This document shows positions 1 through 64,000 of a stretch of DNA of 64,000 nucleotides, one piece after another (the stretch's first letter is position 1; each line of letters opens with the position of its first letter). Both the position numbers and the translations under genes were made by a program. Origin of the DNA: Candidatus Woesearchaeota archaeon (GTDB lineage Archaea > Nanobdellota > Nanobdellia > Woesearchaeales > UBA119); assembly GCA_030156615.1 (NCBI GenBank), contig JASGME010000002.1, positions 7,085-71,084 of the forward strand. Reading direction: 5' to 3'. A model generated the notes under the pieces. That model saw only the letters and a program-made list of their open reading frames with translations. It was not told where the DNA came from and made no database searches.

Positions 1-76
1 CAGGAATAGTTTAGATTTAAATATTGAAAAGTTAAACATCGAAAGTTTTAAGAACAAATTAAAAGAACGCTTAAGA

Positions 77-1108
77 ATGCCAAAAGTATCTGCAATAGTT
101 GTTTCATGGAATGGCAAACAACACCTGGAAGAGATGATTTCTTCACTTCTTAATCAATCATATAAAGATATGGAGATCATTCTTGTTATTAATGGCTCAA
201 CTGATGGTTCTCAGGATTTTGTCAAGGAGAGATTTCCGGGTGAAAGATTTAAAAATTTAAGAGTTATTGAATTAGAAAAGAATATAGGATTTGGGCCCGG
301 AGTTAATGCAGGAATAAGGAATTCTAATGCAAGGTATATTGCTTTCTTTAACGATGACATGAAGGTTGAAAAGGATTGTATAAAGAACATGGTTGAACTT
401 CTTGAAGAAAGAGAGAAAGATAATGTGGCTGCTTGTTCTGCAAAGTTGCTTTATTATGATAAACCTGATACGATAAACTATGCTGGCGGGGTTTTTAATT
501 ATATGGGCTTTGCATGGCCAAATAGAATGAACGAGAAAGACAGAGAACTTCCAGTTGAAGAGACTGATTATGGTGGGATATGTATGATAAGAAAAAATGT
601 TCTTGACGAAGTCGGACTTTTTGATGAGAATATTCCGATGTATCATTCTGATGTTGATTTGTGCTTCAGAATAAGAATCTATGGCTACAAACTTTTATTC
701 AATCCTAAAGCAGTTGCATATCACAAGTATGATTTCAAGAGGAACCCTGATAAATTCTACGACTTAGAGTTTCACAGACGCTTTATAATAAAGAAGTATT
801 ATTCAAGGAAGAACTTGATATTGATTGCCCCTGCTTCTCTTCTTATAGAAGTTGCTACATTGTATTTTGCTCTTAGCTCTGGCTGGTTCAAAAAGAAAAT
901 AAAGAGTTATTCTGAATTTAAGAGATATAAAGAAGCGATAAAAAAAGAGAGAGAAAAGATACAAAAGGAGAGGAGAATTAAAGATAAGAAATTCATGAAG
1001 AACTTTGTAGGACATCTGAGGTTTGAGATGATTAAAAGCAAAGGAATAGACTGGTTCTTAAGTCCTTTGCTCAATGCATACTGGAAGCTGATCAGGAAGG
1101 TAATTTGA
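77..1108 (+). CDS. Family-2 glycosyltransferase (GT-A fold)
   Basis: Translation shows GT2 hallmarks: N-terminal 'VVSWNG', 'DGSQDF', a DxD-like 'FFNDDM', and a C-terminal amphipathic/K-rich tail. First gene of the glycosylation cluster. Confidence 0.8.
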   Translation: MPKVSAIVVSWNGKQHLEEMISSLLNQSYKDMEIILVINGSTDGSQDFVKERFPGERFKNLRVIELEKNIGFGPGVNAGIRNSNARYIAFFNDDMKVEKDCIKNMVELLEEREKDNVAACSAKLLYYDKPDTINYAGGVFNYMGFAWPNRMNEKDRELPVEETDYGGICMIRKNVLDEVGLFDENIPMYHSDVDLCFRIRIYGYKLLFNPKAVAYHKYDFKRNPDKFYDLEFHRRFIIKKYYSRKNLILIAPASLLIEVATLYFALSSGWFKKKIKSYSEFKRYKEAIKKEREKIQKERRIKDKKFMKNFVGHLRFEMIKSKGIDWFLSPLLNAYWKLIRKVI

Positions 1109-1109
1109 G

Positions 1110-2081
1110 ATGAATCTTGTTAATGAATATATAAGAAGGGTTTTTTGCATTCAACCAAAGATACCTGAGGAAATACAGATTGAGGTTACCAATTTATGTA
1201 ATCTTGATTGCAAGATGTGTCCTAGGAAGAAACTGCCTATTAAGTATAAACAGATGGAACTGAATTTCTTCAAAGAGATAATTAAAAGGCTTGATGGAGT
1301 AAAGGAGATAATCCTTACAGGGTGGGGAGAACCAACTGTGCATAAGGATTTGGCTGAAATGGTTAGCATTGTTAAGAAAAGTGGAAAGAAAGCGAGATTA
1401 ACTACAAACGGCCTGCTCATAAATGAAAAACTTGCGAGAAAGTTAATTGATGCCGGCATAGACAGCATAACCTTCTCAGTAGATTATGTAGATGCAAAAG
1501 AGGAAAATGAATTTGGACATATAAACAAAAAGTCTTTAGAGAATATAAGACGACTTGCAAAACTTGAAGACAGGCCTTCAATAGTCATTCAAAGTATTCT
1601 TGAAAAGCCAACATCAAATATTCTTAGGATTTGCGACTTTGCCAAAGAGATTGGTGCTGAGAGATTAAATATATCCCGTGTTTTTACTTTTTTCTCCGAA
1701 GGAATGCCCCGACCATCTCATGAAGAAGAGAAGATGATGATTAAGGAGATATTTTCTTATGCAAAAAAAAATGGATTGCAAGCAGATATGATTCAGTATG
1801 GCATCGGAAAAGGATTAACTAGATTTTTTTATCCTATAGGGAAGCATGCAATGGGTCTTTTTGACAAGAATTGTTTGAGACTTTTCAACTATGCTTATAT
1901 AAATGTTGATGGCAATATTACTCCATGTTGTCTTCTTCCTTCACTCAGCGTTGGAAACATTATGGAAAAGAGCTTAGAAGAGATTTGGCAAGGAGACGAA
2001 TTAAAAAGATTCATCGCTAATCATAATAAGCATCCTGTGTGCAAGAAGTGTGACCTCTGGAGAATAAAGTATTTTGATTGA
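1110..2081 (+). CDS. Radical SAM protein with C-terminal SPASM-like Cys cluster
   Basis: CNLDCKMC (Cx3Cx2C) radical-SAM motif near the N-terminus, 'GWGEPT' SAM-binding motif, and a C-terminal 'PCCLLP...CKKCDLW' twin-Cys cluster. Start overlaps the upstream GT2 stop, so probably an operon. Confidence 0.8.
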   Translation: MNLVNEYIRRVFCIQPKIPEEIQIEVTNLCNLDCKMCPRKKLPIKYKQMELNFFKEIIKRLDGVKEIILTGWGEPTVHKDLAEMVSIVKKSGKKARLTTNGLLINEKLARKLIDAGIDSITFSVDYVDAKEENEFGHINKKSLENIRRLAKLEDRPSIVIQSILEKPTSNILRICDFAKEIGAERLNISRVFTFFSEGMPRPSHEEEKMMIKEIFSYAKKNGLQADMIQYGIGKGLTRFFYPIGKHAMGLFDKNCLRLFNYAYINVDGNITPCCLLPSLSVGNIMEKSLEEIWQGDELKRFIANHNKHPVCKKCDLWRIKYFD

Positions 2082-2088
2082 ATTTGAT

Positions 2089-2487
2089 TTAATCCTTTTC
2101 TTTATCTTTCTCTTTCTGCTCCTTCTCTTCCTGCTCTTCTTTATTTTCTTGAGGCTGATTTTCTTTATCTAAGGCCAGCTTTCTAACAAGCTTTTCTATA
2201 TTCTGTTTGTTCTTTGAAGCTATTACGAAGTTATGAAATGAAAAAAGTGCTAGGAAGGCAAAGGCTGCAACGCTCATCAGATCAAAAAGCCTTGAAAAAT
2301 TGAATGTTTCTATGACAGGATCAAGAATAGATGGAAATAGAACAATGATGATAAGCATTGCCCAAAGAAGTTCCCATAATGCAAATGAAGTCTTTGAAAG
2401 AAGTTTCCTTTTATAATTCAGATGAACCAAATATGCCATAAACAATGAAAACAAGATTGTCAAAACCTGAACGCCCATCATTTTCAT
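2089..2487 (-). CDS. Small 4-TM membrane protein, DUF2304-like (GT2-associated) with K/E-rich tail
   Basis: About 130 aa, hydrophobic helices, acidic/lysine low-complexity C-terminus. Sits immediately downstream of the Dol-P-sugar synthase-like GT2, as is typical for DUF2304. Family assignment is from memory, not searched. Confidence 0.45.
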   Translation of the reverse strand: MKMMGVQVLTILFSLFMAYLVHLNYKRKLLSKTSFALWELLWAMLIIIVLFPSILDPVIETFNFSRLFDLMSVAAFAFLALFSFHNFVIASKNKQNIEKLVRKLALDKENQPQENKEEQEEKEQKEKDKEKD

Positions 2488-2495
2488 AACCTCCT

Positions 2496-3170
2496 TTAGT
2501 CAAAGAGTCTAAATTTCAATGTGTTGAAAACTATCTTAATTCCATCTAAGGGGGTTGTGCCTTTATAAGCATTGTGGTAAATTGTTTCAATAGGTAATTG
2601 TATATATGAAAGTTTGTTCTTTATCATTCTAACTAAAAATTCAGTTTCAACTGTATAATCTGTTGAATTCCAGCGCAGCAAAGGATATGCCTTTGAGTTG
2701 AATCCTCTAAGACCACACTGACTATCTTTTATCTCCGCATGAAGAATGAGTTTTGAAAAAGCATCCAAAATAAGATTGCCTGCTCTTGATACAAAGGGCA
2801 TTTCAGATGTTCTCTTTCTATAGCCTAAAACGACATCGTATTTATCAAGCATTGATGCAAACTTTGGGATATGATGTGGGGGATGTTGGCCATCACTATC
2901 CATAACAATGATTTTCTTTGCTCTTTTAGAAGCAAAATCGCATCCTGTTTTTAGGGCAGCCCCTTTCCCAAGATTTATTTCATGCCTTATGCATTGCACA
3001 GAGAAAGATTTTGCAATCATAGAGCTATTATCTGTTGAACCATCGTCAACAACAACTACGCATTCTCTTTTAGAATATTTAAGAACATCTTTCAGTACAG
3101 ATGAAAGCATCTCCTCTTCGTTATAAACTGGCAAAACAACGAAAAAATCCTGTTCATTCTTCATTTTCAA
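2496..3170 (-). CDS. GT2 dolichyl-phosphate hexose synthase-like glycosyltransferase (DPM1/AglD-like)
   Basis: 'VVLPVYNEEE', 'VVVVDDGSTDNS' and 'VMDSDGQHPP' motifs are classic DPM1/GtrB family. Overlaps the AglB start by 17 nt (operon). Confidence 0.85.
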   Translation of the reverse strand: MKMKNEQDFFVVLPVYNEEEMLSSVLKDVLKYSKRECVVVVDDGSTDNSSMIAKSFSVQCIRHEINLGKGAALKTGCDFASKRAKKIIVMDSDGQHPPHHIPKFASMLDKYDVVLGYRKRTSEMPFVSRAGNLILDAFSKLILHAEIKDSQCGLRGFNSKAYPLLRWNSTDYTVETEFLVRMIKNKLSYIQLPIETIYHNAYKGTTPLDGIKIVFNTLKFRLFD

Positions 3171-5922
3171 TTTCAGTTATACTAATATTATCATTGATGA
3201 TCTGAAAATTTTCCTTGATTTCTTCAGGATTCCAATTAACCTTCCAGACATAGATGTCATTGCCAAACAAATCTGTTTCGTGTGAAAATAACTCAAAATG
3301 ATTTGTGCCGGCTCCTTCCAAGAAGAATAATCTTGTGAAGATACTATCTGCAAGGGCAGGATCTGACAATAAAAAGTTATATTCATCTCCTTCCTTCTTT
3401 AGAACAACTCCGATATTGAACGAAGATTCCGGATTATTTCTCACATAAACATCTTCAAGATTGCTGAAGACAAACTTCTCTACTTCAATGTAACTTGCTG
3501 AGGAAGTTTGAGCATAAGCCCGCATATTTTCTAAATCAATCATCAATATTACGCCCTGATTTCTTCCTAAATCTTTTATACATCTGAGTGTTGATTCGTT
3601 GAGTTGCTCACATCTTGAAAATGACGATGTTATATAAGTTGGCCATGGTGCTACCCAATAATCCGCATTTGAAACTGCATTTATTTCTGTAACAAGATTC
3701 ATGGCTCCTAACTCATCAAGTCCAAAGTTCTCTTGAAGATATTCCATTGCACCTGATTTGTTTCTTCTCCTAACTTCATAGAATTGTTTTGATTTTGTAA
3801 AGTTCCATGAACCGAAATGTGCCCATACCCCTGCTTTGCTTACCATATCCTCAGAAGCGATGAAATAATTTTCTGGAGGATCACAATGCGTATATTTTAT
3901 AACCTCGCTTGCATTCTGCTCATTAAACATTGATGAAAGATAAGAATATGCCTCTTCCTCGTTCATTTCTAAAATGTCGTATAAAATTGTGATTGCTTCA
4001 AGATCATCGCCAGTTATGTTTAAAATACGATTATACGCTGTATTTGCTCCACAATCCAGCATTCTCAATATTGCAATTGAAAGATTTTCATCATTTGTAA
4101 GCATAAGCTTGCCCAGCCAATGAGCCTGAGGATTATTCTGGACACCTCCATCTAAAGTAACTGGCCTATCTGCTATTGCCTTAAACCAATGACCAAAATC
4201 CCACCATGAATTTATAATTGCATCTTCTTCTGATTCTTCTCTTATTTTAGTTAGGCTTTGATACCATGCATCAGACATCTGGGGCACAGAGCCTTTTGCT
4301 ATTCCAATTGCATTCTGAAGCATTCCTGTCTGAACTCCAGAAGAGGATTGAGGAAGCATTAATATCAATAATAAAAGAGCAAATATTATTATGCCTGCTG
4401 GCAACCGAGGCACTTCAAGTGTTTTGTTTAAGAGTTTAGAACCTTTTTCAATCAAGATTGCTGCTGCAATCCCAAAAGCAATGGAAAAAGCAGGAACTAT
4501 GAGAAGGTTGAACCTTACTCCAGAATAAACTGTATAAATTGTTGCAATAGTCCAGATAACCAATAGAAAGAACTGAGCCATCTTTGGGCCTGTTAAACTG
4601 CCCTTTCTAAATAAAATTAAAGCAATGCCTAAGAATATAATCAATAATGTTAGCCAGCCTCCATTGTTTGCTACTACACTTGCAAAATTGCCGGGATTTA
4701 ACTCGGCAACAGTTGTAAATACATTTGGCCATATTGTACCTTTTGAAACCTCTTTAAGCTCCAATCCCTGGAAAGCAGCAAATGGTGAATTTATAAATGC
4801 GTTAAATCCTGAGAAAAGAGATACAAAAATGCCTGAGAATAAAAGCAAGAGAGCAAAAGAATACAACTGGGAAGTAAATTTCTTGAATACATCTTTAAAA
4901 GAAGAGCGTTTTCCCTTTGAAGCAAGAAGAACAATCAAAAGATATACCAAATAAATGGCATAAGAGCCAACGATTAAATCAAAAGAATACCACCAGCCAC
5001 CCCATGCCTTGGTATATATGCCAAGGAAGAGCCCAAATAAGGCAGAATGAATAATTTTCTTCTTTAAATCATTAGATTCAAGAAGCTTGAAGAAGAAGAA
5101 AAGGAGTATTAACGGAAAGATAACATTAAAGATATCTGTATCGGCGAATCCGCCTACGGTCCTTGTTAAAAGAAAAGGATGTATTGCAATGAATAATGCA
5201 GTGAAAAATCCACCTATTGTGCTCTTTGAGATGTCTTTGCCTATAAAGAAACCTAGAATGACTGCAAGAACTCCTAAGATTACTGGTGTAAAAAATGCAA
5301 CGGCCATTAAATCAACATTAAATCCTAAGAAGGTAAGGAATCTGTATAGATATGCTTCAATCCAGGGCAGGATATTGCTAATCCTTGATTTTGAAGGATT
5401 CCTTTCAGATAATGGCAAACCTCCAAAGACATGAGTATCTATGTATCCCTCTTCAGTTTTGATATCCTGCTCAAAACCATGCTCAATTATATTCTCTGCA
5501 TTTCTGTAGTAATAATAAGGATCTATTGCAAGAAGATACGTTGTTCCATTTTCATTCTTTAATCTTTCACGGAACATATCTGCTGTTTGCTTTTGAACCT
5601 GAGCAATTTCATCAGCTTGCTCATTTAAGATTTTCTGAGTCTCTTGATTAATTAAATCTTCTAATTCTGCCATGCCCAAGCCAGGATATGCTGCCTGAAG
5701 CTGAGAATAAACCTGAAGCATCAGAGAATTGTATATTGTTTGATAAGCCCAATCATCTGCTGCCGGGATAAAATAAGGAGTTGCTCTAAGAAGAAGTGAT
5801 ATAACTACGGGCAAGATAAAAAGAATTATATTTAAAATTACTTTTGTATCATTTTTTGTATCGCTTTTCTTTGATAGTTTTTTTATCTCGTCTCCTTGTT
5901 GGGATTTCTTCTCTTCATCCAT
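3154..5922 (-). CDS. aglB: Archaeal oligosaccharyltransferase AglB (STT3 family)
   Basis: 922-aa multi-TM N-terminal half plus soluble C-terminal half containing 'NSWWDFGHW' (the WWDYG signature of STT3/AglB/PglB). Confidence 0.9.
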   Translation of the reverse strand: MDEEKKSQQGDEIKKLSKKSDTKNDTKVILNIILFILPVVISLLLRATPYFIPAADDWAYQTIYNSLMLQVYSQLQAAYPGLGMAELEDLINQETQKILNEQADEIAQVQKQTADMFRERLKNENGTTYLLAIDPYYYYRNAENIIEHGFEQDIKTEEGYIDTHVFGGLPLSERNPSKSRISNILPWIEAYLYRFLTFLGFNVDLMAVAFFTPVILGVLAVILGFFIGKDISKSTIGGFFTALFIAIHPFLLTRTVGGFADTDIFNVIFPLILLFFFFKLLESNDLKKKIIHSALFGLFLGIYTKAWGGWWYSFDLIVGSYAIYLVYLLIVLLASKGKRSSFKDVFKKFTSQLYSFALLLLFSGIFVSLFSGFNAFINSPFAAFQGLELKEVSKGTIWPNVFTTVAELNPGNFASVVANNGGWLTLLIIFLGIALILFRKGSLTGPKMAQFFLLVIWTIATIYTVYSGVRFNLLIVPAFSIAFGIAAAILIEKGSKLLNKTLEVPRLPAGIIIFALLLLILMLPQSSSGVQTGMLQNAIGIAKGSVPQMSDAWYQSLTKIREESEEDAIINSWWDFGHWFKAIADRPVTLDGGVQNNPQAHWLGKLMLTNDENLSIAILRMLDCGANTAYNRILNITGDDLEAITILYDILEMNEEEAYSYLSSMFNEQNASEVIKYTHCDPPENYFIASEDMVSKAGVWAHFGSWNFTKSKQFYEVRRRNKSGAMEYLQENFGLDELGAMNLVTEINAVSNADYWVAPWPTYITSSFSRCEQLNESTLRCIKDLGRNQGVILMIDLENMRAYAQTSSASYIEVEKFVFSNLEDVYVRNNPESSFNIGVVLKKEGDEYNFLLSDPALADSIFTRLFFLEGAGTNHFELFSHETDLFGNDIYVWKVNWNPEEIKENFQIINDNISITEIENEE

Positions 5923-6048
5923 TTAGAGCACCTTGAAAGCAATTCTGATTCAAAGAAGATTTTGATTGAATATTTAAAAGTTTAGTTTTGTACGGCCCTG
6001 CCTTTTTTAATAGAAGAAGAAAGGAAAAATAAAGAAAAATAGAAAAGA

Positions 6049-6867
6049 TTAATCTTCTGAAGCTTCTATTGGCTTCATGCCTTTCCAAGCAAGTTCAAAA
6101 AACCTTTCAAGAGCTGTGGAAAAAAACTCAGTATTTACCCAGATTCCAACATCAAATGATGGATGAACTTTCTCATCACTCTGGAGCATAAATGTAAGCT
6201 CCGTAGAATCAATTATAATGAATCTTGCATCGATTCCTTCCAAAGCTCTTACCTCTGCAATGCCTTTCAGCTTCTTTGCAGCCTCTTTTGTTGCCTTTGT
6301 TTCTGGAGCAGCAATCCTTATCTTGACTCCACGCCTTGCAACTGCCTGCAAAACATCTCTTATGCTCTCAGAAATCCTCACTAATTCCTGAGCTGTTGAA
6401 ACTATTATAACCTGCTTCTTGGCTGATTTTAGAAGGAACTCAAAATGACTATATATATTATGTCTGCCTTTCAAACTCCCGCTTCTCTCAGCAGGCTCTA
6501 CAAGTTCAATCCCTTGCGAATGTATCAAGTTTAGTTCATCTAAAAGTTCGCCTGAAACAACTTCATCAAGTTTTTCTAACTGTTTATCTGTTTCAAGTTT
6601 AAGATTCTTCTTTACTCTTTCTATTACCTCTGCAGGTGGAATTGCATAATACTTGATTGGCTTTCCAAACTTCATTATAACAAATCCCTTTTTTTCCAGA
6701 CTCTCAAGAACATCATAGCTTCTTGATCTTGGCACATCTGCAATATCTGAAAGTTCTCCTGCAGTTGCCGTTCCCCTTGATAGGAGAGCTGTCCAAATCT
6801 TAACTTCGTACAGGTTTAAAGAAAAATAATGACGAAGTTTGTCCAAAAATTCCTCATCCATTATCAT
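6049..6867 (-). CDS. TrmB-family transcriptional regulator
   Basis: N-terminal winged HTH 'LNLYEVKIWTALLSRGTATAGELSDIADVPRSRSYDVLESLEKKGFV', typical of TrmB. About 270 aa with a C-terminal sugar-binding-like domain. Confidence 0.8.
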   Translation of the reverse strand: MIMDEEFLDKLRHYFSLNLYEVKIWTALLSRGTATAGELSDIADVPRSRSYDVLESLEKKGFVIMKFGKPIKYYAIPPAEVIERVKKNLKLETDKQLEKLDEVVSGELLDELNLIHSQGIELVEPAERSGSLKGRHNIYSHFEFLLKSAKKQVIIVSTAQELVRISESIRDVLQAVARRGVKIRIAAPETKATKEAAKKLKGIAEVRALEGIDARFIIIDSTELTFMLQSDEKVHPSFDVGIWVNTEFFSTALERFFELAWKGMKPIEASED

Positions 6868-7023
6868 ATTATACCACCTTCTTTTTTTCCCTTTAATCTA
6901 TTTTTTATGCCTCAAATAATAAAGGGATTGTTTCGTTCTTGAGTTACAGATGATTACTACTATTAAAAAATTACGCTTTTTTATGATTGAACAATGGTAA
7001 AAATAAGTAACAAAAAATGATAC

Positions 7024-7833
7024 TTAGCCTTTTAGCTTGTTTGATTGTTTGCTTTTATGTAAAAAGAAATTAAAGATTAGAGCAAAGATTATCATTGAAA
7101 TAGAAAGCCATTGTCCCATAGACAGATTGAGCCAGAGCAGGCCTAATTGCTCATCCGGAGCTCTGAGGAATTCAACAAAAAAGCGGAGAATTCCATATAG
7201 CAACACGAAGAGGATGAAAAGAGAACCTTTCCTTCTTTCAACATCATGTATATATTTCTTTTTGTAATATGCAAAGAGTATGAAAAATATCAGTAGATTT
7301 TTTCCTGCTTCATAAAACTGTGAAGGATGTCTTGGGAGCATTAAAGGATCTGTTGTAAATCTTATTGCCCAAGGCACCATTGTAACTCTGCCGTATAATT
7401 CTCCATTTAAGAAGTTGCCAACACGACCAAGTGCAAGTGCCAAAGATGCTGGTATTACAATTAAATCAGCAACCTCTAAAAAAGGAATAGATTTATGTCT
7501 GCAATATAGATATACAAAAAGAACTGCACCAACAAGTCCTCCATGAAACGATAGCCCTCCATTCCAGATGGCAAAAATTTGCATTGGATTTGAAATATAA
7601 TAAGGCAGGTTATAGAACAGGATGTAAAAGATGCGGGCAAATATCAGGCCACCTACTAAACCCCAAAATAGGAGCTCTAAAGCATCTTCTTTTTTTCCTA
7701 GACCTCTCTTTTGATAGAAATGGCTGAATATGAAATAAACTATTAAAAAACCAAGAACATAGAAAAGACCATAATATCTTATTTCAAAACCAAAGAAAGA
7801 GAATAGAACTGGCTGAGGATCATAAGTTATCAT
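7024..7833 (-). CDS. lgt: Prolipoprotein diacylglyceryl transferase (Lgt) homolog
   Basis: Block-by-block match to bacterial Lgt: 'YGLFYVLGF', 'WGLVGGLIFARIFYILFYN', Lgt signature 'WNGGLSFHGGLVGA', 'GRVGNFLNGELYGR', 'LPRHPSQFYEA', 'RFFVEFLRAPDEQ', 'LSMGQWLSISM'. Confidence 0.85.
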   Translation of the reverse strand: MITYDPQPVLFSFFGFEIRYYGLFYVLGFLIVYFIFSHFYQKRGLGKKEDALELLFWGLVGGLIFARIFYILFYNLPYYISNPMQIFAIWNGGLSFHGGLVGAVLFVYLYCRHKSIPFLEVADLIVIPASLALALGRVGNFLNGELYGRVTMVPWAIRFTTDPLMLPRHPSQFYEAGKNLLIFFILFAYYKKKYIHDVERRKGSLFILFVLLYGILRFFVEFLRAPDEQLGLLWLNLSMGQWLSISMIIFALIFNFFLHKSKQSNKLKG

Positions 7834-8051
7834 ACAGACTTGCTTTATTGTTTAATTAATAAGTTTTTCTTATTTTGATTCTGATAAAAATATTTTTAAT
7901 TGTTTTCGAGCTCATCGACTAATATGTCGCCAACCCAGGATTTAACGAAGTCGCCGAAGGCGATTTGAGAAAATTGCGAGCCACGTGATTTTTCTTTTAT
8001 CCATTGCAAGGATATGGTTGAACGAAGGGAGAAGCATAGCGTCTCCACGAG

Positions 8052-8285
8052 TTACGAGTCAGCTTTTTGTTTCCTTACTAAAGAATGTATCCCCCAACCT
8101 AAGAGAAAACCAATAATTCCGAAAAACAAGAATAAAAATATTATTGGTAAGAAATCCGTATTGAATTTAGAAAAATTTATGTGTGTATTAGGTAACCAAA
8201 ATAATGAAGATATCCCAATTAATAATCCCATCCAACTCCCCCACATTTTGAAAGGATCGTATGATTTTTTTATTTTATCCGTCAT
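8052..8285 (-). CDS. Small hypothetical membrane protein
   Basis: 77 aa with two hydrophobic helices. Preferred over the overlapping + strand ORF 8014..8298, which is low-complexity and non-hydrophobic. Confidence 0.3.
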   Translation of the reverse strand: MTDKIKKSYDPFKMWGSWMGLLIGISSLFWLPNTHINFSKFNTDFLPIIFLFLFFGIIGFLLGWGIHSLVRKQKADS

Positions 8286-8572
8286 ATTATTTTATTAAAT
8301 TAAGTTAATATAAATAACTTTTCATCTTAAAATCTGGCTCGTAATTTTGCCTAACATCGCTATTAAGAGAAGTTCTGTTTTCATCGTGAAGCGAAGCAGA
8401 ACATAGTTGAGAATGAATTTAGGTGTAGTGAGGTGTAACCGAATAAAACAATTCAAGCCATGTTAAGTTTGTTTTCCATACAAAGTGTGTTGAACTTGTG
8501 TCAGCAGGTTTGAGTTTTTATCTTCAAGCACGAAACGACATCTAAAATGAGAATACAAGTGTAACATTCTAA

Positions 8573-8854
8573 CTATTTAATTTCCCCTATCCACTTTAAG
8601 AAATATATTAGTACAATTATTAATCCTGCACCTATGATTCTTGGCAAACCAGCCAACCATTCGAATATTCCTAACCACCAAGGAATTGCGGCATCAGTAA
8701 TTAATTCAGTTGCTTTTTCAATATTTTTTTCAGGAGAATTGCTATTCATTGTAAATGACCAGAATGCCATCTTTATCAAAAGAGGAAGAACGAAAATTAT
8801 GAAAACTGCAAGAATCGCAATTTCTTCTTCATCTTTCATTTTAGAATTACTCAA
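8573..8854 (-). CDS. Small hypothetical membrane protein
   Basis: 93 aa, two TM helices. Stop overlaps the start of the upstream gene 8847..9611 (operon-like). Confidence 0.4.
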   Translation of the reverse strand: MSNSKMKDEEEIAILAVFIIFVLPLLIKMAFWSFTMNSNSPEKNIEKATELITDAAIPWWLGIFEWLAGLPRIIGAGLIIVLIYFLKWIGEIK

Positions 8855-9611
8855 AAGTATAAGGGTATACTTTTTGTTCTACAATTTCTGAAGAATCATC
8901 TAAGCAATAACACATAAAGCCATTTTCGGTGGTGCTGTATTCCATAAAATATTGTGTAGCAGAATCAACATAATAACAATAATTGCTACATTTCATTTCA
9001 ATATCTTCTGGGACATAATCAAAATTTGCGCTAATTAATATGCCATATCCGAAACTTAATAGTAAAATAACGATTCCTATAATCAGAGCAATGATAGAAA
9101 TTCCCATTCCTTTGAGTTTGTGATTTTTCGATATTCTATTTAAACTTATTATTGCGAAGATTATTCCAAATATTGGGGATAAAAAAGCGTAAATTATTGA
9201 TAGAATAGGCCATATTTGCATACCTCTTTGAGTTTCCTTTAAATTACCATAAGTCTGTTTTACTCTTTCAGATTTATTCAAATACAAAATCCAAATAATG
9301 AAGTACACTGTCCCATTAAAAAAAAGATAATAATCTAAAAAAATTACTGCATTAGCAATATTCAAAATTAAAGTAGTTATTAAAAAAATCTTTGTGAATT
9401 TGACACCAAAGGGCTTTTTAGTCCATAGGAAAATCCCTGCCAAAATAGATAAGCTCAAAAAAGCGAAACTTTCAATAATTTCAAGAATGGTATAGAATTG
9501 GCATTCAGATAAAATTATGAATAAATTGAAAATTGGATTAATAAAGACTAATGTTATTATAAAGAATAATAACCATCCACCGATGTTTTTTAGTTCGTTT
9601 TTTTCTAACAT
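8847..9611 (-). CDS. Polytopic membrane protein with Cys-rich C-terminal domain
   Basis: 254 aa, about 6 hydrophobic helices, then 'CSNYCYYVDSATQYFMEYSTTENGFMCYCLDD'. No recognisable family. Confidence 0.5.
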   Translation of the reverse strand: MLEKNELKNIGGWLLFFIITLVFINPIFNLFIILSECQFYTILEIIESFAFLSLSILAGIFLWTKKPFGVKFTKIFLITTLILNIANAVIFLDYYLFFNGTVYFIIWILYLNKSERVKQTYGNLKETQRGMQIWPILSIIYAFLSPIFGIIFAIISLNRISKNHKLKGMGISIIALIIGIVILLLSFGYGILISANFDYVPEDIEMKCSNYCYYVDSATQYFMEYSTTENGFMCYCLDDSSEIVEQKVYPYTFE

Positions 9612-9943
9612 CTGCTATGTAAATTTCAAAAGTAGTATATATTTATTTTGTTTTTTAGATTGTAGTCCTCTTCAAGATTTTAGAAAACTAAAACTCAATT
9701 GGAAATAAATCTGGCTTAAGAGAAGTTCAATTTCCTCGAAAAAATTCTCATTGTTAAACAGAGCTGAAATTGAGTTTTGATGGAGAAATCTGCAAGACTT
9801 AGTAACCTCATAATCATTGTTATGCCCCTAGAAGGGCTATTTTGGAATTTTTGGATTATTGATAAATTCGACTACAGGAAGTGTATCTGTCTGAAGGATG
9901 AGAGAGGGGCGTCAGATTTTTTTCTTCTTTTTCTAAAAAGAAT

Positions 9944-10480
9944 CTAAAATTGATTTACAATTCCATAAATAATATCATTATAATATTTACCATCTTTTGA
10001 TTTAATGGCTTCCTTTAATTCTCCTTCTTTTTCATATCCTGCTTTGCTTAATACTCTTTCAACTGCCTTATTAAGTTCATGAAAATGTGCAAATATTCTA
10101 TGATACCGCAATTCTTTGAAAATATAATTTGTCATTATTTTTATTGCTTCAGTCATATAACCTTTATTCCAATAATTCTTGGCAACCCAAAATCCTATTT
10201 CCCCGCTTTTATTTTCATCATCCAAATCAAAAAAACCAATTGTTCCGACAAGTTCATCTGTTCTTTTTTCATAAATTCCAAAAATGTAAGATTTTCTTTC
10301 TAAGATATTTTTTTTGGAATTCTTTATGTATTCTAAGGCTCTCTCTATAGATTCTGAAGCTTTATATGGCCCAGAGAATTCATTCAATTCTGGTTCTTTT
10401 GAATATTCATGAAGCTTTATTGCATCAGTTTCATTAATCTCTTTTAAATAGATTCTATCTCCAATAATCTTTATTTCCAT
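9944..10480 (-). CDS. GNAT family N-acetyltransferase (RimJ/RimL-like)
   Basis: 'VGTIGFFDLDDENKSGEIGFWVAKNYWNKGYMTEAIKIM' acetyl-CoA-binding core typical of GNAT. Confidence 0.8.
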   Translation of the reverse strand: MEIKIIGDRIYLKEINETDAIKLHEYSKEPELNEFSGPYKASESIERALEYIKNSKKNILERKSYIFGIYEKRTDELVGTIGFFDLDDENKSGEIGFWVAKNYWNKGYMTEAIKIMTNYIFKELRYHRIFAHFHELNKAVERVLSKAGYEKEGELKEAIKSKDGKYYNDIIYGIVNQF

Positions 10481-10623
10481 ATTTATTTTTAAGATAGTGC
10501 AGTTTTTATAGTTTATTATTCTGAAAATATTCGTAAAAAACTTTTATCATATTTAAATCAAAAAATATATAACCTGATGAATCTGATTTAATCATAATTA
10601 AATGCAAACTGGTTTTTTAAGAG

Positions 10624-12123
10624 GTGGAAATGATTGTATTTAAGAGGAATGCTCTGGTTTTTGTAACTTTTGTAATTGCTCTTTCCTTCATGCTAAGTGA
10701 GCTTGCCTTATCTTTTAATGTAAATCCTGAACACATAAAAGAAGGAGATCAGGATGTTCTAATAATTCAAACGGATTCTCCAGCTTCCTGCATCCTTGAA
10801 CTGGAGAGCGGAAATCTTAATCTAAGAGCCAGCGATTCGGATAATAAGACTTTCAGATATCCTCTTTCTCCTGTTAATCAAACAATAACAGGAATTTGCG
10901 AGTCTCTGGAAAATCCAAATGAAAAGGAAAGATTCAAGATAGACATTACTGTAGGAATAACTGAAAAAACTGTTTCAGATGATATTGATGAAACAAAGAA
11001 TGAAGCCCCAAAAGAATCTTTTGAAATTCTTTTTGTTGAACCTTCAGAGTATAGTAGTCTTTATGAAAACAGCAGCATAACAATAAAGACAAGTACTGAT
11101 GCTAGTTGTAGCATAAAAATTGGCAATAATAAGTATGGAATGGAAAGCCTTGATAACAGGCAATTTAGAATAAATGTTTCTTCATTTGCAAAAGAATTAA
11201 GAAATGGCAATATCAAACTTGTATTTGAATGCAATACAAAGTATGGATTAAAAACTGAGAGCATAAATTATGTTTTTGACAGCAATGGAAAAACTAGCAC
11301 AAGCATTACTTCAGGAAGCAATGATAACAGAGAGATGACATTTAAAGGATTTGAGGGAGAAGGCATTATGGATTTTTTTAACTGGCTTTTTAATTTATTG
11401 ATTGAATTTCTACCGATTGCACTTCAAGTTGCAAAGGATAATTTAATTATAGTTTTTATTGCAATTGTATTCGTTGTTGTAATTATTAGTTTGGCGATTT
11501 CAAGGAAGTTTTCTCAAAAAAATAACGAAAAGAAAAGGATGAAAATCCCTAAAGAAGATCTTGAGAAAGTTTTCTTTCCTGAGAAATCAGATAAAGAGAA
11601 CAATAAAGGCAATGATGAGAATAGCATACAAAAAAATAAAAATTCTATCAAGAAGCTAAAGCATGAAGGTATTGATATGAGAGCTTTTGCCGAATTTGAT
11701 TATAATGAAGCTAATACTGATGATAAAATGAAAAAGGACATAAAAGAAAAAGATGAAATTGATAAAGAAAAAAACAAAGGAAATAGCAACAGATGGATTA
11801 ATATATACGAATTGATTAGACCAAAGAAAAAGGGGAAACCAAAAATGAAAAATCAAGAAGATCCAATAGGGGCGCTGCAAAAAGAGATTTATCTTGAAGA
11901 GATTAAGGGGAAAACAGAGTTAAATGTAATCTTTGAGAGTCTGAAGAGCATTTATGAAGATAGCCATGATACGAAGATAATTAAATGGGCCATAAACAAG
12001 CTCTTTGAAAACAATCAGATAAAGAAAGGAGATGCTGTTGAGCTGGTTAATATGCTTAAGGAAAAAGAGATTTTAGATGATATGCAGGCTTTGGATATCT
12101 TAAGTGATCTTAATCTTATATGA
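10624..12123 (+). CDS. Type-I-like surface protein (signal peptide, ectodomain, single TM, K/E-rich cytoplasmic tail)
   Basis: N-terminal hydrophobic signal, TM 'LIIVFIAIVFVVVIISLAI' near aa 270, charged low-complexity tail, then a conserved-looking C-terminal alpha-helical segment. Confidence 0.6.
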   Translation: MEMIVFKRNALVFVTFVIALSFMLSELALSFNVNPEHIKEGDQDVLIIQTDSPASCILELESGNLNLRASDSDNKTFRYPLSPVNQTITGICESLENPNEKERFKIDITVGITEKTVSDDIDETKNEAPKESFEILFVEPSEYSSLYENSSITIKTSTDASCSIKIGNNKYGMESLDNRQFRINVSSFAKELRNGNIKLVFECNTKYGLKTESINYVFDSNGKTSTSITSGSNDNREMTFKGFEGEGIMDFFNWLFNLLIEFLPIALQVAKDNLIIVFIAIVFVVVIISLAISRKFSQKNNEKKRMKIPKEDLEKVFFPEKSDKENNKGNDENSIQKNKNSIKKLKHEGIDMRAFAEFDYNEANTDDKMKKDIKEKDEIDKEKNKGNSNRWINIYELIRPKKKGKPKMKNQEDPIGALQKEIYLEEIKGKTELNVIFESLKSIYEDSHDTKIIKWAINKLFENNQIKKGDAVELVNMLKEKEILDDMQALDILSDLNLI

Positions 12124-12160
12124 ACTTGAAGGTTATAATAAAGTATAAAGAAGTCGTTGA

Positions 12161-12820
12161 TTAATGTTTCATAATAAATCTTTCTAGCTCTTCATCTATC
12201 TTTTCATACATAGGATAATTTTTTTCATCTTCTTTAAATCGCTTTGTGTGATATTGCCTATTCAGCGAAGATCCATAACCATGCTTTTTATGAAGAAGTT
12301 CATGATACATAACATAATCTAAAAGATAGGCTGGAGCCTCTTTAAGGATAGATGAGATAATGATTTCATCTGAATCAAAGTTATATTTTCCAAGGATTGT
12401 TTTTGATGGCTTTCCAAATCTTATTCTTGTAACTGCCATTGAAGAATCAAAAAAGTTTTTGTTTACTCTGTGAAAGCTATCCTCTAAGATTTTGTTCTCT
12501 ATTTCTTCATGAATAAGCAATGGAGAATGAACCTTCTTCAGGAAAGAATCCATTAGTGTTATTGAGAGAGTTTTCTTCTTTTTATTAAACAATTTGCACA
12601 TTAAAACTTGTACGGCTCCTTTTTGAATCTCCCAGCTACAATTCTTCCATGGATCGCCGAGTCTGAATTCTATCCTCTTTTTTTCTCGATTAAAGAGTGC
12701 TTTTGACCTGTATCCCCTAATCTTTTTAGAGTATTTTAAAACAAGAATATATTCTTCTAGATTGAGCCCTAGCTCTTCTGCTGCTTCTTTCAATCTTTTG
12801 AAATCATCCGAATCTTCCAT
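12161..12820 (-). CDS. YgjP/DUF45-like HExxH metal-dependent hydrolase
   Basis: C-terminal 'LLDYVMYHELLHKKHGY' fits the DUF45 'YVvvHELaHl.e.nH' zinc-binding block. Size about 220 aa. Confidence 0.5.
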   Translation of the reverse strand: MEDSDDFKRLKEAAEELGLNLEEYILVLKYSKKIRGYRSKALFNREKKRIEFRLGDPWKNCSWEIQKGAVQVLMCKLFNKKKKTLSITLMDSFLKKVHSPLLIHEEIENKILEDSFHRVNKNFFDSSMAVTRIRFGKPSKTILGKYNFDSDEIIISSILKEAPAYLLDYVMYHELLHKKHGYGSSLNRQYHTKRFKEDEKNYPMYEKIDEELERFIMKH

Positions 12821-12863
12821 TTGACTTTAGTATCTTGTATTTTATTGATTTTAGATGTAATAA

Positions 12864-14030
12864 TCAGACTTGATCAGCATCAATATTATACCTCAGAAAA
12901 GCAGCAACCTTCCCTAAATTAACTAATTGAACACCTTCGCTAGTTTCATCAGAAATCATCTCTATGTTTGTTGAGAATTCCTGTGCTTTTTTTTCAAATT
13001 TATCAATTGTTTCATCATCAAGTTCCTCTGAAAGGAGCAACGTTTCTACGGCCCCTCGTTCCAATAAAGAATAAACCTCGTTTATCCCATAAGAAACGGC
13101 CTCCGGATGTTTTGCAAGTGCCTCAAAGAATGTTCTAAGCAATTTCTTTTCTTTCGCAACTTGTTCCTCTGAAAGAACATCTTCACTTTTCTCCAAAAGT
13201 TCTTCCAAGCCATAATCTCCTGTATATCCTACATCCTTGACTGCAATGATTTTGTTTTTTATATACTCAGGCAATATATTACCTTCAACGAATTCATTCT
13301 TTGTATGCCCAGGTCCTCCGATTATGATTCCTTTGAGAGCTGGATCGCTGAAATATTCTTTCATATGCTCGGCAACCCTTTTGAAGAACTCTTTGGTTGC
13401 CCCCTCCCTAAGCCTTTGAAATCTTAACGCAGACTGCCCGCCAGCTCTTGTCTTTCCAGGGACATTTGATGTTGTCTTTGTTAAAGGAATTATTCTTTTC
13501 CCTTTGAGCTGGGCAATATCAGCTTCTCTTTTATCTAAAACAACGAGTCCAAAAACATCATCTGTTTCAAGCATCTCTTTTAAAGGATCTAACACAAAAT
13601 CCTTGTCGCATCTATAGATTCTTACGTTTAGGGGGATTGGCGGCTCGATGCTCCAAACCTTAACATCAATCTGACCTTCCCTTTCAGCAACATTCCCTGC
13701 AAAGACCGCCAGTCCATTTGGAGGCGTAGCTTTGAAAAGCTTCAAATGCTGTATCATCCTTTCAAGTGAAGCAATGACATTCTTCTGCGTTTGTTTTGAT
13801 TTTATGTTTGTAGCAGTTCCCTGCTCATCAAGAAGATGATTGATTATCTTATTCATGTCATAGTCTTTTGGGATATAAACGCTGACTAGCTCAGTATGCC
13901 TTCCCTTATAACCTTCTAACTCTTCAATGAATTTCCTGAGCTTCCTCTTCTGCATTGCTGAAATTTCCATAATTTTTAGAGCAAGATAGAAGTTTATAAA
14001 AGTTTTCCAATGTTCAACTTTATTTAACAA
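12864..14030 (-). CDS. prf1: Archaeal peptide chain release factor aRF1
   Basis: 'TATNIKSKQT' (NIKS stop-codon recognition motif) and 'AGGQSALRFQRLR' (GGQ peptidyl-hydrolase motif). True start may lie slightly upstream. Confidence 0.9.
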   Translation of the reverse strand: MLNKVEHWKTFINFYLALKIMEISAMQKRKLRKFIEELEGYKGRHTELVSVYIPKDYDMNKIINHLLDEQGTATNIKSKQTQKNVIASLERMIQHLKLFKATPPNGLAVFAGNVAEREGQIDVKVWSIEPPIPLNVRIYRCDKDFVLDPLKEMLETDDVFGLVVLDKREADIAQLKGKRIIPLTKTTSNVPGKTRAGGQSALRFQRLREGATKEFFKRVAEHMKEYFSDPALKGIIIGGPGHTKNEFVEGNILPEYIKNKIIAVKDVGYTGDYGLEELLEKSEDVLSEEQVAKEKKLLRTFFEALAKHPEAVSYGINEVYSLLERGAVETLLLSEELDDETIDKFEKKAQEFSTNIEMISDETSEGVQLVNLGKVAAFLRYNIDADQV

Positions 14031-14042
14031 AAAGTGATAGAA

Positions 14043-16064
14043 TCATTGATTTATCTTTTTGTAGATTTCATTTAACTCAGGGAAAATCTTCTTTCTCTCT
14101 GACAATGGTAATGAGTCATATATATTAAGCATATTGATATACATCTTCTTTGCCTTTGCAATATCTGAAGCGGTAAGATGTGGTTTAGATAAAAGATTAT
14201 TGCAATCATCAACAAGACTTCTTAGATATACCATCTGCTTTGATTCCTTTACAAAAACACTCTTGAGCTTTTTCCTTCCTTGTATTTCCTTGCCAGCTAC
14301 CTTAAAAGGAACATGCCTTCTTATGTGGAGGTTTAGGCTTAATCTCTCAAATAAGCCCTGCATAAAGAATACAAGAGAAGCCAGTATCAACAAAAACAAA
14401 GTCATATATCCTAATTCAGATGAGATTGTAGAAAATGTTGATTTAAACAAAATCATATCCCGATACGTATTGTATGTTAATACAAAAGGACTGAATTCCG
14501 TTACCTTTCTTATATTTTGAGGCATAGACTCCAAAGGGATTAATGTGCCTGAGAGAAGCAAGAGAATCAATCCAACTACAAGGGCAGCCATAAGACTTGT
14601 CTCTTCGCTCCTGAATAGATTAGCAATGATAATTCCAAGAAGGATAAAGAATGATGATGAAAGAGCAGAGATTAGCAAGATGAAATGTAAATTTGAGAAT
14701 ATTGCTGTTTTGAACACCAATGCAGTGATTGAAAGAATTATCATTATTTGAATTAAAACCAACAGCAATGTAACTAGGAATGTTCCTAATGAGAATACAG
14801 TCTTATTAGATGGTATGATGAGATTGCGGAAATGTGCCTTTGAATTTCTTTCCATCTGTACAAGGGTTGAAGAAAGAAGAAGACTTACGAACATAACGAT
14901 TAAAACCAAGAGATTAGGGAATAAATATGATAGATGAGTTTCATTAACTAAAACAGGAGACACAGTGGTTTTGATTGGTTGCGATATTAATTCAGAATCT
15001 TTAATTTCAATATCAGCGATCATATCCTCTATTGCATTAATCCCTGCCTGTATCTCCATTATCTTGCTTAATTGATTTACAAGTGTCTGCTTCATTGCCT
15101 GGGTTTGTGAAATTAACTTGTTCCTTGCCTCATTCATTGATGATATCTCAGATGCTAGGGATTCCAATTGATTTTCAATACTACTAACATAAGAAGATAA
15201 CGATGCAATATTTGATTGCACTAATTCAAAAGAATCTTCATTTGATATGTTTGAGGCAAGTTCCTTCGCTGAATCTATTGCTGAGTATAAAGCGCTTTTA
15301 TACGATTCGTTAATATTCAAAGAGGATGCTTCTGATTCAATCTCTTCTAGAGATGACATTAAATCTGATACTGAATCATCTATGATCTCGCCATATTGAG
15401 AGAAAGATCTTGAAGCTGATGAGATTGCCGATGATAACTCTAAAACCTTAAAATCAGAGATGTCGAAATCCACTGTCATTCCCTGAGAAGAAGAAATAAT
15501 TGAGTTTGTTGTCGTTATTAATTCATCATTTTGGGTTGTCAAAGCAATAATAGATTTTTTTCTTATTGTTAATTCATCATTTATATCTTCAAAGACATCT
15601 AAAAGTTTCTGTGATAAGGATTGGGATAGCTCTGTTGTCCTGTTTGATATCTTCTTGAATATCGCATCCTGAATAAGACCTGCAAGATTAAGTTGAGAAT
15701 TATCTATGTAAATGTCTATGCTTGAATTAGAATCTGCCTCTACTCTTAGATCCGGAGAAAAAATAATACAGGCATGATGAGTTCCTGATCTTACTGCTTG
15801 AATACATTCTTCTTGAGAAGAAAGCTTGAAAACCCTATATGCATTATCTGATAGAGCATCTATGTAAGATTCAGTTAATTCAGAATATTCATCAGAATAA
15901 ACAGCAAGTTTTATATTATGATAACCAGATGTGTCAAAAGCAAGCCCTACCATAAACACAATCAAAAGAGGGCCTATTATAACTATTAGAGAAGAGAATC
16001 TTGAACGAATCAATGTGAGGAATTCCTTTTTTATTACTTCTCTAAGCTTTCCCAAGTTTAACAC
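14043..16064 (-). CDS. ABC-2 family permease with YhgE/Pip-type extracellular coiled-coil insert
   Basis: N-terminal TM, about 350-aa Ser/Glu/Ile-rich coiled-coil ectodomain, five C-terminal TMs, cytoplasmic C-extension. Directly downstream of the ABC ATPase. Confidence 0.75.
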   Translation of the reverse strand: MLNLGKLREVIKKEFLTLIRSRFSSLIVIIGPLLIVFMVGLAFDTSGYHNIKLAVYSDEYSELTESYIDALSDNAYRVFKLSSQEECIQAVRSGTHHACIIFSPDLRVEADSNSSIDIYIDNSQLNLAGLIQDAIFKKISNRTTELSQSLSQKLLDVFEDINDELTIRKKSIIALTTQNDELITTTNSIISSSQGMTVDFDISDFKVLELSSAISSASRSFSQYGEIIDDSVSDLMSSLEEIESEASSLNINESYKSALYSAIDSAKELASNISNEDSFELVQSNIASLSSYVSSIENQLESLASEISSMNEARNKLISQTQAMKQTLVNQLSKIMEIQAGINAIEDMIADIEIKDSELISQPIKTTVSPVLVNETHLSYLFPNLLVLIVMFVSLLLSSTLVQMERNSKAHFRNLIIPSNKTVFSLGTFLVTLLLVLIQIMIILSITALVFKTAIFSNLHFILLISALSSSFFILLGIIIANLFRSEETSLMAALVVGLILLLLSGTLIPLESMPQNIRKVTEFSPFVLTYNTYRDMILFKSTFSTISSELGYMTLFLLILASLVFFMQGLFERLSLNLHIRRHVPFKVAGKEIQGRKKLKSVFVKESKQMVYLRSLVDDCNNLLSKPHLTASDIAKAKKMYINMLNIYDSLPLSERKKIFPELNEIYKKINQ

Positions 16065-16072
16065 CTTTCCAC

Positions 16073-17038
16073 TTATTCTTTTTCGGTTATAGTTGCAAAA
16101 TAATCAGCAAGCGATGGCTTGTTCATTTCAATGCTTATTATTCTCTCATTGAGAGAGTTTGCAATTTCAACTATTTCCCTCAATGTTTGCTCTCCGTTTT
16201 GAGTAAAAAGAATCAGGCTTTGACCTTCGTTTCTTATTTGATTTAAAGTTTTCCTTTTTTTAAGAAGCCCTGCAATCTTTTGATAATTGCCGGGTGATGT
16301 CTCTAAGAGAATCCTGCTGCCCAATGCCAGATCATCCCTAATCTCTTTCGGAGTTCCTTCGCGGATTATTTTTCCTTCAGAGAGAATTACAAGCCTCTCA
16401 CAATTCTGCTCTAAATCAGAGACTACATGTGAAGCAATCAGAATCGTTGTTCCCTGCTCATGTATCTTGTTTATAATTGCCCACATCTGATCCTTTAGAA
16501 CAGGATCAAGATTTGCAGTCGGTTCATCAAGAAAAAGAATCTTTGGGTTATTTATTAGGGCACACGCCATATCAAGTCTTTTTTGCATACCTCCAGAAAG
16601 TGTCTCGGCAAGTTTATCCTTAAAGATGTATAATTCAAAGAGATCTAGAAGAATTTTGATTCTTTCTTCTGATGTGTGTTTTGGAAGTCCGTAAAAAGAT
16701 GCGAAAAACCTCAGATTTTCTTCCACGGTTAATTTTTCATAAAAAGAGGCAACCTGACTTGAAAACCCTACTTTTTGCCTAAAGTATTCCTTTAGCAGTG
16801 TAACTGATTTGAAGACTAACTTGCCATCGTTTGTTTTATGAGAAAAATATACATCACCGCTTAGAGGCTTAAAAATGCCTATCAATGAGGAAAGTAAAGT
16901 GGTTTTTCCAGAACCAGACATTCCTATTATGCCTAGCAATTCTCCTTCATAAACATCAAGATTGATTTTATCAAGAATGAGATAGCCTTCAATCTCTATG
17001 CTTAAGTCCTTTGCCTTGAGGATTATCCTGCTTTCCAT
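16073..17038 (-). CDS. ABC transporter ATP-binding protein
   Basis: Walker A 'GMSGSGKTT', signature 'LSGGMQKRLDMACAL', Walker B 'ILFLDEPTANLD', H-loop 'IASHV'. Confidence 0.9.
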   Translation of the reverse strand: MESRIILKAKDLSIEIEGYLILDKINLDVYEGELLGIIGMSGSGKTTLLSSLIGIFKPLSGDVYFSHKTNDGKLVFKSVTLLKEYFRQKVGFSSQVASFYEKLTVEENLRFFASFYGLPKHTSEERIKILLDLFELYIFKDKLAETLSGGMQKRLDMACALINNPKILFLDEPTANLDPVLKDQMWAIINKIHEQGTTILIASHVVSDLEQNCERLVILSEGKIIREGTPKEIRDDLALGSRILLETSPGNYQKIAGLLKKRKTLNQIRNEGQSLILFTQNGEQTLREIVEIANSLNERIISIEMNKPSLADYFATITEKE

Positions 17039-17092
17039 TCTGAATTAATGGATAATTGAGTTTTAAAAAAGTGTGTTATTCCAGAAGAGTAG

Positions 17093-17668
17093 TTAAAAAT
17101 CCTTTTTCTTCATAATGTACAGGATTGCAAAGATTCCTGTTATCACAATAACTTCTATTAATGCTCCAAGGATTGCGTATTTCCAAAGAGGAGGCTGACT
17201 AACGGATTCTTGGATAAGTTCTGCTGACCTAATCATAAGATCTGCTGATTCTAGTTCCACAGATGAAGCTGCCGGGGCATTTGCTAAAAAGCCATATATT
17301 GCAAGGGCAAGAGAAACAATACCAAAAGCAATAAGTATAGGAACAAGATGTTTAACAAAATCAGAGAATCCATTGTTTTTTGTCGGCACAATCAGGAATG
17401 CCTTTTTATTAAGACTATAATGTTCAATTTTCTTTCCTTTCTTTGAATAATGATAGCTGTCTGATTTGACAAGTCCGGCTTCTTTCAGTTTCGTTATGTT
17501 ATAATGAACTGTTGATAAAGGAACTTTAAGCTTATCCGCAATCTCCGATTCTGTTGCTTCCTTTCTCTTTGATAGAAAAGAGATTATTGATTTTGCACTC
17601 TTGCTATTGATTACAGGAAGCAATTCATTAAAATCTTCATCCAGAGAAAGCAAGATTATATCGCTCAT
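17093..17668 (-). CDS. Membrane-anchored winged-HTH (ArsR-like) regulator
   Basis: 'SIISFLSKRKEATESEIADKLKVPLSTVHYNITKLKEAGLV' HTH followed by two TM helices. First gene of the regulator–ABC ATPase–permease operon. Confidence 0.6.
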   Translation of the reverse strand: MSDIILLSLDEDFNELLPVINSKSAKSIISFLSKRKEATESEIADKLKVPLSTVHYNITKLKEAGLVKSDSYHYSKKGKKIEHYSLNKKAFLIVPTKNNGFSDFVKHLVPILIAFGIVSLALAIYGFLANAPAASSVELESADLMIRSAELIQESVSQPPLWKYAILGALIEVIVITGIFAILYIMKKKDF

Positions 17669-17820
17669 TTTGCGAACAAGCGATTAAAGAATATTTAAAG
17701 TTTTGGAAAATAATGCTATCGTTGATTTGAACACCTGATTTTTGACTTTAAAATTTAATATCAAAATGAATATAATATAAGCAAAACAAAAAATATAAAA
17801 AGAAGGGAATTATAATTCAT

Positions 17821-18040
17821 ATGATGATAAATTTGAGAATTGCTATAAGTTCAACTGGAAAAGATTTGGATGCAGATGTTGATTCAAGATTAAGGAGATG
17901 CCCCTTATTTTTTAATTGTTGAAATTGATGAAAACAATACCTGCCAGGAGCCAGAAAATATGAAAAGGAACATTCTTTTGTAGCATTTTTGTTAGGTGTT
18001 GGATTAGCAACAATAATTGTGGCAACTAAAATGTTAGGGT
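17821..18040 (+). pseudogene. Degraded NifX/NifB-family (dinitrogenase FeMo-cofactor-binding, DUF134-like) gene remnant
   Basis: Frame 1 reads 'MMINLRIAISSTGKDLDADVDSR...', matching the family N-terminus 'MKIAIASDDGK..VS.HFGR'. Frame 2 continues, after an in-frame TAA at 17891, with 'GDAPYFLIVEIDENNT', matching 'GRAPYFLIVD.E'. So there is a +1 frameshift near 17890, further stops at 17920 and 17981, and the body is truncated before the downstream phosphatase gene. Confidence 0.45.
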
Positions 18041-18043
18041 GAG

Positions 18044-18634
18044 ATGAAAGGGATGAAAGAATTGAAAATTTATTTGTTCAGGCATGGAAGGACATATTAT
18101 AATGAAAAAGGAATTTTTACTGGATGGAAAGATTCTAAACTAACTCCAAAGGGAATTGAAAATGCTAAAGAAATTGCTAAAAAATTAAAAGATAAAAAAT
18201 TTCAGGTTGCAATACATACTTCTCTTTCACGTTCTAAGGATACTTTAAAAGAAGTTCTTAAGTATCATCCTGAATGTAAAAAGATAATTCAGGATGACAG
18301 GATTATTGAGAGAAGTTATGGCTTTTTGGAAGGAAAAACACATAAGAAGATTATTGAGCAGTATGGAAAAGAAAAATATGACAAATGGCACAGGGCTTGG
18401 GATTATCCTCCAAAAGACGGAGAATCACTTAAGATGGTTGAAAAAAGAGTGAAAAAATTTATTTCATGGTTAAAAAAGTATATGAAAGAAAATAAGGTAA
18501 ATGTTGCTATTTCAGCTCATGGAAATTCAATAAGAGTTTTCAGAAAGATTATGGAAAATTTAACCATAGAAGAAACATGTTCATTAGAAATTCCTTATGA
18601 CAAATATTTTGAATACACTATAAAAGTTGATTAA
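18044..18634 (+). CDS. Histidine phosphatase superfamily protein (phosphoglycerate-mutase-like)
   Basis: 'LFRHGRTYYNEKGIFTGW' RHG catalytic motif and 'SAHGNSIR' second His block. Confidence 0.75.
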   Translation: MKGMKELKIYLFRHGRTYYNEKGIFTGWKDSKLTPKGIENAKEIAKKLKDKKFQVAIHTSLSRSKDTLKEVLKYHPECKKIIQDDRIIERSYGFLEGKTHKKIIEQYGKEKYDKWHRAWDYPPKDGESLKMVEKRVKKFISWLKKYMKENKVNVAISAHGNSIRVFRKIMENLTIEETCSLEIPYDKYFEYTIKVD

Positions 18635-19397
18635 GAAAATGAAAACACTAACAATACTCTCGGGAAAAGGAGGAGCAGGAAAGACAACCCTGTCTTCTAA
18701 TTTAGCAGTTCTCCTTTCAAATGAAAAGAAGATTGTTGCAGCGGATTGCGATGCTGATGCTCCAAATCTTAGTTTAGCATTAGGCATAAAGGAGAATGAT
18801 TTTTCTAAATGGGAAAGAGTTCAGACAAATGAAAAAGCTGTTCTTGATGAGGAAAAATGTGATGGATGTAAGAAATGCTTTTAGGTTTGTAATTTTGGGG
18901 CTATTTCTTGGGATGAAAAAAGGAACAGGCCAATATTTAATTCAATGTTATGTGAAGGATGTGGTGCTTGTCAGTTAGTCTGTCCTAAAAAAGCAATTAA
19001 ATTAGTTAAGGTTTACAATGGTAAGATTTGGGAAGCAGACACGAGATATGGTTTTCCCTTGTTTTCTGGTCAATTAAAGGTAGGTGCTACTGGCTCAGGG
19101 AAGATTTTCTCTTTAATAAAAGAGAAGGCTGAAGAGAGAGCTTTGAAGACTGCTGATCATTTTAGGATTCCTTACGGCATAGTCATTAACAAGTTTGATT
19201 TGAACATCGATTTTTCAAAAAAGATTGAGAGATTTGCAAAAAACAAAGGCATAGATATTCTTGGAAGGATTCCGTATAATAAGAAGATTGTAGAAGCTCT
19301 TGTTGAGCTAAAACCAGCAATTGAATACGACAAAACCCTTGAACCTATATTCAATGAAATTCTAAGCAATATTTTAAAAAAGCTTGAAGAGATATAA
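18627..19397 (+). pseudogene. MinD/Mrp-like P-loop ATPase with 2x[4Fe-4S] ferredoxin insert (MJ0578-like), interrupted by an in-frame TAG
   Basis: ORFs 18627..18884 and 18945..19397 are in the same frame and are separated only by TAG at 18882-18884. Reading through gives 'CDGCKKCF*VCNFGAISWDE...CEGCGACQLVCPKKAI', two intact CxxCxxCxxxC(P) clusters. The N-terminus is 'SGKGGAGKTT', the deviant Walker A of the family. Confidence 0.7.
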
Positions 19398-19510
19398 AGC
19401 AGGGTATGCATTTTTAAATTTTTAAATAAGAAACGAAAGATTAATAAATAATCATTATAATAATGACAATAAAACAATAAAAGAAATCTCAAAAAGAGAG
19501 GGGTTTAAGA

Positions 19511-19894
19511 ATGATAATAACTAAAAAGAGACCTTATAATGGGATAAAGAAGGAGTTATCTAAAAAAGATAAGATTGGGGTAATATCGTGCAATGCCTGT
19601 GCAAGAATGTGCAAAACAGGAGGCAGAGAAGCCCTTGAAGAGCTTGCCGGGAAACTAAAGAATGATGGATTTGAAGTCGTTGATATGGACCTCATAGGAA
19701 CACCATGCAATATTGATATGCTTCAGAAGAATCAATTGCATGGGAATGCTCAAGTGGCTCTCTGCTGTGATGCAGGCATAGAAAATCTAAAACAGATTTT
19801 TCCAAAGAACAAGATAATTCCTGCTTTGAAGACGATTGGATTAGGGGCATATAATAACAAAGGGAAAATATGGCTTATCAGAGAATTCAAATAA
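19511..19894 (+). CDS. Small Cys-containing hypothetical protein (CxxC...C...CC)
   Basis: 127 aa: 'GVISCNACARMCKTGG', 'GTPCNIDML', 'ALCCDAGIENL'. Possibly a metal/Fe-S-binding partner of the upstream module. No family recognised. Confidence 0.5.
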   Translation: MIITKKRPYNGIKKELSKKDKIGVISCNACARMCKTGGREALEELAGKLKNDGFEVVDMDLIGTPCNIDMLQKNQLHGNAQVALCCDAGIENLKQIFPKNKIIPALKTIGLGAYNNKGKIWLIREFK

Positions 19895-19986
19895 AAGAAT
19901 TGTCAATTTTTAAAATAAAGGATTGCTTCCAAAAGGTTTAAATACTAAATAAATTAGACTTGATTAATACCAAGTATCAATGATAG

Positions 19987-20259
19987 GTGAACAAGATGGT
20001 CGATGAGGATAGGAAATTTTCAAAAAAGATTCTTGGATTAACAATCATTAGCAAGACAGGTAGGAAATTTGGTGAGGTTGGGGATTTAGTATTTGAAACA
20101 AAATCAGGAGAATTAATACATCTTCAGGTGCAGAATCCAACACCTTATGCACAAAAGCTTGATTTAGAGAAGAGCAAGGAGGGAGATTTATTAATTCCTT
20201 TCAATGCTGTGCTTGCTATAGGAGATATGGTTGTTGTATCTGAAGAGGACATTATTTAA
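19987..20259 (+). CDS. PRC-barrel domain protein
   Basis: 90 aa: 'ISKTGRKFGEVGDLVFETKSGELIHLQV ... LLIPFNAVLAIGDMVVV' fits the PRC-barrel pattern. Confidence 0.55.
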   Translation: MNKMVDEDRKFSKKILGLTIISKTGRKFGEVGDLVFETKSGELIHLQVQNPTPYAQKLDLEKSKEGDLLIPFNAVLAIGDMVVVSEEDII

Positions 20260-20285
20260 TCCAATCAATTTTTCCTTTTTCTAAA

Positions 20286-21260
20286 ATGGTAGAAGAGTTT
20301 AAGAGTGAGATTTGGATTGAGAAATATAGACCTAAAAGCTTTGATGATGTTAAGGGACAAGAACACATAGTTGAAAAATTGAGAGGCTTTGTTGATAAAA
20401 AAAACATGCCACATCTTCTTTTTGCAGGACCTGCTGGTGTTGGTAAGACTACATTAGCTGTTGTTACGGCAAAAACATTGTTTAAGGAGAACTGGCGAAG
20501 CAACTTTATGGAGTTAAACGCTTCTGATGAGAGGGGCATAGATGTTATAAGAAATAAGGTAAAGGACTTTGCAAGAACAAGAGCTATAGGCGATTTGCCT
20601 TTTAAGATAATATACCTTGATGAAAGCGATGCTCTTACAAGGGATGCTCAACAGGCTTTAAGACGAATAATGGAGAATTATACAAGGACATGCAGGTTTA
20701 TTCTTGCGTGCAATTATTCCAGCATGATTATAGATCCTATACAATCAAGGTGCGCTCTTTTCAGATTCAGGCCTTTATCTAAAGAAAATATTTTTGAAAT
20801 AATTGAAAAGATAGCTAAAGCAGAATCTATTGTTGTAACAGATGATGCAAAAGAGGCACTATATAAGGTTTCTCAGGGAGATTGCAGAAAACTTGAAAAT
20901 ATAATGCAGGCATGCAATGCAATATCAAATAAGATAGGTGAGAATCTTGTTTATTCAATAAGTTCTACTGCAAGGCCAGAAGAAATCAAGAAGATAATTT
21001 CATTGGCCATGAATAACAGATTTATTGAAGCAAGAGACCTCCTTATAGATACTATGCTTCAATACGGCCTCTCAGGTATAGATATTGTGAAACAGATTCA
21101 GAGTGAGGCTGTAAATATGGATGGCATAGAAGATAAAGAAAGACTTGAAGTTATAAGATATTGTGGAGAGGTTGAATTCAGACTTGTAGAAGGCTCTGAT
21201 CCTGTAATTCAGTTAGAAGCCCTCTTAGCCAAGATAGCGACTATTAATCAAAACAAATAG
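20286..21260 (+). CDS. rfcS: Replication factor C small subunit
   Basis: 'IEKYRPKSFDDVKGQEHIV', Walker A 'GPAGVGKTT', 'IIYLDESDALT' (DEAD-like), 'SRCALFRF' sensor motif. 324 aa. Confidence 0.9.
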   Translation: MVEEFKSEIWIEKYRPKSFDDVKGQEHIVEKLRGFVDKKNMPHLLFAGPAGVGKTTLAVVTAKTLFKENWRSNFMELNASDERGIDVIRNKVKDFARTRAIGDLPFKIIYLDESDALTRDAQQALRRIMENYTRTCRFILACNYSSMIIDPIQSRCALFRFRPLSKENIFEIIEKIAKAESIVVTDDAKEALYKVSQGDCRKLENIMQACNAISNKIGENLVYSISSTARPEEIKKIISLAMNNRFIEARDLLIDTMLQYGLSGIDIVKQIQSEAVNMDGIEDKERLEVIRYCGEVEFRLVEGSDPVIQLEALLAKIATINQNK

Positions 21261-21287
21261 AAAAAAAAACATTAAAAAATTATTTCT

Positions 21288-22253
21288 TCAGTCAAAACCT
21301 GAACTTGAACGGACTTCCAGCTGAGTTGATGTAGTATCAGAGTAATCATATTCAACCGTTATTGGAAGAACTTTCACATAATCACCTGCTGCTGAATCAG
21401 CTACCTCAATATTACATCTTACTGATACTAATCCGCCAGAGATTATTCTGGTTGCAAATGATTGACCTGCAGGAACACCATTACATTCTATATTGACTGA
21501 ATCCCATCCCCAATTCACAGGATCTCCTACTGTAACTCTCACCACTCCTTTTGAAGAAAACGAAGATGAGTCACAATCTTCTCCGAGTTTATATATTCCT
21601 CCATTTCCTACATGCTTAATTTCTATTGAAAGAGAATATCTGTTATCTCCTAAAGCCTTCTGAGTTACAGACGATATTTGAACAGGAGCTCCTGAGGAAT
21701 ATACTGGCCTTGCGCCGTTTGGATTACAAACTCTTGTATCGGTAGGATTCTCTGCTATGCAAATAACAGATTCTGCATTTGTTTCATAAGGATAACAAAT
21801 GTCAGCATAGATAGGCATATTCAATCTGGTGTTTATTGATGGAACATATTTAAGTGGGCCAAAAGAGACATCCGCTATATCTCCTGACACGACTTGATTA
21901 TCTATCTTATCTTTTCCTGAGAGTCCGGTATCAATAACCTTGCGCAGATCACTCTCCATTATACCAAAATCTCTATAAGAAAAGCCCGATAAAGAAACAA
22001 CTGCTGAATTCGGAGGGATATCATATTCCCCAAGATTTTCTACCCTCAAAGAAACGAAAATCTCGTTATTTCCTTGATCATATAAAACATAGCCTTCTTC
22101 AGGGATAATCCAGTTCATCACTAAGCCAGAAGTACCACCTATAAAACCGCTCTTGCTTCCTTCCTCGCCAGTTGGTTGAGTGCCGCATCCAGTTAATAGC
22201 ACTAATAGAACAAAAAGAATCCCTAGCCTATAGTATGATTTCATTATTTCCAC
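21288..22253 (-). CDS. Secreted putative lipoprotein (paralog family 1 of 3)
   Basis: Signal peptide ending in lipobox 'LLTGC'. Shares a C-terminal region with 23105..24028 and 24080..25045 ('...GAPVQISSV' / 'GQGAPVEFREV' / 'GQGAPINVVSV'). Confidence 0.6.
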   Translation of the reverse strand: MEIMKSYYRLGILFVLLVLLTGCGTQPTGEEGSKSGFIGGTSGLVMNWIIPEEGYVLYDQGNNEIFVSLRVENLGEYDIPPNSAVVSLSGFSYRDFGIMESDLRKVIDTGLSGKDKIDNQVVSGDIADVSFGPLKYVPSINTRLNMPIYADICYPYETNAESVICIAENPTDTRVCNPNGARPVYSSGAPVQISSVTQKALGDNRYSLSIEIKHVGNGGIYKLGEDCDSSSFSSKGVVRVTVGDPVNWGWDSVNIECNGVPAGQSFATRIISGGLVSVRCNIEVADSAAGDYVKVLPITVEYDYSDTTSTQLEVRSSSGFD

Positions 22254-22362
22254 CCGTTAATTTTTGTATTATTTTTTATTTCTGATTGCTATATTCAATT
22301 TATCTAAAAAGAGTTTATATATTTTTCTGTTTATTGGGCTGTAAAATAAGTTATATCGTGCA

Positions 22363-22965
22363 TTATTTCTTTATCTTTTCATTTTTCTTCGAAGAATGTG
22401 CCAAATGTTTTAACTCCCCAATAGAAAAGTCCTTTAGTTTAAAGCTTTCATCTAAATCAAAATAGCTTATTGCACAAAAACCTGTCTTAAAATGAACATT
22501 TTCTTCTTCAGGCAAGCTTAAGAAAAGCATTATCAAATCAGAAATAAATCCTGCATGAGAAACGATTAACAAATTCTTTGCATTTTCTTTTTTTAACTTC
22601 TCACAAAATATTTTTGCTCTTTCATAAGCATCTTCTCTATTTTCCCCTCCTTCTGGTCTAAATTCATCTTTAGATAAGCCTGAATTTTCAATAGCTTCCT
22701 TAAATTCTCTATCAGATTTCCCTTCAAATATCCCTAACTCTTGTTCGTTAACATCTTGTGTATATTCTACAGAACATTCTTGATATCTTAATATTGGCTT
22801 TAATGTTTCTTTAGTCCTGTTCTTATATCCGCAAATTATTTTATCCAACTTTATTGTTTTAAAAAAATCTGCGGTTCTTCTCGCCTGCTCTTTTCCAATC
22901 TCAGTTAAACTATCCTGCTTTTCACAATGTCCTCTTTGACTATGCCTTAATAGATAAATTTTCAT
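22363..22965 (-). CDS. Histidine phosphatase superfamily protein
   Basis: 'IYLLRHSQRGH' RH(S/G) motif and 'VSHAGFI' second His block. Confidence 0.7.
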   Translation of the reverse strand: MKIYLLRHSQRGHCEKQDSLTEIGKEQARRTADFFKTIKLDKIICGYKNRTKETLKPILRYQECSVEYTQDVNEQELGIFEGKSDREFKEAIENSGLSKDEFRPEGGENREDAYERAKIFCEKLKKENAKNLLIVSHAGFISDLIMLFLSLPEEENVHFKTGFCAISYFDLDESFKLKDFSIGELKHLAHSSKKNEKIKK

Positions 22966-23104
22966 ACTTCACTAAAAGAATAGTTTATTATATAAGTCTA
23001 ATGTCTTATAAAATCATAGATAATCTCATGCCTTTTAACAAGATCAAATTCATCAAATGATAAATCAGACAGCATGATTTCTATTTTTCCTTTTATATTT
23101 CAGA

Positions 23105-24028
23105 TTAAGATTCTTTAAGGAATGTTGCTTTAATTGGGATTGATGTTGAATCAACGTAGATATAATCAACAGTCAGGGTTAACAATCCAGAATAGGGACC
23201 ATCATTTTGAACAGGTTCTCCAAAGCTGCAAAATACATATGTTCCCTGAGAATCAACCTTTGCATTTCTTGGTGAGCATTCAATGGTTTTACCTTCAAAT
23301 GTTGCTCTAACTGTTAGCCTATATGCATCTTTGTTCTCCGAATTCAAAAAAGAACATTGTTGAAGATGAGAAAATCCAAAGAACTTTTCTGGGAATGGAA
23401 TGCCCTTGCCGGCATTTCTAACAAAAACCTGAAATCCTAGTTCGTTTGGTGTTACAACAGGAAGCACTTCTCTAAATTCAACTGGAGCCCCTTGTCCTCC
23501 CGAGAAGCTTAATCTTTGCATCTTACACCCATTAGATTCACCTTGCGAGGGGTCTATGCAAACAATAGTTGATAGCTCAGTTGTATATTTATAGCAATAT
23601 TTAACGAACAGATTCATAGAATACTCAAAATCTTGATCTCGCGACAAAAAAGGAAGATTTATGCTGCCATCAACGGCAATAGAATACGAATCTGGAAGTT
23701 GGTCTGAACTTTCCCTTCCATATAAGACATCATCTCGACTATACAAAGAATTTTGTTCATTCAGATTAAATAAACTTGGATCATAGCCAGAATATGTTAT
23801 ATAAAGATCTTCTGCAGACACATCGGAACTGCCATAATTTATAATATCAAGAATCAGTTCAAAATTAATATTAGAAGAAGTTGTATAAGGATTTTGGTTC
23901 AACATCTTTCCTGTAATCTCTATGCCTTTAGTGCCTAGAGTTGCTTGTGAGGTTTGTTGTTGACAGCCACTTATCAGAAGTGAAGCTAATAATAAAAATG
24001 ATATTAGCATTTGTTTTAATTTTTCCAT
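23105..24028 (-). CDS. Secreted putative lipoprotein (paralog family 2 of 3)
   Basis: Signal peptide with lipobox 'LLISGC'. Paralogous to 21288..22253 and 24080..25045. Confidence 0.6.
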   Translation of the reverse strand: MEKLKQMLISFLLLASLLISGCQQQTSQATLGTKGIEITGKMLNQNPYTTSSNINFELILDIINYGSSDVSAEDLYITYSGYDPSLFNLNEQNSLYSRDDVLYGRESSDQLPDSYSIAVDGSINLPFLSRDQDFEYSMNLFVKYCYKYTTELSTIVCIDPSQGESNGCKMQRLSFSGGQGAPVEFREVLPVVTPNELGFQVFVRNAGKGIPFPEKFFGFSHLQQCSFLNSENKDAYRLTVRATFEGKTIECSPRNAKVDSQGTYVFCSFGEPVQNDGPYSGLLTLTVDYIYVDSTSIPIKATFLKES

Positions 24029-24079
24029 AGCAGATTATTAAATAAAGAAGTTTAAAAAGCTTTGGGAAAGAATTGAAAA

Positions 24080-25045
24080 TCAATGTTTAACTATCCTTAC
24101 CGGAATATTTGTTTGAGCGTAATAACCATAAGCAAGGGGAATTTCTAAGATTGTAGTATAAGAGGCAACATCTTCTTCAAAGACTGCTGTGCACAGGATT
24201 TTGGCTTCATTATTAACAAAAGGAATGGTTTTATAACCAAATCCAAGACCTTCACAATCAAAAGAAATTCCATGCCTAGAAGTGCCCATGAGTATATCGC
24301 CTAATTTTATATTCCCTACAATAATTCTATTCATTTTTGCATCTTCTGGCATTTGTCCTGTTTCACAATAATTGAACGGACTTGGAACAGCGGAGCCTAT
24401 TGGAATTGGTGTTCCTTGCATCATATTCCTTAGTGTAATGACGAATTCAACTTTTCTCTTGCCATTTTCTTCTAAATATGTATTCTGCTCAACTGAAACA
24501 ACATTTATTGGGGCTCCCTGCCCGATTGAAGATATAGACCTAAATGTGCAGGCCTTTTGGTTTGAAGGCAATTCTGGATGAGTATCTATGCAGATTGATG
24601 TTTTAAACACCGTTGAATATGAGTAGCAGAGCAGCATTTCAATATTTGCGATTTTAGATTCTGTTAATGGATCTAAATAAGGAACAACATTTATGCTGTA
24701 TGCTTCTTCAGGCTGGGCAGTAGATATCGCTGATCTTCCATCGAGATTAAAAGAGAATGATTTTGAGACGGATGTCCCTATTGGATCTTTAAATTCAAGA
24801 AATGATGAGGTTCCTTTAACAACAACAACGCCAGAAGCAGGATAATTCCCTGTATTTTTTATCTTAAAAGTTAGAGGAAAGATTTTGCCTCGAATGGCTG
24901 TTGATGGCAAGGTATTCCTGTCAATCTCTATTTCTATTCCCCCTTTGTATTCTTTAATTTCTGGTTCATCATTGCCATTTTGTTGACAAGAAGGGAGAAA
25001 TAATAGAGAAAGGAACACTAAGGCAACCAAAATCTTGATTTTCAT
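24080..25045 (-). CDS. Secreted putative lipoprotein (paralog family 3 of 3)
   Basis: Signal peptide with 'FLPSC' lipobox-like motif. Conserved C-terminal block shared with the two neighbours. Confidence 0.6.
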   Translation of the reverse strand: MKIKILVALVFLSLLFLPSCQQNGNDEPEIKEYKGGIEIEIDRNTLPSTAIRGKIFPLTFKIKNTGNYPASGVVVVKGTSSFLEFKDPIGTSVSKSFSFNLDGRSAISTAQPEEAYSINVVPYLDPLTESKIANIEMLLCYSYSTVFKTSICIDTHPELPSNQKACTFRSISSIGQGAPINVVSVEQNTYLEENGKRKVEFVITLRNMMQGTPIPIGSAVPSPFNYCETGQMPEDAKMNRIIVGNIKLGDILMGTSRHGISFDCEGLGFGYKTIPFVNNEAKILCTAVFEEDVASYTTILEIPLAYGYYAQTNIPVRIVKH

Positions 25046-25132
25046 ATTTCTTTTGTTAACTTTCTCATATATATTTATTTCTTTTTAAATTCAAAGCCCA
25101 ACTTAAAGAAAAAGAATTAAAAAAAGAAAAAA

Positions 25133-25609
25133 TCAAAGAAGCGAGATTAATTCCTTGCTTGATAAAAAGCCCTCTCTCTTTATATCTGAAGTAATGTAAT
25201 GAACATCCATTCTTTTAAATTCAAACTGCTCTTCTAAGTTGTCTATGAATTCTTCTGCCTCTTCAATAGATTTGAAGACTGCTTCAAAAAGGAAATCAAA
25301 TCCGTTGTTGATTTTATAGAGATTGTTAACATTCTCGTGATTTTGTAGATATTTCTTTAAGGCATCTCTTTGTGACGAAGAAACCTTTAACATAATATTT
25401 ACTCTGACTTTGTAACCAAATGCCGCGAAGTTAATTATGCTTGTATGTCTTTCAATCAGCTTGTTCTCCTCAAAATGCTTCAATCTGTCATATAGCGTTG
25501 AAACAGGGATCCTTGTTTGCTTGCTCATCTTTGTTAGCGGTTCTCTTGAGTTATTTCTAAGCTGGCATAACAAAAGCATATCCCTTTTTGGTAATTTCAT
25601 ATTTATCAC
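25133..25609 (-). CDS. Lrp/AsnC family transcriptional regulator
   Basis: HTH 'SREPLTKMSKQTRIPVSTLYDRLKHFEENKLI' plus C-terminal RAM-like domain. Probable true start at the MKLPKRD Met (25597). Confidence 0.8.
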   Translation of the reverse strand: MINMKLPKRDMLLLCQLRNNSREPLTKMSKQTRIPVSTLYDRLKHFEENKLIERHTSIINFAAFGYKVRVNIMLKVSSSQRDALKKYLQNHENVNNLYKINNGFDFLFEAVFKSIEEAEEFIDNLEEQFEFKRMDVHYITSDIKREGFLSSKELISLL

Positions 25610-25740
25610 CTCTTTCTAATAAAAGACATGTGGAGAATATATTTTTGATTGATATAAAATTAATACAAACTATAAAAATTCATAAAACATAAAAAACACA
25701 AAAAATATAAGAAGTATATATCTTGATTTAAATAGATAAA

Positions 25741-26658
25741 ATGATATTTAGAAGTGTACTCAGGCTTGGAGAGAACACCTTTGTGATTTCTCTGCCTAAA
25801 CAATGGGTTGAGGAAAACGGCATCAATAAAGGAGATCAGCTGAATGTTAGGGCAAGGGAAGGCGAGATTTCTTTCTCTTTGTTTGAAGAGAGAACAGTTG
25901 GAAGAGTAGAGATTGATTTAAGAAACAGAAGCAAGAGTGCCTGCTGGAAAGCTATATTCGCTTCTTATATAAAAGGTTATGAAGAGATTGTTTTAAAAGT
26001 CAAAGATGAGCAGGTCCCTTTGATAGAATACATCTCAAATCAATTAATCGGGATGACCATCAGCAGTAAGAAAGATGACTTGATTATATTAAGAGAACTA
26101 TCAAAAGGTAATGAGAAGGAATTAGAAGGAATCTTTAGAAAGATATACCTGCTTGAAAAGGATGTTATAAGAGTAAGAATTGAGGCTTTGCATCAGAGGG
26201 ATTTTGAGACATTAAAGAAAACACAAGAGGTTGACTGGACTGTAAACAAATTTGTTCTCTTTTGCTTGCGAATTGTGAATAAGTCAACAGAGCTTGACTC
26301 AAACGAGAAAATTTTTTATTACACTGCCCTAACAAAATTTGAACAATTAGGAGATGTTTTTGCAGATTTTTTTGTGAAGACTGGAAAGGATAGGATTGCA
26401 TTAACATCTGAAGAAGAAAGAATTCTCAAGAAAATATTTAGTTTGATTGAAGAGTTAAGTATAATTGTTTATAAGCCACAACTTGATAAGATATTGAACA
26501 CTTATGAAGAGAGAAAGAGACTGGAAGGGGAATGCGATATCCTGAATGATAATTTTGTTAAGGCATATTTTCAACGGATGTTGAAAGAAATTGGAAATCT
26601 TATTGAAGCAGTATTGCCATCTTGCATAGAACCGAAGGACATGAGACGCAAGTATTAA
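25741..26658 (+). CDS. Archaeal PhoU-like regulator with N-terminal SpoVT/AbrB domain
   Basis: 'FVISLPKQWVEENGINKGDQLNV' resembles the AbrB swapped-hairpin N-terminus of archaeal PhoU homologs. About 300 aa with a helical remainder. Confidence 0.5.
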   Translation: MIFRSVLRLGENTFVISLPKQWVEENGINKGDQLNVRAREGEISFSLFEERTVGRVEIDLRNRSKSACWKAIFASYIKGYEEIVLKVKDEQVPLIEYISNQLIGMTISSKKDDLIILRELSKGNEKELEGIFRKIYLLEKDVIRVRIEALHQRDFETLKKTQEVDWTVNKFVLFCLRIVNKSTELDSNEKIFYYTALTKFEQLGDVFADFFVKTGKDRIALTSEEERILKKIFSLIEELSIIVYKPQLDKILNTYEERKRLEGECDILNDNFVKAYFQRMLKEIGNLIEAVLPSCIEPKDMRRKY

Positions 26659-26683
26659 ATAAGTATATTCTTTCTTCATCAGA

Positions 26684-27178
26684 ATGATTATTTTGATTAG
26701 TGGAACCCCGGGAACTGGAAAAAGTGAACTGGCTAAGAAGGTTGCTGATTCAATAAATGCTTTAAACATTAATATAACTGATTTTGTTAAAGAGCACGAC
26801 TTATCTGAAGGATACGATGAAATCAGGGAATGCCTAATTGTTGATGAAGACAAACTGGCAAATTTTGTTTCAGACTGGCTTAAAAGCATTAACGAAAAAG
26901 ATATAATTATAGAAGGGCATTTAGTTCATTTCCTTAAGGGAGATTTTGTAGTAGTAATAAGATGTTCTGTTGATGAACTATACAAGAGATTAAAATCAAG
27001 AGGATATAATGAGAATAAAATAAAGGAGAACATAGAAGCTGAGATCTTCGGAATATGCGAAGAAGAAGCTATGATGAGGAATAAGGAGATTTTAATTTTA
27101 GATAGTTCAAAAGAAACTATTGATGAGATGACAAAGAAGGTTTTGTATAAGCTTGAGAAGATGAAAAATGGCAATTGA
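26684..27178 (+). CDS. Fap7/adenylate-kinase-6-like NTPase
   Basis: 'IILISGTPGTGKSELAK' P-loop, about 165 aa, 'RGYNENKIKENIEAEIFGICEEEA' C-terminal block like AK6/Fap7. Confidence 0.7.
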   Translation: MIILISGTPGTGKSELAKKVADSINALNINITDFVKEHDLSEGYDEIRECLIVDEDKLANFVSDWLKSINEKDIIIEGHLVHFLKGDFVVVIRCSVDELYKRLKSRGYNENKIKENIEAEIFGICEEEAMMRNKEILILDSSKETIDEMTKKVLYKLEKMKNGN

Positions 27179-28217
27179 AAAAAAGTTGTCCTGGATAGAG
27201 ATTATGGTTTTGATAAATGAGATAAAAGACAGGGTTGAAAATGCGAGAATTAACAAGATTTCTGCAAGAACGGATGAAAAAAGAATAATTTTGAATATAA
27301 AGGTTCATAAACCGCAAATCGATAGAAAAAATCTTTGTTTTTTAATCCCTGATTGTTTTTTCTTAAACAAAAAGAGCCCAGAGATGCCAACAAATCCCTT
27401 AAGAACAACTATGAGACTAAGGAAGCTTATTGATGGAGGATTTATAAGGGAAATAGAACAATGCGGTTCTGAGAGAGTAATTAAGATGGAGATAGATGCA
27501 AAAGAGAGGTATGTGCTTTTTATTGAATTCATTCCTCCGGGGAACATCATTCTGACTAATAAAGATGGAGAAATCTTGTTTGCCCATTCAAATCAGGAGT
27601 GGAAAGACAGAAAGATAAGCAAGGGTGAGAGATATGAACTGCCTTCTGATGATGATTTCAGAAATATAAAAATGGATGAATTTTTGAATGATATGAAAAA
27701 GCATGATTCTGAGGTTGTTATCGCTCTTGCTAAAGGTTTGAGGGTTGGAGGGGAGTATGCAGAAGAGATTTTGTATAGAGCAGGGATAAATAAGGAATTA
27801 AAACCAACAGAGCTGAATGAATCTGCGCTAATTAAGATATTCGAAGAATTCAAAAAAATGCTGACTGAAGATAGTGCAGGCTACTACTACGAAGAAGGAT
27901 TATTCCCTTTCACGATGAAAAAGTTTGGGAATGTATTAAAAAGATACGACAGCTTTAACGAAGCCCTTGACGATTTATGCTTTCCTTCTTTTGAAAAAAA
28001 ATCCAAGGAAGAAAGAGAAGTTGAGAAACTTAAGAAAATAATTGAAGAACAGGAGAAAAGAATAAAGGAACTTGATGAAGAAAGGGAAAATCTTATTGAC
28101 AAAGGAAACAAGATATATGAAAATTACTCAGAGATTTTAGAGATAATGAAAAAAGAGAAGAGTTCGGGCAAAAGAAGAATAAAGATTGATTTGGATGAGC
28201 TCAAAAAATCATCATAA
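27168..28217 (+). CDS. NFACT-N (FbpA/RqcH N-terminal) domain protein, truncated form
   Basis: 'KISARTDEKRIILNIKV', 'PTNPLRTTMRLRKLIDGGFIREIEQCGSERVIKMEI', 'LFIEFIPPGNIILTNKDGEIL' and HhH-like 'GGEYAEEILYRAGINKE' follow the NFACT-N + HhH pattern. It is followed only by a coiled coil, with no NFACT-R or -C domains. Confidence 0.5.
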   Translation: MAIEKKLSWIEIMVLINEIKDRVENARINKISARTDEKRIILNIKVHKPQIDRKNLCFLIPDCFFLNKKSPEMPTNPLRTTMRLRKLIDGGFIREIEQCGSERVIKMEIDAKERYVLFIEFIPPGNIILTNKDGEILFAHSNQEWKDRKISKGERYELPSDDDFRNIKMDEFLNDMKKHDSEVVIALAKGLRVGGEYAEEILYRAGINKELKPTELNESALIKIFEEFKKMLTEDSAGYYYEEGLFPFTMKKFGNVLKRYDSFNEALDDLCFPSFEKKSKEEREVEKLKKIIEEQEKRIKELDEERENLIDKGNKIYENYSEILEIMKKEKSSGKRRIKIDLDELKKSS

Positions 28218-28716
28218 CTACCACTCTTTGTATCTTATTAAAACGCACTTTTTCAGGGTCCCGCTCATCAAGAGCATCTCCTTCAAAATAAGCATACCAC
28301 CCCTGCTCATCATAGCCAGTCTCAACAACCCTGTGTATGATTACTGTATTTGCAATGTTTGAGTAATAAGATGCAATGTCTCCAACATGTACCTCTTCAG
28401 GAGACTCGGGAACAATCTCAATTGCATTTGCCTCCGAATCAAAGGTTGGTTTCATTGAGTCTGTATCTGTAAACCTCGCGATTACAGGAGAATCAACCGA
28501 AACAATTACTTTATCTTCATAAATCCTTATGTCTTCTTTTTGCAATCTTGAATCTGAAAAAGATGATATTTTTAATTTAGCATTAGAAGAATCCAATTCA
28601 AGAGGAGATTCTAATGAATTCATAGTTCCAAATGATTTTGTGATAGCAATCGTTGCGATAATTACACAGACAAATACAAAGATGTATTTCTTTTTCATAG
28701 CCCTTTGGAAATACAT
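28201..28716 (-). CDS. Signal peptidase I (archaeal/eukaryotic Sec11-type, S26B)
   Basis: N-terminal TM, catalytic Ser box 'TDSMKPTF', downstream His in 'VIIHRV'. About 170 aa. Confidence 0.6.
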   Translation of the reverse strand: MYFQRAMKKKYIFVFVCVIIATIAITKSFGTMNSLESPLELDSSNAKLKISSFSDSRLQKEDIRIYEDKVIVSVDSPVIARFTDTDSMKPTFDSEANAIEIVPESPEEVHVGDIASYYSNIANTVIIHRVVETGYDEQGWYAYFEGDALDERDPEKVRFNKIQRVVVMMIF

Positions 28717-28792
28717 TCAACTAAAAAGGATTGGGATTAAAAATAATGATTTTCTTCTAAAAAACATCAGAAAGATTAAATAAAAGCAATAT

Positions 28793-29191
28793 TTAGAAAT
28801 CTTTGAAGGATTTTCTCAACTCTTCTGCAAGAATCTTTAATTCTTCTGGATTGCCCTCTTTAGAATTTGCAGGATTTAGTTCTCCTGCTACATTTATAGG
28901 AACGAGATGAATATGAACATGTTCAACTTCAAGTCCTTCAATGATCAAGCCGATTCGTTTTGCTTTGAAAAATCTTCTTAGAGGATAAGATAGCTGCTTT
29001 GCTGTTTTCATCAGCTTAATATATTCATCTTCAGGTATTTCAAATACATAAGAATAATGTCTCTTCGGGATTAGTAAAAGATGCCCTTTCATTATCGGTT
29101 TTATGTCCAAAAAGGCAAGGAATTCTTCGTTTTCCCAAACCTTATATGCAGGAATTTTACCTTTTGCAATATTACAAAATACGCATTCCAT
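28793..29191 (-). CDS. HIT family hydrolase
   Basis: 'GHLLLIPKRH' and histidine triad 'HVHIHLVP'. Confidence 0.85.
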   Translation of the reverse strand: MECVFCNIAKGKIPAYKVWENEEFLAFLDIKPIMKGHLLLIPKRHYSYVFEIPEDEYIKLMKTAKQLSYPLRRFFKAKRIGLIIEGLEVEHVHIHLVPINVAGELNPANSKEGNPEELKILAEELRKSFKDF

Positions 29192-29307
29192 TTTGCCATA
29201 AAGAATAATTGAGATTTTTAAAATTTTCTAAAGGACAGCCAGCAGAACCAACCCGAAAAGACAAATCAAGAGAAAAACGAAAGGTTTATTAATAGATTAA
29301 TCCTAAA

Positions 29308-29565
29308 ATGTATAATATGGCCTCAACAAAGAAGGTAAAGGGAACAGTAGCATTGGCTTCGTTGATTTTGAACATGGCCATTCCAGGCATAGGAAGCTTA
29401 GTTGCAGAGAAGAAGAACGAAGGGACTTGGCAACTTATATTATTAATTATTGGAGCTCTCGTCAGCTTAACAGTTGCAGGAGCTGTAATAGGTATTCCCT
29501 TAGTTATAATCGCCTGGATATGGAGTGTTTTAACGGCTATCAAGCTTGTTAAACAAGCTGATTAG
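29308..29565 (+). CDS. Small hypothetical membrane protein
   Basis: 85 aa, two hydrophobic helices (GxxxG-rich). An antisense ORF 29289..29543 overlaps. Strand choice is uncertain. Confidence 0.35.
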   Translation: MYNMASTKKVKGTVALASLILNMAIPGIGSLVAEKKNEGTWQLILLIIGALVSLTVAGAVIGIPLVIIAWIWSVLTAIKLVKQAD

Positions 29566-29700
29566 AAGTCGATGCTTTATTTGGTTTTTTATTTTTTTAT
29601 TTATTTTTTCAGATATAAAAGGAGGAACTAAGAACCGAAATAAAGATGATGTTGTTGAAATAAAGAGCAATAAAAAGGGCTTTTTTTGACAAAAACAACC

Positions 29701-30948
29701 TCAAAGCCCCTTCCTCTTGGTTTTCTTTTGAATTATGAAGAATAGTATTAATCCTATCACCACGATTAGCAATGTGAATATGATAGTAATAATATCGAAA
29801 TCTGTGGTTTTCCTATCATAAGAAGATTTATTATCCACGACATTTAAAATAGAGCCCTTCTCAAATGTAATCTTATCATTATAGTAAACTCTGCCCTTTA
29901 TTTTATATTGACCCTCTTGAGTTGGAGTAAAATACATCTCCAAAGGAATGACTTCTCCTGGACCAACCTCTATTTCTTCTGAATGTAGAATTTCTACTAT
30001 TTCCTCTCCTCGTGAAATGATTCCTTTATAATACGCATTAACCGTCCTGCTACCTTTATTCTTAAACTTCGCCTGAATAGGAACTATCTCATTCACAGAG
30101 GCCCATGGTTCATTCTCAATCCTAATAAGTTCACCATCATCCTTTATCTCCCCTTGATACAATACATCAAAAGTAATTATGTCACCTAAGTTACATTCTT
30201 CAGTTCTAATCCTAGCCCAATATTGTCCCGTTTCTAGATCAACATCAAATTTGGCAGAAATAGACTCGGATGCAGTCGGCAATATATCAAAAGGAGGAGT
30301 GTACTCCAAGTGTTCTACTTTAATGTCTTGTTGTTGATTTAATATTTCTATAATGAATGTTGGTCTTACCCTTACATTGCCTTTATTAATAACATTTGCA
30401 TAGAATACAAGGGGCTCATTCACCTCTGAACTCTGAATAGAGAATCCGCCGGCATCACAACTAAAAATCTGAGTATCATTTATATTTACATTTATTGTAA
30501 TTTCAAAGGCGGCCATAACATTTGCTCCCATCCTTTCAGTTATATTCCCAAGGTTACCTGTTGAAACTAAAACTTTTCCTTTATAATTCCCTACCGCAGC
30601 ATCCAGAGGAGGTTCTACTATTACCTTTATTTCTTTAGGAGAATCTTCATTAACCAAGACTGTCTGATTTGATGGCTCAAACCTAATCCAATCAGCAATT
30701 TCTCCTCTTGCTTCATAGGAAACCGCAACAGGTTTTTCAGTGCCAATAGAAACCTTAAAGGTATTTTCCGCATAACCACCTCTTAGCACATTATTGAAAG
30801 ATATTTCAGCTCTATTAACCCCAAGAAGAGCTGCTTCTGAGAAATTGCTATTGAATGGAAGGATCAATAAAAAAAGTGTTACTAACGCAAAAAGAAACTT
30901 GTTAGATATTTTCATGAACATTACCTCCCAAAATGAATAAGTCCTCAA
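29701..30948 (-). CDS. Cell-surface protein (signal peptide, beta-rich ectodomain, C-terminal TM anchor)
   Basis: Signal 'LFLLILPFNSNFSEA|A', C-terminal 'IITIIFTLLIVVIGLILFFIIQKKTKRKGL'. First gene of duplicated cassette A. Confidence 0.6.
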   Translation of the reverse strand: MRTYSFWEVMFMKISNKFLFALVTLFLLILPFNSNFSEAALLGVNRAEISFNNVLRGGYAENTFKVSIGTEKPVAVSYEARGEIADWIRFEPSNQTVLVNEDSPKEIKVIVEPPLDAAVGNYKGKVLVSTGNLGNITERMGANVMAAFEITINVNINDTQIFSCDAGGFSIQSSEVNEPLVFYANVINKGNVRVRPTFIIEILNQQQDIKVEHLEYTPPFDILPTASESISAKFDVDLETGQYWARIRTEECNLGDIITFDVLYQGEIKDDGELIRIENEPWASVNEIVPIQAKFKNKGSRTVNAYYKGIISRGEEIVEILHSEEIEVGPGEVIPLEMYFTPTQEGQYKIKGRVYYNDKITFEKGSILNVVDNKSSYDRKTTDFDIITIIFTLLIVVIGLILFFIIQKKTKRKGL

Positions 30949-30982
30949 AATAGTTATAATATACTTAAAACTTTTTATTTAA

Positions 30983-31885
30983 TCAAGGAGCAGTTGCTGT
31001 GAACCTTATTATTCCAGTACATCCCCCAAAAGGATTTGGAGGGACATATAACTGCCAATATGTGTTTTGAGTGATAGGATTATCTTCCGATGTTGGCTTT
31101 TGGATGGTGAATCCCATATCTTGAGATGTAGAAGCTAAAGGAATTTTGCTGTCCCATGCAACAAGAGATGATGAGAAACGCTGGTTTTCAACTGATATGT
31201 TCGAGCCCTGCTCGCAGACAAGACCAATTCCATCTCCCTCAACTTCTCCATAACCAAGAACACTAACGTTTATATACATATTGCCAAGGTTTGTTAATGT
31301 TGCAGTTATATTATCGCTAATATCGGTAACACTTAGTTCTCCATAATCAATTACATCTGTAACATTTAAAGCATAGAGAGCGTTTATACTTCCGTTCTCT
31401 GCTAATGAATCTTCATAACTTAGAGTATCGTTTACAGACACATTACAAGTCCAAGTTCCATTTTTAGCAAAGTATCGAACATCAAAAGTGCAGGTATAAT
31501 TAGCAAGGTATTGTCCATCATTACTAATTTCCACACATGTTGAGTCGGTGTAATGTTCATCTTCATCATCCGGATCAGACGATTTATTTAGGTAATAGTA
31601 TAAGGTAGCATTCACATTATCAATGTCATTGAAGCCGTTCCAATCCCTAATAGTTGCATTGCATGTAACTGTTTTGTACCCTCCAGCAGAGAGAACTACG
31701 GAATCCTCTGGCCTTACCTCTAAAACCTCTGGCCCGGCATTTGTAACATTTACTTTAGAAGTAACATTTACATGCTCATAGTTGTAAGCCAAAGAGGACG
31801 GAATTTCTAAGAAAGTTAAAACAAAGCTTAAGAGGAATATACCTAACAATGTTCTTCTCGTTTCCTTTTCAATTAATAGCTCCAT
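30983..31885 (-). CDS. Secreted protein, family A (~300 aa, conserved '...IRFTATAP' C-terminus)
   Basis: Sec-type signal peptide, many N-x-S/T sequons. About 65% identical to 43256..44152 over the full length ('YVNVTSKVNVT', 'TCNATIRDWNGFNDI', 'GDGIGLVCE', 'YWQLYVPPNPFG'). Confidence 0.65.
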   Translation of the reverse strand: MELLIEKETRRTLLGIFLLSFVLTFLEIPSSLAYNYEHVNVTSKVNVTNAGPEVLEVRPEDSVVLSAGGYKTVTCNATIRDWNGFNDIDNVNATLYYYLNKSSDPDDEDEHYTDSTCVEISNDGQYLANYTCTFDVRYFAKNGTWTCNVSVNDTLSYEDSLAENGSINALYALNVTDVIDYGELSVTDISDNITATLTNLGNMYINVSVLGYGEVEGDGIGLVCEQGSNISVENQRFSSSLVAWDSKIPLASTSQDMGFTIQKPTSEDNPITQNTYWQLYVPPNPFGGCTGIIRFTATAP

Positions 31886-31957
31886 TTTAACACCCTCTAC
31901 TATTTTCCACTTGTAAATTCTACTCTTATAAAAAAATAAAAAAATGTATGTCTCGAA

Positions 31958-32689
31958 TTACTCTATCTGGACATAAAAGTAATATGGAGTCGTTGCTTCA
32001 TCTGTTCCTTTTTCTCCAACCAATAGCTCGAAATGCCAAGGCAGATTGTTGAAGCCTGATATTGCAGAATCTTCAATGATTGTTGAATAAACTGTGTTAA
32101 CGCCATCACTCAAAAGTATCTGCCAGAATTCATCCGCTCCTTGTCCACCAGATGAATCATATGCCTTTGTTGAATAGCATCCTGCGATATTGGTTGAACC
32201 AATAATAAAGCTTGGATGACTAGTCAATGTGAAGGTGTTAGATACACTGTCTGGATCTGTTGAAGTCTGACCCAAAAAAGTCTCTTCCTGACTTACATGA
32301 GTATCGTTTGAGCAGTTTATTGTTGTCCAAGTTACTCCATTGCTTCTGCTAGCAAACACCTGTCCCGAAGGAACAGTTAGATTCCAATTATAAAAGTTGT
32401 TGCCAGATGCATCCGCTAATATTATCTCTCCAGTAACATTTCCGTAGAAACCCTGCCAATATTTTGTAACAGCTGTAGCATTCAAGGAAAGCTCTGTAAC
32501 ATTTCCTGCCACTGCATCCACCTGCTTCGGCGAGATTGCTGATGTGTCGTATCTCTCAGAGTTCTTTACCGTCGCGCTATCCACACCATATGGCTCATCC
32601 GCGGCAAATGCATTCCCAAAAGAAAATACAAAAAACAGGGATAACATTATGCCCAAAGTCGTCTTTCTCATCATAAATCTAAATTCCAT
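31958..32689 (-). CDS. Secreted protein, family B (~245 aa, 'W(Q/K)GY.GNVTG...L.DASG..(Y/F).W' core, 'YYF..(E/Q)I' C-terminus)
   Basis: Signal peptide 'GNAFA|ADEP'. Paralogous to 33609..34337, 44182..44961 and 45034..45795. Confidence 0.65.
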   Translation of the reverse strand: MEFRFMMRKTTLGIMLSLFFVFSFGNAFAADEPYGVDSATVKNSERYDTSAISPKQVDAVAGNVTELSLNATAVTKYWQGFYGNVTGEIILADASGNNFYNWNLTVPSGQVFASRSNGVTWTTINCSNDTHVSQEETFLGQTSTDPDSVSNTFTLTSHPSFIIGSTNIAGCYSTKAYDSSGGQGADEFWQILLSDGVNTVYSTIIEDSAISGFNNLPWHFELLVGEKGTDEATTPYYFYVQIE

Positions 32690-32737
32690 TCTTTATACAC
32701 CCCCTACTTTAATTTAAAAAAGCCAATTCCAATTCTA

Positions 32738-33361
32738 TTAGCTTTTCTCACCCCCTCTAAACTTAAGAGGATCGTAAATTGCATATAGCGAAGAAATTTT
32801 CTTCTTTGCTTCATTTTTTTTTAGTTCGGAAAACTCTATTTTCTTCTTTATCCCATGGAATGTCTTTATGATATCCGAAGGCAGTTCCTTCAATGTTTCA
32901 TTCTTAGGCAAAACAACAATTGAGATTTCGTTAGATGAAGAATTCTTATCATAATATATGCCAGAAATATCATCCAAGAAAGGAAGAAGTGCATTCAAAG
33001 CTTCTTCCATAAAAAACTGGGTTATTTCATCGTCATAAAGCCATATTCTCAGAATAGATTTCTTTCTAGGATCTAATTCAAGCAACTTCTTTTCAGCAAA
33101 TTCTTTAGTAACAACGACAAGATAAGCAAAATCCTTCTGCAATGAATATACTACTCTGGGCTGTCCCTTATCCCTATTAGGTATTCTCTTGCTTTTAACA
33201 AGCCCAGCAATCTCAAGCAAACGAAGAGCCTGACTTATGTTGGACATTGAAGTAGAACTTTTTGATGAAAGCTCGATTGGAGACATATCGGATTGTGAAA
33301 GCTCTTTGAGTACATCCCATTTAACTGAAGTAAAAAGCACTCCTTGTTCCATCATTACCAC
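32738..33361 (-). CDS. Winged-HTH transcriptional regulator embedded in cassette A
   Basis: 'MSNISQALRLLEIAGLVKSKRIPNRDKGQPRVVYSL' HTH-wing pattern. About 200 aa. Confidence 0.55.
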   Translation of the reverse strand: MVMMEQGVLFTSVKWDVLKELSQSDMSPIELSSKSSTSMSNISQALRLLEIAGLVKSKRIPNRDKGQPRVVYSLQKDFAYLVVVTKEFAEKKLLELDPRKKSILRIWLYDDEITQFFMEEALNALLPFLDDISGIYYDKNSSSNEISIVVLPKNETLKELPSDIIKTFHGIKKKIEFSELKKNEAKKKISSLYAIYDPLKFRGGEKS

Positions 33362-33608
33362 ATTGAGGTTCTTTTGGGTTACCAGTATGGTTTATAGTAT
33401 CCCCGTTACCTTCTGAGTGCAACTCTTATTTAAATATTTCTGTTTTACAGAACCACAATAAAAAGAGAATTTTTAGACTATTGAGCTTAAAGTATCATTA
33501 TAATAACACTAAAAAAGAATTTCAGTAAATAGACAAAATCAGTAATTCAATAAATATTGAATTTGAAGAGATAGAGCATCTCGTATCAAAAAATGAAGAA
33601 AAATAGAA

Positions 33609-34337
33609 TTAAGAGATCTCTGCAAAGAAATAATATGTATTGTCTATATTAGTATCAGGGTTATCTGGCACAATCAATTGAAAATCGTAGGCTTTGTCAT
33701 CAAAGCCAGAAACAGAGGATTCTATAATTGTTGCATAAACTACATTCTGATTGTTATCTTCTAAAAGGATCTCCTGAAAGTTTGCATCTTCTGAAGATGA
33801 TTGTGCTTGGCTACTTATGTATGTAGCGATTGCCCTGCATGAACTTGGTTCTATTTTTTTAGTGCCTACAAAAAAACTCTTATGAACGGTTTCATTAAAT
33901 GTCTTGTTTATATTATCTGAGTTATCAGAGGAAATATTAAGAGCTGCCTGCTCTGCAAGAATAGTAGCATCGCTCAAACATTTTATCTCACTCCAACTGA
34001 TTGATGGGGAACGGGAAACATATACCTCTCCTGCTACTGAAACAAGATTCCAATCATAAATTGTGCTTCCTGATGCATCATCTAATGTTAATTTACCTGT
34101 TACATTTCCTACATAAGCTTTCCATCTAGGGGTTTGAAATGAACCATTCAACACCATTGTTGTGAAGCTTCCACCAGGAGTTGTGATAGAAGATGCTTCT
34201 GATTTTGGAGCTTCTTCAGTCACATTAGAAGAAAAACCTATTCCTTCAGGTTGTGCGAGGACAGAATAAGGAAATAATAAGAAAAACATTGCTAATATAC
34301 TAAACAAACCTATCAAAAAAACCTTTCCTCTTATCAC
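33609..34337 (-). CDS. Secreted protein, family B paralog
   Basis: Signal 'FPYSVLA|QPEG', 'WKAYVGNVTGKLTLDDASGSTIYDWNL', C-terminal 'YYFFAEIS'. Confidence 0.65.
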   Translation of the reverse strand: MIRGKVFLIGLFSILAMFFLLFPYSVLAQPEGIGFSSNVTEEAPKSEASSITTPGGSFTTMVLNGSFQTPRWKAYVGNVTGKLTLDDASGSTIYDWNLVSVAGEVYVSRSPSISWSEIKCLSDATILAEQAALNISSDNSDNINKTFNETVHKSFFVGTKKIEPSSCRAIATYISSQAQSSSEDANFQEILLEDNNQNVVYATIIESSVSGFDDKAYDFQLIVPDNPDTNIDNTYYFFAEIS

Positions 34338-34498
34338 TCTTTGCCTCCACCAAAAGATATAAAAATCAATTTAGAGTGAATCCGGATTCAACCCCTAAAC
34401 TTACAACCTCCCATTAATCTTAAATCAGAACAGATAAATAAATCTTTTGAATTTTTAAATAAACATAAAATAACAAGGAAAAAAGAAGAGTACTTTGA

Positions 34499-35104
34499 TT
34501 ATTTTTGAAATATGAAAAGCTGGCCAATTGAGGTCTTAGAAGCACTATATTCTGTTCCATTCCTTGCATAACTGACAGAAAACAGAAGTATCTTTTCTAC
34601 TCCCTTTTCCATTTGGCTAGGACAATTAAATACCTGAGAATTCATGACATCAAGTGAGATATTTGTTGGTTTACAGTATTCCTCACCTAATTTGACATTT
34701 ACATAATCCAAAGGAAAATCATAGCGATTTGTAAGTTCAAGAGCAACAGAATTTTCGGACATATTTGATAGAGAACAATAGAAACCAATTACGCTGCAAC
34801 TTCCATGTCTTGCATACAACTCTTCAACAGGAGTCAAAAAATAATGTATCTTTTCGTATATCAGATATGAAAAAAGACATAAAACAAAGATAGATATGAA
34901 AAGAGCAACCCATACCTGTTTCTTTAAGGAGGTAGTGAGTGATTCTCTCTGATGCAACATAGAGATTGCTAAAACAATGCCTATTGGAGGGAAAATAAAG
35001 GCAAAAAGGTACATAAGTCTTACCTTCTTATCTAATAATCTTCTTTTCTTATTATAATGTTTCTTAGATTCAGCCATCTTAGCACCATTTGTTATAATTG
35101 ACAA
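34499..35104 (-). CDS. Hypothetical membrane protein (2 TM plus extracytoplasmic Cys-containing domain)
   Basis: Basic N-terminus, two TM helices, C-terminal domain containing 4 Cys. Confidence 0.5.
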   Translation of the reverse strand: MSIITNGAKMAESKKHYNKKRRLLDKKVRLMYLFAFIFPPIGIVLAISMLHQRESLTTSLKKQVWVALFISIFVLCLFSYLIYEKIHYFLTPVEELYARHGSCSVIGFYCSLSNMSENSVALELTNRYDFPLDYVNVKLGEEYCKPTNISLDVMNSQVFNCPSQMEKGVEKILLFSVSYARNGTEYSASKTSIGQLFIFQK

Positions 35105-35149
35105 AATCCATTCCTTATATATAACTATTTTGGAAATCTATTCTCTATT

Positions 35150-36850
35150 TTAAGTCTTAGTTTGTTTCTTTTTGTTCTTAAGACTTTTGGAATCATCAAT
35201 GGACATATTTATTTCATTTTCTGATTCTTTCTTTGCTTCTTCTAATTCTTCATATAAGTCCAGTTTGGAATTGTATGCCTGAGAGATTACCTTAAGGTTT
35301 GAAAGTAACTTTGAAAGCTCTGGATATTTCTCTGCACTAATCTGAACATCTTTATTATACTCAAGTTGATTTATATCATCAAGAAGTTCCTTCTCCAAAG
35401 ACTTTTGAGTCATCTCAGATTTATAAAGAACATATAACTTCTGAAGTTTTGTATATATGTCCATCAGAGCAGGTGTTGTTCTCATAAGCTCTGCAAACTC
35501 AGGCTTTTCCTCTAACTCTTTTATAGTCTCCATAATTTCCTTCTCAGTTTTCATAAGATGATGATCAACTATGCGGATCATGTTTTCTATGGCTTTTTCA
35601 TGCGTTGATGAGAGCCCCCTAATATTCTGTTTTTTTCTCTGTTCATTATACCCAAAGAGCCAAATGAAAAATGTCATCAGGATAGGGAAAAGCATTACTG
35701 ATAAAAGCAAATACCAGATGTACCCGAAGAAGCGATCTGGACAAGAAATAAAGAAATAGAAGTAGAGATAAGTTACAAATGCGATTCCGAATGCATTTAG
35801 CAAGAAGAGTCTATTCTTTCTTTTAAGGGAAGCAATCTCCCTTAGCTTTTCAAGCTCTTCTCCTTCTTCTTGATTTCTTATTTCTAAGAAAAGTTTTCTA
35901 ATCTTTCTTTTATTAAAAAGCACAAAAGAAGCAATAAAGGTAAAGAGTATTACGAAGAATAGAATAGAAGGCAAACTAAAAATATCCATTCGCAGCTCAC
36001 AGAAATCTATTGAACTCCTAGAAAAGATTCTTCTAGGCTCCTCTTCAACAACAGTTTTATTCCCTTCTTCAGTCTCATTCACAGGAGGCTGATAAACACA
36101 ATCTTCAATCTCTGGAGGTTTTGATTTGTTTGTACCACATTCATTCAAGTCAATGCATTCTCTTTTCCTTATGCCTTCAGGCAGGCAGGGACCCCAATCA
36201 GAACAAATCCAGTTCTCAACGCATTCTTCTTCCTCCTCCTTGACAAAAGTCGGGCCTTCTAATTCACCACCTTTTGTTGAACTTCCTTCTAAAGAACCTT
36301 CGGGTCTTTCTCCTCCAGAGGGTACTTTCTCCAACCCTTCTGCTTCTCCAGGAACAAATTGACAAGGACCGCAATCCTCTGGACAATTATTACAATTCTC
36401 TACCCTAATATCACAAAATCCATCACCGCAAACAGCAGGCGGAGCAGTTAAATCTACTCGCTGAAAGGCTCCCTCAGACCAAATTACATCTACTGTCAGA
36501 TTATTTATTGAGGCAGACGCCGGATATGTTCCTATCTTGAAACGAATTTTCTCTCCTGAAGAGGGACCAGTATTGTCATTTAGTAGCATAGCACCCTTAC
36601 AGGTAAGAACACCATAATGACCTTCATTAACTATTTCAAATGTTCCGCAGATATTTCCATCAGCATCTAAAGCAGTTATTTTGGTTCCAACCTGAGCCGG
36701 TTCGTTAAAAAGAAAAGCATCACCATAAAGCTCCATAGGCAAAGGAGGATGGATTGCATAAGAAGAAAAAGAAGTCAAAGGGATTAAAAACAAAAGCCCA
36801 ACTAGGAAAAAGAACATATTCTCCTTCCTTTTGGCTATTTTTGTTTTCAT
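35150..36850 (-). CDS. Cys-rich surface protein with TM and cytoplasmic coiled-coil tail
   Basis: Signal peptide; compact Cys modules 'CGDGFCDIRVENCNNCPEDCGPC' and 'CVENWICSDWGPCLPEGIRKRECIDLNEC'; TM 'ILFFVILFTFIASFVLF', a second hydrophobic pair, then a K/E-rich coiled coil. Confidence 0.6.
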   Translation of the reverse strand: MKTKIAKRKENMFFFLVGLLFLIPLTSFSSYAIHPPLPMELYGDAFLFNEPAQVGTKITALDADGNICGTFEIVNEGHYGVLTCKGAMLLNDNTGPSSGEKIRFKIGTYPASASINNLTVDVIWSEGAFQRVDLTAPPAVCGDGFCDIRVENCNNCPEDCGPCQFVPGEAEGLEKVPSGGERPEGSLEGSSTKGGELEGPTFVKEEEEECVENWICSDWGPCLPEGIRKRECIDLNECGTNKSKPPEIEDCVYQPPVNETEEGNKTVVEEEPRRIFSRSSIDFCELRMDIFSLPSILFFVILFTFIASFVLFNKRKIRKLFLEIRNQEEGEELEKLREIASLKRKNRLFLLNAFGIAFVTYLYFYFFISCPDRFFGYIWYLLLSVMLFPILMTFFIWLFGYNEQRKKQNIRGLSSTHEKAIENMIRIVDHHLMKTEKEIMETIKELEEKPEFAELMRTTPALMDIYTKLQKLYVLYKSEMTQKSLEKELLDDINQLEYNKDVQISAEKYPELSKLLSNLKVISQAYNSKLDLYEELEEAKKESENEINMSIDDSKSLKNKKKQTKT

Positions 36851-37576
36851 TTACCAGTCCACAACAAGTTCAACATCTTTTGTAAGGTTTATCCAATAGG
36901 CTTCTCCTGGCTCCATTGTTGAAAGATTTCCTTCTTCTGTTAATGGATTATAGTACATCCAGTTTCCATTCCGATAGGTTTCGATAATTGTATAGTTTCC
37001 TTCAATAGAAGAAAGAACTTCAGATATGTTTTTTTGAATGCCAATTGGATAACTCAGAAGGTTCCAACCTTTATTGAGACTCATTCGAGTAACCTTGAAA
37101 TGATAACCTTGATTAAAGAATGTTTGATTTTCTTCCATAATAATAATGTAACCATGTTTCCTATCAATCTCACCAAGAGCCTGAATTGTCCAGTTAGGTA
37201 GAACTGGATTGTAACTATGCCAAGGATCATCTGCTTCATCAGAAACATAAGAATAAATTGCTAAATAATTCAGGGATTCATTGTTGATGTCTCTAAGAGT
37301 TGAGTTTAACTGAGATCCATCGGGGATACAATAAAAACTTACAAGATTAATACCTTCTTTAAGATTAATTGAACAATTGTATGGCTTGGTTTCGTATATG
37401 AATGCTCTGGCAGTAATAAAGCCAGTTATGGATGAATGAATTTGCTCTTTAAAGACAAAATAAAAGAATGAGAGGGTCAATACAATCAAAATTAACATAG
37501 TCAAGGTTATCTTAAGACGCATTTTAAGCACACCTACATTTCTTATTGAATAACAGAGAAGGGATAATTTAAACAT
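36851..37576 (-). CDS. Secreted/anchored hypothetical protein
   Basis: N-terminal TM/signal 'ITLTMLILIVLTLSFFYFVF', beta-rich sequon-rich body. Abuts the upstream gene with no spacer. Confidence 0.55.
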   Translation of the reverse strand: MFKLSLLCYSIRNVGVLKMRLKITLTMLILIVLTLSFFYFVFKEQIHSSITGFITARAFIYETKPYNCSINLKEGINLVSFYCIPDGSQLNSTLRDINNESLNYLAIYSYVSDEADDPWHSYNPVLPNWTIQALGEIDRKHGYIIIMEENQTFFNQGYHFKVTRMSLNKGWNLLSYPIGIQKNISEVLSSIEGNYTIIETYRNGNWMYYNPLTEEGNLSTMEPGEAYWINLTKDVELVVDW

Positions 37577-37715
37577 TTCGTTTGTTCTTGAACAAGAAAA
37601 TCATAAAAATCCTGGCTAATATCACATCAGCGTTGGTATGAATTTCAGGAAACAGGAATTTGTATAAGTAAGAATGCGCTAGATTTAAAACAAAAATTGT
37701 GAATTTGTGCCTAAG

Positions 37716-39488
37716 TTATCTCAAAGGTTGCTTGCATTTCTTGCATGTTTTTCTTAAAATCGGATTTTTATATCCACAATTCTTGCATTTTTTCTTTGGC
37801 AAGATCAATAAAAGCAGGATAACAATAAGAGCTATCAGAACATATACTGCAAAGTCAGGAGAAGAGTACTTAAATTCAAACACAGAGATAATACTCTTGA
37901 TTAAAGCAGTTTCCCTTTGACCATAGAGAACCCTGACATTTATTTTTTCATTGTTTGCTATATCTTCTTCAGCAAGTTCAACAGGAACAAATATTTCTCC
38001 AGATTTGCCTTTTTCAATGGAAATAGTCTTCTCTGAGCCATATACTCCATACTGCGTATTTACATATAAATCAAATATCTCAGCTGCAGCATACGCATCA
38101 ACTTCTCCTATATTCTTAACTTTTATATAGAAGCCCTTATCTCTTTTAGAATAAACTACTTCAAGAAGTTCAATAGATGCCTCATCCATAACATTCACTT
38201 TCTCAACAACAAGTGTCTTTTCCAGAGTTTGCTCTAAAGATTTTGCAGATTCTCCATAGATAATGCTTATATCAAGGGTAATATTATCAGAGCCCTGGAA
38301 AGGTATGTCATTTCCTTCAGCATCTTTCAAATCAAAGACTGTGGTTTTAAATGAATTACCATCAATAAAAGTCGGATCTGAGTCATCAGGGATAACATAG
38401 GATTCTTCATCAAGATTAAGCCTGATAAGGATATTCTGAAAATAGCTACCAATCTCAGCCAGATTATGATATGTAATTTCCAACTGAGCTGTGGCAGTAT
38501 TAATCGTAGCTGCGATAACATCAATATTTAAGTTATAAACAGGTAAGGGGAACCTATCTAAATCTTCTACACTTGCTACAGGACCTGTTGGAGCCCTTGC
38601 TCCCTGACCGAATTTGACAAAGACACTCAATCCAGTCTGACGCTTAACAAATGTCGCTGTTCCTATGAGTTCATTTCCAATCAAGGTCCCTACTTCAAAG
38701 GCACTTTTTTCAATATAATCTCTCACCTGTTGAGGAACATTTGAGTAACCAATAAACAGAACTGGGTCTACCCCTGTAAAAAAACTTGCTTCAATAAATT
38801 CGCCATTGGTAAGCAACACCTGTTTCCTCGGGCCACCTTTCAATTCCTCATGAAGCTCCTGATACATCTTTGTAATCTCTATATTATCGTCAAAGCGATC
38901 GCCAGTATTTATAATAATCGGATCATATTTGGCAAATCTCTCTCTTACAGTCCTATCTAATATTCCATATAAAATCATCTCTTCAACAGTTCTATCTGAA
39001 AGGGCAGCATCAACCCTTGGAAGATTGGTTTCATCAACGAACAATACATAATAATTACCAAGAACAGCAAAAGGTGCTACAGAGATTGCATTATATCCGT
39101 AAGATGGATCAATAATTATAAAACGGGTAATTTCTGGTAGTTCTTCTAATAAGTCAAGATTGAATTCGTTAGAACGAATCTCTACAACATTATCAAAACC
39201 ATCAGACATAAGAATACTTTGATAATTATTTACAAAAGGATTTCTTATAGAGCTATAAATCCTTATTTCTTCAACATCCCTCGGGATTTGATTAACCATT
39301 AATTTAGCATGACTTGTGCTTGTAAGAAAATTGGCATTATAACTTTTAAGACTACCGAATAACATTACTGAGTAGACATCTTTCCAATCAGCGGAGTTGG
39401 CTATCAGTCGAGGAGCAGCATACACACCAGGTAAAAATTGAAGGCCTAAAAGAAAGACAAAAATCAAAATCCATGCTCTTTTATTCAC
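37716..39488 (-). CDS. Surface protein with C-terminal TM followed by a cytoplasmic zinc-ribbon
   Basis: Signal 'LLGLQFLPGVYA|A', about 540-aa ectodomain, TM 'FAVYVLIALIVILLLLIL', then 'PKKKCKNCGYKNPILRKTCKKCKQPL' (CxxC...CxxC). Confidence 0.6.
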   Translation of the reverse strand: MNKRAWILIFVFLLGLQFLPGVYAAPRLIANSADWKDVYSVMLFGSLKSYNANFLTSTSHAKLMVNQIPRDVEEIRIYSSIRNPFVNNYQSILMSDGFDNVVEIRSNEFNLDLLEELPEITRFIIIDPSYGYNAISVAPFAVLGNYYVLFVDETNLPRVDAALSDRTVEEMILYGILDRTVRERFAKYDPIIINTGDRFDDNIEITKMYQELHEELKGGPRKQVLLTNGEFIEASFFTGVDPVLFIGYSNVPQQVRDYIEKSAFEVGTLIGNELIGTATFVKRQTGLSVFVKFGQGARAPTGPVASVEDLDRFPLPVYNLNIDVIAATINTATAQLEITYHNLAEIGSYFQNILIRLNLDEESYVIPDDSDPTFIDGNSFKTTVFDLKDAEGNDIPFQGSDNITLDISIIYGESAKSLEQTLEKTLVVEKVNVMDEASIELLEVVYSKRDKGFYIKVKNIGEVDAYAAAEIFDLYVNTQYGVYGSEKTISIEKGKSGEIFVPVELAEEDIANNEKINVRVLYGQRETALIKSIISVFEFKYSSPDFAVYVLIALIVILLLLILPKKKCKNCGYKNPILRKTCKKCKQPLR

Positions 39489-39658
39489 GATTTATCTCCC
39501 CCATTTTCTCTCAGAAATCATTTCTTTATTATTTAAAATTTTCGTTTTAATAAAAGGTGCTAGCAAAATAGAAAAATACTTTAATATAAAGAAATAGAAA
39601 TATTTAAATAGCAACAAAATATTGTTCTGTTAAAAGAAAGACCTCTCGTGTTACAAAG

Positions 39659-39832
39659 ATGGGAAGAAAGCAATTAAATATCAGACTTGACGAAAAGATT
39701 CACAAAAGAGCAAAGATAGCTGCAATTCTTAAAGGAGAGACTCTTAATTCTTACATAGAAAAAGCCATTCTTGATGCTCTAGAAAAAGATGATAATAAAG
39801 ATAAGATAGACAATATTGAAAATGAAAATTAG
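39659..39832 (+). CDS. Ribbon-helix-helix (CopG/antitoxin-like) small protein
   Basis: 57-aa ORF not in the supplied track: 'MGRKQLNIRLDEKIHKRAKIAAILKGETLNSYIEKAILDALEKDD...', the RHH pattern (beta-strand 'LNIRLDE', then two helices). Its stop overlaps the start of the giant gene. Confidence 0.45.
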   Translation: MGRKQLNIRLDEKIHKRAKIAAILKGETLNSYIEKAILDALEKDDNKDKIDNIENEN

Positions 39833-42800
39833 GATAAAAGAGAAGAAGGAATCAGAGAAAGGGATAGCATACAAAGAAATAACATTCTTGCCATTCTTAA
39901 TTCTCTTTTCATTAGTTTTTATTCCTTCATTAGGCTTAGGATTGGAAATAAACATCATAAATTCATCTTTAAACAGCTCAGGTAATATATTTGATATAGA
40001 ACCTACTGATTTATATTACATCATAAATGAAAGTGATATTTTGAACATAGAGTTAAATGTTTCAAATTCTAATGGAAATGTTAATTTCTCTGTCAACTCT
40101 ACAGACGCAAATATTAGTAATTCCAATACAACTGCAAATTTGAACTTTACCTTAGAAGAATTCTGCGAAATAGGCACAGATGAGAAAAACTATACAATCA
40201 AAGTTATAGCTAAAGACAGCACTAATTCACCTGCTTATAAGGATATTAACATAACAGTTTTAAGGGTGAATGAAGAGCCAATTATAAACAATACTTACAT
40301 AAACGATGATCCTTATGAGAATGATGTAGAGGTAATTTCTGACGAAATAACAATCAGGCTTTCAACCAACTCTAGTTATGAATGCAGATATGATTATTCA
40401 AATAAGAGCTTTGAGGAGATGAAATATGAATTCGAATTCCAATCAACATCAAACACAGAATACGAATACGAAGCAATATTTAAAAATCTAGAGCAGAAAT
40501 CCTATTCAATTTTTATCAGGTGTATTGACGAATGTGGCAATTATATGAAAGAACCAAAAGAGATTAAGTTTGATGTAAATCTTCCTCCAAGTGCAATGAT
40601 AAGTCTATATCCTAAACCGCCTTTAAAGGAGGGGAGAGTTAACGTAGAATTGAGCGCTTCGGAGCCCCTTGCTTCTGCACCTGAACTTACATATACTTTT
40701 GATAATGACAGAACTCCAAAGCCAGTATATCTTGAAGGTGAAGGAAAATACTGGAAAGGCTACCTAGTAATAAGAGAAGAGAATGTTGAGAAAATAGGAA
40801 GTTTCAGTTTCAAAGGCTATGATACAACTGGGATTGAAGGAACAGAAATAAAAGATGGAAAAATCTTCTTGGTTGATACAATACCGCCAGAAAGAATTGA
40901 AAGCTTGAGGATCGAAAATCAGCAAGACAGAATAAGATTGGTATGGAGCTACCACACTGATAACGACATTGAAGAATATAAGATATACAGAAGGAAGGGA
41001 AGTGGAGGCACTGATGTCATTGATTACTATGATACAACAGACGACACATATTACTATGATAAAGATGTTGAATTTAACGAGGCATATTATTATAGGATAA
41101 GTGCTGTTGATGAAGCTGGAAATGAAGGAGAACTTTCCAAGGAAATCTTTATTACATTCAGACCTGAAAAACTTGAAGAACTAGAGGAAAGCGATGAAGA
41201 TGAAAAAGAAGAAATTGCGAAGGAAGAAGAAAAACTTAAGCCAACATTGATGACAGAGTTAGAGAACATATTATCTGAGATTGATACTTTTCTATTAGAT
41301 ATAAGAGGGAAAATTGAAGAGTTTAAAAGAACAAAAGACAAAGATAAGATAACTGTTATTGAGAACCTTATGATTCTGGAAGAACTTAAAGGAACAGAAC
41401 AAAGACTTTCCACATTGAGAAACGAGATGGCGAAGCTCGAGAACCAGAGTCTAAGCGATAGTGAATTTGATAGCATTACCAAAAATTTAATTGAAGAAGC
41501 AAGAGAAGAATGGGAGAACTCTATAAAGTACATAAGTATTGAAGATTCTGAGAAATATGAAGAGGATATTGATGATGAAAAGACTACATTGGTTTTTAAA
41601 GAATACCTTGCTGAAGAGGATATTGAAGCAGATGAGAAGATAATAAAAGAGGTTGCAATAGCACAAGATAGTATAACAATTGAAACTCAGATATTTGATG
41701 TTATATTAAATACCTTTGGGAATCAATCAAAAAATTATCTATTAGTTAAGAAGGACATAAGCAGTTCACAAAAGATATCAGAAGCGATAATATTGGAATG
41801 GATTCCAGTTGAATTGAAAGGAAAGATTCAAGAGGTAGAGCTATTGGTTCAGGGAGAGGAGGTTATAAAAAATAATCTATATCGTTGGAATAAAAAAGGA
41901 CTCACAAGTTTTTCATTGGCATACATTATTAAAGGAGATATTCGGCCAGTTGATTTGAAAGACTCAAAGGCAATAATATTCAACAATGAACTACTAAAGA
42001 ACATTTCAAATGCTAATGAAAATCAGATAACTGGAGCACACTCAACAGATGTTGAAAAAAATGAAGAGCTGCATCCACTTTTCATACCAACAATTACTGC
42101 GATTATTATTGCTGCATTCTTACTTTTATATTACTTATTCGTTGTCAAAAAAGAGAATTCTATTGGGAAAATAAAAAGAGAAGAAAGAGAGGAATCAGAC
42201 AAAAGACTTAAGATAAATGATTCAAAAGAAGAGGAAATTAGAGAAGATGAAAAGATTGCAACAACGAAAGAAAAGACTTCAAAAGATGTAAAAGATATAA
42301 TATTACAAAGAGGTGATATAAAAATGAAAAAAGAAGATGAACATCCTATGATTAGTATATACTCTTACTTAGAGAATTTTAAAGAGAATCTTGAGAACAA
42401 GGACGAAATAGGATTAAACGAGAGTGAGATTATAAAAGAGAATGCAAAGAAGATACAACTGCTCTGCAAGGAAATTATTGCTATAAATACAGAAAAGCAT
42501 GCAGAGACCACTAAAAGATACATACTAAAAGCACTTAAACAGATTGAGGAAAATAAAGAATATAAACCTAAAGAAGAAAATAATGCAACAAAGCACAAGA
42601 TAGGATTAGAGAAAAGAAAGCTCCTTGTGAAAAAAGGGATTGAAAAAAAGAATAAAGAAGAAAATGCTAAAAATGGAACTAAAAAAGATAACAATTTTGA
42701 AGAAAAGAATAAAGAAAATAAAAAAGATAGGATTATGATCTCTCCTGAAGGCAAGGAGTTTAGACTAGCGAACGGAGAGCTTATCAGGAGCACAAATGAG

Positions 42801-42989
42801 TTGGTTGAAAAGCTTGAAAAGATGAAAGACGAAACATTCTCCCACCACATCCGTGAAATTAATGGAGAAACAAGAAACGACTTTGCAATATGGTTAAGAG
42901 ATGTATTTGGCTTTGAAGATGACTTCCCAAATATGAATAAAATAAAAGACAGAGTTGAATTCTTAGAAAAGATAAAGGAAATTTTATAG
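39816..42989 (+). CDS. Giant single-pass surface protein (ectodomain with FN3 domain, coiled coil, TM, K/E-rich cytoplasmic tail with conserved C-terminal module)
   Basis: Track start 39816 is TTG; ATG at 39822 is more likely. FN3-like block 'IENQQDRIRLVWSYHTDNDIEEYKIYRRKG...YYYRISAVDEAGNEGELSKEIFITF'. TM 'ITAIIIAAFLLLYYLFVV' at about aa 750. C-terminal module 'EGKEFRLANGELIRSTNELVEKLEKMKDETFSHHIREINGETRNDFAIWLRDVFG' is shared with the 52584..56531 ATPase. Confidence 0.7.
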   Translation: MKMKIRIKEKKESEKGIAYKEITFLPFLILFSLVFIPSLGLGLEINIINSSLNSSGNIFDIEPTDLYYIINESDILNIELNVSNSNGNVNFSVNSTDANISNSNTTANLNFTLEEFCEIGTDEKNYTIKVIAKDSTNSPAYKDINITVLRVNEEPIINNTYINDDPYENDVEVISDEITIRLSTNSSYECRYDYSNKSFEEMKYEFEFQSTSNTEYEYEAIFKNLEQKSYSIFIRCIDECGNYMKEPKEIKFDVNLPPSAMISLYPKPPLKEGRVNVELSASEPLASAPELTYTFDNDRTPKPVYLEGEGKYWKGYLVIREENVEKIGSFSFKGYDTTGIEGTEIKDGKIFLVDTIPPERIESLRIENQQDRIRLVWSYHTDNDIEEYKIYRRKGSGGTDVIDYYDTTDDTYYYDKDVEFNEAYYYRISAVDEAGNEGELSKEIFITFRPEKLEELEESDEDEKEEIAKEEEKLKPTLMTELENILSEIDTFLLDIRGKIEEFKRTKDKDKITVIENLMILEELKGTEQRLSTLRNEMAKLENQSLSDSEFDSITKNLIEEAREEWENSIKYISIEDSEKYEEDIDDEKTTLVFKEYLAEEDIEADEKIIKEVAIAQDSITIETQIFDVILNTFGNQSKNYLLVKKDISSSQKISEAIILEWIPVELKGKIQEVELLVQGEEVIKNNLYRWNKKGLTSFSLAYIIKGDIRPVDLKDSKAIIFNNELLKNISNANENQITGAHSTDVEKNEELHPLFIPTITAIIIAAFLLLYYLFVVKKENSIGKIKREEREESDKRLKINDSKEEEIREDEKIATTKEKTSKDVKDIILQRGDIKMKKEDEHPMISIYSYLENFKENLENKDEIGLNESEIIKENAKKIQLLCKEIIAINTEKHAETTKRYILKALKQIEENKEYKPKEENNATKHKIGLEKRKLLVKKGIEKKNKEENAKNGTKKDNNFEEKNKENKKDRIMISPEGKEFRLANGELIRSTNELVEKLEKMKDETFSHHIREINGETRNDFAIWLRDVFGFEDDFPNMNKIKDRVEFLEKIKEIL

Positions 42990-43042
42990 AACAGTTTTAT
43001 AATGTTATCTATATAGAAAGGTTGATAATGATAAATGCACAG

Positions 43043-43215
43043 TTTAACTGATTTAATAATGATTGAATTATAGAAATTATATAATCAACGGCATCATGCC
43101 TAAAATCATCATTGCTTCTGCATATCCAAACAATCCAAAGCGTCGAAGTTTTCAGCGCTCCTGCATTTGTTTCTTCCTTGTTTCTCTTGATTTAACTGAT
43201 TTAATAATGATTGAA
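43043..43215. repeat. Perfect 25-bp direct repeat pair (TTTAACTGATTTAATAATGATTGAA) separated by 123 bp
   Basis: Copies at 43043..43067 and 43191..43215 in the convergent intergenic region between 39816..42989 (+) and 43256..44152 (-). Confidence 0.8.
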
Positions 43216-43255
43216 GTACAATAATAGACATAAAAGAAATTTTAAGTTAATACAT

Positions 43256-44152
43256 TCATGGAGCAGTGGCCGTGAACCTTATTGTTCCGCTACATTCTCC
43301 AAATGGATTAGGTGGAACATATAACTGCCAATAGCTTGACCATATCACGGGATTTATTTCCTCTGTTGCCTGCGGTATTGTAATATTCATATCCTGCGCC
43401 GTTGAAGCAAGAGGAATTTTGTTGTCCCAAGGCACATCATAACCAGAGAATCTTTCGTTCTCAACACTGATATTATCGCCATGTTCACACACCAAGCCAA
43501 TACCATCTCCTTCTATCATTCCATAGCCAAGAACACTTACATTTATGTCCATATTACCAAAGTTTGTGATATTGGCTGTTATATTGTCACTTGTTTCCAT
43601 GACCGCCAGATCTCCGAAGTCAATCACATCAGTTACATTCAAAGCGTAAAGGGCATTTATAATGGTTGAATTATCGGCTGAATCTGTGAATCCGTATGTA
43701 TCCTCTGCAGTTACATTGCAACTCCAACTCCCATTATTTGCAAAATACGCTAATGTAAAAGAACAGGCATAGTTTGCTATGAATTCGCCATCATTACTAA
43801 TCTCAACGCAGCTTCCATTAGTATAATGCACATTCCTATGATCAGGATCGGATGATTCATTTAGATAGTAATAAAAAGTACCATTAACTTTGGAGATGTC
43901 ATTGAAGCCGTTCCAATCCCTGATTGTCGCGTTGCATGTTATTGTTGTATTACCTCCTGCATTCAATGTAATGTCCTGCTCAGCCTCAACAGAAAGAATC
44001 TCCGGCATTGCATCTGTTACATTGACTTTGGAAGTTACATTAACATACTCATATTTATAGGCTTCAACAAATGAAGGGAAAAGGAAAAACAGGCAAAATA
44101 ACAAAGCTAACACTCCAAGCATCCTAAATTTGTTTTTTGTATTTATTCCCAT
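43256..44152 (-). CDS. Secreted protein, family A paralog (cassette B)
   Basis: About 65% identity to 30983..31885, same C-terminal '...GTIRFTATAP'. Confidence 0.65.
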   Translation of the reverse strand: MGINTKNKFRMLGVLALLFCLFFLFPSFVEAYKYEYVNVTSKVNVTDAMPEILSVEAEQDITLNAGGNTTITCNATIRDWNGFNDISKVNGTFYYYLNESSDPDHRNVHYTNGSCVEISNDGEFIANYACSFTLAYFANNGSWSCNVTAEDTYGFTDSADNSTIINALYALNVTDVIDFGDLAVMETSDNITANITNFGNMDINVSVLGYGMIEGDGIGLVCEHGDNISVENERFSGYDVPWDNKIPLASTAQDMNITIPQATEEINPVIWSSYWQLYVPPNPFGECSGTIRFTATAP

Positions 44153-44181
44153 TTCAAATGCCTCTAGTTGAATTGTTTATT

Positions 44182-44961
44182 TTAATCAGCAATCTCCGCG
44201 AAAAAGTAATATGTTGTCGTGGCATCAACTTTATCTGGAATCATTATCTGAAAATCTACTTTTGCCCCTGTACGATACGAATCGCTTCCTTGATTTATTG
44301 GGGAAGCATATACTACATCTGTTTCAGATGCTAACAGCACAACAGGGAAATCGGCTGAGGCTTGGGCCTGAACACTATCATTTACATAGGTACTGGTACT
44401 TCTACAGCTATCTGACGGGATTGTGACTGATCCTACAATTAATTCAGGATGCTTTGTTTCGTTGAATGTTCTATTTATGCTGTATGCTGAGGCTGAGGAA
44501 AAACCCATATATGTATCTTCACTTGCAAGAACCGTTTCGTTTGAACACTCGATTGATGTCCAACTTGGCTCCATCTGTCTTGAAACATATACCTCTCCTG
44601 TTAGATCGGTGGATTCAAGTTCCCATTGATAAATAGAGTAACCAGATGCATCTTGTAAGACTAATGTTCCGGTAATGTTTCCTACATAAGCTTTCCAATA
44701 ATCATTCTGCTGTGTAAAATCCACTCCTAAAGTAGTTATGGTTCCTCCTTCATCAGAACGATTGTCTGGGGAAGCAGTTTGTTTGGATTCTGTGAAGTTT
44801 GAAACAATAGACATTCCCTCTGGTTCTGCAGTTACAAAACTAGTGATTAAAGACATTACAGAAATTACAGAGAGCATAATCAAAAATAAAGAAGATGACA
44901 CTCCGTCGTTGACAAGAGATGCTCCTTTTTTCCTCTCCGTTTCTTTTAAAGCATTATTCAT
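44182..44961 (-). CDS. Secreted protein, family B paralog (cassette B)
   Basis: 'WKAYVGNITGTLVLQDASGYSIYQWEL', C-terminal 'YYFFAEIAD'. Confidence 0.65.
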   Translation of the reverse strand: MNNALKETERKKGASLVNDGVSSSLFLIMLSVISVMSLITSFVTAEPEGMSIVSNFTESKQTASPDNRSDEGGTITTLGVDFTQQNDYWKAYVGNITGTLVLQDASGYSIYQWELESTDLTGEVYVSRQMEPSWTSIECSNETVLASEDTYMGFSSASAYSINRTFNETKHPELIVGSVTIPSDSCRSTSTYVNDSVQAQASADFPVVLLASETDVVYASPINQGSDSYRTGAKVDFQIMIPDKVDATTTYYFFAEIAD

Positions 44962-45033
44962 TTTTATACCCCGCCGACCTATTTCACTTTAAAATATTAA
45001 AATTAAATAAAAAAATAAAAAAATAAAGGAGAT

Positions 45034-45795
45034 TTATTCAATCTCCAACCAAAAGTAATATGGAGTCACTTGATTATCTGCGTTGTGACCATTCTCTGCA
45101 ACTAATATCTGGAAATCATAGTTTTTTCCATCATAACCAGTAATGCCTTGTCTTTGTCCTTCAGTTTTATCTTCCAAAATAGCTGTAAAGATTAATGTTG
45201 AGTTGGAATCGCTGGCTAGAAGTACTGCCGGAAAATCTGTGCTTTGGCTTGCGTTGTTTATGAATGTATAAGCTGTTTGGCAGTTGTTTAAGGTAGTATA
45301 CCCAACATAAAACTCTGGATGATTAGTATAATTATAGGTATCGTTTATATCATCATAATCGCTTTCTATCATTCCGTAGAAGTTATACCAATTGGCCCTA
45401 TAATTAGGATCATCGCTAATAGGAGCGCAGTTGATATCTGTCCATGTAATAGTACTGTTTACTGAAGTAAAGACCTCTCCCTGAGGCTCGGCAACAGACC
45501 AATCATAAAACCTAAATCCAGATGCATCTGCTAAGATTATCTCGCCTGTAACATTTCCGAAGTAACCTTGCCATGATTGCGTCTGAGAAACACCAGTTAT
45601 ATCAAGTTCTGTTAGGTTACCTGCAATAGCATCCACTGAATCAGGGATATATAAGCTGTTGTTTGAATGCTCACTTCTTACAACATCAGCTTTTTCTGCT
45701 CCTAATGGAACATTCTGAGCTGTTCCTAAATAAACTGAAAAAAGCCCTATCAGAACAAAAGAAATTACAAAAACCGTTCTATTATCCATTTCCAT
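45034..45795 (-). CDS. Secreted protein, family B paralog (cassette B)
   Basis: Track ORF extends to 45960. The internal Met at 45795 ('MEMDNRTVFVISFVLIGLFSVYLGTAQN') gives a family-typical size (about 253 aa) and signal peptide. 'WQGYFGNVTGEIILADASGFRFYDWSV', C-terminal 'YYFWLEIE'. Confidence 0.6.
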   Translation of the reverse strand: MEMDNRTVFVISFVLIGLFSVYLGTAQNVPLGAEKADVVRSEHSNNSLYIPDSVDAIAGNLTELDITGVSQTQSWQGYFGNVTGEIILADASGFRFYDWSVAEPQGEVFTSVNSTITWTDINCAPISDDPNYRANWYNFYGMIESDYDDINDTYNYTNHPEFYVGYTTLNNCQTAYTFINNASQSTDFPAVLLASDSNSTLIFTAILEDKTEGQRQGITGYDGKNYDFQILVAENGHNADNQVTPYYFWLEIE

Positions 45796-46022
45796 AATAT
45801 CCACCTCTTTTATCTTGTTTTTGATTTTAAAAGTCAGTTTTTGAGGAATTCCAAGGAGCACATAGGCTCTCTCGACTTTTCTCAAAACTGCTTTAATCAA
45901 CAGATATACATAAAAGCACACCAATATATAAATTTTTCTGTTTTGGAGACTCATATACAAAATCTTCTCATAAAATTAAAAAGATATACAAGAGAAACTA
46001 AGAAAATAACTTTTGAAAAGGA

Positions 46023-47708
46023 TTAATTCTTAGCGAGATAGAAGTATCGGGATTTCAAGAGCATTAAGGAGAGAACTACAAGAATCATCAATCCAGCAAT
46101 ATAAAACAACAAAGGACAAAGAGAAGGAAATATAGAAGAAATAGAATCTCCGAACAAGAGAGAGCGTCTCAACGACTCTGAACCAATAACATAGGGGTTG
46201 AAATGAGCAATCTTCTGCACAACAGGAGACAGATTTTCTAACGAAAGAACAAGATTAGAAAGGAAAAGAAATACAGAGCCCAAGGCAATTGATATCATCG
46301 TTATGCCTTCAAAAGTATTTAAGAGATTTCCCAAAAACAAACCTAGCAATGAGAAAACTGTTATACTTAAAAATAGTATCAACAGAGTTGACCCTATGTT
46401 AGCTATAAGAGGGATATCAAAGCAAAAATAGGCAACAAGAAACACTATAAACATCTGTATAGATATAAGTATTATAGAAGTAACATAAATCATAAAGGAA
46501 AAGAAAGATAATCTTACTGGCGTAACGAAGTTTCTAAAGAAGGCTTTTGATTTCTTTTCCATAAGCATCATCGTGCTAGGTAGCATCATTCCTACAAAAA
46601 GTACGATTAGCATCAGAAGGTATGGAAAGGTATAAACAAGCTTCCTTCTGTCTGCATTAACAGGTTTAATATTGGTTTCAACAGGAGAAGCAATAAGCTC
46701 TGGATTAGTTAATTCAAAAGAAGCAATCTCGCCAGAGATTTTATATAGATTCTCATCTAAAGTTGATAAAACAGGTTCCTGCTCGTCTAAACCTGACTTA
46801 ATATCCCGAGCAATTATTTGAAGTTTGGCTTTATCTTCTTCAAGTCCCTCAATTCTATTTCCAATTGAATCAATCTTTATTTGGGTTGAATTAATGCCCT
46901 CATTAAGAGATGAAACATAAACGAAGTAAGAGATGCTATTTTTCCATTCTTCTTCTAACTTAGATATGTCTGATTTTAGTTCGTCAAATTCGCTCTCATT
47001 CATATCAGAAAGAACTTCCTCTGCACTATCTATAACATCCTTGCTGGCATGTCTAACTGAGTAGAGATAATCATTAAGTTTTTCTACATCATATTTCATG
47101 TCTGAAACATCAATGTCAATAGTTGGAAGATTAAATGAACTTAACTCTTTTTCAAGCTCCTGCTGTAGTTGCTTATTCTGTTGCTGTTTTTCTTCTAGCT
47201 CATTCAGTTGTGAGATGCTTTCATCAACCATTTGCTGAGACATTTGTAATATAGAAATAAGCTTAGATCCAATCTCCTCAGTTATTTCTTTACTCTCTGA
47301 CTGAACATCTGTCTGAATTGAATTAATTACCTCGTATACAAGATTCATACGAGATTCATCTACATAAAAGTCCAATACATTTCTTGCGTTATGATCTAAA
47401 GAAAGATTCTGAGGGATATTAACACAAGCACTAACCACGCCAAGTTCTATGGCTCTTTTACAAGAAAAGATTTCAGGGAAATAAATTAAATCATTATCAG
47501 AGGAGTTTAAACTATCAAGAATCCTTTGACTAAGTTCTCCTGTGGAATTTCCAGAGAAACCAATATTTAATTTTGTAGTTTCAGAAGAAGATAGACTTGC
47601 TCCAATAATCAATACAATGAGCAGAGGAGCAATCAAAACTATCAAGGCCGAGCCCCATGACCTAAAAAGAATTTTTAGGTTCTTGAAAAATATTGTAAAA
47701 AATATCAT
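46023..47708 (-). CDS. ABC-2 family permease with YhgE/Pip-type coiled-coil ectodomain (second copy)
   Basis: Same architecture as 14043..16064: N-terminal TM, about 330-aa coiled-coil loop, C-terminal TM bundle. Confidence 0.75.
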   Translation of the reverse strand: MIFFTIFFKNLKILFRSWGSALIVLIAPLLIVLIIGASLSSSETTKLNIGFSGNSTGELSQRILDSLNSSDNDLIYFPEIFSCKRAIELGVVSACVNIPQNLSLDHNARNVLDFYVDESRMNLVYEVINSIQTDVQSESKEITEEIGSKLISILQMSQQMVDESISQLNELEEKQQQNKQLQQELEKELSSFNLPTIDIDVSDMKYDVEKLNDYLYSVRHASKDVIDSAEEVLSDMNESEFDELKSDISKLEEEWKNSISYFVYVSSLNEGINSTQIKIDSIGNRIEGLEEDKAKLQIIARDIKSGLDEQEPVLSTLDENLYKISGEIASFELTNPELIASPVETNIKPVNADRRKLVYTFPYLLMLIVLFVGMMLPSTMMLMEKKSKAFFRNFVTPVRLSFFSFMIYVTSIILISIQMFIVFLVAYFCFDIPLIANIGSTLLILFLSITVFSLLGLFLGNLLNTFEGITMISIALGSVFLFLSNLVLSLENLSPVVQKIAHFNPYVIGSESLRRSLLFGDSISSIFPSLCPLLFYIAGLMILVVLSLMLLKSRYFYLAKN

Positions 47709-47749
47709 TCAAATCATCTTCTCATATTATATTTTTGTTAATTTTTGCA

Positions 47750-48733
47750 TTAATCATGAAGGAATGCCTGATCCAAAGAAGGATTCTTTAATCCTAACTC
47801 AATTATCTCATCTCCCTGAGATTCAACCATTTCTTCTATATAATTCATAAGTTCTAAAGGATTATTACATATAAAAACGACCTCAACAAGGTCATCATGC
47901 CCTTCTACTACTTTGCTCGCAAGAATGCTTTGCTTAAATTTCCTTTCCACTTTATTTATCAAAGAATCGTAATTCCCTTCTCGTGTTCTTAGAATTATTT
48001 TATGGCCACGCGAGAATCGTTCTCGTAACTCAACCGGCGAACCTATTTCCTTAATCATACCATCTTCAAGGAGGGCTACCCTAGAGCATACTCTCTCTAA
48101 ATCATTTACCAAATGACTTGAGAGAAGTATGGTTGTGCCAGTCTTATTTATCCGACGAATAAGATCCCATATCTTCTCAATAAGTAGAGGATCTAAATCA
48201 GATGTTGGTTCATCTAAAATAAGAAGTTTTGGATTATGGATAAGAGCACACGCAATATCAAGTCTTCTTTTCATTCCCCCGGAGAGATTACGAGCAAGCA
48301 TCTGCTTTGAATCTGAAAGAGACATTAAATCCAATAAAAGGGTGATATTTGATTTAAGCGTATCGCTAGAAAGTCCGTATAACTTTCCAAAGTATCTAAG
48401 ATTCTCCAAAACATTCATATTGTCATAAAAGCTCGGGGTTTGAGCTGCAAAGCCAAAGAACTCTTTAAATTCCCTGCCATGCTTTAATATAGAACGAAAC
48501 TCAGAGGCATAAGAACCATTTTGAGTTTTCTTCTGCACAAGATACTTAACATCGCCTTTATCAGGCTTGAGAAAACCAATTATACAACTCAAAAGGGTAG
48601 TTTTTCCTGCTCCACTTGCTCCCATAATACCTAAAATTTCACCTTCATCAAGAGAAAAAGAGACCCCCTTTAAAACAGGAAGCTTGCCAAAAGTCTTGCT
48701 CATCCCTTCCACCGTTAATAAAGGATTCCCCAT
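47750..48733 (-). CDS. ABC transporter ATP-binding protein (second copy)
   Basis: Walker A 'GASGAGKTT', signature 'LSGGMKRRLDIACAL', Walker B 'LLILDEPTSDLD'. Confidence 0.9.
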   Translation of the reverse strand: MGNPLLTVEGMSKTFGKLPVLKGVSFSLDEGEILGIMGASGAGKTTLLSCIIGFLKPDKGDVKYLVQKKTQNGSYASEFRSILKHGREFKEFFGFAAQTPSFYDNMNVLENLRYFGKLYGLSSDTLKSNITLLLDLMSLSDSKQMLARNLSGGMKRRLDIACALIHNPKLLILDEPTSDLDPLLIEKIWDLIRRINKTGTTILLSSHLVNDLERVCSRVALLEDGMIKEIGSPVELRERFSRGHKIILRTREGNYDSLINKVERKFKQSILASKVVEGHDDLVEVVFICNNPLELMNYIEEMVESQGDEIIELGLKNPSLDQAFLHD

Positions 48734-48821
48734 TATTTGATTAATGTAAATACTCAGTTTTTAAATTTTGTTGTTAGACTTACGATGTCTGTTTTGATAT
48801 ATAAAACAGGTTATTTCTTTT

Positions 48822-48929
48822 AAACAAACAAAAGTTTTAAATAGTGAAACAAACAAGGAAGAACAAAACGCATACATAACAATTACAAATAGGCAGTTTA
48901 AGACTACAAGAACATACAAAAACAAACAA
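48822..48929. promoter_or_regulatory. Divergent intergenic region with three AAACAAACAA motifs (48822, 48847, 48920) in an ACA-rich, strand-skewed tract
   Basis: Seen directly. It lies between the ABC ATPase (-) and the tandem RHH genes (+), a candidate operator/promoter region. Confidence 0.3.
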
Positions 48930-48987
48930 ATAAAACGCTTTTTGAATACATAAAGCATACAAAAAGATTACAAAAACATAAGAATAA

Positions 48988-49182
48988 TTGATTAGAATGG
49001 CTAAGATAGAAACTGTAAATGTAAGAATCCCAAGGAAGGTGGTGGATTGGTTAGATAGTTTAATCAGGGAAGGGCTCTACAAATCTCGTTCTGAAGCAAT
49101 ACGAGCCATTCTAAGAGAATATGTTTTAAGCGAAGAGAAAGCTGAAAAATCTGTTTCTTTGGAGGATGAGAGAAATGAATGA
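48988..49182 (+). CDS. Ribbon-helix-helix (CopG/NikR-N-like) DNA-binding protein
   Basis: 'KIETVNVRIPRKVVDWLDSLIREGLYKSRSEAIRAILREYV' is the canonical RHH strand-helix-helix. Confidence 0.55.
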   Translation: MIRMAKIETVNVRIPRKVVDWLDSLIREGLYKSRSEAIRAILREYVLSEEKAEKSVSLEDERNE

Positions 49183-49429
49183 TGTATTAGTTACGATTAG
49201 GATGCCCTCTCCTCTAGTTAAAAGACTTAATTCTTTATGTGAAAAAAACTTTTATATGGACCTTTCTGAGCAGATAAGAGATGTGCTAAACAAGAAGTTT
49301 CTGGAGCATGAAAATCAGAAATCTAATGCCACTAAGAAGAGCTCAAATAAAAAAGAACTAGCATACATGCTTGAAAGGAACGAACAATTACTGAGAGAAT
49401 TAAAAGAATCTTTGAGGAATTTAAAATGA
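49166..49429 (+). CDS. Second small RHH-like protein
   Basis: 'VLVTIRMPSPLVKRLNSLCEKNFYMDLSEQIRDVLNKKFLEH' has the same beta-alpha-alpha pattern. Overlaps both the upstream RHH gene and the downstream giant gene. Confidence 0.4.
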   Translation: MREMNDVLVTIRMPSPLVKRLNSLCEKNFYMDLSEQIRDVLNKKFLEHENQKSNATKKSSNKKELAYMLERNEQLLRELKESLRNLK

Positions 49430-52400
49430 GGAGAAAAATAAAGGGTTTTGGAAAGAGGAATCGTTTTGAAAGAAGGGCCCTTTTTGTTTTCCTTGCATTA
49501 ATTATCGGAATTAACATTTTTTCTGAGATTGATTTGGTTTATTGTGAAGAACCCCAACAAAATCAACAAAGTGAAACCACTCTTGAGCAAGAATCAACGG
49601 ATACAGAGATAAAGTGGACTGGAGAGTATGGCCCTTTGAACAATACAAATATAATCTATTCTCCTGAAGAAGAGATTGTCTTATGGAGCATATGGAACAT
49701 TTCGTCTGAAGGAGATATCGACATTCCAATTAGTCCTGATGGAAATATTTCAGATATAGAAGGGTTAACATGGAATTGTAGGAATGAAATCAATACTGAC
49801 AGCCAATACAACATTTCTTGTAATGCTACAGGAATACCCGCAGGGAACTATACTTGGAGTATATCATTAAACTATGAAAGCGAAGTATATTCTACTCCTT
49901 TATTTAACTTGGGGATTGAGAGAGCTGAGCCAAACATAACATTGAATGTCTCGAAGGAAACTATATATCAAAATGAAACCATAGAGATCTTTGCTAAGAA
50001 TTTTGAAGATGAAGGAACACTCTACCTTTTCAGAAACGGTTCTGAAATTAAGAATTCAACATATAAAATATCAATCAACCAAACATTTGAAGAGCCAGTA
50101 GAATACGAGATAAAATTAGTTTATAATGGCTCCGAGAACTATTTAGAAAAAACTAAAACTGAAACGATTAAGGTGCTACCCCTTGTATTCTCTCTCAATC
50201 TGACAAAAGGAAACTATTATAATTTGGGAGATGAAGTCGAATTTATTTTAGTAGCACCGAATGGATCTAATTCAAAGATAACTATTTACAGACATCTTGA
50301 ACAAAATATTGGATGGTTAAAAACCGAAATGTACATCAATATTGAGAATGAAACATATCCGAAAATAATATCCTTGGGATGCACGAATAAGACTGGTAAT
50401 TATTCAATAGATGCAGAAATAGAATATCTAAACATAACAAAAGAAATTACAAAAGAATACTTTGTATCAAATAGTATTGAAATTGAGATAGATGTTGAGG
50501 TAGAGGGGGATGAAATTGAAATAGATGAGGGAGAAGAGGTATTAATAGGAGAAGAAATAGAATTGGATGCTCTGGTTTCTGGAGGAATTCCTGGTTATAA
50601 TTATACATGGAGATTAGATAACGGGACCTCTCTGACAGGAAGGAGAATTGAACTGGTTTACAATGAGAAAGGAATACATGAAATCAACCTTACTGTAGAA
50701 GACGCAGAAAAAAACAGCAAAAGTAAGTCTATTACGATTGATGTAGATGAAGGGAAAGAGATAACTGTTAGGGTAAAAGATCCTGCTGGGAGGGCTATTG
50801 AATCAGCTTACGTTTCAATTGGAAATAGAAGGGATTATACAAACGAAAATGGAGAAGTAAAGATAAAAGCTCCACTAGGAGAACAAACACTAAGAGTAGA
50901 TAAGGGAAATTATGAAATGTATAGAAGGGTAATTAAAGTTGAAAATGAAGATACAATTGATGTTGTTCTCAAATTAGAAAAACATATTGCAAATAAAATC
51001 AACAGAATAATCCTATTTAATCCAAAAGACAATGTTACTCTGGACTCTAATGAAGTTACATTTTTAGCAGGTGTTAGCAGTTCTGAACCTGCCAAGTGCA
51101 GCGTTTTAATTAAATCAACGGAATCAGACTGGTTTGAAGAGATAAAAAAGTTTGAGGTTGAAGAAAGCTATGCTTTAGAGCTTAATAAGGAATTAGCAAA
51201 AGGAAAGTATCAATGGAAAATAGAATGCCGTATCAACAATCAATATTTTTCATCAGATATTGCGAGTTTTGAAGTTATAACCAGCAAAGAAACTAAAAAT
51301 CAGGAAACAACCATAAAAAGTGAAAAAATTGATGAGAATATTGACATCGGTTCCTTGAGAACTAAGATAGAGGCAGGATTTGAAAATCTTGATAACCTCA
51401 ACATGGAATCAAAAGAAGTAGCAGAAGTGCTTTCTGTTAAAAAAGAGCTTGAGAAGGCACTTCAAACATTTGAAAGAAAGATGCGGGACTTGAACAATCT
51501 ACAATATAGAGATGACTTAAGCAGCGATGAAAAGAAAGAAAAAGCAGAGGGATACCAAGAAGAGTTGAAGGAATTAGAGAAGAAAACAATATCTTTCGTT
51601 GAAGTAATAGACTCAGAAAACTATGTAAATTATCCAAAGAATGAGAAGCTTATCCAGATTGCCTCAACCTATCAAAATGAGAAAAGCATTTTAGGCAAAA
51701 TAGACGAAGATAAACTAAAAGAACTACAGAATAAGCTGTCTGTTGAAACTAAAGTAAGCCATGTTATGCTAAGCTTTCTCGACAATCAAACAAAGAATAT
51801 TACGCTTGTAGAAAAGACTATAACCTATTCGGGAGAAGAAGACAGTAGAATATTCATCTTAGAAGAGATATCAAAAGATTTTGCAGAATCTACAAATGCA
51901 ATTACATTCCTTGAAGAACAAGAAACAATTAAAAAAGATCCTTTAGTAAAATTTGAATTAGAAGAAAAAATAATCTATTACGCTGAGGGATTCAAGGATT
52001 TTGAGAGTATTAAAGAAAGCAACACAATCCTATTCTCAAACAATCTTATCTCTAATGATAAAAACAGAAATCTTATTACTGGAGCCTTCACCATGCAGGA
52101 AGTTGATTTTACCTCACCTATTTTTGGAATAGTATTTATTTCCATTGTAATTGTCATATACATACTCTTTTCAACAGAAGCAGGAGAAAAGATTATCAGT
52201 TTTGCAAGGATCTCCAAGAAGAGAAAGATGAATAAAATAAATTCTTTGATAAATGATTCCTTAAATTATATTGAAGAAGGCGATCTGAACAACGCCAATC
52301 TCGTTTTCAAAGAGATAAAACTCCTATATGAAAAGATGCCTCAACGGATTAAAAAGGAAGCATATGAAAGTGCAATAGGAGTATATGATAAGATAAACAA

Positions 52401-52575
52401 AGCTTACCTCTCAAAACTAATAGATCAGACAATTGATAAAATTAGGAAAGGTGAAAAGTTGAACAAAATAGAAATAATTGAAAGATTAGACCAAGCGTAC
52501 GATATACTTAATGAAGAAGATAAAAAAGAAATGCAAGATGAAGTTGAAAATCTGCTTAAGATAATCAACAAATAA
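49426..52575 (+). CDS. Giant single-pass surface protein (PKD-like and CarbopepD-reg-like domains, coiled coil, TM, cytoplasmic tail)
   Basis: N-terminal TM/signal 'ALFVFLALIIGINIF'. PKD-like 'GYNYTWRLDNGTSLTGRRIELVYNEKGIHEINLTVEDAEKN'. Cna-B/CarbopepD-like 'ITVRVKDPAGRAIESAYVSIGNRRDYTNENGEVKIKAPLGEQTLRV'. TM 'IFGIVFISIVIVIYILF' at about aa 890. About 140-aa helical tail. Confidence 0.7.
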   Translation: MRRKIKGFGKRNRFERRALFVFLALIIGINIFSEIDLVYCEEPQQNQQSETTLEQESTDTEIKWTGEYGPLNNTNIIYSPEEEIVLWSIWNISSEGDIDIPISPDGNISDIEGLTWNCRNEINTDSQYNISCNATGIPAGNYTWSISLNYESEVYSTPLFNLGIERAEPNITLNVSKETIYQNETIEIFAKNFEDEGTLYLFRNGSEIKNSTYKISINQTFEEPVEYEIKLVYNGSENYLEKTKTETIKVLPLVFSLNLTKGNYYNLGDEVEFILVAPNGSNSKITIYRHLEQNIGWLKTEMYINIENETYPKIISLGCTNKTGNYSIDAEIEYLNITKEITKEYFVSNSIEIEIDVEVEGDEIEIDEGEEVLIGEEIELDALVSGGIPGYNYTWRLDNGTSLTGRRIELVYNEKGIHEINLTVEDAEKNSKSKSITIDVDEGKEITVRVKDPAGRAIESAYVSIGNRRDYTNENGEVKIKAPLGEQTLRVDKGNYEMYRRVIKVENEDTIDVVLKLEKHIANKINRIILFNPKDNVTLDSNEVTFLAGVSSSEPAKCSVLIKSTESDWFEEIKKFEVEESYALELNKELAKGKYQWKIECRINNQYFSSDIASFEVITSKETKNQETTIKSEKIDENIDIGSLRTKIEAGFENLDNLNMESKEVAEVLSVKKELEKALQTFERKMRDLNNLQYRDDLSSDEKKEKAEGYQEELKELEKKTISFVEVIDSENYVNYPKNEKLIQIASTYQNEKSILGKIDEDKLKELQNKLSVETKVSHVMLSFLDNQTKNITLVEKTITYSGEEDSRIFILEEISKDFAESTNAITFLEEQETIKKDPLVKFELEEKIIYYAEGFKDFESIKESNTILFSNNLISNDKNRNLITGAFTMQEVDFTSPIFGIVFISIVIVIYILFSTEAGEKIISFARISKKRKMNKINSLINDSLNYIEEGDLNNANLVFKEIKLLYEKMPQRIKKEAYESAIGVYDKINKAYLSKLIDQTIDKIRKGEKLNKIEIIERLDQAYDILNEEDKKEMQDEVENLLKIINK

Positions 52576-52583
52576 AAAGGAAG

Positions 52584-55500
52584 ATGGAAAAAAGAAAGAG
52601 AAAGGATGTTTTAAACAAGGACATTGAACATATTATAGAAAGAGAACCTGCCTTAGAGAAATTTTTAGATGAAAGAAACAAAAGAAGAATTGAGAGTAAA
52701 AACAACTGGACAATTATTATCTTTCTTATAGTATTCGCAATAATTCTAATAACTGCCTCAATCCTGAAATATGAAGGGATTACCGGATTATTTGTATATC
52801 ATGAGGGCAAAGGCGGATATATATATAATATGAATTTAGAATATAGAAGACCAACCTTTAATTGGGTAGCTCTCTATGGAGCTGCATTCGGAGTCGGATT
52901 TTCACAGCCTTGGGAATTTACCTTTGAACCAGGAGAAACAGAAGAAGCCAATATGTTCTTTGAGTGTGTAGAACAAGGAAAGGATAACCTCTTGTTTGCA
53001 TCTACTGTGCCGCCTGAAGAGATAAATGTGCAGGAACTTGCTCCAATGTCAACATACGATATTGATGCATTTATAAACACAGACCCAAACAATTATGATT
53101 CTGCTTCAAACACATTTACCGAAACAATGAGTATAGAGATTGGCTCTACTGTTATAAACAACATTCCGACCGCTACAACTAAGGTTGGTGATGATACAGA
53201 AGAAGGAACATTTAAAACAGGTCTTTTGAAGGACACAAATGGGAATCCTGTTATAGTAACCATCCTTAATGATAAACTAGTCAAAGGATTCAACAACCGT
53301 TACTATAACTACCAATTTCTACTTCCAGTACATAACAATGAAACCACCAAATATTACATTTTCATTGATCCAACGAATGTTTGTATGTCAGGAACAGAAG
53401 AGCCTTATATAGAAGGAACAGTATATGGAACAGTTAATGACATAAGTGGGAATCCATTAGAGGATGTGCTAATTACCTCAGGCCCAAAATCAACGGTCAC
53501 TGATGAAAAAGGATTTTATAATCTGACAACAGCGGCGGGGGAGACTCTGATTATTGCGATAAAAGAGAGGTATCAGGTTTATGAGAGCAATATTACCATC
53601 CCAGAACTAAATTCTACAGAGCATAACATCATTATGGAACTTGAGACTGAAAAGCAGAAAGAGTATGAAACCCCGCCGATGGAACAAAATGTTGGACCTG
53701 ATTTTGGGCCTGGGGTTGGTCCTGGCGAGATCCCTTATGTAGAAGAGAGACCTTCAGAGATTGAGGGAAAGGAATTTTGGGTTTCTGTCAAAGAGATAAT
53801 CAAGAAGATTAGAGAAGATGAGTTTGCTCAGGAGGTCATTCACATACAGAATTTTAAGAATACTGGGATGCTACTTCAATTCAACATAACCGGTGACGTA
53901 AGAAAACTTGCAATGCTGGATAAAAAGGATATGTTTATCGGTGCAAAAGATTTAGACGATTTAACCATTACTTTCTTTGGCAATAGTTCTCCCGGGATAT
54001 ATAATGGAAGCCTAGATATTAGTGGCGAGATTAATCATAGTATACCAATAAAGATTGAGATTCTAGATAAAGATAAAACTCAAGTCCAAGCATTGCTGAT
54101 GGAAGTCCGTGTGCCTGATAAGAGTTATTATCCGAGTTCGCTTGTTAGATTTGAGACTGCACTTACGAATATGCTTACTGACCAGCAGTATCCAGTTGGA
54201 CTTACATATACTATACAGAATATTGATGGAAATGAAACATTATGGACTCATCAGACAAATGTATTCCTTAGAACCTCTATGTCTATCCTAAAGAACTACG
54301 AATTGCCTCCGAATGTATCCCCTGGAGAATACATCATACGGGTTAGCGCAAGTTATCTTGATTTAACGAGCAGTTCTACTGCTCTGTTCACAGTTACAGA
54401 ACCATTCTTACAACATCTTCTGTTTGGAAAGATAAGGGTTTGGCAGGCGTTAGTTGGTGGGATTGGCTTGGCTCTCTTGATATTTGGTATATTATTGATT
54501 AAGAAGGAGAGAGAATCTAAGAAGAAGTACAATCTCAAAGTTGAATATTCACAACTCCCAAAGCCCGGGACTGGCACGATTTTTGTTGGAAAGATTGCTG
54601 AGACTAACAACAAAGCCTATTTTGAGGTTGATAATTTTAAGACTCACACGATTGTTGCTGGTAGTACTGGTAGTGGTAAGAGCTTTGCAGCTCAAGGGCT
54701 TGTCGAAGAATTGCTGGAGAAGGGGGTATCAGTTATTGTCTTTGATCCAACTGCCCAATGGACTGGTTTCTTGAGGAAGCTTGAGGACAAGGGACTTCTC
54801 AACCTTTATCCAGGGTTTGGAATGAAACCTAATGAAGCGAAGTCTTTTAAGGGCAATATTAGAGAGATTACTGATCCAAGGGAAATTATAAACATCAAAG
54901 AGTACATGAAACCGGGGGAAATTCAGGTTTTCGCACTCCATAAGCTTGATCCAAAAGATATGGATATTTTTGTAGCAAACACGGTTAGAGAGGTTTTCCA
55001 CGAGAATTTTGATGAATCGCGGGAGCTAAGGCTTTGCCTTGTTTACGATGAGGTCCATAGATTGCTTTCAAAGTTTGGCGGTAGCGGTGAGGGCTTCATA
55101 CAGATTGAAAGGGCTTGCAGAGAGTTTAGGAAGTGGGGCATAGGTGTAATCCTTATCAGTCAGGTTTTGGCGGACTTTGTTGGACAGATTAAAGCTAATA
55201 TCAATACAGAAGTGCAAATGAGAACTAGGGATGAAGGAGATCTTGAAAGGATTAAAACAAAGTATGGAGATGATGTATTGAAGAGTTTGGTTAAAGCGAG
55301 TGTAGGAACTGGAATGGTTGAGAATGCTGCATACAACAGGGGCCGCCCTTACTTCATTACATTCAAGCCAATCAGACATTCGGTAGAGAGGCTATCCGAT
55401 GAGGAGATTGAAAAATATAATGAGTATAATGACATTATAGATCAGATGCAGTATGAACTGGAACAGCTTGAAAAACTTGGCCAAGATGTATTTGACTTGA

Positions 55501-56531
55501 AATTGGAGTTAAAGCTTGCTCTTGATAAAGTAAAGGCAGGCGGATTCAACATGGCACAGATTTACATCGATGGCTTGAAGCCGAGGATTGAGAAGCTCTG
55601 GAAGAAGCTTGGAAAGGAGCCAAAGAAGTTGGAGAGGAAGAAGGTTTCTGAAGAAGAGATGAAGGAAGAGTTAGAGAAGGCTAAGAAAGAAAGAGAAGAA
55701 GCTATGGCCAAAGAAAAGAATAAAGGAGACAAAGATGAGAAGAAGGAGGAATCTCCAATTGAACGGTTTAACGAAGATGTTCCACCGGATAAAATGCTGA
55801 AGCTCAATAATGGAATGCTTGTAGTTAACCCAAGAAACTTGTATGCAGAGATTGAAGCGATGAAAGAATCTGTATTCAAATCTCATGTGAATGAGAATAA
55901 GAACGACTTCGCCGAATGGTTTAGAGATGCGGTAGGAGATTATGAGCTCGCAGAACTCCTTGAATCAACCAGAGACAAGAAGAAGATTTTGGAATTGTTG
56001 GACAGGAGAAGCAAAGGAGAGAAACTGTCTGAAGTGGAAATGAAGAAAGAAGATGAGAAGGAAGCGGATATTGAGCAATCAGGTGATAAGACAAAAGAGA
56101 AAGTGGAGAAAGAGAGAGATGAAGAAGGAGATAAAGAGAAAAAAGACGATGAAGAAAACAAAGAAAGAAAGGAAGATAATGAAAGAAATATAAGCAAAGA
56201 TGATGAGAAAAAAGATAATGAAAAGGATGCCTCTTCCAACTCAAAAGGTGACATAGAACTTGATGAGATACTTAAAAAGAGGGCTCCAAAAGGCAAGGAA
56301 TTCAAGTTCTCAAACGGCAAAGAGGCATCTAATCTTGAGGAGTTAGTTGAAACTCTGAAGGATATGCCCGAAGAGGAATTCATTAGTTATGTTAATAAAG
56401 ATAAGCACGATTTCTCAAACTGGGTAAGATATTCTTTAGAGAATGATGAGCTCGCTGATAAGCTATCAAAGATTATGAGCAAGGACAAGCTCATAGAGGC
56501 GTTGTCAAATGGTAGAAGAAAAGAAGAGTGA
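52584..56531 (+). CDS. Bitopic membrane protein: N-terminal TM, about 560-aa ectodomain, second TM, cytoplasmic HerA/FtsK-superfamily (DUF87-like) P-loop ATPase, and 2x repeated C-terminal module
   Basis: TM1 'IIIFLIVFAIILITASIL'. Ectodomain with CarbopepD-reg-like 'YGTVNDISGNPLEDVLITSG...TDEKGFYNL'. TM2 'ALVGGIGLALLIFGILLI' (about nt 54438-54503). Walker A 'TIVAGSTGSGKSFAAQGLVEELLEKGVSVIVFDPTAQW' (HerA 'GxTGSGKS...DPhGEY' pattern). Walker B 'CLVYDEVHRLL'. Two tail modules ('LKLNNGMLVVNP...KNDFAEWFRDAVGDYELAELL' and 'FKFSNGKEASNLEEL...KHDFSNWVRYSLENDELADKL') separated by K/E/D-rich linkers. Confidence 0.75.
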   Translation: MEKRKRKDVLNKDIEHIIEREPALEKFLDERNKRRIESKNNWTIIIFLIVFAIILITASILKYEGITGLFVYHEGKGGYIYNMNLEYRRPTFNWVALYGAAFGVGFSQPWEFTFEPGETEEANMFFECVEQGKDNLLFASTVPPEEINVQELAPMSTYDIDAFINTDPNNYDSASNTFTETMSIEIGSTVINNIPTATTKVGDDTEEGTFKTGLLKDTNGNPVIVTILNDKLVKGFNNRYYNYQFLLPVHNNETTKYYIFIDPTNVCMSGTEEPYIEGTVYGTVNDISGNPLEDVLITSGPKSTVTDEKGFYNLTTAAGETLIIAIKERYQVYESNITIPELNSTEHNIIMELETEKQKEYETPPMEQNVGPDFGPGVGPGEIPYVEERPSEIEGKEFWVSVKEIIKKIREDEFAQEVIHIQNFKNTGMLLQFNITGDVRKLAMLDKKDMFIGAKDLDDLTITFFGNSSPGIYNGSLDISGEINHSIPIKIEILDKDKTQVQALLMEVRVPDKSYYPSSLVRFETALTNMLTDQQYPVGLTYTIQNIDGNETLWTHQTNVFLRTSMSILKNYELPPNVSPGEYIIRVSASYLDLTSSSTALFTVTEPFLQHLLFGKIRVWQALVGGIGLALLIFGILLIKKERESKKKYNLKVEYSQLPKPGTGTIFVGKIAETNNKAYFEVDNFKTHTIVAGSTGSGKSFAAQGLVEELLEKGVSVIVFDPTAQWTGFLRKLEDKGLLNLYPGFGMKPNEAKSFKGNIREITDPREIINIKEYMKPGEIQVFALHKLDPKDMDIFVANTVREVFHENFDESRELRLCLVYDEVHRLLSKFGGSGEGFIQIERACREFRKWGIGVILISQVLADFVGQIKANINTEVQMRTRDEGDLERIKTKYGDDVLKSLVKASVGTGMVENAAYNRGRPYFITFKPIRHSVERLSDEEIEKYNEYNDIIDQMQYELEQLEKLGQDVFDLKLELKLALDKVKAGGFNMAQIYIDGLKPRIEKLWKKLGKEPKKLERKKVSEEEMKEELEKAKKEREEAMAKEKNKGDKDEKKEESPIERFNEDVPPDKMLKLNNGMLVVNPRNLYAEIEAMKESVFKSHVNENKNDFAEWFRDAVGDYELAELLESTRDKKKILELLDRRSKGEKLSEVEMKKEDEKEADIEQSGDKTKEKVEKERDEEGDKEKKDDEENKERKEDNERNISKDDEKKDNEKDASSNSKGDIELDEILKKRAPKGKEFKFSNGKEASNLEELVETLKDMPEEEFISYVNKDKHDFSNWVRYSLENDELADKLSKIMSKDKLIEALSNGRRKEE

Positions 56532-57012
56532 GGAGGTTCAAAACTCGGAAGAGAATAAAGAAGATGATGGAGACAAGAAAGAAAAAAGAGATCTAGGAAA
56601 AATGGAGCTTGACAGAGTAATGAACATTTCGGAGAAATACTTAGAGAAAGTCAATAGAATGAAGATGCTTGCTGGAAAGGATTTACGAGAGAACATCGAA
56701 AAGGTAGAAGAGCTAAAGGAAAAACTTAGAGAGTTTGAAGGAGAGATTTCAGCAGCCAGAAAAACAGGAAAGAATATGTTCCATTCTTCATCCTTTTTAA
56801 AACTGGCTAAAGGAAAGATTGGAATACTTGAGATTGAATATAATGAAGAAGAGATAGATAAAATGATTGAGCTTATAAATGAGATTGGGGAGCAAATCAA
56901 GGAGGATAAAGATAGGAAGGTGTTTGATTTGAGGAGCGAAATAATGATGAAGGCAAAGGATAATATAAGCAAAGAGTCAAAAGAAGAATCACAAGAAAAG
57001 ACAGATGAATAA
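56509..57012 (+). CDS. Acidic coiled-coil protein (possible start at internal Met 56602)
   Basis: K/E-rich helical sequence with heptad character. 5' end overlaps the ATPase gene in another frame. No family recognised. Confidence 0.45.
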   Translation: MVEEKKSEEVQNSEENKEDDGDKKEKRDLGKMELDRVMNISEKYLEKVNRMKMLAGKDLRENIEKVEELKEKLREFEGEISAARKTGKNMFHSSSFLKLAKGKIGILEIEYNEEEIDKMIELINEIGEQIKEDKDRKVFDLRSEIMMKAKDNISKESKEESQEKTDE

Positions 57013-57065
57013 AGATAGATAAAAAAGGTTATAATAAAAGATGATATGAGAAAGGGGGTGAGATT

Positions 57066-57953
57066 ATGTGGCCATTTAAAAGGAAACCGAGCGATGAGGA
57101 ACTGATTCAGCAGAATCTGGAAAATGAAAAAAAAAGAGTGGAGGTTGGAAATAGCTCTGAAGAGAACAACTTTGATGAGTCAAAGTTGGGTATAGAACTG
57201 ATAAAACTCAGTGCTAAGGTTGAAGGATTGAGTGAAGAAAGAAAAGCCATTAATGAAAGGTTTTCCAAGATAAATGAAGAGATTGGAGAGCTGAGAGGCA
57301 TTCTGACAGATACATCAAAAACTATTGCAAATCTTGAAACTGCTGCCACTAAGGCAATTGATCTTGTTGAATCAGTCAAACCCGAGACCCTGATGGTTGA
57401 AGTCAGAAAGGTTGATTCAAAGACAGAGGCTCTAAAGGCAAATATTGAAAGCAATGAGTCTCTTGCCAAGAATGTATTGGAGCAACTGAAACAGATGCAG
57501 AACAAGATAAATTTCTATAAGGGGGTTGAACAGGTAACTAAGCTTAATGATGAAATTAAGGATGAGTTGATTGAGATAAAGAAAAGAGAAGCCACAGTAG
57601 AGAGGCATTCTAATAAGGTTGAGTCTATGTTTGTTGAGGTTGAGAAGAGATTCTCTGAATTTGATAAGTTCAATGATGTTACTAAGAATCTTCAAAGGAG
57701 TTTTGACAAGCTTCAGGGTGATTTTGATAAGCTAAAGGTTGAGATAGACAAGAAAGCTGACAAGAATGAGATGGTTACATTCATCAAGAAATTCAACAAG
57801 TTTGAGAAGCACACTACTAATCTAATAAACATGCTTGACGACAAGACAAAATCAACGATGGAAGAATTAAAGAATAAGTTTTCAAAACTCTCCAAAGAGA
57901 TTAAAGAGGAGGTTGAAGATTCCCTTAAGAAGATAAAGGAAAATAGCAAATAG
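57066..57953 (+). CDS. Coiled-coil protein (295 aa)
   Basis: Continuous heptad-rich helical sequence ('...KTIANLETAATKAIDLVESV...'), cytoplasmic in character. Encoded between the ATPase and the giant adhesin. Confidence 0.5.
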   Translation: MWPFKRKPSDEELIQQNLENEKKRVEVGNSSEENNFDESKLGIELIKLSAKVEGLSEERKAINERFSKINEEIGELRGILTDTSKTIANLETAATKAIDLVESVKPETLMVEVRKVDSKTEALKANIESNESLAKNVLEQLKQMQNKINFYKGVEQVTKLNDEIKDELIEIKKREATVERHSNKVESMFVEVEKRFSEFDKFNDVTKNLQRSFDKLQGDFDKLKVEIDKKADKNEMVTFIKKFNKFEKHTTNLINMLDDKTKSTMEELKNKFSKLSKEIKEEVEDSLKKIKENSK

Positions 57954-57968
57954 AAATAAGGATTTCAG

Positions 57969-60900
57969 ATGCAAAAAAGAAAAATTATTGGAGGTTTGTT
58001 AGTTTTAATCATATTCCTGATTTTAGGTAATCAGGGCTCTTTTTCTGAGATTCAGGATTCTGCTGTTTCTTTTGCCCCTCTTGAAAAGGAGGCATATGGA
58101 ATTAATGAAAGTATAGAGATTGAGCTACTTCCTAAAGAGATTAATGGAATTGATGTTTCCAACGAATATGATTTGGTGATGGTTAAAGAAGATCTGAGAA
58201 GCAAGTATTTTGGTGAGCTGTTTTTTCCTCTTGTGCTAAGTTTTTCTGAGCCGGGAGAATATATAATGTTTTTAATTAATAATCAAGGGGAAGAGATTAG
58301 TCGTCTGAAATTTGTTGTTTCTGATGATAAAGATAGCAATGTGACGAAAAAAGAGGCAGATAATGATAGGTATCCTGTGCTTAAGATAAGCTCAAACATG
58401 CTTGCTAAGGGAGAAGAATTGATAATTTCGCTTTTGGAAGGCGATATTACCGATTCCTCATTGGATCTATATATCACCCATGAAAATAAGAATTTCAAGT
58501 TGTTAGAGCTTTCCAGAGAGGTTAGATTTACTCCTTCTAAAGAGGGAGAATATCGAGTTCAGCTCAGGGATGATGAAAAGGTTGTTGATGAGATGATTTT
58601 TTATGTTGAAGAAAAAAGCAATAACGAAAAAAGCGAGAATAAAGAGATGTTGCCTAAAAGAGAAACTGGAGGAGAATTTAACCTTTCTTCTTTGAATCAA
58701 GAAAAAAGGCTTGCAACTATTCCAGTTAGGGCAAAGAATCACAAAGGGCAAACGAAAGAGCTTATTGGAGTCCTAGGGAGCTCTTTTCGAGGAGAATTTG
58801 TTGAAGTTGTTAATGCAACAAACAATATAAAAAGAATCAGAGTCTATGATCTGAAGCTGAACAACATTAATGAACTGAAGATAGAGGATATTGATAATAA
58901 AGAGGTTTGGGTAAACCGGGAGAAGAGCGTACAATCCTTTGCAATTGATCCACGGGCTTTGAATTTCTCATTTGCTCAGATTGAACTTGAGGCAAAAGGA
59001 ACTGCATTGTATAAATGCGAGGAGTATGATTTCGATACACAAGAATGTTTTGGTGGCTGGAAGAAAGAAAGGAACATTGTTCCTGGAGAGAATTATACTA
59101 TTGTGCTTACCCCTGAGGATCCTTTGTACAGCGAAATAAACACTTCTGTCGGATGCAGCTGCTCTGATTCGGCAAATCGGCAGACTAGCGGAACACTCTC
59201 CTGTTCTACTTTCTGCCCTTTTAACATAGACATCCCTGAAGATGCAATGAGTTTTTTCCTTCAAGAGATTTATTATGACATTACTGTTACTGTGAATAAC
59301 GATAGATGTACAATGACAAATGCTCAGCAGAGAGGATATTTTGACCATGATCAAAATCAAGGGGATGGTGATGAAGCTATTATAGGGAGCAGTTCTTATA
59401 CTTCAACCACATCAACAACATGGACAAATTCAAGCATTGCACAATCAGGTTCTTATTCTTTCACTAACCTTGATTGCAGCAATTGGCCTAATTATTGCAC
59501 TTATTATGTATACATTAATTCAAGCATGGATTTTACTTCGCCATTTGGGTTACTTAGGAGAAGTCCTAGTATGACTATTTCTGTTGATGCTATAAATTAT
59601 ACTATCAACTATACAGAAGCAGGCTCCTTCTCAGTATCCCTTGATTCGCCATTTCACCTATACAGGACGAATGCAACTATACAAGAATTTACATATACCC
59701 CAAGCAATGAAGATTATTCTATCAGCAACTGTTCTATATATACTAATGAAACAAGCTGGAGCGTGAAGAATACTACTTATTCTATCACAAACGGAAGTCA
59801 GAACACAATAACAGCAGAGTTCAATAATGAAGGACATTATGCCTGGAATGTGAGGTGCTGGGATTCTAATGGGAATAACGCTACTTCTGCAACAAACAGA
59901 ACTATTATTATCGATAGGACTGGTCCTGAGATTGCTCTTGTTTCTCCAGCAAACGAAGAAACATATACAGATTCAAATGTTGTTTCCTTTACCTATAATG
60001 TGAGCGATGATTCAGATATTGATAATTGCACTTTATACATAAATGGAATTGCTAAGAAAACAGACAGTTCTATATCAAAGGGCCAAAACCAGATTATATA
60101 TTATAACCTTAACAATGGAGATTATACTTGGTCCATTGGCTGCATTGATGAAGCAGGGAATTTTAATCAAAGCAGCTCACGAGATCTCACTGTAGCAGCG
60201 ATCAAGCCAATTTATTATGGAAGCTGGTATGAATCTTCTTCCAATGATTGCACAATATTCCCTTGTGAAATTTCTTTACAGCAGCAGAACGATGGAACCC
60301 AGAATTCTATTTCTGGAACAATACCTGCTTCTGCTTCTGAGCTGATAATCAAAGCAGAATCTCCTTTTATGGGAGCGAACGGTGCAGAAATATCTACTTC
60401 AAATGTACTTTTCAGCACTTATTTTCAAACATCTAATAGCAGAGTAGAAGTAAGCTGGTGGTTATATATCCTGAACAGCTCTGATGGAAAAGAGTTGATA
60501 TGCTCAAATACATTAGGAACAGCAAGTTCTTCTGGAGCAGCTACAACAGGGAGTTGTACACCTTCTAGCGACAAGAGACTTCTTAGCACTGACAGGTTAT
60601 ACTATGAAATAGAACTTACAAACACATTTCCCATATTTTCAAGGAATTTCAATCATCTTATTGATCATGTCTCAAGCTTTGTAAATATTACTGGTTTTAC
60701 CCAGTTGGGAAATCTTGAAGCAACAAAAACCTCTCCATCTTCTACATTATACATTAATCAAGGTGAATCTTTTATATTATCATGTGATGTGAATTGCAGT
60801 GCTGGAAGTTGTCTTAATACAAATGTAACAGCAGAGACCAATGAATCGGGAAGCTGGAACGTCATATCTTCTTCAGGGATTGTATCGCTTAATGGAAGCG

Positions 60901-63900
60901 AGAACAATCCTCATGTCATGGGCAATATCTTCAACACTTCCAATTCAACCTCTTTCAGCTTGAATGGCTCTTCTCCGGGCTCTACTTATGTTAGGTGTGC
61001 TGCTCAAAGTAAGTATTCTACTTCTTATACAGAACCTGTTAAGATAAATGTAATAAGTACTGAAGCACCAGAGGTAAATCTTATTTCTCCTGAGAATGAA
61101 AGCTGGATAAACAGTTCAAGCGTTATCCTTAAATATATCCCATCATCATATAACGAGATTGCCAACTGCAGTCTATATATTGATGGAATTTTTAATCAGA
61201 CCAATTCCAGCCAGATAAACAATGGAGGAACTAATACTTTCACCATCTCATCACTTGAGCAAAAAGAATACAATTGGAGCGTCTCCTGTACTGATACTTA
61301 TTCAAGAACAGGGAATTCTTCTACATGGAAGTTCAATGTAGATTATAATAAGCCTTATATGATTGAGCTTAACGAACCTATTGATGAGTTTAGCACTACC
61401 TCTCCAGATATTGAATTTAACTGGACCGCATATGATAATATTGCTTCTAACATGAGCTGTGATTTAAGAATTAACGGATCTGTCAACAAATCCATTATTG
61501 CATATAATGGAAGCCCTGCAAATACCACAATTTATGATTTAGATATTGGTCATTATGTCTGGGATGTTGTATGCATGGATTGGGCAAATAATTCAAATAC
61601 CTCAGAAACAAGAAGCTTTAATATCTCTGATGAACCTCCTTATGTCTCTTTATATTCCCCTGAGAATGAAAGCGGGACAAACGAGACAACTGTTGAATTT
61701 ACATATAATGCTTATGATAATTTTGCTCTGGCGGAATGTAAATTGTATATCAATGGGGAATATAATCAAAGCAATCAAACTGAGCTGATAAATGGATTGA
61801 ACAATTTTAGTGTTAGTTTTGAGGAAGGAATATATAATTGGAGCGTTAGTTGTTACGATAACAAAGACAATAGTGCTTCAACAGGAAATGCAACCCTTTA
61901 TGTTGATTTCACTAAACCAGAGATTGGCCTTCAGGCTCCTGCTCCTGAAGCCTATTTCACTGATTCGAAGATTAGTTTTTCTTATACACCAACTGACAAC
62001 TATCAAGAGTTAAATTGCACTTTGTATGTTGACGGAATTGAGAATGATCATTCGGAAGTAATCAGCGGAAGCCAGTACGATGTTACCTTGACTGGATATA
62101 AAGACGGAGTTCATTATTGGAATGTGAGCTGCACGGATATTGGAGGAAATATCAATTATTCTGAGACAAGGAATTTTACTATAAACCAAACCCCTATTGT
62201 TGAGCCCATATCTCCATTAAATAATACACATACGAATCAGGACAATGTAATCATAGAATATAATGTAAGCGATAATGATGAGATTGGGAGTTGCAGCTTG
62301 TTCATTAATGGAAGTTTTAATCAGACTAATTCTACAGCGATATCAAAGGATCAGGTAAACAACTTTACACTTTCTTTCCCTTCAGAAGGAGAATATAACT
62401 GGTCAGTGGAATGCAACGATAGTGGGACATATAGCAATTCTAATGAATCTTATGTTTGGAATTTTATCGTAGATAGGACGGGTCCAAAAGTCTCATTAAA
62501 CCATCCTGAGAATGACTATACAATTAACACTCCGCTCTACACATTTAATTGGACAGTTGAGGATAATTTCGCTACTGGGCTTCTCTGTAACATTACTATA
62601 AACGATAGCGTTAATGGGAGCAATATTGAAAGCAATAATGGAGCTCCTACCTTGTTTAATGTGACTGGACTAAGGAACGGAGATTTTAATTGGAGTGTTA
62701 CCTGCGCAGACAATGCAACTAATACTAATACCTCTGAGACTTGGAATTTTACAGTACTTCTTATTCCTAGGGTTGACCTTACAAGCCCAGAAGACGGAGA
62801 CGGTGATTTATTTCATGATGTAACATTTAAGTATATACCAAGTTTGGGGAGCGAGAATTTTATCAATTGCAGCCTTTGGTTAAATGGAGAGGAAAACGAA
62901 ACAAGTTATGATATAACTGCTAATGCAGAGAATAACTTTACTGTTAATCTGCCTGATGGAAAATATGAATGGAATGTAAAATGTTATGACAGCAACAATC
63001 TTGATGGAATGGCTAAAGAGAACTGGACTTATTATGTGGATTCAGAAGTGCCTTATGATATAGAATTGTTATATCCTGAAAATGATTCTATTGTTGAAAG
63101 AAACAATGTATCCTTCAAGTTTATACCAAAGGATAAGGTTTCAGATGAGTTAAGCTGTGATATTTATCTAACTGATGAGGAATTCACTTATAAAATAGGG
63201 TCTGATTTGAATGCAACCAATGGAAGTGAATATGTCTATTATTCTGTTTTAGAAGATGGAAGTTATAATTGGAGCGTGGACTGCACTGATAAGGCAGGAA
63301 ACTTTAATGTATCTGATACCTTTTACTTTGATGTTTTGGCGCCACCAAATGTTACTTTAGTTGCACCTGATAATGAAACCTGGTTCAATGAAACAGATGT
63401 GAATCTTACTTATTTTCCTTCAGATGACATACTAATAACTGGCTGTGCTCTATACATAAATGGGAGCTATGAGAAGTCGGCATCTTTTGTATTGAACAAC
63501 CAGAACAATACCTTTGAGCTAAACGATATTTCACAGGGGGAATATCTATGGAGTGTAAAATGTTATGACAGCGATGGAAACAGTTTTATGCCTGTGAATA
63601 AGACTTTCTATGTGGATAATCAGACTCCTAAGATTTTCCTAAATCATCCAACTAATTCAGAAGAGCTGGACTCAAGCTCTGTAACGTTTAATTGGACTGT
63701 AAATGATAATCTTGCAAAAAAGCTTAGTTGCGACCTCTTGATTAATAATAGTCCCAAAGAAACGAATATAATGAGCAACAATGGAGAGCCGACTAACTTT
63801 ACCATTGAAGGAATGGATGACGGAGATTATAACTGGAGCATTGTATGTAGGGACAATGCTCAGAATTCAAATCAAAGCAGCACTGAGGACTTTTCAGTGC

Positions 63901-64000
63901 AGGAGCCACCAAAGATAAGCTTAGGAGATCCTGTTGAAAATAATAGAAACAATTCTGTTAATATGACTCTGTATTTTACGGCAACAGACAACTCCGGTGA
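57969..64000 (+). CDS. Giant repeat adhesin-like surface protein, 3' partial (>2010 aa, continues beyond window)
   Basis: ATG at 57969, preceded by in-frame TAA at 57957. N-terminal signal 'IIGGLLVLIIFLILG'. Traced codon by codon with no in-frame stop to the window end. Not in the supplied track because it has no stop codon. Confidence 0.75.
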   Translation, partial: MQKRKIIGGLLVLIIFLILGNQGSFSEIQDSAVSFAPLEKEAYGINESIEIELLPKEINGIDVSNEYDLVMVKEDLRSKYFGELFFPLVLSFSEPGEYIMFLINNQGEEISRLKFVVSDDKDSNVTKKEADNDRYPVLKISSNMLAKGEELIISLLEGDITDSSLDLYITHENKNFKLLELSREVRFTPSKEGEYRVQLRDDEKVVDEMIFYVEEKSNNEKSENKEMLPKRETGGEFNLSSLNQEKRLATIPVRAKNHKGQTKELIGVLGSSFRGEFVEVVNATNNIKRIRVYDLKLNNINELKIEDIDNKEVWVNREKSVQSFAIDPRALNFSFAQIELEAKGTALYKCEEYDFDTQECFGGWKKERNIVPGENYTIVLTPEDPLYSEINTSVGCSCSDSANRQTSGTLSCSTFCPFNIDIPEDAMSFFLQEIYYDITVTVNNDRCTMTNAQQRGYFDHDQNQGDGDEAIIGSSSYTSTTSTTWTNSSIAQSGSYSFTNLDCSNWPNYCTYYVYINSSMDFTSPFGLLRRSPSMTISVDAINYTINYTEAGSFSVSLDSPFHLYRTNATIQEFTYTPSNEDYSISNCSIYTNETSWSVKNTTYSITNGSQNTITAEFNNEGHYAWNVRCWDSNGNNATSATNRTIIIDRTGPEIALVSPANEETYTDSNVVSFTYNVSDDSDIDNCTLYINGIAKKTDSSISKGQNQIIYYNLNNGDYTWSIGCIDEAGNFNQSSSRDLTVAAIKPIYYGSWYESSSNDCTIFPCEISLQQQNDGTQNSISGTIPASASELIIKAESPFMGANGAEISTSNVLFSTYFQTSNSRVEVSWWLYILNSSDGKELICSNTLGTASSSGAATTGSCTPSSDKRLLSTDRLYYEIELTNTFPIFSRNFNHLIDHVSSFVNITGFTQLGNLEATKTSPSSTLYINQGESFILSCDVNCSAGSCLNTNVTAETNESGSWNVISSSGIVSLNGSENNPHVMGNIFNTSNSTSFSLNGSSPGSTYVRCAAQSKYSTSYTEPVKINVISTEAPEVNLISPENESWINSSSVILKYIPSSYNEIANCSLYIDGIFNQTNSSQINNGGTNTFTISSLEQKEYNWSVSCTDTYSRTGNSSTWKFNVDYNKPYMIELNEPIDEFSTTSPDIEFNWTAYDNIASNMSCDLRINGSVNKSIIAYNGSPANTTIYDLDIGHYVWDVVCMDWANNSNTSETRSFNISDEPPYVSLYSPENESGTNETTVEFTYNAYDNFALAECKLYINGEYNQSNQTELINGLNNFSVSFEEGIYNWSVSCYDNKDNSASTGNATLYVDFTKPEIGLQAPAPEAYFTDSKISFSYTPTDNYQELNCTLYVDGIENDHSEVISGSQYDVTLTGYKDGVHYWNVSCTDIGGNINYSETRNFTINQTPIVEPISPLNNTHTNQDNVIIEYNVSDNDEIGSCSLFINGSFNQTNSTAISKDQVNNFTLSFPSEGEYNWSVECNDSGTYSNSNESYVWNFIVDRTGPKVSLNHPENDYTINTPLYTFNWTVEDNFATGLLCNITINDSVNGSNIESNNGAPTLFNVTGLRNGDFNWSVTCADNATNTNTSETWNFTVLLIPRVDLTSPEDGDGDLFHDVTFKYIPSLGSENFINCSLWLNGEENETSYDITANAENNFTVNLPDGKYEWNVKCYDSNNLDGMAKENWTYYVDSEVPYDIELLYPENDSIVERNNVSFKFIPKDKVSDELSCDIYLTDEEFTYKIGSDLNATNGSEYVYYSVLEDGSYNWSVDCTDKAGNFNVSDTFYFDVLAPPNVTLVAPDNETWFNETDVNLTYFPSDDILITGCALYINGSYEKSASFVLNNQNNTFELNDISQGEYLWSVKCYDSDGNSFMPVNKTFYVDNQTPKIFLNHPTNSEELDSSSVTFNWTVNDNLAKKLSCDLLINNSPKETNIMSNNGEPTNFTIEGMDDGDYNWSIVCRDNAQNSNQSSTEDFSVQEPPKISLGDPVENNRNNSVNMTLYFTATDNSG
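61065..64000 (+). repeat. At least 11 tandem ~285-290-nt (~95-aa) protein-coding repeats inside the giant adhesin gene
   Basis: Repeat units begin near 61065, 61350, 61630, 61915, 62190, 62480, 62770, 63050, 63340, 63620 and 63905. Each has 'P(E/D)N..(T/S)...', 'NC(S/T)L(Y/W)ING..N(Q/E)(T/S)' and '(Y/F)NWSV.C.D..(G/N)N'. Two earlier, more divergent copies lie near 59,900-60,190. Confidence 0.75.

Follow-up and report, generated by a model that had tools for sequence, protein, structure and literature searches.

The window, i.e. the whole 64,000-nucleotide stretch of DNA that was analysed, contains a run of seven + strand genes that extends from position 48,997 to its end. Their junctions are short or overlapping and measure, in order from RHH1 to g7, -17, -4, +8, -23, +53 and +15 nt. 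ORF coordinates and lengths agree exactly with a preliminary description of this DNA and, together with the junctions, confirm the co-directional + strand run with tiny or overlapping junctions that was reported there. A mobile-element signal was sought at the locus, and none was found. The features of the operon, and a component-like g3 paralog outside the coordinates of the preliminary description, are:

RHH1: 48997..49182, + strand (start at 48988 or 48997); small ribbon-helix-helix DNA-binding protein that opens the operon (Pfam RHH_1)
RHH2: 49166..49429, + strand; longer RHH-like protein, overlapping RHH1 by 17 nt and g3 by 4 nt
g3: 49426..52575, + strand; type I surface protein of 1049 aa
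g4: 52584..56531, + strand; SPEARE-like membrane-tethered HerA/DUF87 ATPase of 1315 aa
g4 ectodomain: 52767..54443, + strand; residues 62-620
g4 ATPase domain: 54561..55463, + strand; about residues 660-960
g4 tail, DUF5752-like module 1: 55797..56003, + strand; about residues 1072-1140
g4 tail, DUF5752-like module 2: 56301..56504, + strand; about residues 1240-1307
g5: 56509..57012, + strand; acidic helical cytoplasmic protein of 167 aa, overlapping g4 by 23 nt
g6: 57066..57953, + strand; all-helical protein of 295 aa, conserved unannotated family
g7: 57969..64000, + strand; giant secreted Ig-repeat surface protein, cut by the window end
g3 paralog: 39816..42989, + strand; component-like protein of 1057 aa

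Over 50 loci of various genomes keep this gene order; their proteins are 40-75% identical, the genes on either side are unrelated, and stop and start codons overlap at the junctions. The loci compared belong to genomes of minute, symbiotic archaea (Woesearchaeota and Nanoarchaeota) and differ in their flanks, and the denominators are 57, 61 or 46, depending on the gene. Within this lineage, the core is nearly universal and kept in synteny, and g3, g4, g5 and g6 are inherited together. RHH1 is present in 53 of the 57 loci with sufficient upstream flank, and RHH2 orthologs likewise occur in 53/57. In most genomes, the ATPase homologs co-localise with surface-protein genes: orthologs of the PKD protein g3 are encoded immediately 5' of the ATPase gene in 52/57 loci, and a large surface protein follows downstream in 34/46.

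The first two genes had been proposed to encode RHH regulators, and both products indeed match Pfam RHH_1 (RHH1, E=6.9e-8; RHH2, E=1e-3, under the cut-off), while their regulatory role is putative. The best NCBIfam match of RHH1 is the cell-division regulator CdrS (E=2.2e-9), a weak match of 37 bits against a cut-off of 100. g3 comprises a signal/anchor (20-38), a PKD domain (375-436), a CarboxypepD_reg domain (446-516) and a TM helix (899-917), followed by a helical cytoplasmic tail of ~130 aa, which bears out its earlier assignment as a PKD/CarbopepD surface protein with a cytoplasmic tail. Its ectodomain is rich in glycosylation sequons, and its tail motif recurs in the g5-position protein of locus L079. 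The g3 paralog likewise consists of a signal/anchor, an ectodomain, a TM helix and a ~270-aa cytoplasmic tail, and resembles g3 in the membrane-proximal region (BLASTP, E=1e-11).

In g4, two hydrophobic segments with K/R-rich cytoplasmic flanks were detected, an N-in signal anchor (43-61) and TM2 (621-639). Of the earlier proposal of a single TM helix with ~560 aa outside, the size of the exposed part therefore holds (559 aa), but the single TM helix is replaced by an anchor plus TM2. The anchor, the ectodomain and TM2 are followed by the ATPase domain, a coiled coil, a low-complexity E/K linker and two DUF5752-like modules. The ATPase domain lies ~50 residues past the TM helix, and its cytoplasmic location is supported by the positive-inside flanks, by a TM helix 30-110 aa before Walker A in 130/133 family representatives, and by the family-wide density of N-glycosylation sequons, which is 7-fold higher in the ectodomain (1.9 per 100 aa) than in the cytoplasmic part (0.27). 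The g4 ectodomain contains 10 sequons and is composed of a beta-sandwich, a CarboxypepD_reg domain (Pfam, 279-351, under cut-off), a Gly/Pro/Asp linker and two membrane-proximal Ig-like domains. An AF2 model of P0010, a 57% identical homolog, reaches pLDDT values of 75-90 across the ectodomain and is of low confidence in the ATPase part (pLDDT <50); Foldseek returned only generic tandem beta-sandwich matches for the ectodomain. In every family member, the motor is covalently fused to an adhesin-like ectodomain, whose size varies from roughly 200 to 5,600 aa while the motor is conserved, and the largest Woesearchaeota paralogs reach 6253 aa. Conservation is much stronger in the cytoplasmic parts than at the surfaces.

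The cytoplasmic region of g4 contains the Pfam DUF87/HerA central domain (residues 666-738, E=1.1e-11, over the Pfam cut-off), with a Walker A motif AGSTGSGKS (residues 692-700, nt 54657-54683) and a Walker B motif LVYDE (residues 819-823, nt 55038-55052). Both are invariant in alignment A1 and intact across 150 cluster representatives. The best full-domain profile match is PADLOC mad8 (E=2.6e-18, residues 665-912), followed by anti-phage HerA models; Sulfolobus HerA 4d2i (E=3.7e-10) and anti-phage HerA structures are matched as well. Pfam FtsK_SpoIIIE scores 23.0 bits, just under its cut-off of 24, and a weak ResIII match is confined to the P-loop region. Pfam DUF87, HerA 4d2i, mad8 and the structure profiles thus agree on a HerA/FtsK-superfamily ATPase with intact catalytic motifs, as judged from its sequence. 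It matches HerA more closely than VirB4, which is new relative to earlier accounts.

The g4 tail carries two related modules, the first of which matches Pfam DUF5752 (E=1.6e-10 and 41 bits, with a cut-off of 23, when only the tail is searched; local HMM E=8e-32) and the second a local HMM (E=1.4e-25). The tail of the g3 paralog terminates in a module of the same type (about nt 42759-42974; E=2e-10 and 1e-9 against the g4 tail modules, local HMM E=7e-16), and the g5-position proteins of most other loci also contain it, while it was not detected in g5 of this locus. Thus, one small DUF5752-like module is common to the predicted cytoplasmic tails of g4, g5-type proteins and one g3 paralog. The two downstream proteins had been described as acidic coiled coils; this is correct for g5 (D+E 27.5%) but not for g6 (K+R 19.7%, D+E 20.7%). 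Nor is g6 a generic coiled coil, but a strongly conserved family with orthologs in 54/61 loci (E=1e-45 to 1e-152). None of its 167 database matches has an informative name, most being 'hypothetical' and a few carrying generic JGI labels ('chromosome segregation ATPase'), and nearly all are devoid of Pfam domains. The AF2 model of g6 (pLDDT 73.5) consists of long helices (38-102, 106-227, 233-294), and both ends of the protein bear short basic amphipathic motifs that resemble membrane-targeting sequences, with MxLFKKK at the N-terminus. The ATPase/g6 pairing is also found in paralogous contexts (L006, L072/L076, L089), and a g6 homolog lies 3' of a 4862-aa giant ATPase fusion. The ATPase is thus constantly partnered by g6, including in paralogs with ectodomains of thousands of residues.

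g7 exceeds 2010 aa inside the window and starts with a signal/anchor; in the near-identical contigs L087/L088, it is 3137 aa long and has no C-terminal TM helix. It contains Pfam repeats (Big_13, E=1e-28; Big_7, E=1.4e-12) and 101 sequons in 2010 aa. The >2000-aa repeat adhesin of the preliminary description is thus real, but it is a frequent rather than a universal neighbour: 34/46 loci have a downstream ORF of 1000 aa or more on the + strand, with detectable g7 homology in 24/46.

The proposal of a coherent membrane-spanning apparatus is supported: the three possible refutations named in the preliminary description were put to the test, and ATPase identity, cytoplasmic placement of the P-loop domain and co-localisation with surface-protein genes all came out in its favour. 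In contrast, the statement that no characterised system resembles it is incorrect, because the SPEARE proteins of the salt-loving Nanohaloarchaeota, also named 'giant membrane-anchored extracellular proteins', share the architecture (PMC6642349, PMC10266531). KYK27349.1, the g4 ortholog of locus L020, is listed as a homolog of the SPEARE cytoplasmic domain and was used in the SPEARE-domain phylogeny (Table S3 of Hamm et al. 2019, PMC6642349); the link is drawn from this published table. g4 and the SPEARE proteins display, in the same order, an N-terminal signal/anchor, an adhesin-type ectodomain, a TM helix, a conserved cytoplasmic P-loop domain and a C-terminal coiled coil; the supplementary tables on SPEARE label the fourth of these parts DUF87/P-loop. 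g4 is therefore not a new kind of protein, and its motor type is known from nanohaloarchaeal SPEARE. Different from SPEARE, g4 is short (1315 aa, 559 outside), protease, laminin-G and toxin-like domains were not detected in it, and the giant adhesin has a gene of its own. The next gene in nanohaloarchaea encodes a VirB4-family ATPase (PMC10266531), whereas g5 and g6 follow here, and the two RHH proteins, g3, g5, g6 and the DUF5752-like tail modules are absent from the available parts of both accounts (PMC6642349, PMC10266531). The conserved operon with its fixed set of partners, which have no previous description, is new, as are the tight pair of ATPase and helical partner, the shared DUF5752-like cytoplasmic module and the range of ectodomain sizes.

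Further parallels exist within the superfamily. HerA, known from archaeal HerA-NurA and bacterial anti-phage systems, is what the ATPase domain matches best in Pfam, PDB, NCBIfam and PADLOC, but the ~50 residues between TM2 and Walker A leave no space for its N-terminal HAS-barrel, its SQRP motif reads SQVL in g4, a NurA, Sir2 or DUF4297 partner is absent, and g4 is membrane-tethered with an ectodomain. VirD4/TrwB/TraD, VirB4 and CedB/CedD of the crenarchaeal Ced DNA importer resemble g4 in that an N-in, two-TM hairpin precedes a cytoplasmic FtsK/HerA-superfamily ATPase, and Reva et al. 2023 (PMC10266531) applied the label coupling protein/VirB4. However, the g4 matches to TrwB_AAD_bind (23.8 bits), TraC, CedD and IcmO/DotL are weak and barely exceed the P-loop (CedD 33 bits against a cut-off of 600, TraC 32 against 567), the VirB4 N-terminal domain is missing, the extracellular loop has 559 aa instead of tens of residues, and the operon lacks pilin, VirB6-like and relaxase genes. 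FtsK/SpoIIIE and type VII EssC/EccC are membrane-anchored ring ATPases of the same superfamily, of which FtsK pushes DNA and EssC helical proteins to the membrane or across it, and EssC operons also encode small helical proteins; yet g4 has one ATPase domain instead of three and a large ectodomain, and gamma, FHA and WXG100 domains were not detected.

With somewhat less than even confidence, we favour the reading that the locus is the Woesearchaeota form of a DPANN SPEARE-type 'membrane-anchored ATPase' system, split over an operon (RHH, RHH, g3, g4, g5, g6 and then usually a giant adhesin) and possibly driving a polymer. The ATPase would form a ring flat beneath the membrane, like HerA, FtsK, VirD4 and EssC; ring and pore features are assumed from the superfamily, because the ATPase part of the AF2 model is of low confidence. 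Its attachment to the surface proteins could be provided by the shared tail modules together with the long helices of g6. Wherever the variable ectodomains and the giant Ig-repeat protein grip another cell, ATP hydrolysis would move the polymer, either DNA or a protein effector, through the symbiont membrane. The two RHH proteins would presumably regulate the operon. As for SPEARE, where secretion 'straws' were proposed after the domain had been re-annotated as a secretion-type ATPase (Reva et al. 2023, PMC10266531, section 11), a function in cell contact or macromolecule transfer is suggested by sequence. Against secretion, the operon yielded neither a substrate nor a channel protein nor any further part of a secretion system, the one or two TM helices of a mature g4 subunit are few for a pore, and the ordinary Sec-type N-terminus of g7 makes a special exporter unnecessary. 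Near-universal, syntenic genes with highly conserved cytoplasmic parts would also fit a housekeeping role.

Such a role could be a division or chromosome-clearing machine, which we consider unlikely. g4 would play the part of FtsK/SpoIIIE, as a membrane-anchored, ring-shaped DNA pump with a long linker, g6 would be a membrane-associated coiled-coil scaffold with membrane-targeting-like ends and the RHH pair cell-cycle regulators, while the ectodomains would touch the cell's own envelope at septation. The conservation pattern, the CdrS match of RHH1, the FtsK_SpoIIIE score and ftsZ close to the paralogous copy in L006 agree with this, but the CdrS match is far below its cut-off, CdrS is reported missing from DPANN (PMC7439475), the FtsK gamma/winged-helix domain was not detected, and ftsZ is a neighbour in one locus only. 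Moreover, thousands of residues of adhesin-type repeats in the paralog ectodomains would be superfluous for a division protein.

Similarly improbable is a force transducer, in which the ATPase acts on the surface proteins via the TM helix and the shared tail modules and alters their conformation, clustering or tension, resulting in adhesion, release or movement on the host surface with nothing crossing the membrane. During gliding of Mycoplasma mobile, a RecA-fold ring ATPase inside the cell acts through the membrane on giant surface proteins, the 'legs'. This machinery is bacterial and built from F1-ATPase paralogs, and its motor and surface protein are not covalently fused; the comparison concerns the way of working only, the proteins being unrelated to g4. 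The fusion of motor and ectodomain in every member, the motor-tail module on several surface proteins, the long coiled-coil partner and the failure to find a channel component would suit a transducer, but known HerA/FtsK-superfamily members thread polymers rather than pull on the anchor that holds them, little leverage can be expected from a single TM helix, and the mechanism has no archaeal precedent.

A defence or DNA-degradation device, in which a nuclease and the ATPase destroy captured incoming DNA, is very improbable. It would correspond to the first interpretation of SPEARE, whose domain Hamm et al. 2019 (PMC6642349) took for a type III restriction enzyme, or to HerA-based anti-phage systems, and is favoured by the mad8 and anti-phage HerA matches and by the weak ResIII match. 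However, ResIII covers only the P-loop region, an endonuclease domain was not found in SPEARE by Reva et al. 2023 (PMC10266531), the operon has no nuclease, Sir2, DUF4297, NurA or methyltransferase partner, the HAS-barrel is absent, and the genes are core and syntenic, unlike patchy defence islands.

Finally, it is hardly conceivable that unrelated genes for surface proteins and an ATPase came to lie together by chance: a giant g7-type protein is missing downstream in about 1/4 of the loci and g7 homology is limited to 24/46, but for the core RHH-RHH-g3-g4-g5-g6 chance is refuted by the gene order, which is kept in more than 50 loci at 40-75% identity, with unrelated flanks and stop/start overlaps.

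Seven co-directional genes on the + strand extend from 48,997 to the window end, as the preliminary description had outlined and the ORF map and translations confirm:

48997-49182 (+), RHH1, from ORF map and translation, Pfam RHH_1
49166-49429 (+), RHH2, from ORF map and translation
49426-52575 (+), g3, surface protein of 1049 aa, Pfam PKD and CarboxypepD_reg
52584-56531 (+), g4, membrane-tethered ATPase of 1315 aa, Pfam DUF87 (HerA central domain) at E=1.1e-11, which exceeds the cut-off
56509-57012 (+), g5, acidic helical protein of 167 aa
57066-57953 (+), g6, helical protein of 295 aa
from 57969 (+), g7, giant surface protein, >2010 aa inside the window, Pfam Big_13/Big_7 repeats

Four junctions of this set either overlap or leave no more than 15 nt, and the widest gap measures 53 nt. 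The earlier domain assignments hold in Pfam, with matches to RHH_1, PKD, CarboxypepD_reg, DUF87 and Big_13/Big_7. Near-identical contigs give a full-length g7 of 3137 aa that is devoid of a C-terminal anchor; on one of them (L087), an 80-aa hydrophobic ORF (16466-16708, +) follows the g7 gene just beyond the window end.

Hydrophobicity predicts two membrane segments in g4 (residues 43-61 and 621-639) instead of the single one proposed before, with K/R-rich flanks on the N- and C-terminal sides. Ten N-glycosylation sequons lie in the 559 residues between the segments versus one in the 676 cytoplasmic residues, and family-wide the density is 1.9 per 100 aa outside versus 0.27 in the cytoplasmic part. 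The K/R-rich flanks and the sequon contrast uphold a cytoplasmic ATPase with about 560 exposed residues, i.e., 43% (559/1315 aa) of the protein. In the AF2 model of P0010, a homolog with 57% identity to g4, the outside part is predicted with a pLDDT of 75-90. Its parts are a beta-sandwich domain, CarboxypepD_reg, a Gly/Pro/Asp linker and, next to the membrane, two Ig-like domains; the fold search with this g4 homolog returned generic tandem beta-sandwich (Ig/FnIII) matches and nothing more specific. The ATPase part of the same model, calculated from 20 sequences, has a pLDDT <50, and for this reason no pore or oligomer was deduced from it. On the C-terminal side, the ATPase is followed by a coiled coil (helices 929-1036 in the P0010 model) that is conserved in A1, the alignment of the g4 family, then by a low-complexity E/K stretch and two modules of ~65 aa. 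The tail alone matches Pfam DUF5752 (PF19027) with E=1.6e-10, a domain for which no literature was found.

The best relatives of the g4 ATPase are, by sequence comparison, HerA-type throughout. All sequences of A1 keep Walker A (AGSTGSGKS, 692-700) and Walker B (LVYDE, 819-823) unchanged, and g4 shares the HerA/DUF87 core that contains them; Sulfolobus HerA (4d2i) is matched with E=3.7e-10, the family profile matches anti-phage HerA structures, and the PADLOC model mad8 covers the full ATPase domain (E=2.6e-18), with several further HerA models also matching. A relationship of the cytoplasmic region to the HerA/FtsK/VirB4 group, which the preliminary description had proposed for checking, is thus borne out by the DUF87 and 4d2i matches. 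Different from HerA itself, g4 has no room for the N-terminal HAS-barrel, because just ~50 residues separate the second membrane segment from Walker A, and the 4d2i alignment begins at HerA residue 118. No NurA, Sir2 or DUF4297 nuclease partner is found among the seven genes.

Matches to VirB4/TraC, CedD, TraD, TrwB and FtsK barely extend beyond the P-loop and stay far below curated cut-offs. For the type IV secretion ATPases (VirB4, VirD4/T4CP, CedB/CedD), g4 reaches 33 bits against a family-level cut-off of 600 for CedD, 32 against 567 for TraC and 26 against 366 for TraD; PF03135 does not match, TrwB_AAD_bind covers 45 residues around the P-loop only, and g4 is therefore set apart from these ATPases at the level of family profiles. 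Pilins, a VirB6-like channel or a second ATPase, as expected for T4SS or Ced systems, are encoded neither in the operon nor in the ten longest of the remaining window ORFs. FtsK_SpoIIIE gives 23.0 bits (cut-off 24) in the P-loop region only, and Pfam detects no C-terminal gamma DNA-binding domain in g4, which does not qualify it as FtsK/SpoIIIE. Type VII EssC/EccC proteins carry tandem ATPase domains in contrast to the one in g4, and neither g5 nor g6 has a WXG100 match. The g4 domain thus appears nearer to HerA/DUF87 than to VirB4/TraG, which shifts its label towards HerA and away from a restriction enzyme or VirB4.

This central protein belongs to a family that has already been described. 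In Hamm et al. 2019 (PMC6642349), the SPEARE proteins of Nanohaloarchaeota lie mostly outside the cytoplasm; they have a TM close to the C-terminus and a conserved cytoplasmic region, which the authors took for a type III restriction enzyme. The paper mentions similar sequences from Woesearchaeota and further DPANN, and its supplementary tables annotate the region as P-loop/DUF87. In its Table S3, the sequences of the SPEARE-domain phylogeny include KYK27349.1 (AYK26_03765, 'Euryarchaeota archaeon SM23-78'; PMC6642349), which exact-sequence look-up identified as the g4 ortholog of our locus L020 (49% identity to g4, with AYK26_03775 as its g6 neighbour). The ortholog places g4 in the described family; the P-loop feature of SPEARE is linked to g4 indirectly, via this entry. 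The same locus contains the full operon. Like SPEARE proteins, g4 combines a secretion signal/anchor, extracytoplasmic adhesion domains and a TM helix right before the cytoplasmic domain. Unlike SPEARE proteins, which are giant and mostly outside the cell, it is short and less than half exposed, while paralogs of up to 6253 aa in the same family do reach such dimensions. Serine protease, laminin-G and toxin-like domains, part of the original definition, have no Pfam match in g4, and Reva et al. 2023 dispute them for SPEARE itself (PMC10266531). These authors found no endonuclease, called the domain VirB4/TraG-like, noted a C-terminal coiled coil and proposed the giant proteins as secretion 'straws'; the coiled coil after the ATPase domain, described there for SVXNc_0300, is common to g4 (PMC10266531). 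The functional idea of the preliminary description coincides with this secretion hypothesis. Its claim of novelty is reduced accordingly, since this kind of ATPase had been described, and holds for the partners: the consulted passages of PMC6642349 and PMC10266531 contain neither the conserved operon with its partner families, nor the ATPase/g6 pairing, the shared tail module or the wide distribution of the family among Woesearchaeota/Pacearchaeota.

When the ATPase domain was searched exhaustively, 366 clusters (50% identity) were obtained at E<=1e-30, the best 150 of which were used for family statistics. Among these 150, lengths range from ~400 to 6253 aa, the ATPase is always near the C-terminus, the Walker motifs are intact, a TM helix lies 30-110 residues before Walker A in 130/133, and the median length of the N-terminal part, which is presumably extracellular, is 864 aa (5-95% range 221-4,240 aa). 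Ectodomains are variable, whereas the motor is conserved, and the giants resemble g4 in the last 600-700 residues only. Named members are 'DUF87' or 'HerA-like' proteins of Woesearchaeota/Nanoarchaeota. In short paralogs (772-837 aa), a cleavable-looking signal peptide precedes the two Ig-like domains, which are followed by a TM, the ATPase and a single tail module. Judged from these comparisons, the operon is a split, short-ectodomain, operon-embedded form of the SPEARE-type membrane-anchored ATPases, which suggests that the giant proteins of nanohaloarchaea are fused members of a broader modular system.

The operon is a genuine system that is conserved throughout the lineage. Scanning species-representative genomes identified at least 556 confirmed stretches encoding relatives, and 79 loci were kept; the majority of their records are titled Woesearchaeota, Nanoarchaeota or Pacearchaeota, several just 'archaeon' or unclassified archaeon, and others have wrong-looking taxon labels. 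ORFs called in 86 loci were searched with the seven window proteins, counting loci with enough flank. RHH1 and RHH2 each lie 5' of the ATPase in 53/57 loci and g3 in 52/57, while g6 lies 3' of it in 54/61. A + strand ORF of at least 1000 aa follows on the 3' side in 34/46 loci, and a detectable g7 homolog in 24/46. The predicted co-localisation of the ATPase with surface-protein genes in other genomes is therefore found, and the giant adhesin, originally listed as a component, stands as a common yet replaceable 3' addition. As the flanking genes vary from locus to locus while the core RHH-RHH-g3-g4-g5-g6 is kept in most loci, this core is inherited as a unit. A series of MAGs titled 'uncultured Methanosarcinales archaeon' and once 'Candidatus Saccharibacteria bacterium' (L008-L010, L012, L013 and others) carries the Woesearchaeota-type operon with 52-74% identity, and these titles consequently look like misassigned taxon labels. 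In a variant cassette (L085), the g3-like gene and a short ATPase paralog flank an inserted gene (8398-9936, +) for an extra 512-aa membrane protein; the signal peptide, small ectodomain, TM and four cytoplasmic CBS domains (E=3.5e-43) of this protein hint that in some lineages the system is linked to the sensing of nucleotides or other ligands.

A constant partner of the ATPase is g6, which had been regarded as a generic coiled-coil protein. This does not hold, as its orthologs in the loci are found with E=1e-45 to 1e-152 and 27 columns are invariant over 40 sequences; g6 itself is 100% identical to P0021 from a Candidatus Woesearchaeota MAG. The family has almost no Pfam domain and no informative database name. 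An N-terminal MxLFKKK motif is often accompanied by a similar basic motif near the C-terminus, AF2 with database homologs predicts three very long helices, and neither a profile search of the PDB nor Foldseek found relatives. The MGLFKKK N-terminus and a weak PspA match (TIGR02977, E=7e-4, 19 bits with the cut-off at 243) had raised the idea of an ESCRT-III/PspA-like membrane remodeller, which was dropped because none of 40 members matches Snf7/PspA and no PDB profile or Foldseek match exists.

The ATPase/g6 pairing extends beyond the core operon. ATPase paralogs in L006, L072 and L076 have no RHH-g3 set in front of them, yet a g6 homolog comes next in each case, and another (32% identity, E=3e-33) lies directly 3' of the 4862-aa giant fusion P0181. 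At L006, where a divergent HTH/S_layer_C gene takes the upstream position, an ftsZ gene (3328-4398, -) and a second ATPase paralog of 837 aa (5734-8247, +) adjoin the 1468-aa paralog, and L072 shows the same arrangement with ftsZ and two ATPase paralogs. At L089, a prepilin-peptidase gene (Peptidase_A24, 7614-8465, +) is located ~1.5 kb ahead of the 4862-aa fusion, with two minus-strand HIT-family genes in between; as this was seen in one locus only, it may be a coincidence.

A cytoplasmic module further connects the components. The DUF5752-like module of the g4 tail recurs in the g5-position proteins of most loci, which are acidic and vary in length; it is not detectable in g5 of the window, and the L079 protein at the g5 position has, in its place, a helical motif that also occurs in the g3 cytoplasmic tail. 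A g3 paralog of 1057 aa (39816-42989, +; E=1e-11 to g3), encoded ~6.4 kb upstream of the operon, consists of a signal/anchor, an ectodomain, a TM and a long cytoplasmic tail. It has no Pfam match at E<=1e-5, and its tail ends in the g4-tail module (E=2e-10 and 1e-9 for the two copies in g4, HMM E=7e-16). A module common to several surface proteins and the motor tail fits a single assembly.

HerA, FtsK, VirD4 and EssC are all ring-forming machines through which DNA or protein is threaded. By analogy with this superfamily, g4 may form an ATPase ring beneath the membrane that would push a polymer across it where the ectodomains and the giant adhesin hold another cell, with g6 and the tail modules organising the assembly and the RHH pair regulating the operon. 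We give this whole mechanism slightly less than even weight; it draws on g4 topology, intact catalytic motifs, core co-inheritance and the modules common to the components, and no channel or substrate was identified in the operon. A self-contained envelope-spanning translocon, of a composition unrelated to type IV, type VII or Ced systems, is a bolder reading and, with all its parts taken jointly, a rather doubtful one: the HerA-type motor, a hexamer, would run on covalently into six extracellular beta-sandwich stalks that serve as conduit or docking collar, surface proteins of the g3 type would attach to the motor via the shared DUF5752-like tail modules, and g6 would be its coiled-coil stator or adaptor. 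Beyond these proposals, an explanation outside those considered is unlikely, though to be reckoned with. A role of the ATPase in division or DNA clearing is distinctly unlikely, and the same weight is given to a force-transducing adhesion motor. Defence or DNA degradation is very improbable, and we reject it as a defence system, since PADLOC matches the ATPase alone and no partner. Chance juxtaposition is scarcely credible given the retention of the core genes.

To our knowledge, almost no molecular machinery is known for the attachment of DPANN archaea to their hosts and for uptake from them, and SPEARE-type ATPases have, as far as we know, been treated as no more than an oddity of a few giant genes in nanohaloarchaea. 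If the translocon exists, it would be the general machine for protein or DNA exchange with hosts in Woesearchaeota and Pacearchaeota and, in fused giant form, in Nanohaloarchaeota. The motor studied here is short and split and therefore more tractable than the giant form, and it comes with a fixed partner set, made up of a pair of regulators, a further surface protein, an adaptor with the shared module and a coiled-coil protein. The interest of the system lies mainly in this parts list, usable for co-expression, AlphaFold-multimer, pull-down and cryo-ET, and in a tractable version of a machine likely central to DPANN-host biology.

The remainder of the window looks chromosomal, with ABC-2 transporters, an oligosaccharyltransferase and many genes without annotation. 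The GC content is ~34%. An origin from a mobile element, virus or plasmid was rejected, because no phage matches were found, plasmid DUF87 genes are only ~25% identical and the flanking genes (ABC transporters, AglB/STT3) are chromosomal too. The AglB/STT3 oligosaccharyltransferase (3154-5922, -; Pfam STT3, E=4e-41) fits the very dense sequons of g3, the g4 ectodomain and g7, the latter with 5 per 100 aa. ORFs of 300-590 aa at 35150-36850, 37716-39488, 45034-45960, 10624-12123 and 29701-30948 have no Pfam match at E<=1e-5, and unannotated proteins are abundant in the window. Between 50001 and 58000, the coding-strand GC skew reaches +0.41 and the AT skew 0.33 over g3-g6, well above the remaining window and probably due to Lys/Glu/Asn-rich coding. 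RHH1 was considered as an ortholog of CdrS, which is reported as undetected in DPANN (PMC7439475); it scores 37 bits against the NCBIfam equivalog cut-off of 100, is followed by g3/g4 and not by ftsZ, thus lacking ftsZ2 synteny, and is retained as a lead only. The 263 nt between a divergent ABC-transporter gene and RHH1 (48734-48996) contain the motif ACAAA(C)AA many times over, as well as a TTTTAAATA box (48835-48843), and may include an RHH operator; a 65-aa minus-strand ORF within it (48761-48958) is probably spurious.

Follow-up and report, generated by a model that had tools for sequence, protein, structure and literature searches.

The gene at 52584..56531 of the window, by which we mean the whole 64-kb stretch of DNA analysed (coordinates are on the + strand unless stated otherwise), comes from a tiny symbiotic archaeon (DPANN/Woesearchaeota) and encodes a protein of 1315 aa in which an ectodomain, a transmembrane (TM) part and a HerA-clade ATPase are fused. 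The protein belongs to a large family of P-loop ATPases of the HerA clade that are anchored in the membrane and as yet uncharacterised, and its architecture, family assignment and operon, taken together, are near-certain. From the N-terminus it consists of a basic region, TM1, an all-beta ectodomain, TM2, a compact ATPase, a helical hairpin and a tail. The domain fusion itself, that is TM1, an ectodomain of about 560 residues, TM2 and a HerA-type ATPase in one open reading frame, had been proposed in a preliminary description and is real; the interpretation given there is partly supported as a whole. DPANN archaea, whose tiny genomes encode little biosynthesis, live in attachment to other cells, their hosts, as sources of nucleotides, lipids or DNA. 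In this family one polypeptide combines an adhesin-like outside that varies with a translocase-type motor inside that is conserved, and the family is a concrete candidate for the host-interaction or transfer machinery of DPANN. The 1315-aa protein may be part of the machinery for host interaction in these cells.

The membrane parts were assigned by hydropathy and by reading the sequence. The basic cytoplasmic N-terminal region (residues 1-42; 52584..52709) contains 13 K/R, and the alignment of the orthologs showed a conserved motif upstream of TM1. TM1, a signal anchor with a hydropathy peak of 3.08, covers residues 43-62 (52710..52769). An N-terminal hydrophobic segment was also seen in the orthologs and was present in 70 of the 91 complete representatives. 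In many family members TM1 may be cleaved off as a signal peptide, which would leave one TM helix per subunit. TM2 (residues 620-640; 54441..54503) is followed by the basic stretch KKERESKKK, and 112 of 118 representatives have a hydrophobic segment 80-135 aa upstream of FDPTAQW. Only these two hydrophobic segments were found in the hydropathy profile of the 1315-aa protein.

The cytoplasmic part starts with a compact RecA-like ATPase core of the HerA clade at residues about 660-935 (54561..55388). Its Walker A motif GSTGSGKS (693-700, with K699) and its Walker B motif LVYDE (819-823, with the DE that includes E823) had been read earlier as HerA/DUF87-type, and this was borne out by the Pfam match to DUF87 with 45.7 bits at a cut-off of 23.2. 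The core also contains D721, the arginine finger R849 and the sensor Q860. In Sulfolobus HerA, K154, D176, E356 and R381 are essential and R381 is the trans-acting arginine finger (PMC4351679). These four residues align to K699, D721, E823 and R849, all of which are invariant in 45 homologs; both the catalytic glutamate and the arginine finger of HerA are thus conserved. R142 of HerA was also considered as the arginine finger and was dropped, since it aligns to T687 and the trans-acting finger is R381 (PMC4351679), conserved as R849. In the structure model the RecA-like fold was nearest to HerA and VirB4, and DndH-C was the second-best fold match.

The core is followed by a conserved helical hairpin at residues about 939-1000 (55398..55583; 'DVFDLKLELKLALDKVKAGNFNM'; helices at 299-358 of the model) with near-invariant alignment columns. 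The tail is rich in K/E and carries two DUF5752-like repeats, at residues about 1066-1140 (55779..56003), where the repeat is conserved in orthologs, and at about 1237-1310 (56292..56513). Both stretches were matched by Pfam PF19027 (E 4.1e-8, 33.3 bits at a cut-off of 23). DUF5752 is not mentioned in the literature searched.

The ectodomain comprises the 557 residues 63-619 and is all-beta and rich in sequons. Its distal module (residues about 74-262; 52803..53369) had no Pfam match and is homologous to small secreted proteins, here called A-type. The hhalign comparison between the two gave a probability of 99.4% and an E-value of 1.3e-21, and an HMM built from the small A-type proteins alone picked up the distal module in about 55 orthologs. 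Two conserved cysteines, C128 and C267, were assigned to this module from the ortholog alignment. The CarbopepD-reg-like module of the preliminary description was recovered as a transthyretin-like CarboxypepD_reg domain at residues 279-351 (53418..53636). It is followed by a disordered Pro/Gly-rich linker (residues about 356-394; 53649..53765; pLDDT < 50 in the model), which varies in length among the aligned orthologs. Next to the membrane lie two Ig-like/PapD-like beta-sandwich domains (residues about 398-604; 53775..54395), which form the ectodomain core that the medium forms of about 780 aa have as well. The folds of the ectodomain had no likeness to any known channel or DNA-binding fold.

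Four paralogous A-type proteins are encoded in the window, all on the - strand. Two of them, at 45034-45960 and 44182-44961 (44182..45960), are homologous to the distal module and may be extracellular partners, and two more, at 33609-34337 and 31958-32689 (31958..34337), are separated by an unrelated ORF. The A-type proteins had no match in NCBIfam or the PDB. A likeness of the C-terminus of the giant protein of locus L001 to the A-type module, noticed by eye, is taken as unproven, with a pairwise E-value of 0.01 and an HMM that was silent at 1e-3.

The operon has a conserved order of two ribbon-helix-helix (RHH) proteins, a PKD surface protein, the ATPase gene, a small protein, a 295-aa coiled-coil protein and a giant Ig-rich protein. 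The first gene (48988..49182) encodes a CopG-type RHH DNA-binding protein of 64 aa (Pfam RHH_1, E 7.5e-8), and about 55 loci have a homolog in this place. The second, RHH-like protein of 87 aa (49166..49429) overlaps both neighbours and is conserved in position in many loci; its RHH_1 match (E 1.1e-3) is just below the cut-off. The PKD surface protein of 1049 aa (49426..52575; Pfam PKD E 8e-9, CarboxypepD_reg E 1.5e-7) had no match in NCBIfam or the PDB. As read from its sequence, it has an N-terminal hydrophobic segment and, behind a C-terminal TM, about 130 aa of helical cytoplasmic tail, and in almost every long-form locus its ortholog immediately precedes the ATPase gene.

Downstream of the ATPase gene, a cytoplasmic protein of 167 aa is encoded at 56509..57012. 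Only its C-terminal 70 aa or so recur in its counterparts of 240-350 aa at other loci (blastp 31-36% over residues 80-150), which carry DUF5752 repeats (E 2.6e-12 for the counterpart in L004). The coiled-coil protein of 295 aa (57066..57953) is the most conserved partner, tightly linked to the ATPase gene, and was found behind it in about 50 loci at 41-88% identity. Homologs also follow divergent ATPase members, with 39% in L008 and 38% (E 5e-42) after the 6253-aa member in L088. Searches with the 295-aa protein against Pfam, NCBIfam, PADLOC and PDB profiles returned coiled-coil noise only (SMC, Rad50, PspA, haemagglutinin, ZorA). The last gene (57969..64000) runs past the end of the window and encodes a giant Ig-repeat surface protein of > 2010 aa with a signal peptide (Pfam Big_13, Big_7), whose orthologs at the same position have 2464 to 7158 aa. 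In this ATPase family the coiled-coil partner is always present beside the ATPase gene, and giant surface proteins usually are.

The synteny of the operon is stable over dozens of genomes; it is chromosomal and lies beside an ABC transporter. No polytopic channel protein (CedA/VirB6-like), pilin, relaxase or nuclease was found in the operon, and tRNA and Rfam searches of the whole window gave no match. A mobile element was rejected because mobility genes are absent and the chromosomal synteny is stable.

Homologs were gathered by domain-wise searches, as a query with the whole protein was swamped by low-complexity words. The ATPase was present in at least 583 species-level genomes, mostly Woesearchaeota/Nanoarchaeota, and other DPANN labels also occurred among the protein relatives. 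The labels 'Methanosarcinales', 'Saccharibacteria' and 'Nitrospirae' on some MAG contigs probably reflect binning or labelling problems and were left out of the distribution. The same long form as the 1315-aa protein was found in about 55 of the 79 best loci. When 1.84 billion representatives were searched, 365 relatives were obtained at E<=1e-30, and their TM-ATPase unit lies at a distance of 47 to 5,614 residues from the N-terminus. Variation in the family is concentrated in the stalk, and the cytoplasmic motor is highly conserved. The members P0076, P0134 and P0100 retain the ATPase with the ectodomain almost or wholly absent, and some genomes have two or three paralogs, each with a different ectodomain. 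The literature searched, which omits many subscription journals, covers the nearby topics of soluble HerA, Ced and a midcell HerA-domain protein in Haloferax, and no description of this ATPase-ectodomain family was found in it.

Our preferred reading, put forward tentatively and by analogy, is that the protein could be a ring motor that moves a polymer across the membrane and forms the base of a surface apparatus for adhesion or transfer. Since the trans-acting arginine finger is conserved, we infer that the ATPase would assemble as a ring beneath the membrane, like HerA, VirB4, CedB/CedD, TrwB and FtsK. The TM helices would cluster about the axis of the ring and the stalks would form a projecting bundle, whose distal modules might dock onto the giant adhesin or the secreted A-type proteins. 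The energy of ATP hydrolysis would drive the polymer across the membrane at a site of cell-cell contact, with the 295-aa coiled-coil protein and the DUF5752 repeats as putative cytoplasmic adaptors. As the operon encodes no polytopic channel protein, any conduit would be made from at most 12 TM helices, or there would be none. The favoured polymer would be DNA, since most close relatives that have been characterised take part in DNA handling or DNA transfer. The preference for DNA is one of analogy, and VirB4 and EccC, whose folds are similarly close, work on proteins or pili. What we infer here is the ring, the docking and, most of all, the substrate, and a role in host contact is suggested by the biology of DPANN and by the adhesin-like neighbours.

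Among the alternatives, a motor that handles proteins is the least unlikely. The ATPase would then power the export, the membrane extraction or the assembly of surface proteins into a filament or lattice, with the fused ectodomain as a membrane-anchored base subunit and the giant, PKD or A-type proteins as cargo. Such a role would have analogues in VirB4, which acts in pilus biogenesis, and in EssC/EccC of type VII secretion. However, the surface and A-type proteins bear ordinary N-terminal signal sequences and presumably use Sec, a polymerisation of the A-type proteins is without support, and the protein has a single ATPase domain and no EssC-type FHA or substrate-recognition domains. If the role were structural, in the assembly or anchoring of a surface layer, this would be the first case of a HerA-type ATPase linked directly with a structure outside the cell.

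A bolder form of the ring motor that we prefer is a self-contained 'adhesin-translocase', which we regard as improbable. Six copies would form the motor ring, a TM pore and an outer tube or bundle with a length, about 50 to 5,600 residues of Ig repeats, tuned to span the envelopes of the given host, and DNA or other macromolecules would be pumped to or from the host. If true, the adhesin-translocase would be a new contact-dependent machine for intercellular transport, distinct from T4SS, Ced/Ted and T7SS.

Slightly more doubtful still is a receptor-type transducer, the reading of the preliminary description, in which the binding of a ligand or host by the ectodomain would switch the ATPase via TM2 to act on a cytoplasmic target, with no transport. 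A variable ectodomain on a conserved cytoplasmic module is the typical pattern of a receptor, and the DUF5752 or TPR tails and the coiled-coil partner could be output adaptors. However, we know of no member of the HerA/FtsK superfamily that is a signalling switch, Ig-repeat ectodomains of 3,000-5,600 aa resemble adhesins or stalks more than sensors, and the three members mentioned above keep the ATPase with almost no or no ectodomain.

It is quite unlikely that the protein is an FtsK-like translocase for the chromosome or for division in archaea without FtsK, with the ectodomain serving for envelope attachment. The topology is analogous to that of FtsK, a motif 'IKANI.T', which FtsK may share, is readable in the 1315-aa protein, and ftsZ lies about 6 kb away at one divergent locus. 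The Haloferax protein HVO_1301, which could be a parallel by virtue of its HerA domain, localises to midcell (bioRxiv 10.64898/2026.07.16.738847). Against this, the conserved neighbours are genes for surface proteins, with none for division or segregation, the two or three paralogs of some genomes, which differ in their ectodomains, fit a housekeeping role in segregation poorly, and the Pfam match to FtsK_SpoIIIE stayed under the cut-off and covered the P-loop only. A defence system, in which a membrane HerA-type ATPase would sense viral infection at the envelope as in HerA-Sir2, HerA-DUF4297, DndFGH or MADS, is very improbable and was rejected, because the matches to PADLOC mad8 (E 2.6e-18, spanning almost the full profile), to several HerA defence models and to DndH-C follow from the shared ATPase fold, whereas the operon has no nuclease, Sir2, methylase or other effector, its other genes gave only coiled-coil noise with the PADLOC models, and its synteny beside the ABC transporter is stable in dozens of genomes, unlike that of defence islands.

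Compared with known systems, the ATPase is closest to HerA and VirB4. HerA is the archaeal and bacterial translocase of HerA-NurA DNA end resection (Pfam DUF87, PDB 4d2i) and has an N-terminal HAS-barrel, for which the 1315-aa protein, with about 25 residues between TM2 and the first core strand, has no counterpart. The sequence identity to HerA is about 20% and the NCBIfam HerA_Thermprot match reached 29.6 bits at a cut-off of 800. In contrast to HerA, the 1315-aa protein is membrane-anchored and has a large ectodomain, the extra C-terminal hairpin, a K/E linker and the DUF5752 repeats. The operon neighbours had no match to NurA, Mre11 or Rad50 beyond coiled-coil noise.

The crenarchaeal Ced DNA-import ATPases CedB and CedD, with a TM, a VirB4-like N-terminal domain and a HerA/VirB4-like ATPase, form homo-oligomers (PMC11868833). 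They are likewise archaeal, membrane-anchored and of the HerA clade, and they act at cell-cell contacts. However, their cytoplasmic VirB4-like domain is absent from the 1315-aa protein, they have no ectodomain, and Ced includes a CedA/VirB6-like channel and a pilin, neither of which is in the operon; the NCBIfam CedD match was weak (33.1 bits at a cut-off of 600) and confined to the P-loop region.

The T4CP-like topology of the preliminary description stands in so far as two N-terminal TM helices precede a cytoplasmic ATPase, as in TrwB/VirD4/TraD, although TM1 of the 1315-aa protein could be a cleaved signal peptide. The loop, however, has tens of residues in T4CPs and 557 here, the all-alpha domain of TrwB is missing (the Pfam match to TrwB is limited to residues 683-727), the ATPase is nearer to HerA and VirB4 than to T4CPs, and neither the window nor the syntenic loci contained relaxase or T4SS genes. 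VirB4 has an N-domain that is absent here, EssC/EccC have three ATPase domains and an FHA domain where the 1315-aa protein has one ATPase domain and no FHA, and no cognate VirB4 or type VII secretion genes lie near the ATPase gene. FtsK/SpoIIIE have four N-terminal TM helices and a gamma domain, which the 1315-aa protein does not have, and the Pfam FtsK_SpoIIIE match (23.0 bits at a cut-off of 24) covers residues 662-712 only. The best profile match over the whole compact core was mad8 of MADS (PADLOC PDLC04140), at the E-value given above and over positions 3-286 of 314. Methylase and nuclease genes are absent from the operon, and the likeness is to a profile from a defence-system library whose length roughly equals that of the ATPase core. 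The match indicates that compact HerA-like ATPases without a barrel exist elsewhere. With the present family, the known architectures of the FtsK-HerA superfamily now extend to ectodomains of up to about 5,600 residues.

The ATPase fusion, a protein of 1315 residues, is encoded at 52584..56531 on the plus strand, exactly where the preliminary description had placed it. A hydropathy scan found only two strongly hydrophobic stretches, at residues 43-62 (TM1) and 620-640 (TM2), which agrees with the two transmembrane segments proposed there, and both quoted ATPase motifs were found in the reading frame. Pfam DUF87 ('Helicase HerA, central domain') exceeded its gathering score (E 1.1e-11), and DUF5752 was above cut-off in the tail. 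TM2 is followed by KKERESKKK, consistent with the positive-inside rule. The region between the TMs had been described as sequon-rich, and N-glycosylation sequons are indeed about 6 times denser there than elsewhere (1.80 versus 0.31 per 100 residues in 19 orthologs). The window contains an AglB/STT3 oligosaccharyltransferase gene, and the ortholog alignment shows exactly two conserved ectodomain cysteines. A two-TM topology with the intervening part outside the cell is thus supported by the basic stretch, the sequons, AglB/STT3 and the cysteine pair. TM1 may be cleaved.

When the ATPase core was compared with known folds, the highest score was obtained with Sulfolobus HerA (4d2i, 26.0), followed by the DndH C-domain (24.5), VirB4 (22.6), bacterial HerA proteins (18-22), TrwB (18.5), FtsK (16.9) and EccC (16.9). 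In sequence alignments, K699, D721, E823, R849 and Q860 correspond to HerA K154, D176, E356, R381 and Q392. Mutagenesis of Sulfolobus HerA showed that K154, D176, E356 and R381 are all essential, and the study describes R381 as a trans-acting arginine finger with a salt bridge to E356 (PMC4351679). Across 45 aligned, diverse homologs the equivalents of these four residues never vary. The proposed HerA-type ATPase therefore keeps both its catalytic glutamate and its arginine finger, and since these are retained, the ATPase is most likely active and oligomeric. Among full-length profile matches, the compact MADS protein mad8 ranked first (E 2.6e-18); with the curated HerA, CedD, TraC and TraD models the scores were far under the cut-offs.

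The model of the ectodomain (pLDDT 78) shows four folded domains and a linker. The distal domain comprises about 170 residues; then come a CarboxypepD_reg domain with a transthyretin-like fold, a Pro/Gly linker that is disordered, and a pair of Ig-like domains next to the membrane. The CarbopepD-reg-like module claimed before is placed by Pfam at residues 279-351 with a sub-threshold score. Pfam recognises nothing in the distal domain, which is clearly homologous to small proteins with Sec signals, the A-type family (hhalign E 1.3e-21, probability 99.4%). With an HMM derived solely from the small A-type proteins, this domain was recovered in about 55 orthologous fusions, along with 25 further small paralogs, several adjoining the ATPase operon. 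The A-type proteins are unannotated, 240-310 residues long, end in ...YYF[YF]xE[IL] and had no match in Pfam, NCBIfam or PDB. Four are encoded on the minus strand of the window at 45034-45960, 44182-44961, 33609-34337 and 31958-32689; in other genomes, more copies adjoin the ATPase operon (e.g. at loci L025, 7314-8069, L040, L048 and L084). A second unannotated secreted family, B-type, is sequon-rich, about 295 residues long and ends in ...PPNPFGxCxGTIRFTATAP. Its copies, at 43256-44152 (-) and 30983-31885 (-) in the window and 2193-3068 in L001, all lie directly downstream of A-type genes in recurrent A-A-B cassettes, whose products may be the subunit set of one surface structure.

The preliminary description regarded the fusion as unusual. 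The fusion is real, but it is not a one-off, as its design recurs across a family and about 55 of the best 79 loci encode the same long form (1150-1580 residues, TM1 at about 10-50, TM2 at about 580-635). A medium form of about 780 residues with only the two proximal Ig-like domains occurs in about 12 of these 79, giant forms occur in some, and some genomes have two paralogs. With the ATPase module alone as query, hundreds of proteins were found under the labels Woese-, Pace-, Nano-, Aenigm-, Micr- and Altiarchaeota, and a motif scan with one genome per species detected the ATPase in at least 583 genomes. Close homologs carry the label Candidatus Woesearchaeota. Some ortholog contigs are labelled 'uncultured Methanosarcinales', 'Saccharibacteria', 'Patescibacteria', 'Nitrospirae' or 'Leptospiraceae' (L009, L012, L018, L026 and others; proteins P0055, P0068, P0122), which probably reflects binning or naming errors in public MAGs rather than a true distribution.

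When 1.84 billion representatives were searched exhaustively with phmmer, 365 relatives reached E<=1e-30. Of the 118 representatives having the motif FDPTAQW, 112 show a hydrophobic segment 80-135 residues upstream of it. In 91 apparently complete proteins this segment sits anywhere between residues 47 and 5614 (median 836); more than 2000 residues precede it in 25, and an N-terminal hydrophobic segment is also present in 70. In giant members, CarboxypepD_reg, NPCBM_assoc or DUF2341 domains occur in arrays. A few members lack the ectodomain and keep a single TM, or are without any TM. The conserved unit is therefore TM, compact HerA-like ATPase and hairpin, with the ectodomain as the evolving part, and the window protein is a mid-sized member. 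In some genomes, two paralogous fusions with very different ectodomains lie side by side, as in L008 (1-7054 and 8001-9200), L002 (5734-8247 and 10001-14407) and L069 (9152-11491 and 14947-19110); in one pair a 3395-residue DUF2341/NPCBM_assoc form adjoins a 399-residue form without TM. Such pairs hint at hetero-oligomers or modular swapping.

About 50 loci share one gene order: an RHH protein, an RHH-like protein, a PKD surface protein (about 1000 residues, C-terminal TM, helical cytoplasmic tail), the ATPase fusion, a variable small protein (DUF5752 repeats in other genomes), a 295-residue coiled-coil protein and a giant Ig-repeat surface protein. These genes abut or overlap in the window. 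The giant gene (57969-64000, +) encodes a signal peptide and Big_13/Big_7/Ig repeats over more than 2010 residues and extends past the window end; its orthologs have 2464-7158 residues. The coiled-coil protein, which matched no known family beyond coiled-coil noise, is the tightest partner. Its gene is also found behind divergent members in L002 and L008 and, with 38% identity (E 5e-42), behind the 6253-residue member in L088. The C-terminal tails of the ATPases vary between DUF5752 and TPR repeats. In a metabolically richer archaeon, a gene for a 500-residue TPR protein comes after a short one-TM form (P0076; L006/L007), and in P0090 TPR repeats are fused behind a DUF5752-like repeat. TPR and DUF5752 appear to be interchangeable tail modules, and this variation suggests adaptor functions.

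The window comes from the chromosome of a low-GC archaeon and encodes aRF1, RFC and STT3. Between 30000 and 48000 most reading frames have an N-terminal hydrophobic segment and no family match, among them 39816-42989 (1057 residues), 37716-39488 (590), 35150-36850 (566) and 36851-37576 (241). Together with the ATPase operon, this region forms an island of surface proteins that are uncharacterised and take up about half of the window. ABC-2 transporters are encoded as two paralogous pairs of ATPase and permease at 46023-48733 (-) and 14043-17038 (-); the former is divergent and upstream of the ATPase operon, as also in L004. In this archaeal genome, the reading frame at 7024-7833 (-) strongly matches Lgt, the prolipoprotein diacylglyceryl transferase (Pfam LGT E 1.9e-75), which is normally a bacterial enzyme of lipoprotein maturation.

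A trans-acting arginine finger implies that the ATPase subunits would form a ring. With 1-2 TM helices per subunit as tethers, its axis would be surrounded by 6-12 helices, as it is in coupling proteins and in FtsK. A channel through these helices is disfavoured by the lack of a polytopic partner gene in the operon and by the possible cleavage of TM1. The stalks would protrude as a group, with A-type proteins or the giant adhesin as possible docking partners. To our knowledge, every relative that has been characterised is a polymer translocase or a motor for secretion or assembly. For this reason we prefer a motor located at the foot of an apparatus for surface adhesion or transfer, and its likeliest substrate would be DNA. 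CedB/CedD, which serve archaeal DNA import, are a precedent (PMC11868833). The whole chain of ring, docking, basal motor and DNA substrate is proposed tentatively, as somewhat short of probable. Its main rival is a protein-handling or assembly role like that of VirB4 or EssC. A receptor coupling external binding to the ATPase, as suggested in the preliminary description, is less likely, and so are an FtsK-like role in division and a role in defence.

The protein belongs to the HerA clade of the FtsK-HerA superfamily and shows the testable features of that clade. It is not HerA proper, because the roughly 25 residues between TM2 and the first core strand leave no room for the HAS barrel and, unlike in HerA-NurA, there is no NurA neighbour. 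Membership of HerA-NurA, T4CP, Ced, FtsK/SpoIIIE, T7SS and the known HerA defence systems was rejected in each case, as one or more of the features that define them are lacking. The searchable literature, itself incomplete in coverage, yielded no account of the family, DUF5752 or the operon. Compared with these systems, we rate the family as a known motor class in an apparently new, widespread architecture and context, and with its putative function it is of real interest for DPANN cell biology.

Follow-up and report, generated by a model that had tools for sequence, protein, structure and literature searches.

The locus raises the question of what a membrane ATPase and an otherwise unrelated surface protein have in common at their cytoplasmic ends. 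Within the window (the whole 64-kb stretch of Woesearchaeota DNA that was analysed), a preliminary description had placed a repeated module twice in the ATPase and once at the C-terminus of the surface protein, and BLASTP, shuffling and HMM searches located all three copies there. Boundaries set by a module HMM of 60 sequences gave each copy a length of ~75 aa, the repeat unit being about 70-75 residues. The carriers, their linkers and the copies are as follows.

39816..42989, + strand: carrier 2, a 1057-aa surface protein with a signal/TM segment, an extracellular part of ~700 aa, a TM segment, a charged tail of ~200 aa and copy C
42753..42980, + strand: module copy C, aa 980-1055 of the 1057-aa surface protein (module HMM i-E 2e-19)
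52584..56531, + strand: carrier 1, a 1315-aa membrane ATPase with a TM segment, an extracellular part of ~550 aa (CarboxypepD_reg), a TM segment, a HerA/FtsK-type P-loop domain (DUF87) and a tail with copies A and B
55611..55787, + strand: K/E-rich linker from the ATPase domain region to copy A, within aa 986-1071, a stretch of 44% K+E
55788..56015, + strand: module copy A, assigned as one DUF5752/OrfY unit, ATPase aa 1069-1144 (module HMM i-E 1.9e-24)
56016..56294, + strand: disordered K/E/D-rich linker between copies A and B, aa 1145-1237 (63% K+E+D; AF2 pLDDT 38-46)
56295..56513, + strand: module copy B, assigned as one DUF5752/OrfY unit, at the extreme C-terminus of the ATPase, aa 1238-1310

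Pairwise BLASTP with composition-based statistics gave 35% identity over 68 aa for A and B (E 7.5e-12), 39% over 49 aa for A and C (E 1.3e-10) and 30% over 53 aa for B and C (E 2.4e-6). The similarity thus survived the composition-corrected scoring that the preliminary description had proposed as a check against K/E low complexity. Smith-Waterman scores of the pairs lay 8-16 SD above 1000 shuffles, every observed score exceeding the shuffled maximum. As the modules contain 21-27% K+E and the preceding linkers 40-48%, the similarity is not compositional. Copy C carries a 4-aa insertion ahead of the NDF motif. When each copy was compared with the six-frame translation of the window, only the other two fell below E 0.01, and neither the 3-sequence nor the 60-sequence HMM detected a fourth copy there. 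A degenerate fourth copy in either gene downstream of the ATPase (w167 and w295, see below), in the tail of the upstream PKD protein or elsewhere in the window was rejected, as no HMM match was found. An Rfam scan of the window returned no RNA family at the gathering score.

The preliminary description had not recognised the module as a named domain, but it is one. Pfam PF19027 (DUF5752) matched the whole ATPase with 33.3 bits in two stretches, the gathering score being 23 bits, and the family has a solved structure, OrfY (4CSO). Isolated copy B reached 26.6 bits, above the cut-off of 23, while A (22.6) and C (22.7) fell just under it, since either of them can align with no more than half of the 208 positions in the model. 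The copies match either half of this model (positions 15-81 or 132-201), copy C matching positions 132-201, and 4CSO itself holds two units, at aa 18-87 and aa 132-191. HMM comparison gave an E-value of 4e-8 to PF19027 and, for the module profile, 1.4e-10 to 4CSO. The unit was modelled by AF2 as a discrete module (pLDDT 89 for a single unit; >90 for the two in the whole-tail model, where copy A reached 88-96), and its confident fold, a compact ~75 residues with a β-hairpin and five short helices, agrees with the 4CSO crystal structure. The family signature reads F.L.NG ... L..M.D..F..HVN..KNDFA.W ... LA, with the polar/aromatic motif H-V-N ... K-N-D-F-x-N-W as its best-conserved residues. The three stretches are therefore almost certainly single repeat units of the DUF5752/OrfY family, and DUF5752 is this ~75-aa unit duplicated internally; the unit works singly too. 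The whole 208-position two-unit architecture, packed as in OrfY, was not found in the window copies. Because OrfY has no known function, membership of PF19027 gives no mechanistic explanation.

The placement of the module on the cytoplasmic side, behind K/E-rich linkers, was borne out. In the ATPase, TM segments at aa 42-64 and 619-641 precede a Walker A motif (GSTGSGKS) at aa 693, so that the P-loop domain and everything C-terminal to it are cytoplasmic; in the surface protein, a signal/TM segment at aa 21-48 and a TM segment at aa 752-779 are followed by KK and the charged tail. With this Walker A motif and a DUF87 (PF01935) match of 45.7 bits (cut-off 23.2), the ATPase belongs to the HerA/FtsK superfamily. 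A finer family is not assignable since the NCBIfam matches (CedD, TraC, HerA) are partial and sub-threshold. The CarboxypepD_reg match (aa 279-351) is weak, 26.2 bits under a cut-off of 32.3, and it also occurs in the precomputed annotations of orthologues, where PF19027 is already present as well. No record with exactly the same sequence as the window ATPase was found. Its orthologues are 53-98% identical, some of them titled 'DUF87 domain-containing protein [Candidatus Woesearchaeota archaeon]', and the gap from their first to their last module varies from ~60 to 225 aa; in the UBA119 assembly the gene is frameshifted in the region of the A-B linker. Copy A and the first module of seven related ATPases are positional orthologues. 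As copies A and B are each retained in this way across the ATPase family, both are under selection. Capture of copy B from the downstream gene through a shifted gene boundary was considered and rejected, for B clusters with the final module of the ATPases in relatives and not with the modules of downstream genes. Orthologues of the surface protein are 57-73% identical, and copy C is kept in those of loci L047 (UBA119) and L076.

The module had been proposed as a docking or assembly handle, with the adjacent coiled-coil proteins as possible partners. Three neighbours of the ATPase bear on this proposal.

49426..52575, + strand: upstream 1049-aa PKD/CarboxypepD_reg surface protein (Pfam PKD, CarboxypepD_reg) whose cytoplasmic tail lacks the module; syntenic in L001-L003
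56509..57012, + strand: w167, a charged helical protein downstream of the ATPase, without module; homologous, in relatives, to the part that follows the module in downstream proteins bearing it
57066..57953, + strand: w295, 295 aa long, its Pfam matches all weak and of coiled-coil type, with no module by HMM; conserved in the cluster

BLASTP aligned w167 with aa 117-261 of its counterpart in L005 (E 1.2e-8), aa 187-330 in L003 and aa 145-227 in L002, and all three counterparts bear N-terminal modules. Because w167 is homologous to the post-module part of proteins with one or two modules, the neighbours look, at the sequence level, like fellow carriers rather than receptors; the docking-handle idea is plausible, but needs revising on this point. 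The w295 protein shares 42-88% identity with the gene at the same position in L001-L008. In Woesearchaeota, several members of a conserved cluster that encodes surface proteins and a membrane ATPase bear the unit. The ATPase has 1-3 copies and the downstream protein 1-2, and an ABC-2 permease is a further carrier.

The unit extends far beyond this cluster. Word-indexed homologue searches gave only 2 matches with the 3-copy alignment and 6 with the 60-sequence alignment, and an exhaustive HMM search was needed, which recovered 4,459 representatives at 50% identity, 1,693 of them at E<=1e-10. The unit stands alone, in tandem, on tail-anchored proteins or fused to other domains, and many of the top 150 representatives carry two or three copies. 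Fusion partners comprise KaiC-like, PilB-like (T2SSE) and HerA-like ATPases, acetate kinase, transketolase and an ABC-2 permease; many carriers consist of the unit with a TM anchor, or of the unit alone, and have no output domain. Of 39 adjacent pairs of module-bearing genes, 19 consist of a small soluble carrier and, after it, a tail-anchored one. A sharp division into soluble and tail-anchored paralogues, as for an obligate heterodimer, was rejected, the separation being weak (every comparison gave 34-38% identity). Among the uncharacterised cytoplasmic domains of DPANN and CPR organisms, the unit ranks with the more promiscuous.

Gene neighbourhoods were surveyed in 83 loci from DPANN, CPR and Dehalococcoidia, retrieved with the 3-copy alignment. 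In 40 of them the module genes are part of glycogen operons, flanked by a GT4/GT5 glycosyltransferase and GH57, and further genes of such loci encode GT3 glycogen synthase (24 loci), GH15 (9), GDE_C (6) and GalT-like proteins (7). These operons often contain a soluble carrier and then a tail-anchored one. Bacterial loci often have a lone stand-alone unit of ~100 aa beside glgA and no second carrier nearby, and in one Dehalococcoidales locus the unit gene lies directly 5' of a bona fide glgA (TIGR02095, 520 bits). The principal genomic setting of the family is the poorly understood GT4-GH57-GT3 glycogen cluster. Further recurrent neighbours (SRP54, ThrRS, Cbf5/TruB, thermosome, Dus, aIF5B-like and SDR genes) were set aside as uninformative housekeeping synteny of DPANN genomes.

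As the main reading, with a rough probability of 0.35, we propose that the unit has no catalytic role and serves association, as a leashed handle that would draw its carriers towards a shared cytoplasmic partner at the membrane. The copies sit at the ends of long disordered K/E-rich tethers, two on the HerA/FtsK-type ATPase and one on the surface protein, and the simplest partner would be another DUF5752 unit. Unit-to-unit contacts could then cluster the ATPase tail with the surface-protein tail and, in relatives, also with the w167-type protein and the ABC-2 permease; in glycogen operons, the tail-anchored neighbour may likewise hold the soluble carrier at the membrane. Since the tethers are disordered (pLDDT ~40) and widely variable in length, they suit a leash and not allosteric coupling. 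We counted for the handle the unrelated fusion carriers, the multi-copy proteins, the 39 adjacent pairs and the presence of several carriers in one Woesearchaeota cluster. Counted against it were the putative nature of unit-to-unit binding and the H-V-N ... K-N-D-F-x-N-W motif, which is equally expected of a ligand or glycan site as of an interface, together with the lone ~100-aa bacterial units beside glgA, which do not fit obligate pairing, the weak differentiation of soluble and tail-anchored units, and the strong glycogen-gene link, which the handle leaves unexplained.

This link is the core of the main rival, by which the unit binds glycogen or the GT4/GH57/GT3 machinery and coats or tethers storage-glucan particles. 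Tail anchors would then fix the particles to the membrane, and fused enzymes, the ATPase and the surface protein would thereby be placed beside the store. We regard such α-glucan targeting as possible, though still on the doubtful side. OrfY, which we take to adjoin the GT4 enzyme TreT in T. tenax, would fit it, as would the fusions to the carbon-metabolism enzymes acetate kinase and transketolase. Besides the 40 operon loci, many with GT3, GH15, GDE_C or GalT-like genes, and the unit gene directly ahead of glgA, it is favoured by the recurrence of the association in DPANN archaea, CPR bacteria and Chloroflexota. Multiple copies on flexible linkers are typical of polymer-binding modules, and the conserved W/H/N/D cluster may resemble sugar-binding chemistry. 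According to a 2024 review, both the priming of GT3 in archaea and the role of the GT4 beside GH57 are unknown (PMC11046441). On the other hand, the helical fold is unlike known starch- or glycogen-binding modules, no Pfam CBM matched the ATPase or the isolated copies, and glycogen genes are absent from this 64-kb window. Moreover, there is no evident reason for the tails of a surface protein and a secretion-type ATPase to bind glycogen, and gene adjacency is an association only. The more far-reaching version is that the unit is a targeting and tethering module of the glycogen machinery, the missing organiser of the GT4-GH57-GT3 α-glucan pathway in DPANN, CPR and some Chloroflexota, whose tail-anchored carriers fix glucan synthesis to the membrane and which in Woesearchaeota couples the glucan store to a cell-surface apparatus of ATPase and giant adhesin; this we consider doubtful.

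It is unlikely that pairs of units form a ligand-binding regulatory module, like CBS or ACT pairs, which senses a sugar or nucleotide-sugar and tunes the attached ATPase, enzyme or transporter. The range of fusions (enzymes, ATPases, a transporter) and the frequent pairs do resemble known regulatory ligand-binding domains, the highly conserved polar/aromatic motif is localized, the unit is found in metabolic operons, and the depositors of 4CSO labelled OrfY a regulator. However, a disordered linker of 60-225 aa between unit and catalytic domains offers a poor allosteric route, and many carriers lack an output domain.

The reading of the unit as a DNA-binding domain, with a role like that of the FtsK γ domain on an FtsK/HerA-type motor, is disfavoured and very improbable. 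It would follow the molecule name of 4CSO, 'ORFY protein, transcription factor', and find some backing in the analogous position behind an FtsK motor on a linker and in the Lys-rich N-terminal tails of small soluble carriers. Yet the units are mostly acidic (median pI 5.8, 69% below 7; 4.8 for the ATPase copies), no HTH, wHTH or FtsK_gamma Pfam match was obtained and neither an HTH nor a basic character was found, and a DNA binder would not be expected to be fused to acetate kinase, transketolase or tail anchors. A chance or K/E low-complexity by-product, suggested by flanking tails of 40-48% K+E, is refuted by composition-corrected E-values of 1e-6 to 1e-12, shuffle z-scores of 8-16, the 1,693 database representatives at E<=1e-10 and the confident fold in agreement with the crystal structure, and we give it practically no weight.

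The module itself was already catalogued, as a domain of unknown function; a crystal structure exists, and orthologues of the ATPase carry the annotation. Across tiny symbiotic archaea and bacteria DUF5752 is widely distributed, and it is usually found in glycogen gene clusters. The value of the analysis lies in its leads, namely the duplicated unit, its promiscuity, its home in glycogen clusters and the Woesearchaeota surface-protein and ATPase cluster. As a literature search found no paper mentioning the DUF5752/OrfY family, modest biochemistry could assign a function to thousands of proteins, and the family might shed light on the membrane organisation of carbon storage in reduced symbionts.

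The closest comparison is with Thermoproteus tenax OrfY (4CSO) and PF19027, which share the sequence signature ..HV..(K)NDF..W.. with the window copies. OrfY and the Pfam model differ in being soluble, in carrying two units on a short connector and in having longer loops before the NDF motif, whereas the window copies are single units on membrane-protein tethers, spaced by 93 aa of disordered linker in the ATPase and alone in the surface protein. The γ domain of FtsK follows the FtsK motor on a linker, and the ATPase tail is comparable, by analogy only, as a small accessory domain on a flexible linker after a P-loop motor of the FtsK/HerA superfamily. In contrast to the γ domain, the units are acidic and not winged-helix, show no similarity to it in sequence or fold, occur in two copies and are also found on non-motor proteins. 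In general terms, the unit may also be likened to CBS (Bateman) pairs and CBM or SLH repeats, being a small, portable, non-catalytic unit, often paired, on many unrelated carriers, and likewise occurring alone in metabolic operons. The DUF5752 fold is unrelated to these, and its long disordered tethers are unlike CBS pairs; the resemblance is one of behaviour.

The two open reading frames that carry the module read as the preliminary description had reported, and its three copies were confirmed. The carriers and the copies (boundaries from a 60-sequence HMM) are as follows.

39816..42989 (+), surface-protein carrier, 1057 aa
42753-42980 (+), copy C, at the end of the surface protein
52584..56531 (+), membrane ATPase carrier, 1315 aa
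55788-56015 (+), copy A, in the ATPase tail
56295-56513 (+), copy B, in the ATPase tail

Under composition-based statistics, A and B were 35% identical over 68 aa (E 7.5e-12), A and C 39% over 49 aa (E 1.3e-10), and B and C 30% over 53 aa (E 2.4e-6), while local alignment scores lay 8-16 SD above 1000 shuffles. A search with each copy through all six translated frames of the window gave the other two as the sole matches below E 0.01. As the K+E content was 21-27% in the copies versus 40-48% in the linkers preceding them, low-complexity K/E composition, which had been named as the explanation that could undo the similarity, fails. Two profile HMMs, built from the three window copies and from 60 diverse homologues, found no fourth copy within the window.

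The module had been taken for an unrecognised domain, but it is the repeat unit of a named one, Pfam PF19027 (DUF5752/OrfY). This model, annotated as a 'family of unknown function', matched the ATPase in two stretches with 33.3 bits (cut-off 23). In single-copy scans against its 208 positions, copy B matched positions 15-81 and copy C positions 132-201. Because these fall in different halves, the Pfam model is itself a tandem of two units. One PDB entry, 4CSO ('ORFY protein, transcription factor', T. tenax, 216 aa), was matched by the module profile, twice (aa 18-87 and 132-191, E 1.4e-10). In T. tenax, orfY presumably adjoins treT, the GT4 trehalose synthase gene. Orthologues of the ATPase carry the name 'DUF87 domain-containing protein [Candidatus Woesearchaeota archaeon]' and already have PF19027 in their precomputed Pfam annotation; our literature search found no paper naming DUF5752, PF19027, OrfY or 4CSO. 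The window copies add new members to this known family, which is functionally uncharacterised.

Hydropathy put the transmembrane (TM) segments of the ATPase at residues 42-64 and 619-641, both before the Walker A motif at aa 693, and the TM of the surface protein at residues 752-779, with KK and a charged tail next to it. This puts all three copies on the cytoplasmic side, as had been proposed. In the tail model, pLDDT was about 40 over tail aa 88-156, indicating disordered tethers, and the spacing from the first to the last ATPase module was about 60-225 aa in orthologues. The unit is folded, conserved, cytoplasmic and non-catalytic, and sits on these disordered tethers in the window proteins.

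The suggested HMM search for further carriers revealed a large family: of 1.84 billion exhaustively searched representatives, 4,459 matched at E≤1e-3, and 1,693 of these reached E≤1e-10. Architectures were surveyed among the best 150 of the 4,459 matches and in 83 related loci, a Woesearchaeota-rich sample fetched by two peptide patterns, in which ORF calls and TM predictions were simple heuristics of this analysis.

Architectures of DUF5752 carriers
Stand-alone unit, 80-130 aa
OrfY-like tandem, 170-230 aa
Small tail-anchored protein, N-terminal unit and C-terminal TM
Family of ~400-460 aa, two C-terminal units
KaiC-like ATPase, two or three N-terminal units
T2SSE/PilB-like ATPase, C-terminal unit
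Acetate kinase, N-terminal unit
Transketolase subunit, C-terminal unit
ABC-2 permease, unit at the C-terminus
Orthologues of the window ATPase, ~1200-1440 aa, one to three units

The ~400-460-aa proteins (P0006, P0007, P0011, P0012, P0016, P0019, P0022 and others, all outside the window) form a coherent family with no Pfam match except DUF5752. After an MVK..I.GL N-terminus come a long disordered region of acidic character, a helical block that is conserved (..KEKLL.GDL..RM.NYWELKK.EI..), a charged stretch resembling heptads and the two units. Another family, of 650-850 aa, has one central unit (around aa 260-390) and no further Pfam match (L009:4107-6161, L015:4218-6158, L016:3306-5411, L061:4062-6620). 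Its housekeeping neighbourhood is constant (Cbf5/TruB, DUF357, DUF1385, carrier, Dus, thermosome), except that Dus and thermosome are missing from L061.

The window DNA is 80-83% identical to that of Candidatus Woesearchaeota archaeon UBA119, and the ATPase cluster (48988..64000, +) is conserved in several Woesearchaeota.

Genes of the ATPase cluster
Gene 1, RHH protein (RHH_1)
Gene 2, small ORF
Gene 3, ~1000-aa PKD surface protein (1049 aa in the window)
Gene 4, DUF87 membrane ATPase
Gene 5, w167-type protein (w167 in the window, 56509..57012)
Gene 6, w295-type protein (w295 in the window, 57066..57953), weak coiled-coil-type Pfam matches only
Gene 7, giant CARDB/Big_13 surface protein (in the window from 57960 past the window end, at least 2013 aa)

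The giant ORF is 83% identical to a 2317-aa UBA119 ORF, and its CARDB/Big_13 domains were seen in relatives. Together the cluster looks like one putative cell-surface apparatus. In relatives, w167-type proteins bear one N-terminal unit (L002, L005, L006, L008) or two (L003), and w167 of the window aligns only to the part after the unit. Since the w167 family itself carries the unit, the earlier idea that the module might dock the coiled-coil proteins encoded next to it needs revision. Copy A was closest to the first module of the ATPase in seven relatives, and copy B to a UBA119 fragment and then to the last module of the ATPase in five; neither had its best match among downstream-gene modules. 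As both match ATPase modules best, they are old and have been maintained, and the w167 unit is simply absent from the window lineage. Orthologues of the surface protein (57-73% identity) retain copy C.

In L003, a neighbouring ABC-2 permease bears a C-terminal unit (i-E 9e-6), unlike the ABC-2 permeases of the window, which have none. In the window, an ABC-2 permease is paired with an ABC ATPase at two places, 14043..17038 (-) and 46023..48733 (-). The latter pair flanks the ATPase cluster, likewise in relatives, and its permease is the counterpart of the unit-bearing one in L003. The UBA119 ATPase orthologue (L001:5671-10264, DAWM01000019.1) is split into two overlapping frames, 5671..9831 and 9455..10264, within the K/E-rich linker, and the public gene call is an 87-aa fragment with copy B only; the split, which lies in low-complexity sequence, is probably artefactual (assembly or frameshift). 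Beside the surface protein, 37716..39488 (-) encodes a predicted 590-aa surface protein with no Pfam match, ending in a TM and a short zinc-ribbon-like CKNC...CKKC tail; it is 80% identical to its positional counterpart beside the surface-protein orthologue in L076.

Eighteen loci are titled 'uncultured Methanosarcinales archaeon' (L014, L015, L019, L025, L026, L030, L034, L040, L045, L046, L049, L055, L061, L063, L064, L067, L069, L076). They are syntenic with, and highly identical to, loci of Woesearchaeota and Nanoarchaeota, and their median GC is 0.35; proteins of L076 have 57-80% identity to those of the window, and L030 encodes an orthologue of the window ATPase. Because synteny, identity and GC are DPANN-like, these labels are doubtful.

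The main genomic home of the unit is the glycogen operon. ORFs called in all 83 loci were clustered, and large clusters were identified with Pfam and NCBIfam.

Neighbours of DUF5752 genes (loci of 83)
GH57, 40
GT4/GT5 glycosyltransferase, 39 (NCBIfam similarity best to glycogen synthases)
GT3 glycogen synthase (PF05693), 24
GH15, 9
GalT-like, 7
MinD/ParA-like ATPase, 7 (adjoins module genes)
GDE_C, 6

As a rule, GT4/5 and GH57 are followed first by one or two small soluble carriers, then by a tail-anchored carrier and finally by GT3. A small carrier precedes a tail-anchored one in 19 of the 39 adjacent module-gene pairs. The link to glycogen genes was seen in DPANN archaea, Patescibacteria and Dehalococcoidia, and in L036 a unit gene lies immediately upstream of a bona fide glgA; the 64-kb window contains no glycogen genes. 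Across L011-L077 (e.g. L024:4977-5354, L025:5320-5844, L013:1217-1714), the tail-anchored proteins of glycogen operons show a recurring, glycine-zipper-like terminal TM motif (e.g. DFLLGLVIGFIIGLII or EFVIGLIIGLVIGIILG), and a Lys-rich tail is common at the N-terminus of the small soluble carriers upstream of them (e.g. MAKTKKKTKGRKSKKK).

We infer that the unit is a binding handle, and a shared handle on cytoplasmic tails is a reasonable description of it. Ranked first, with a probability of roughly 0.35, is that its partner would be other DUF5752 units, whereby carriers would be clustered at the membrane; the tandem and multi-copy architectures, the operonic pairs of soluble and tail-anchored carriers and the several carriers within one gene cluster are consistent with this. 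Second, and somewhat more tentatively, the partner may be the α-glucan machinery or glycogen itself. The gene neighbourhoods, the fusions with carbon-metabolism enzymes, multivalency and a conserved W/H/N/D motif point that way, although the unit fold is helical, not CBM-like, and it is not obvious why the carriers in the window would have such a partner. A small-molecule sensor working in pairs comes third and seems unlikely, being weakened by the long disordered linkers and by carriers without an output domain. DNA binding, after the PDB label of 4CSO, comes last and is very improbable given the acidic pI of the units (median 5.8, 69% below 7; median 4.8 for the ATPase copies), the lack of an HTH and the variety of proteins to which they are fused.

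The point of interest is not the repeat itself but the unexplored connection that ties DUF5752 to glycogen clusters and membrane tethers in CPR and DPANN organisms. According to a 2024 review (PMC11046441), GT3 synthases occur in DPANN and Euryarchaeota alone and use an unknown primer, and the role of the GT4 enzyme beside GH57 is unclear. DUF5752 genes are located precisely among the GT3, GT4 and GH57 genes of that pathway.
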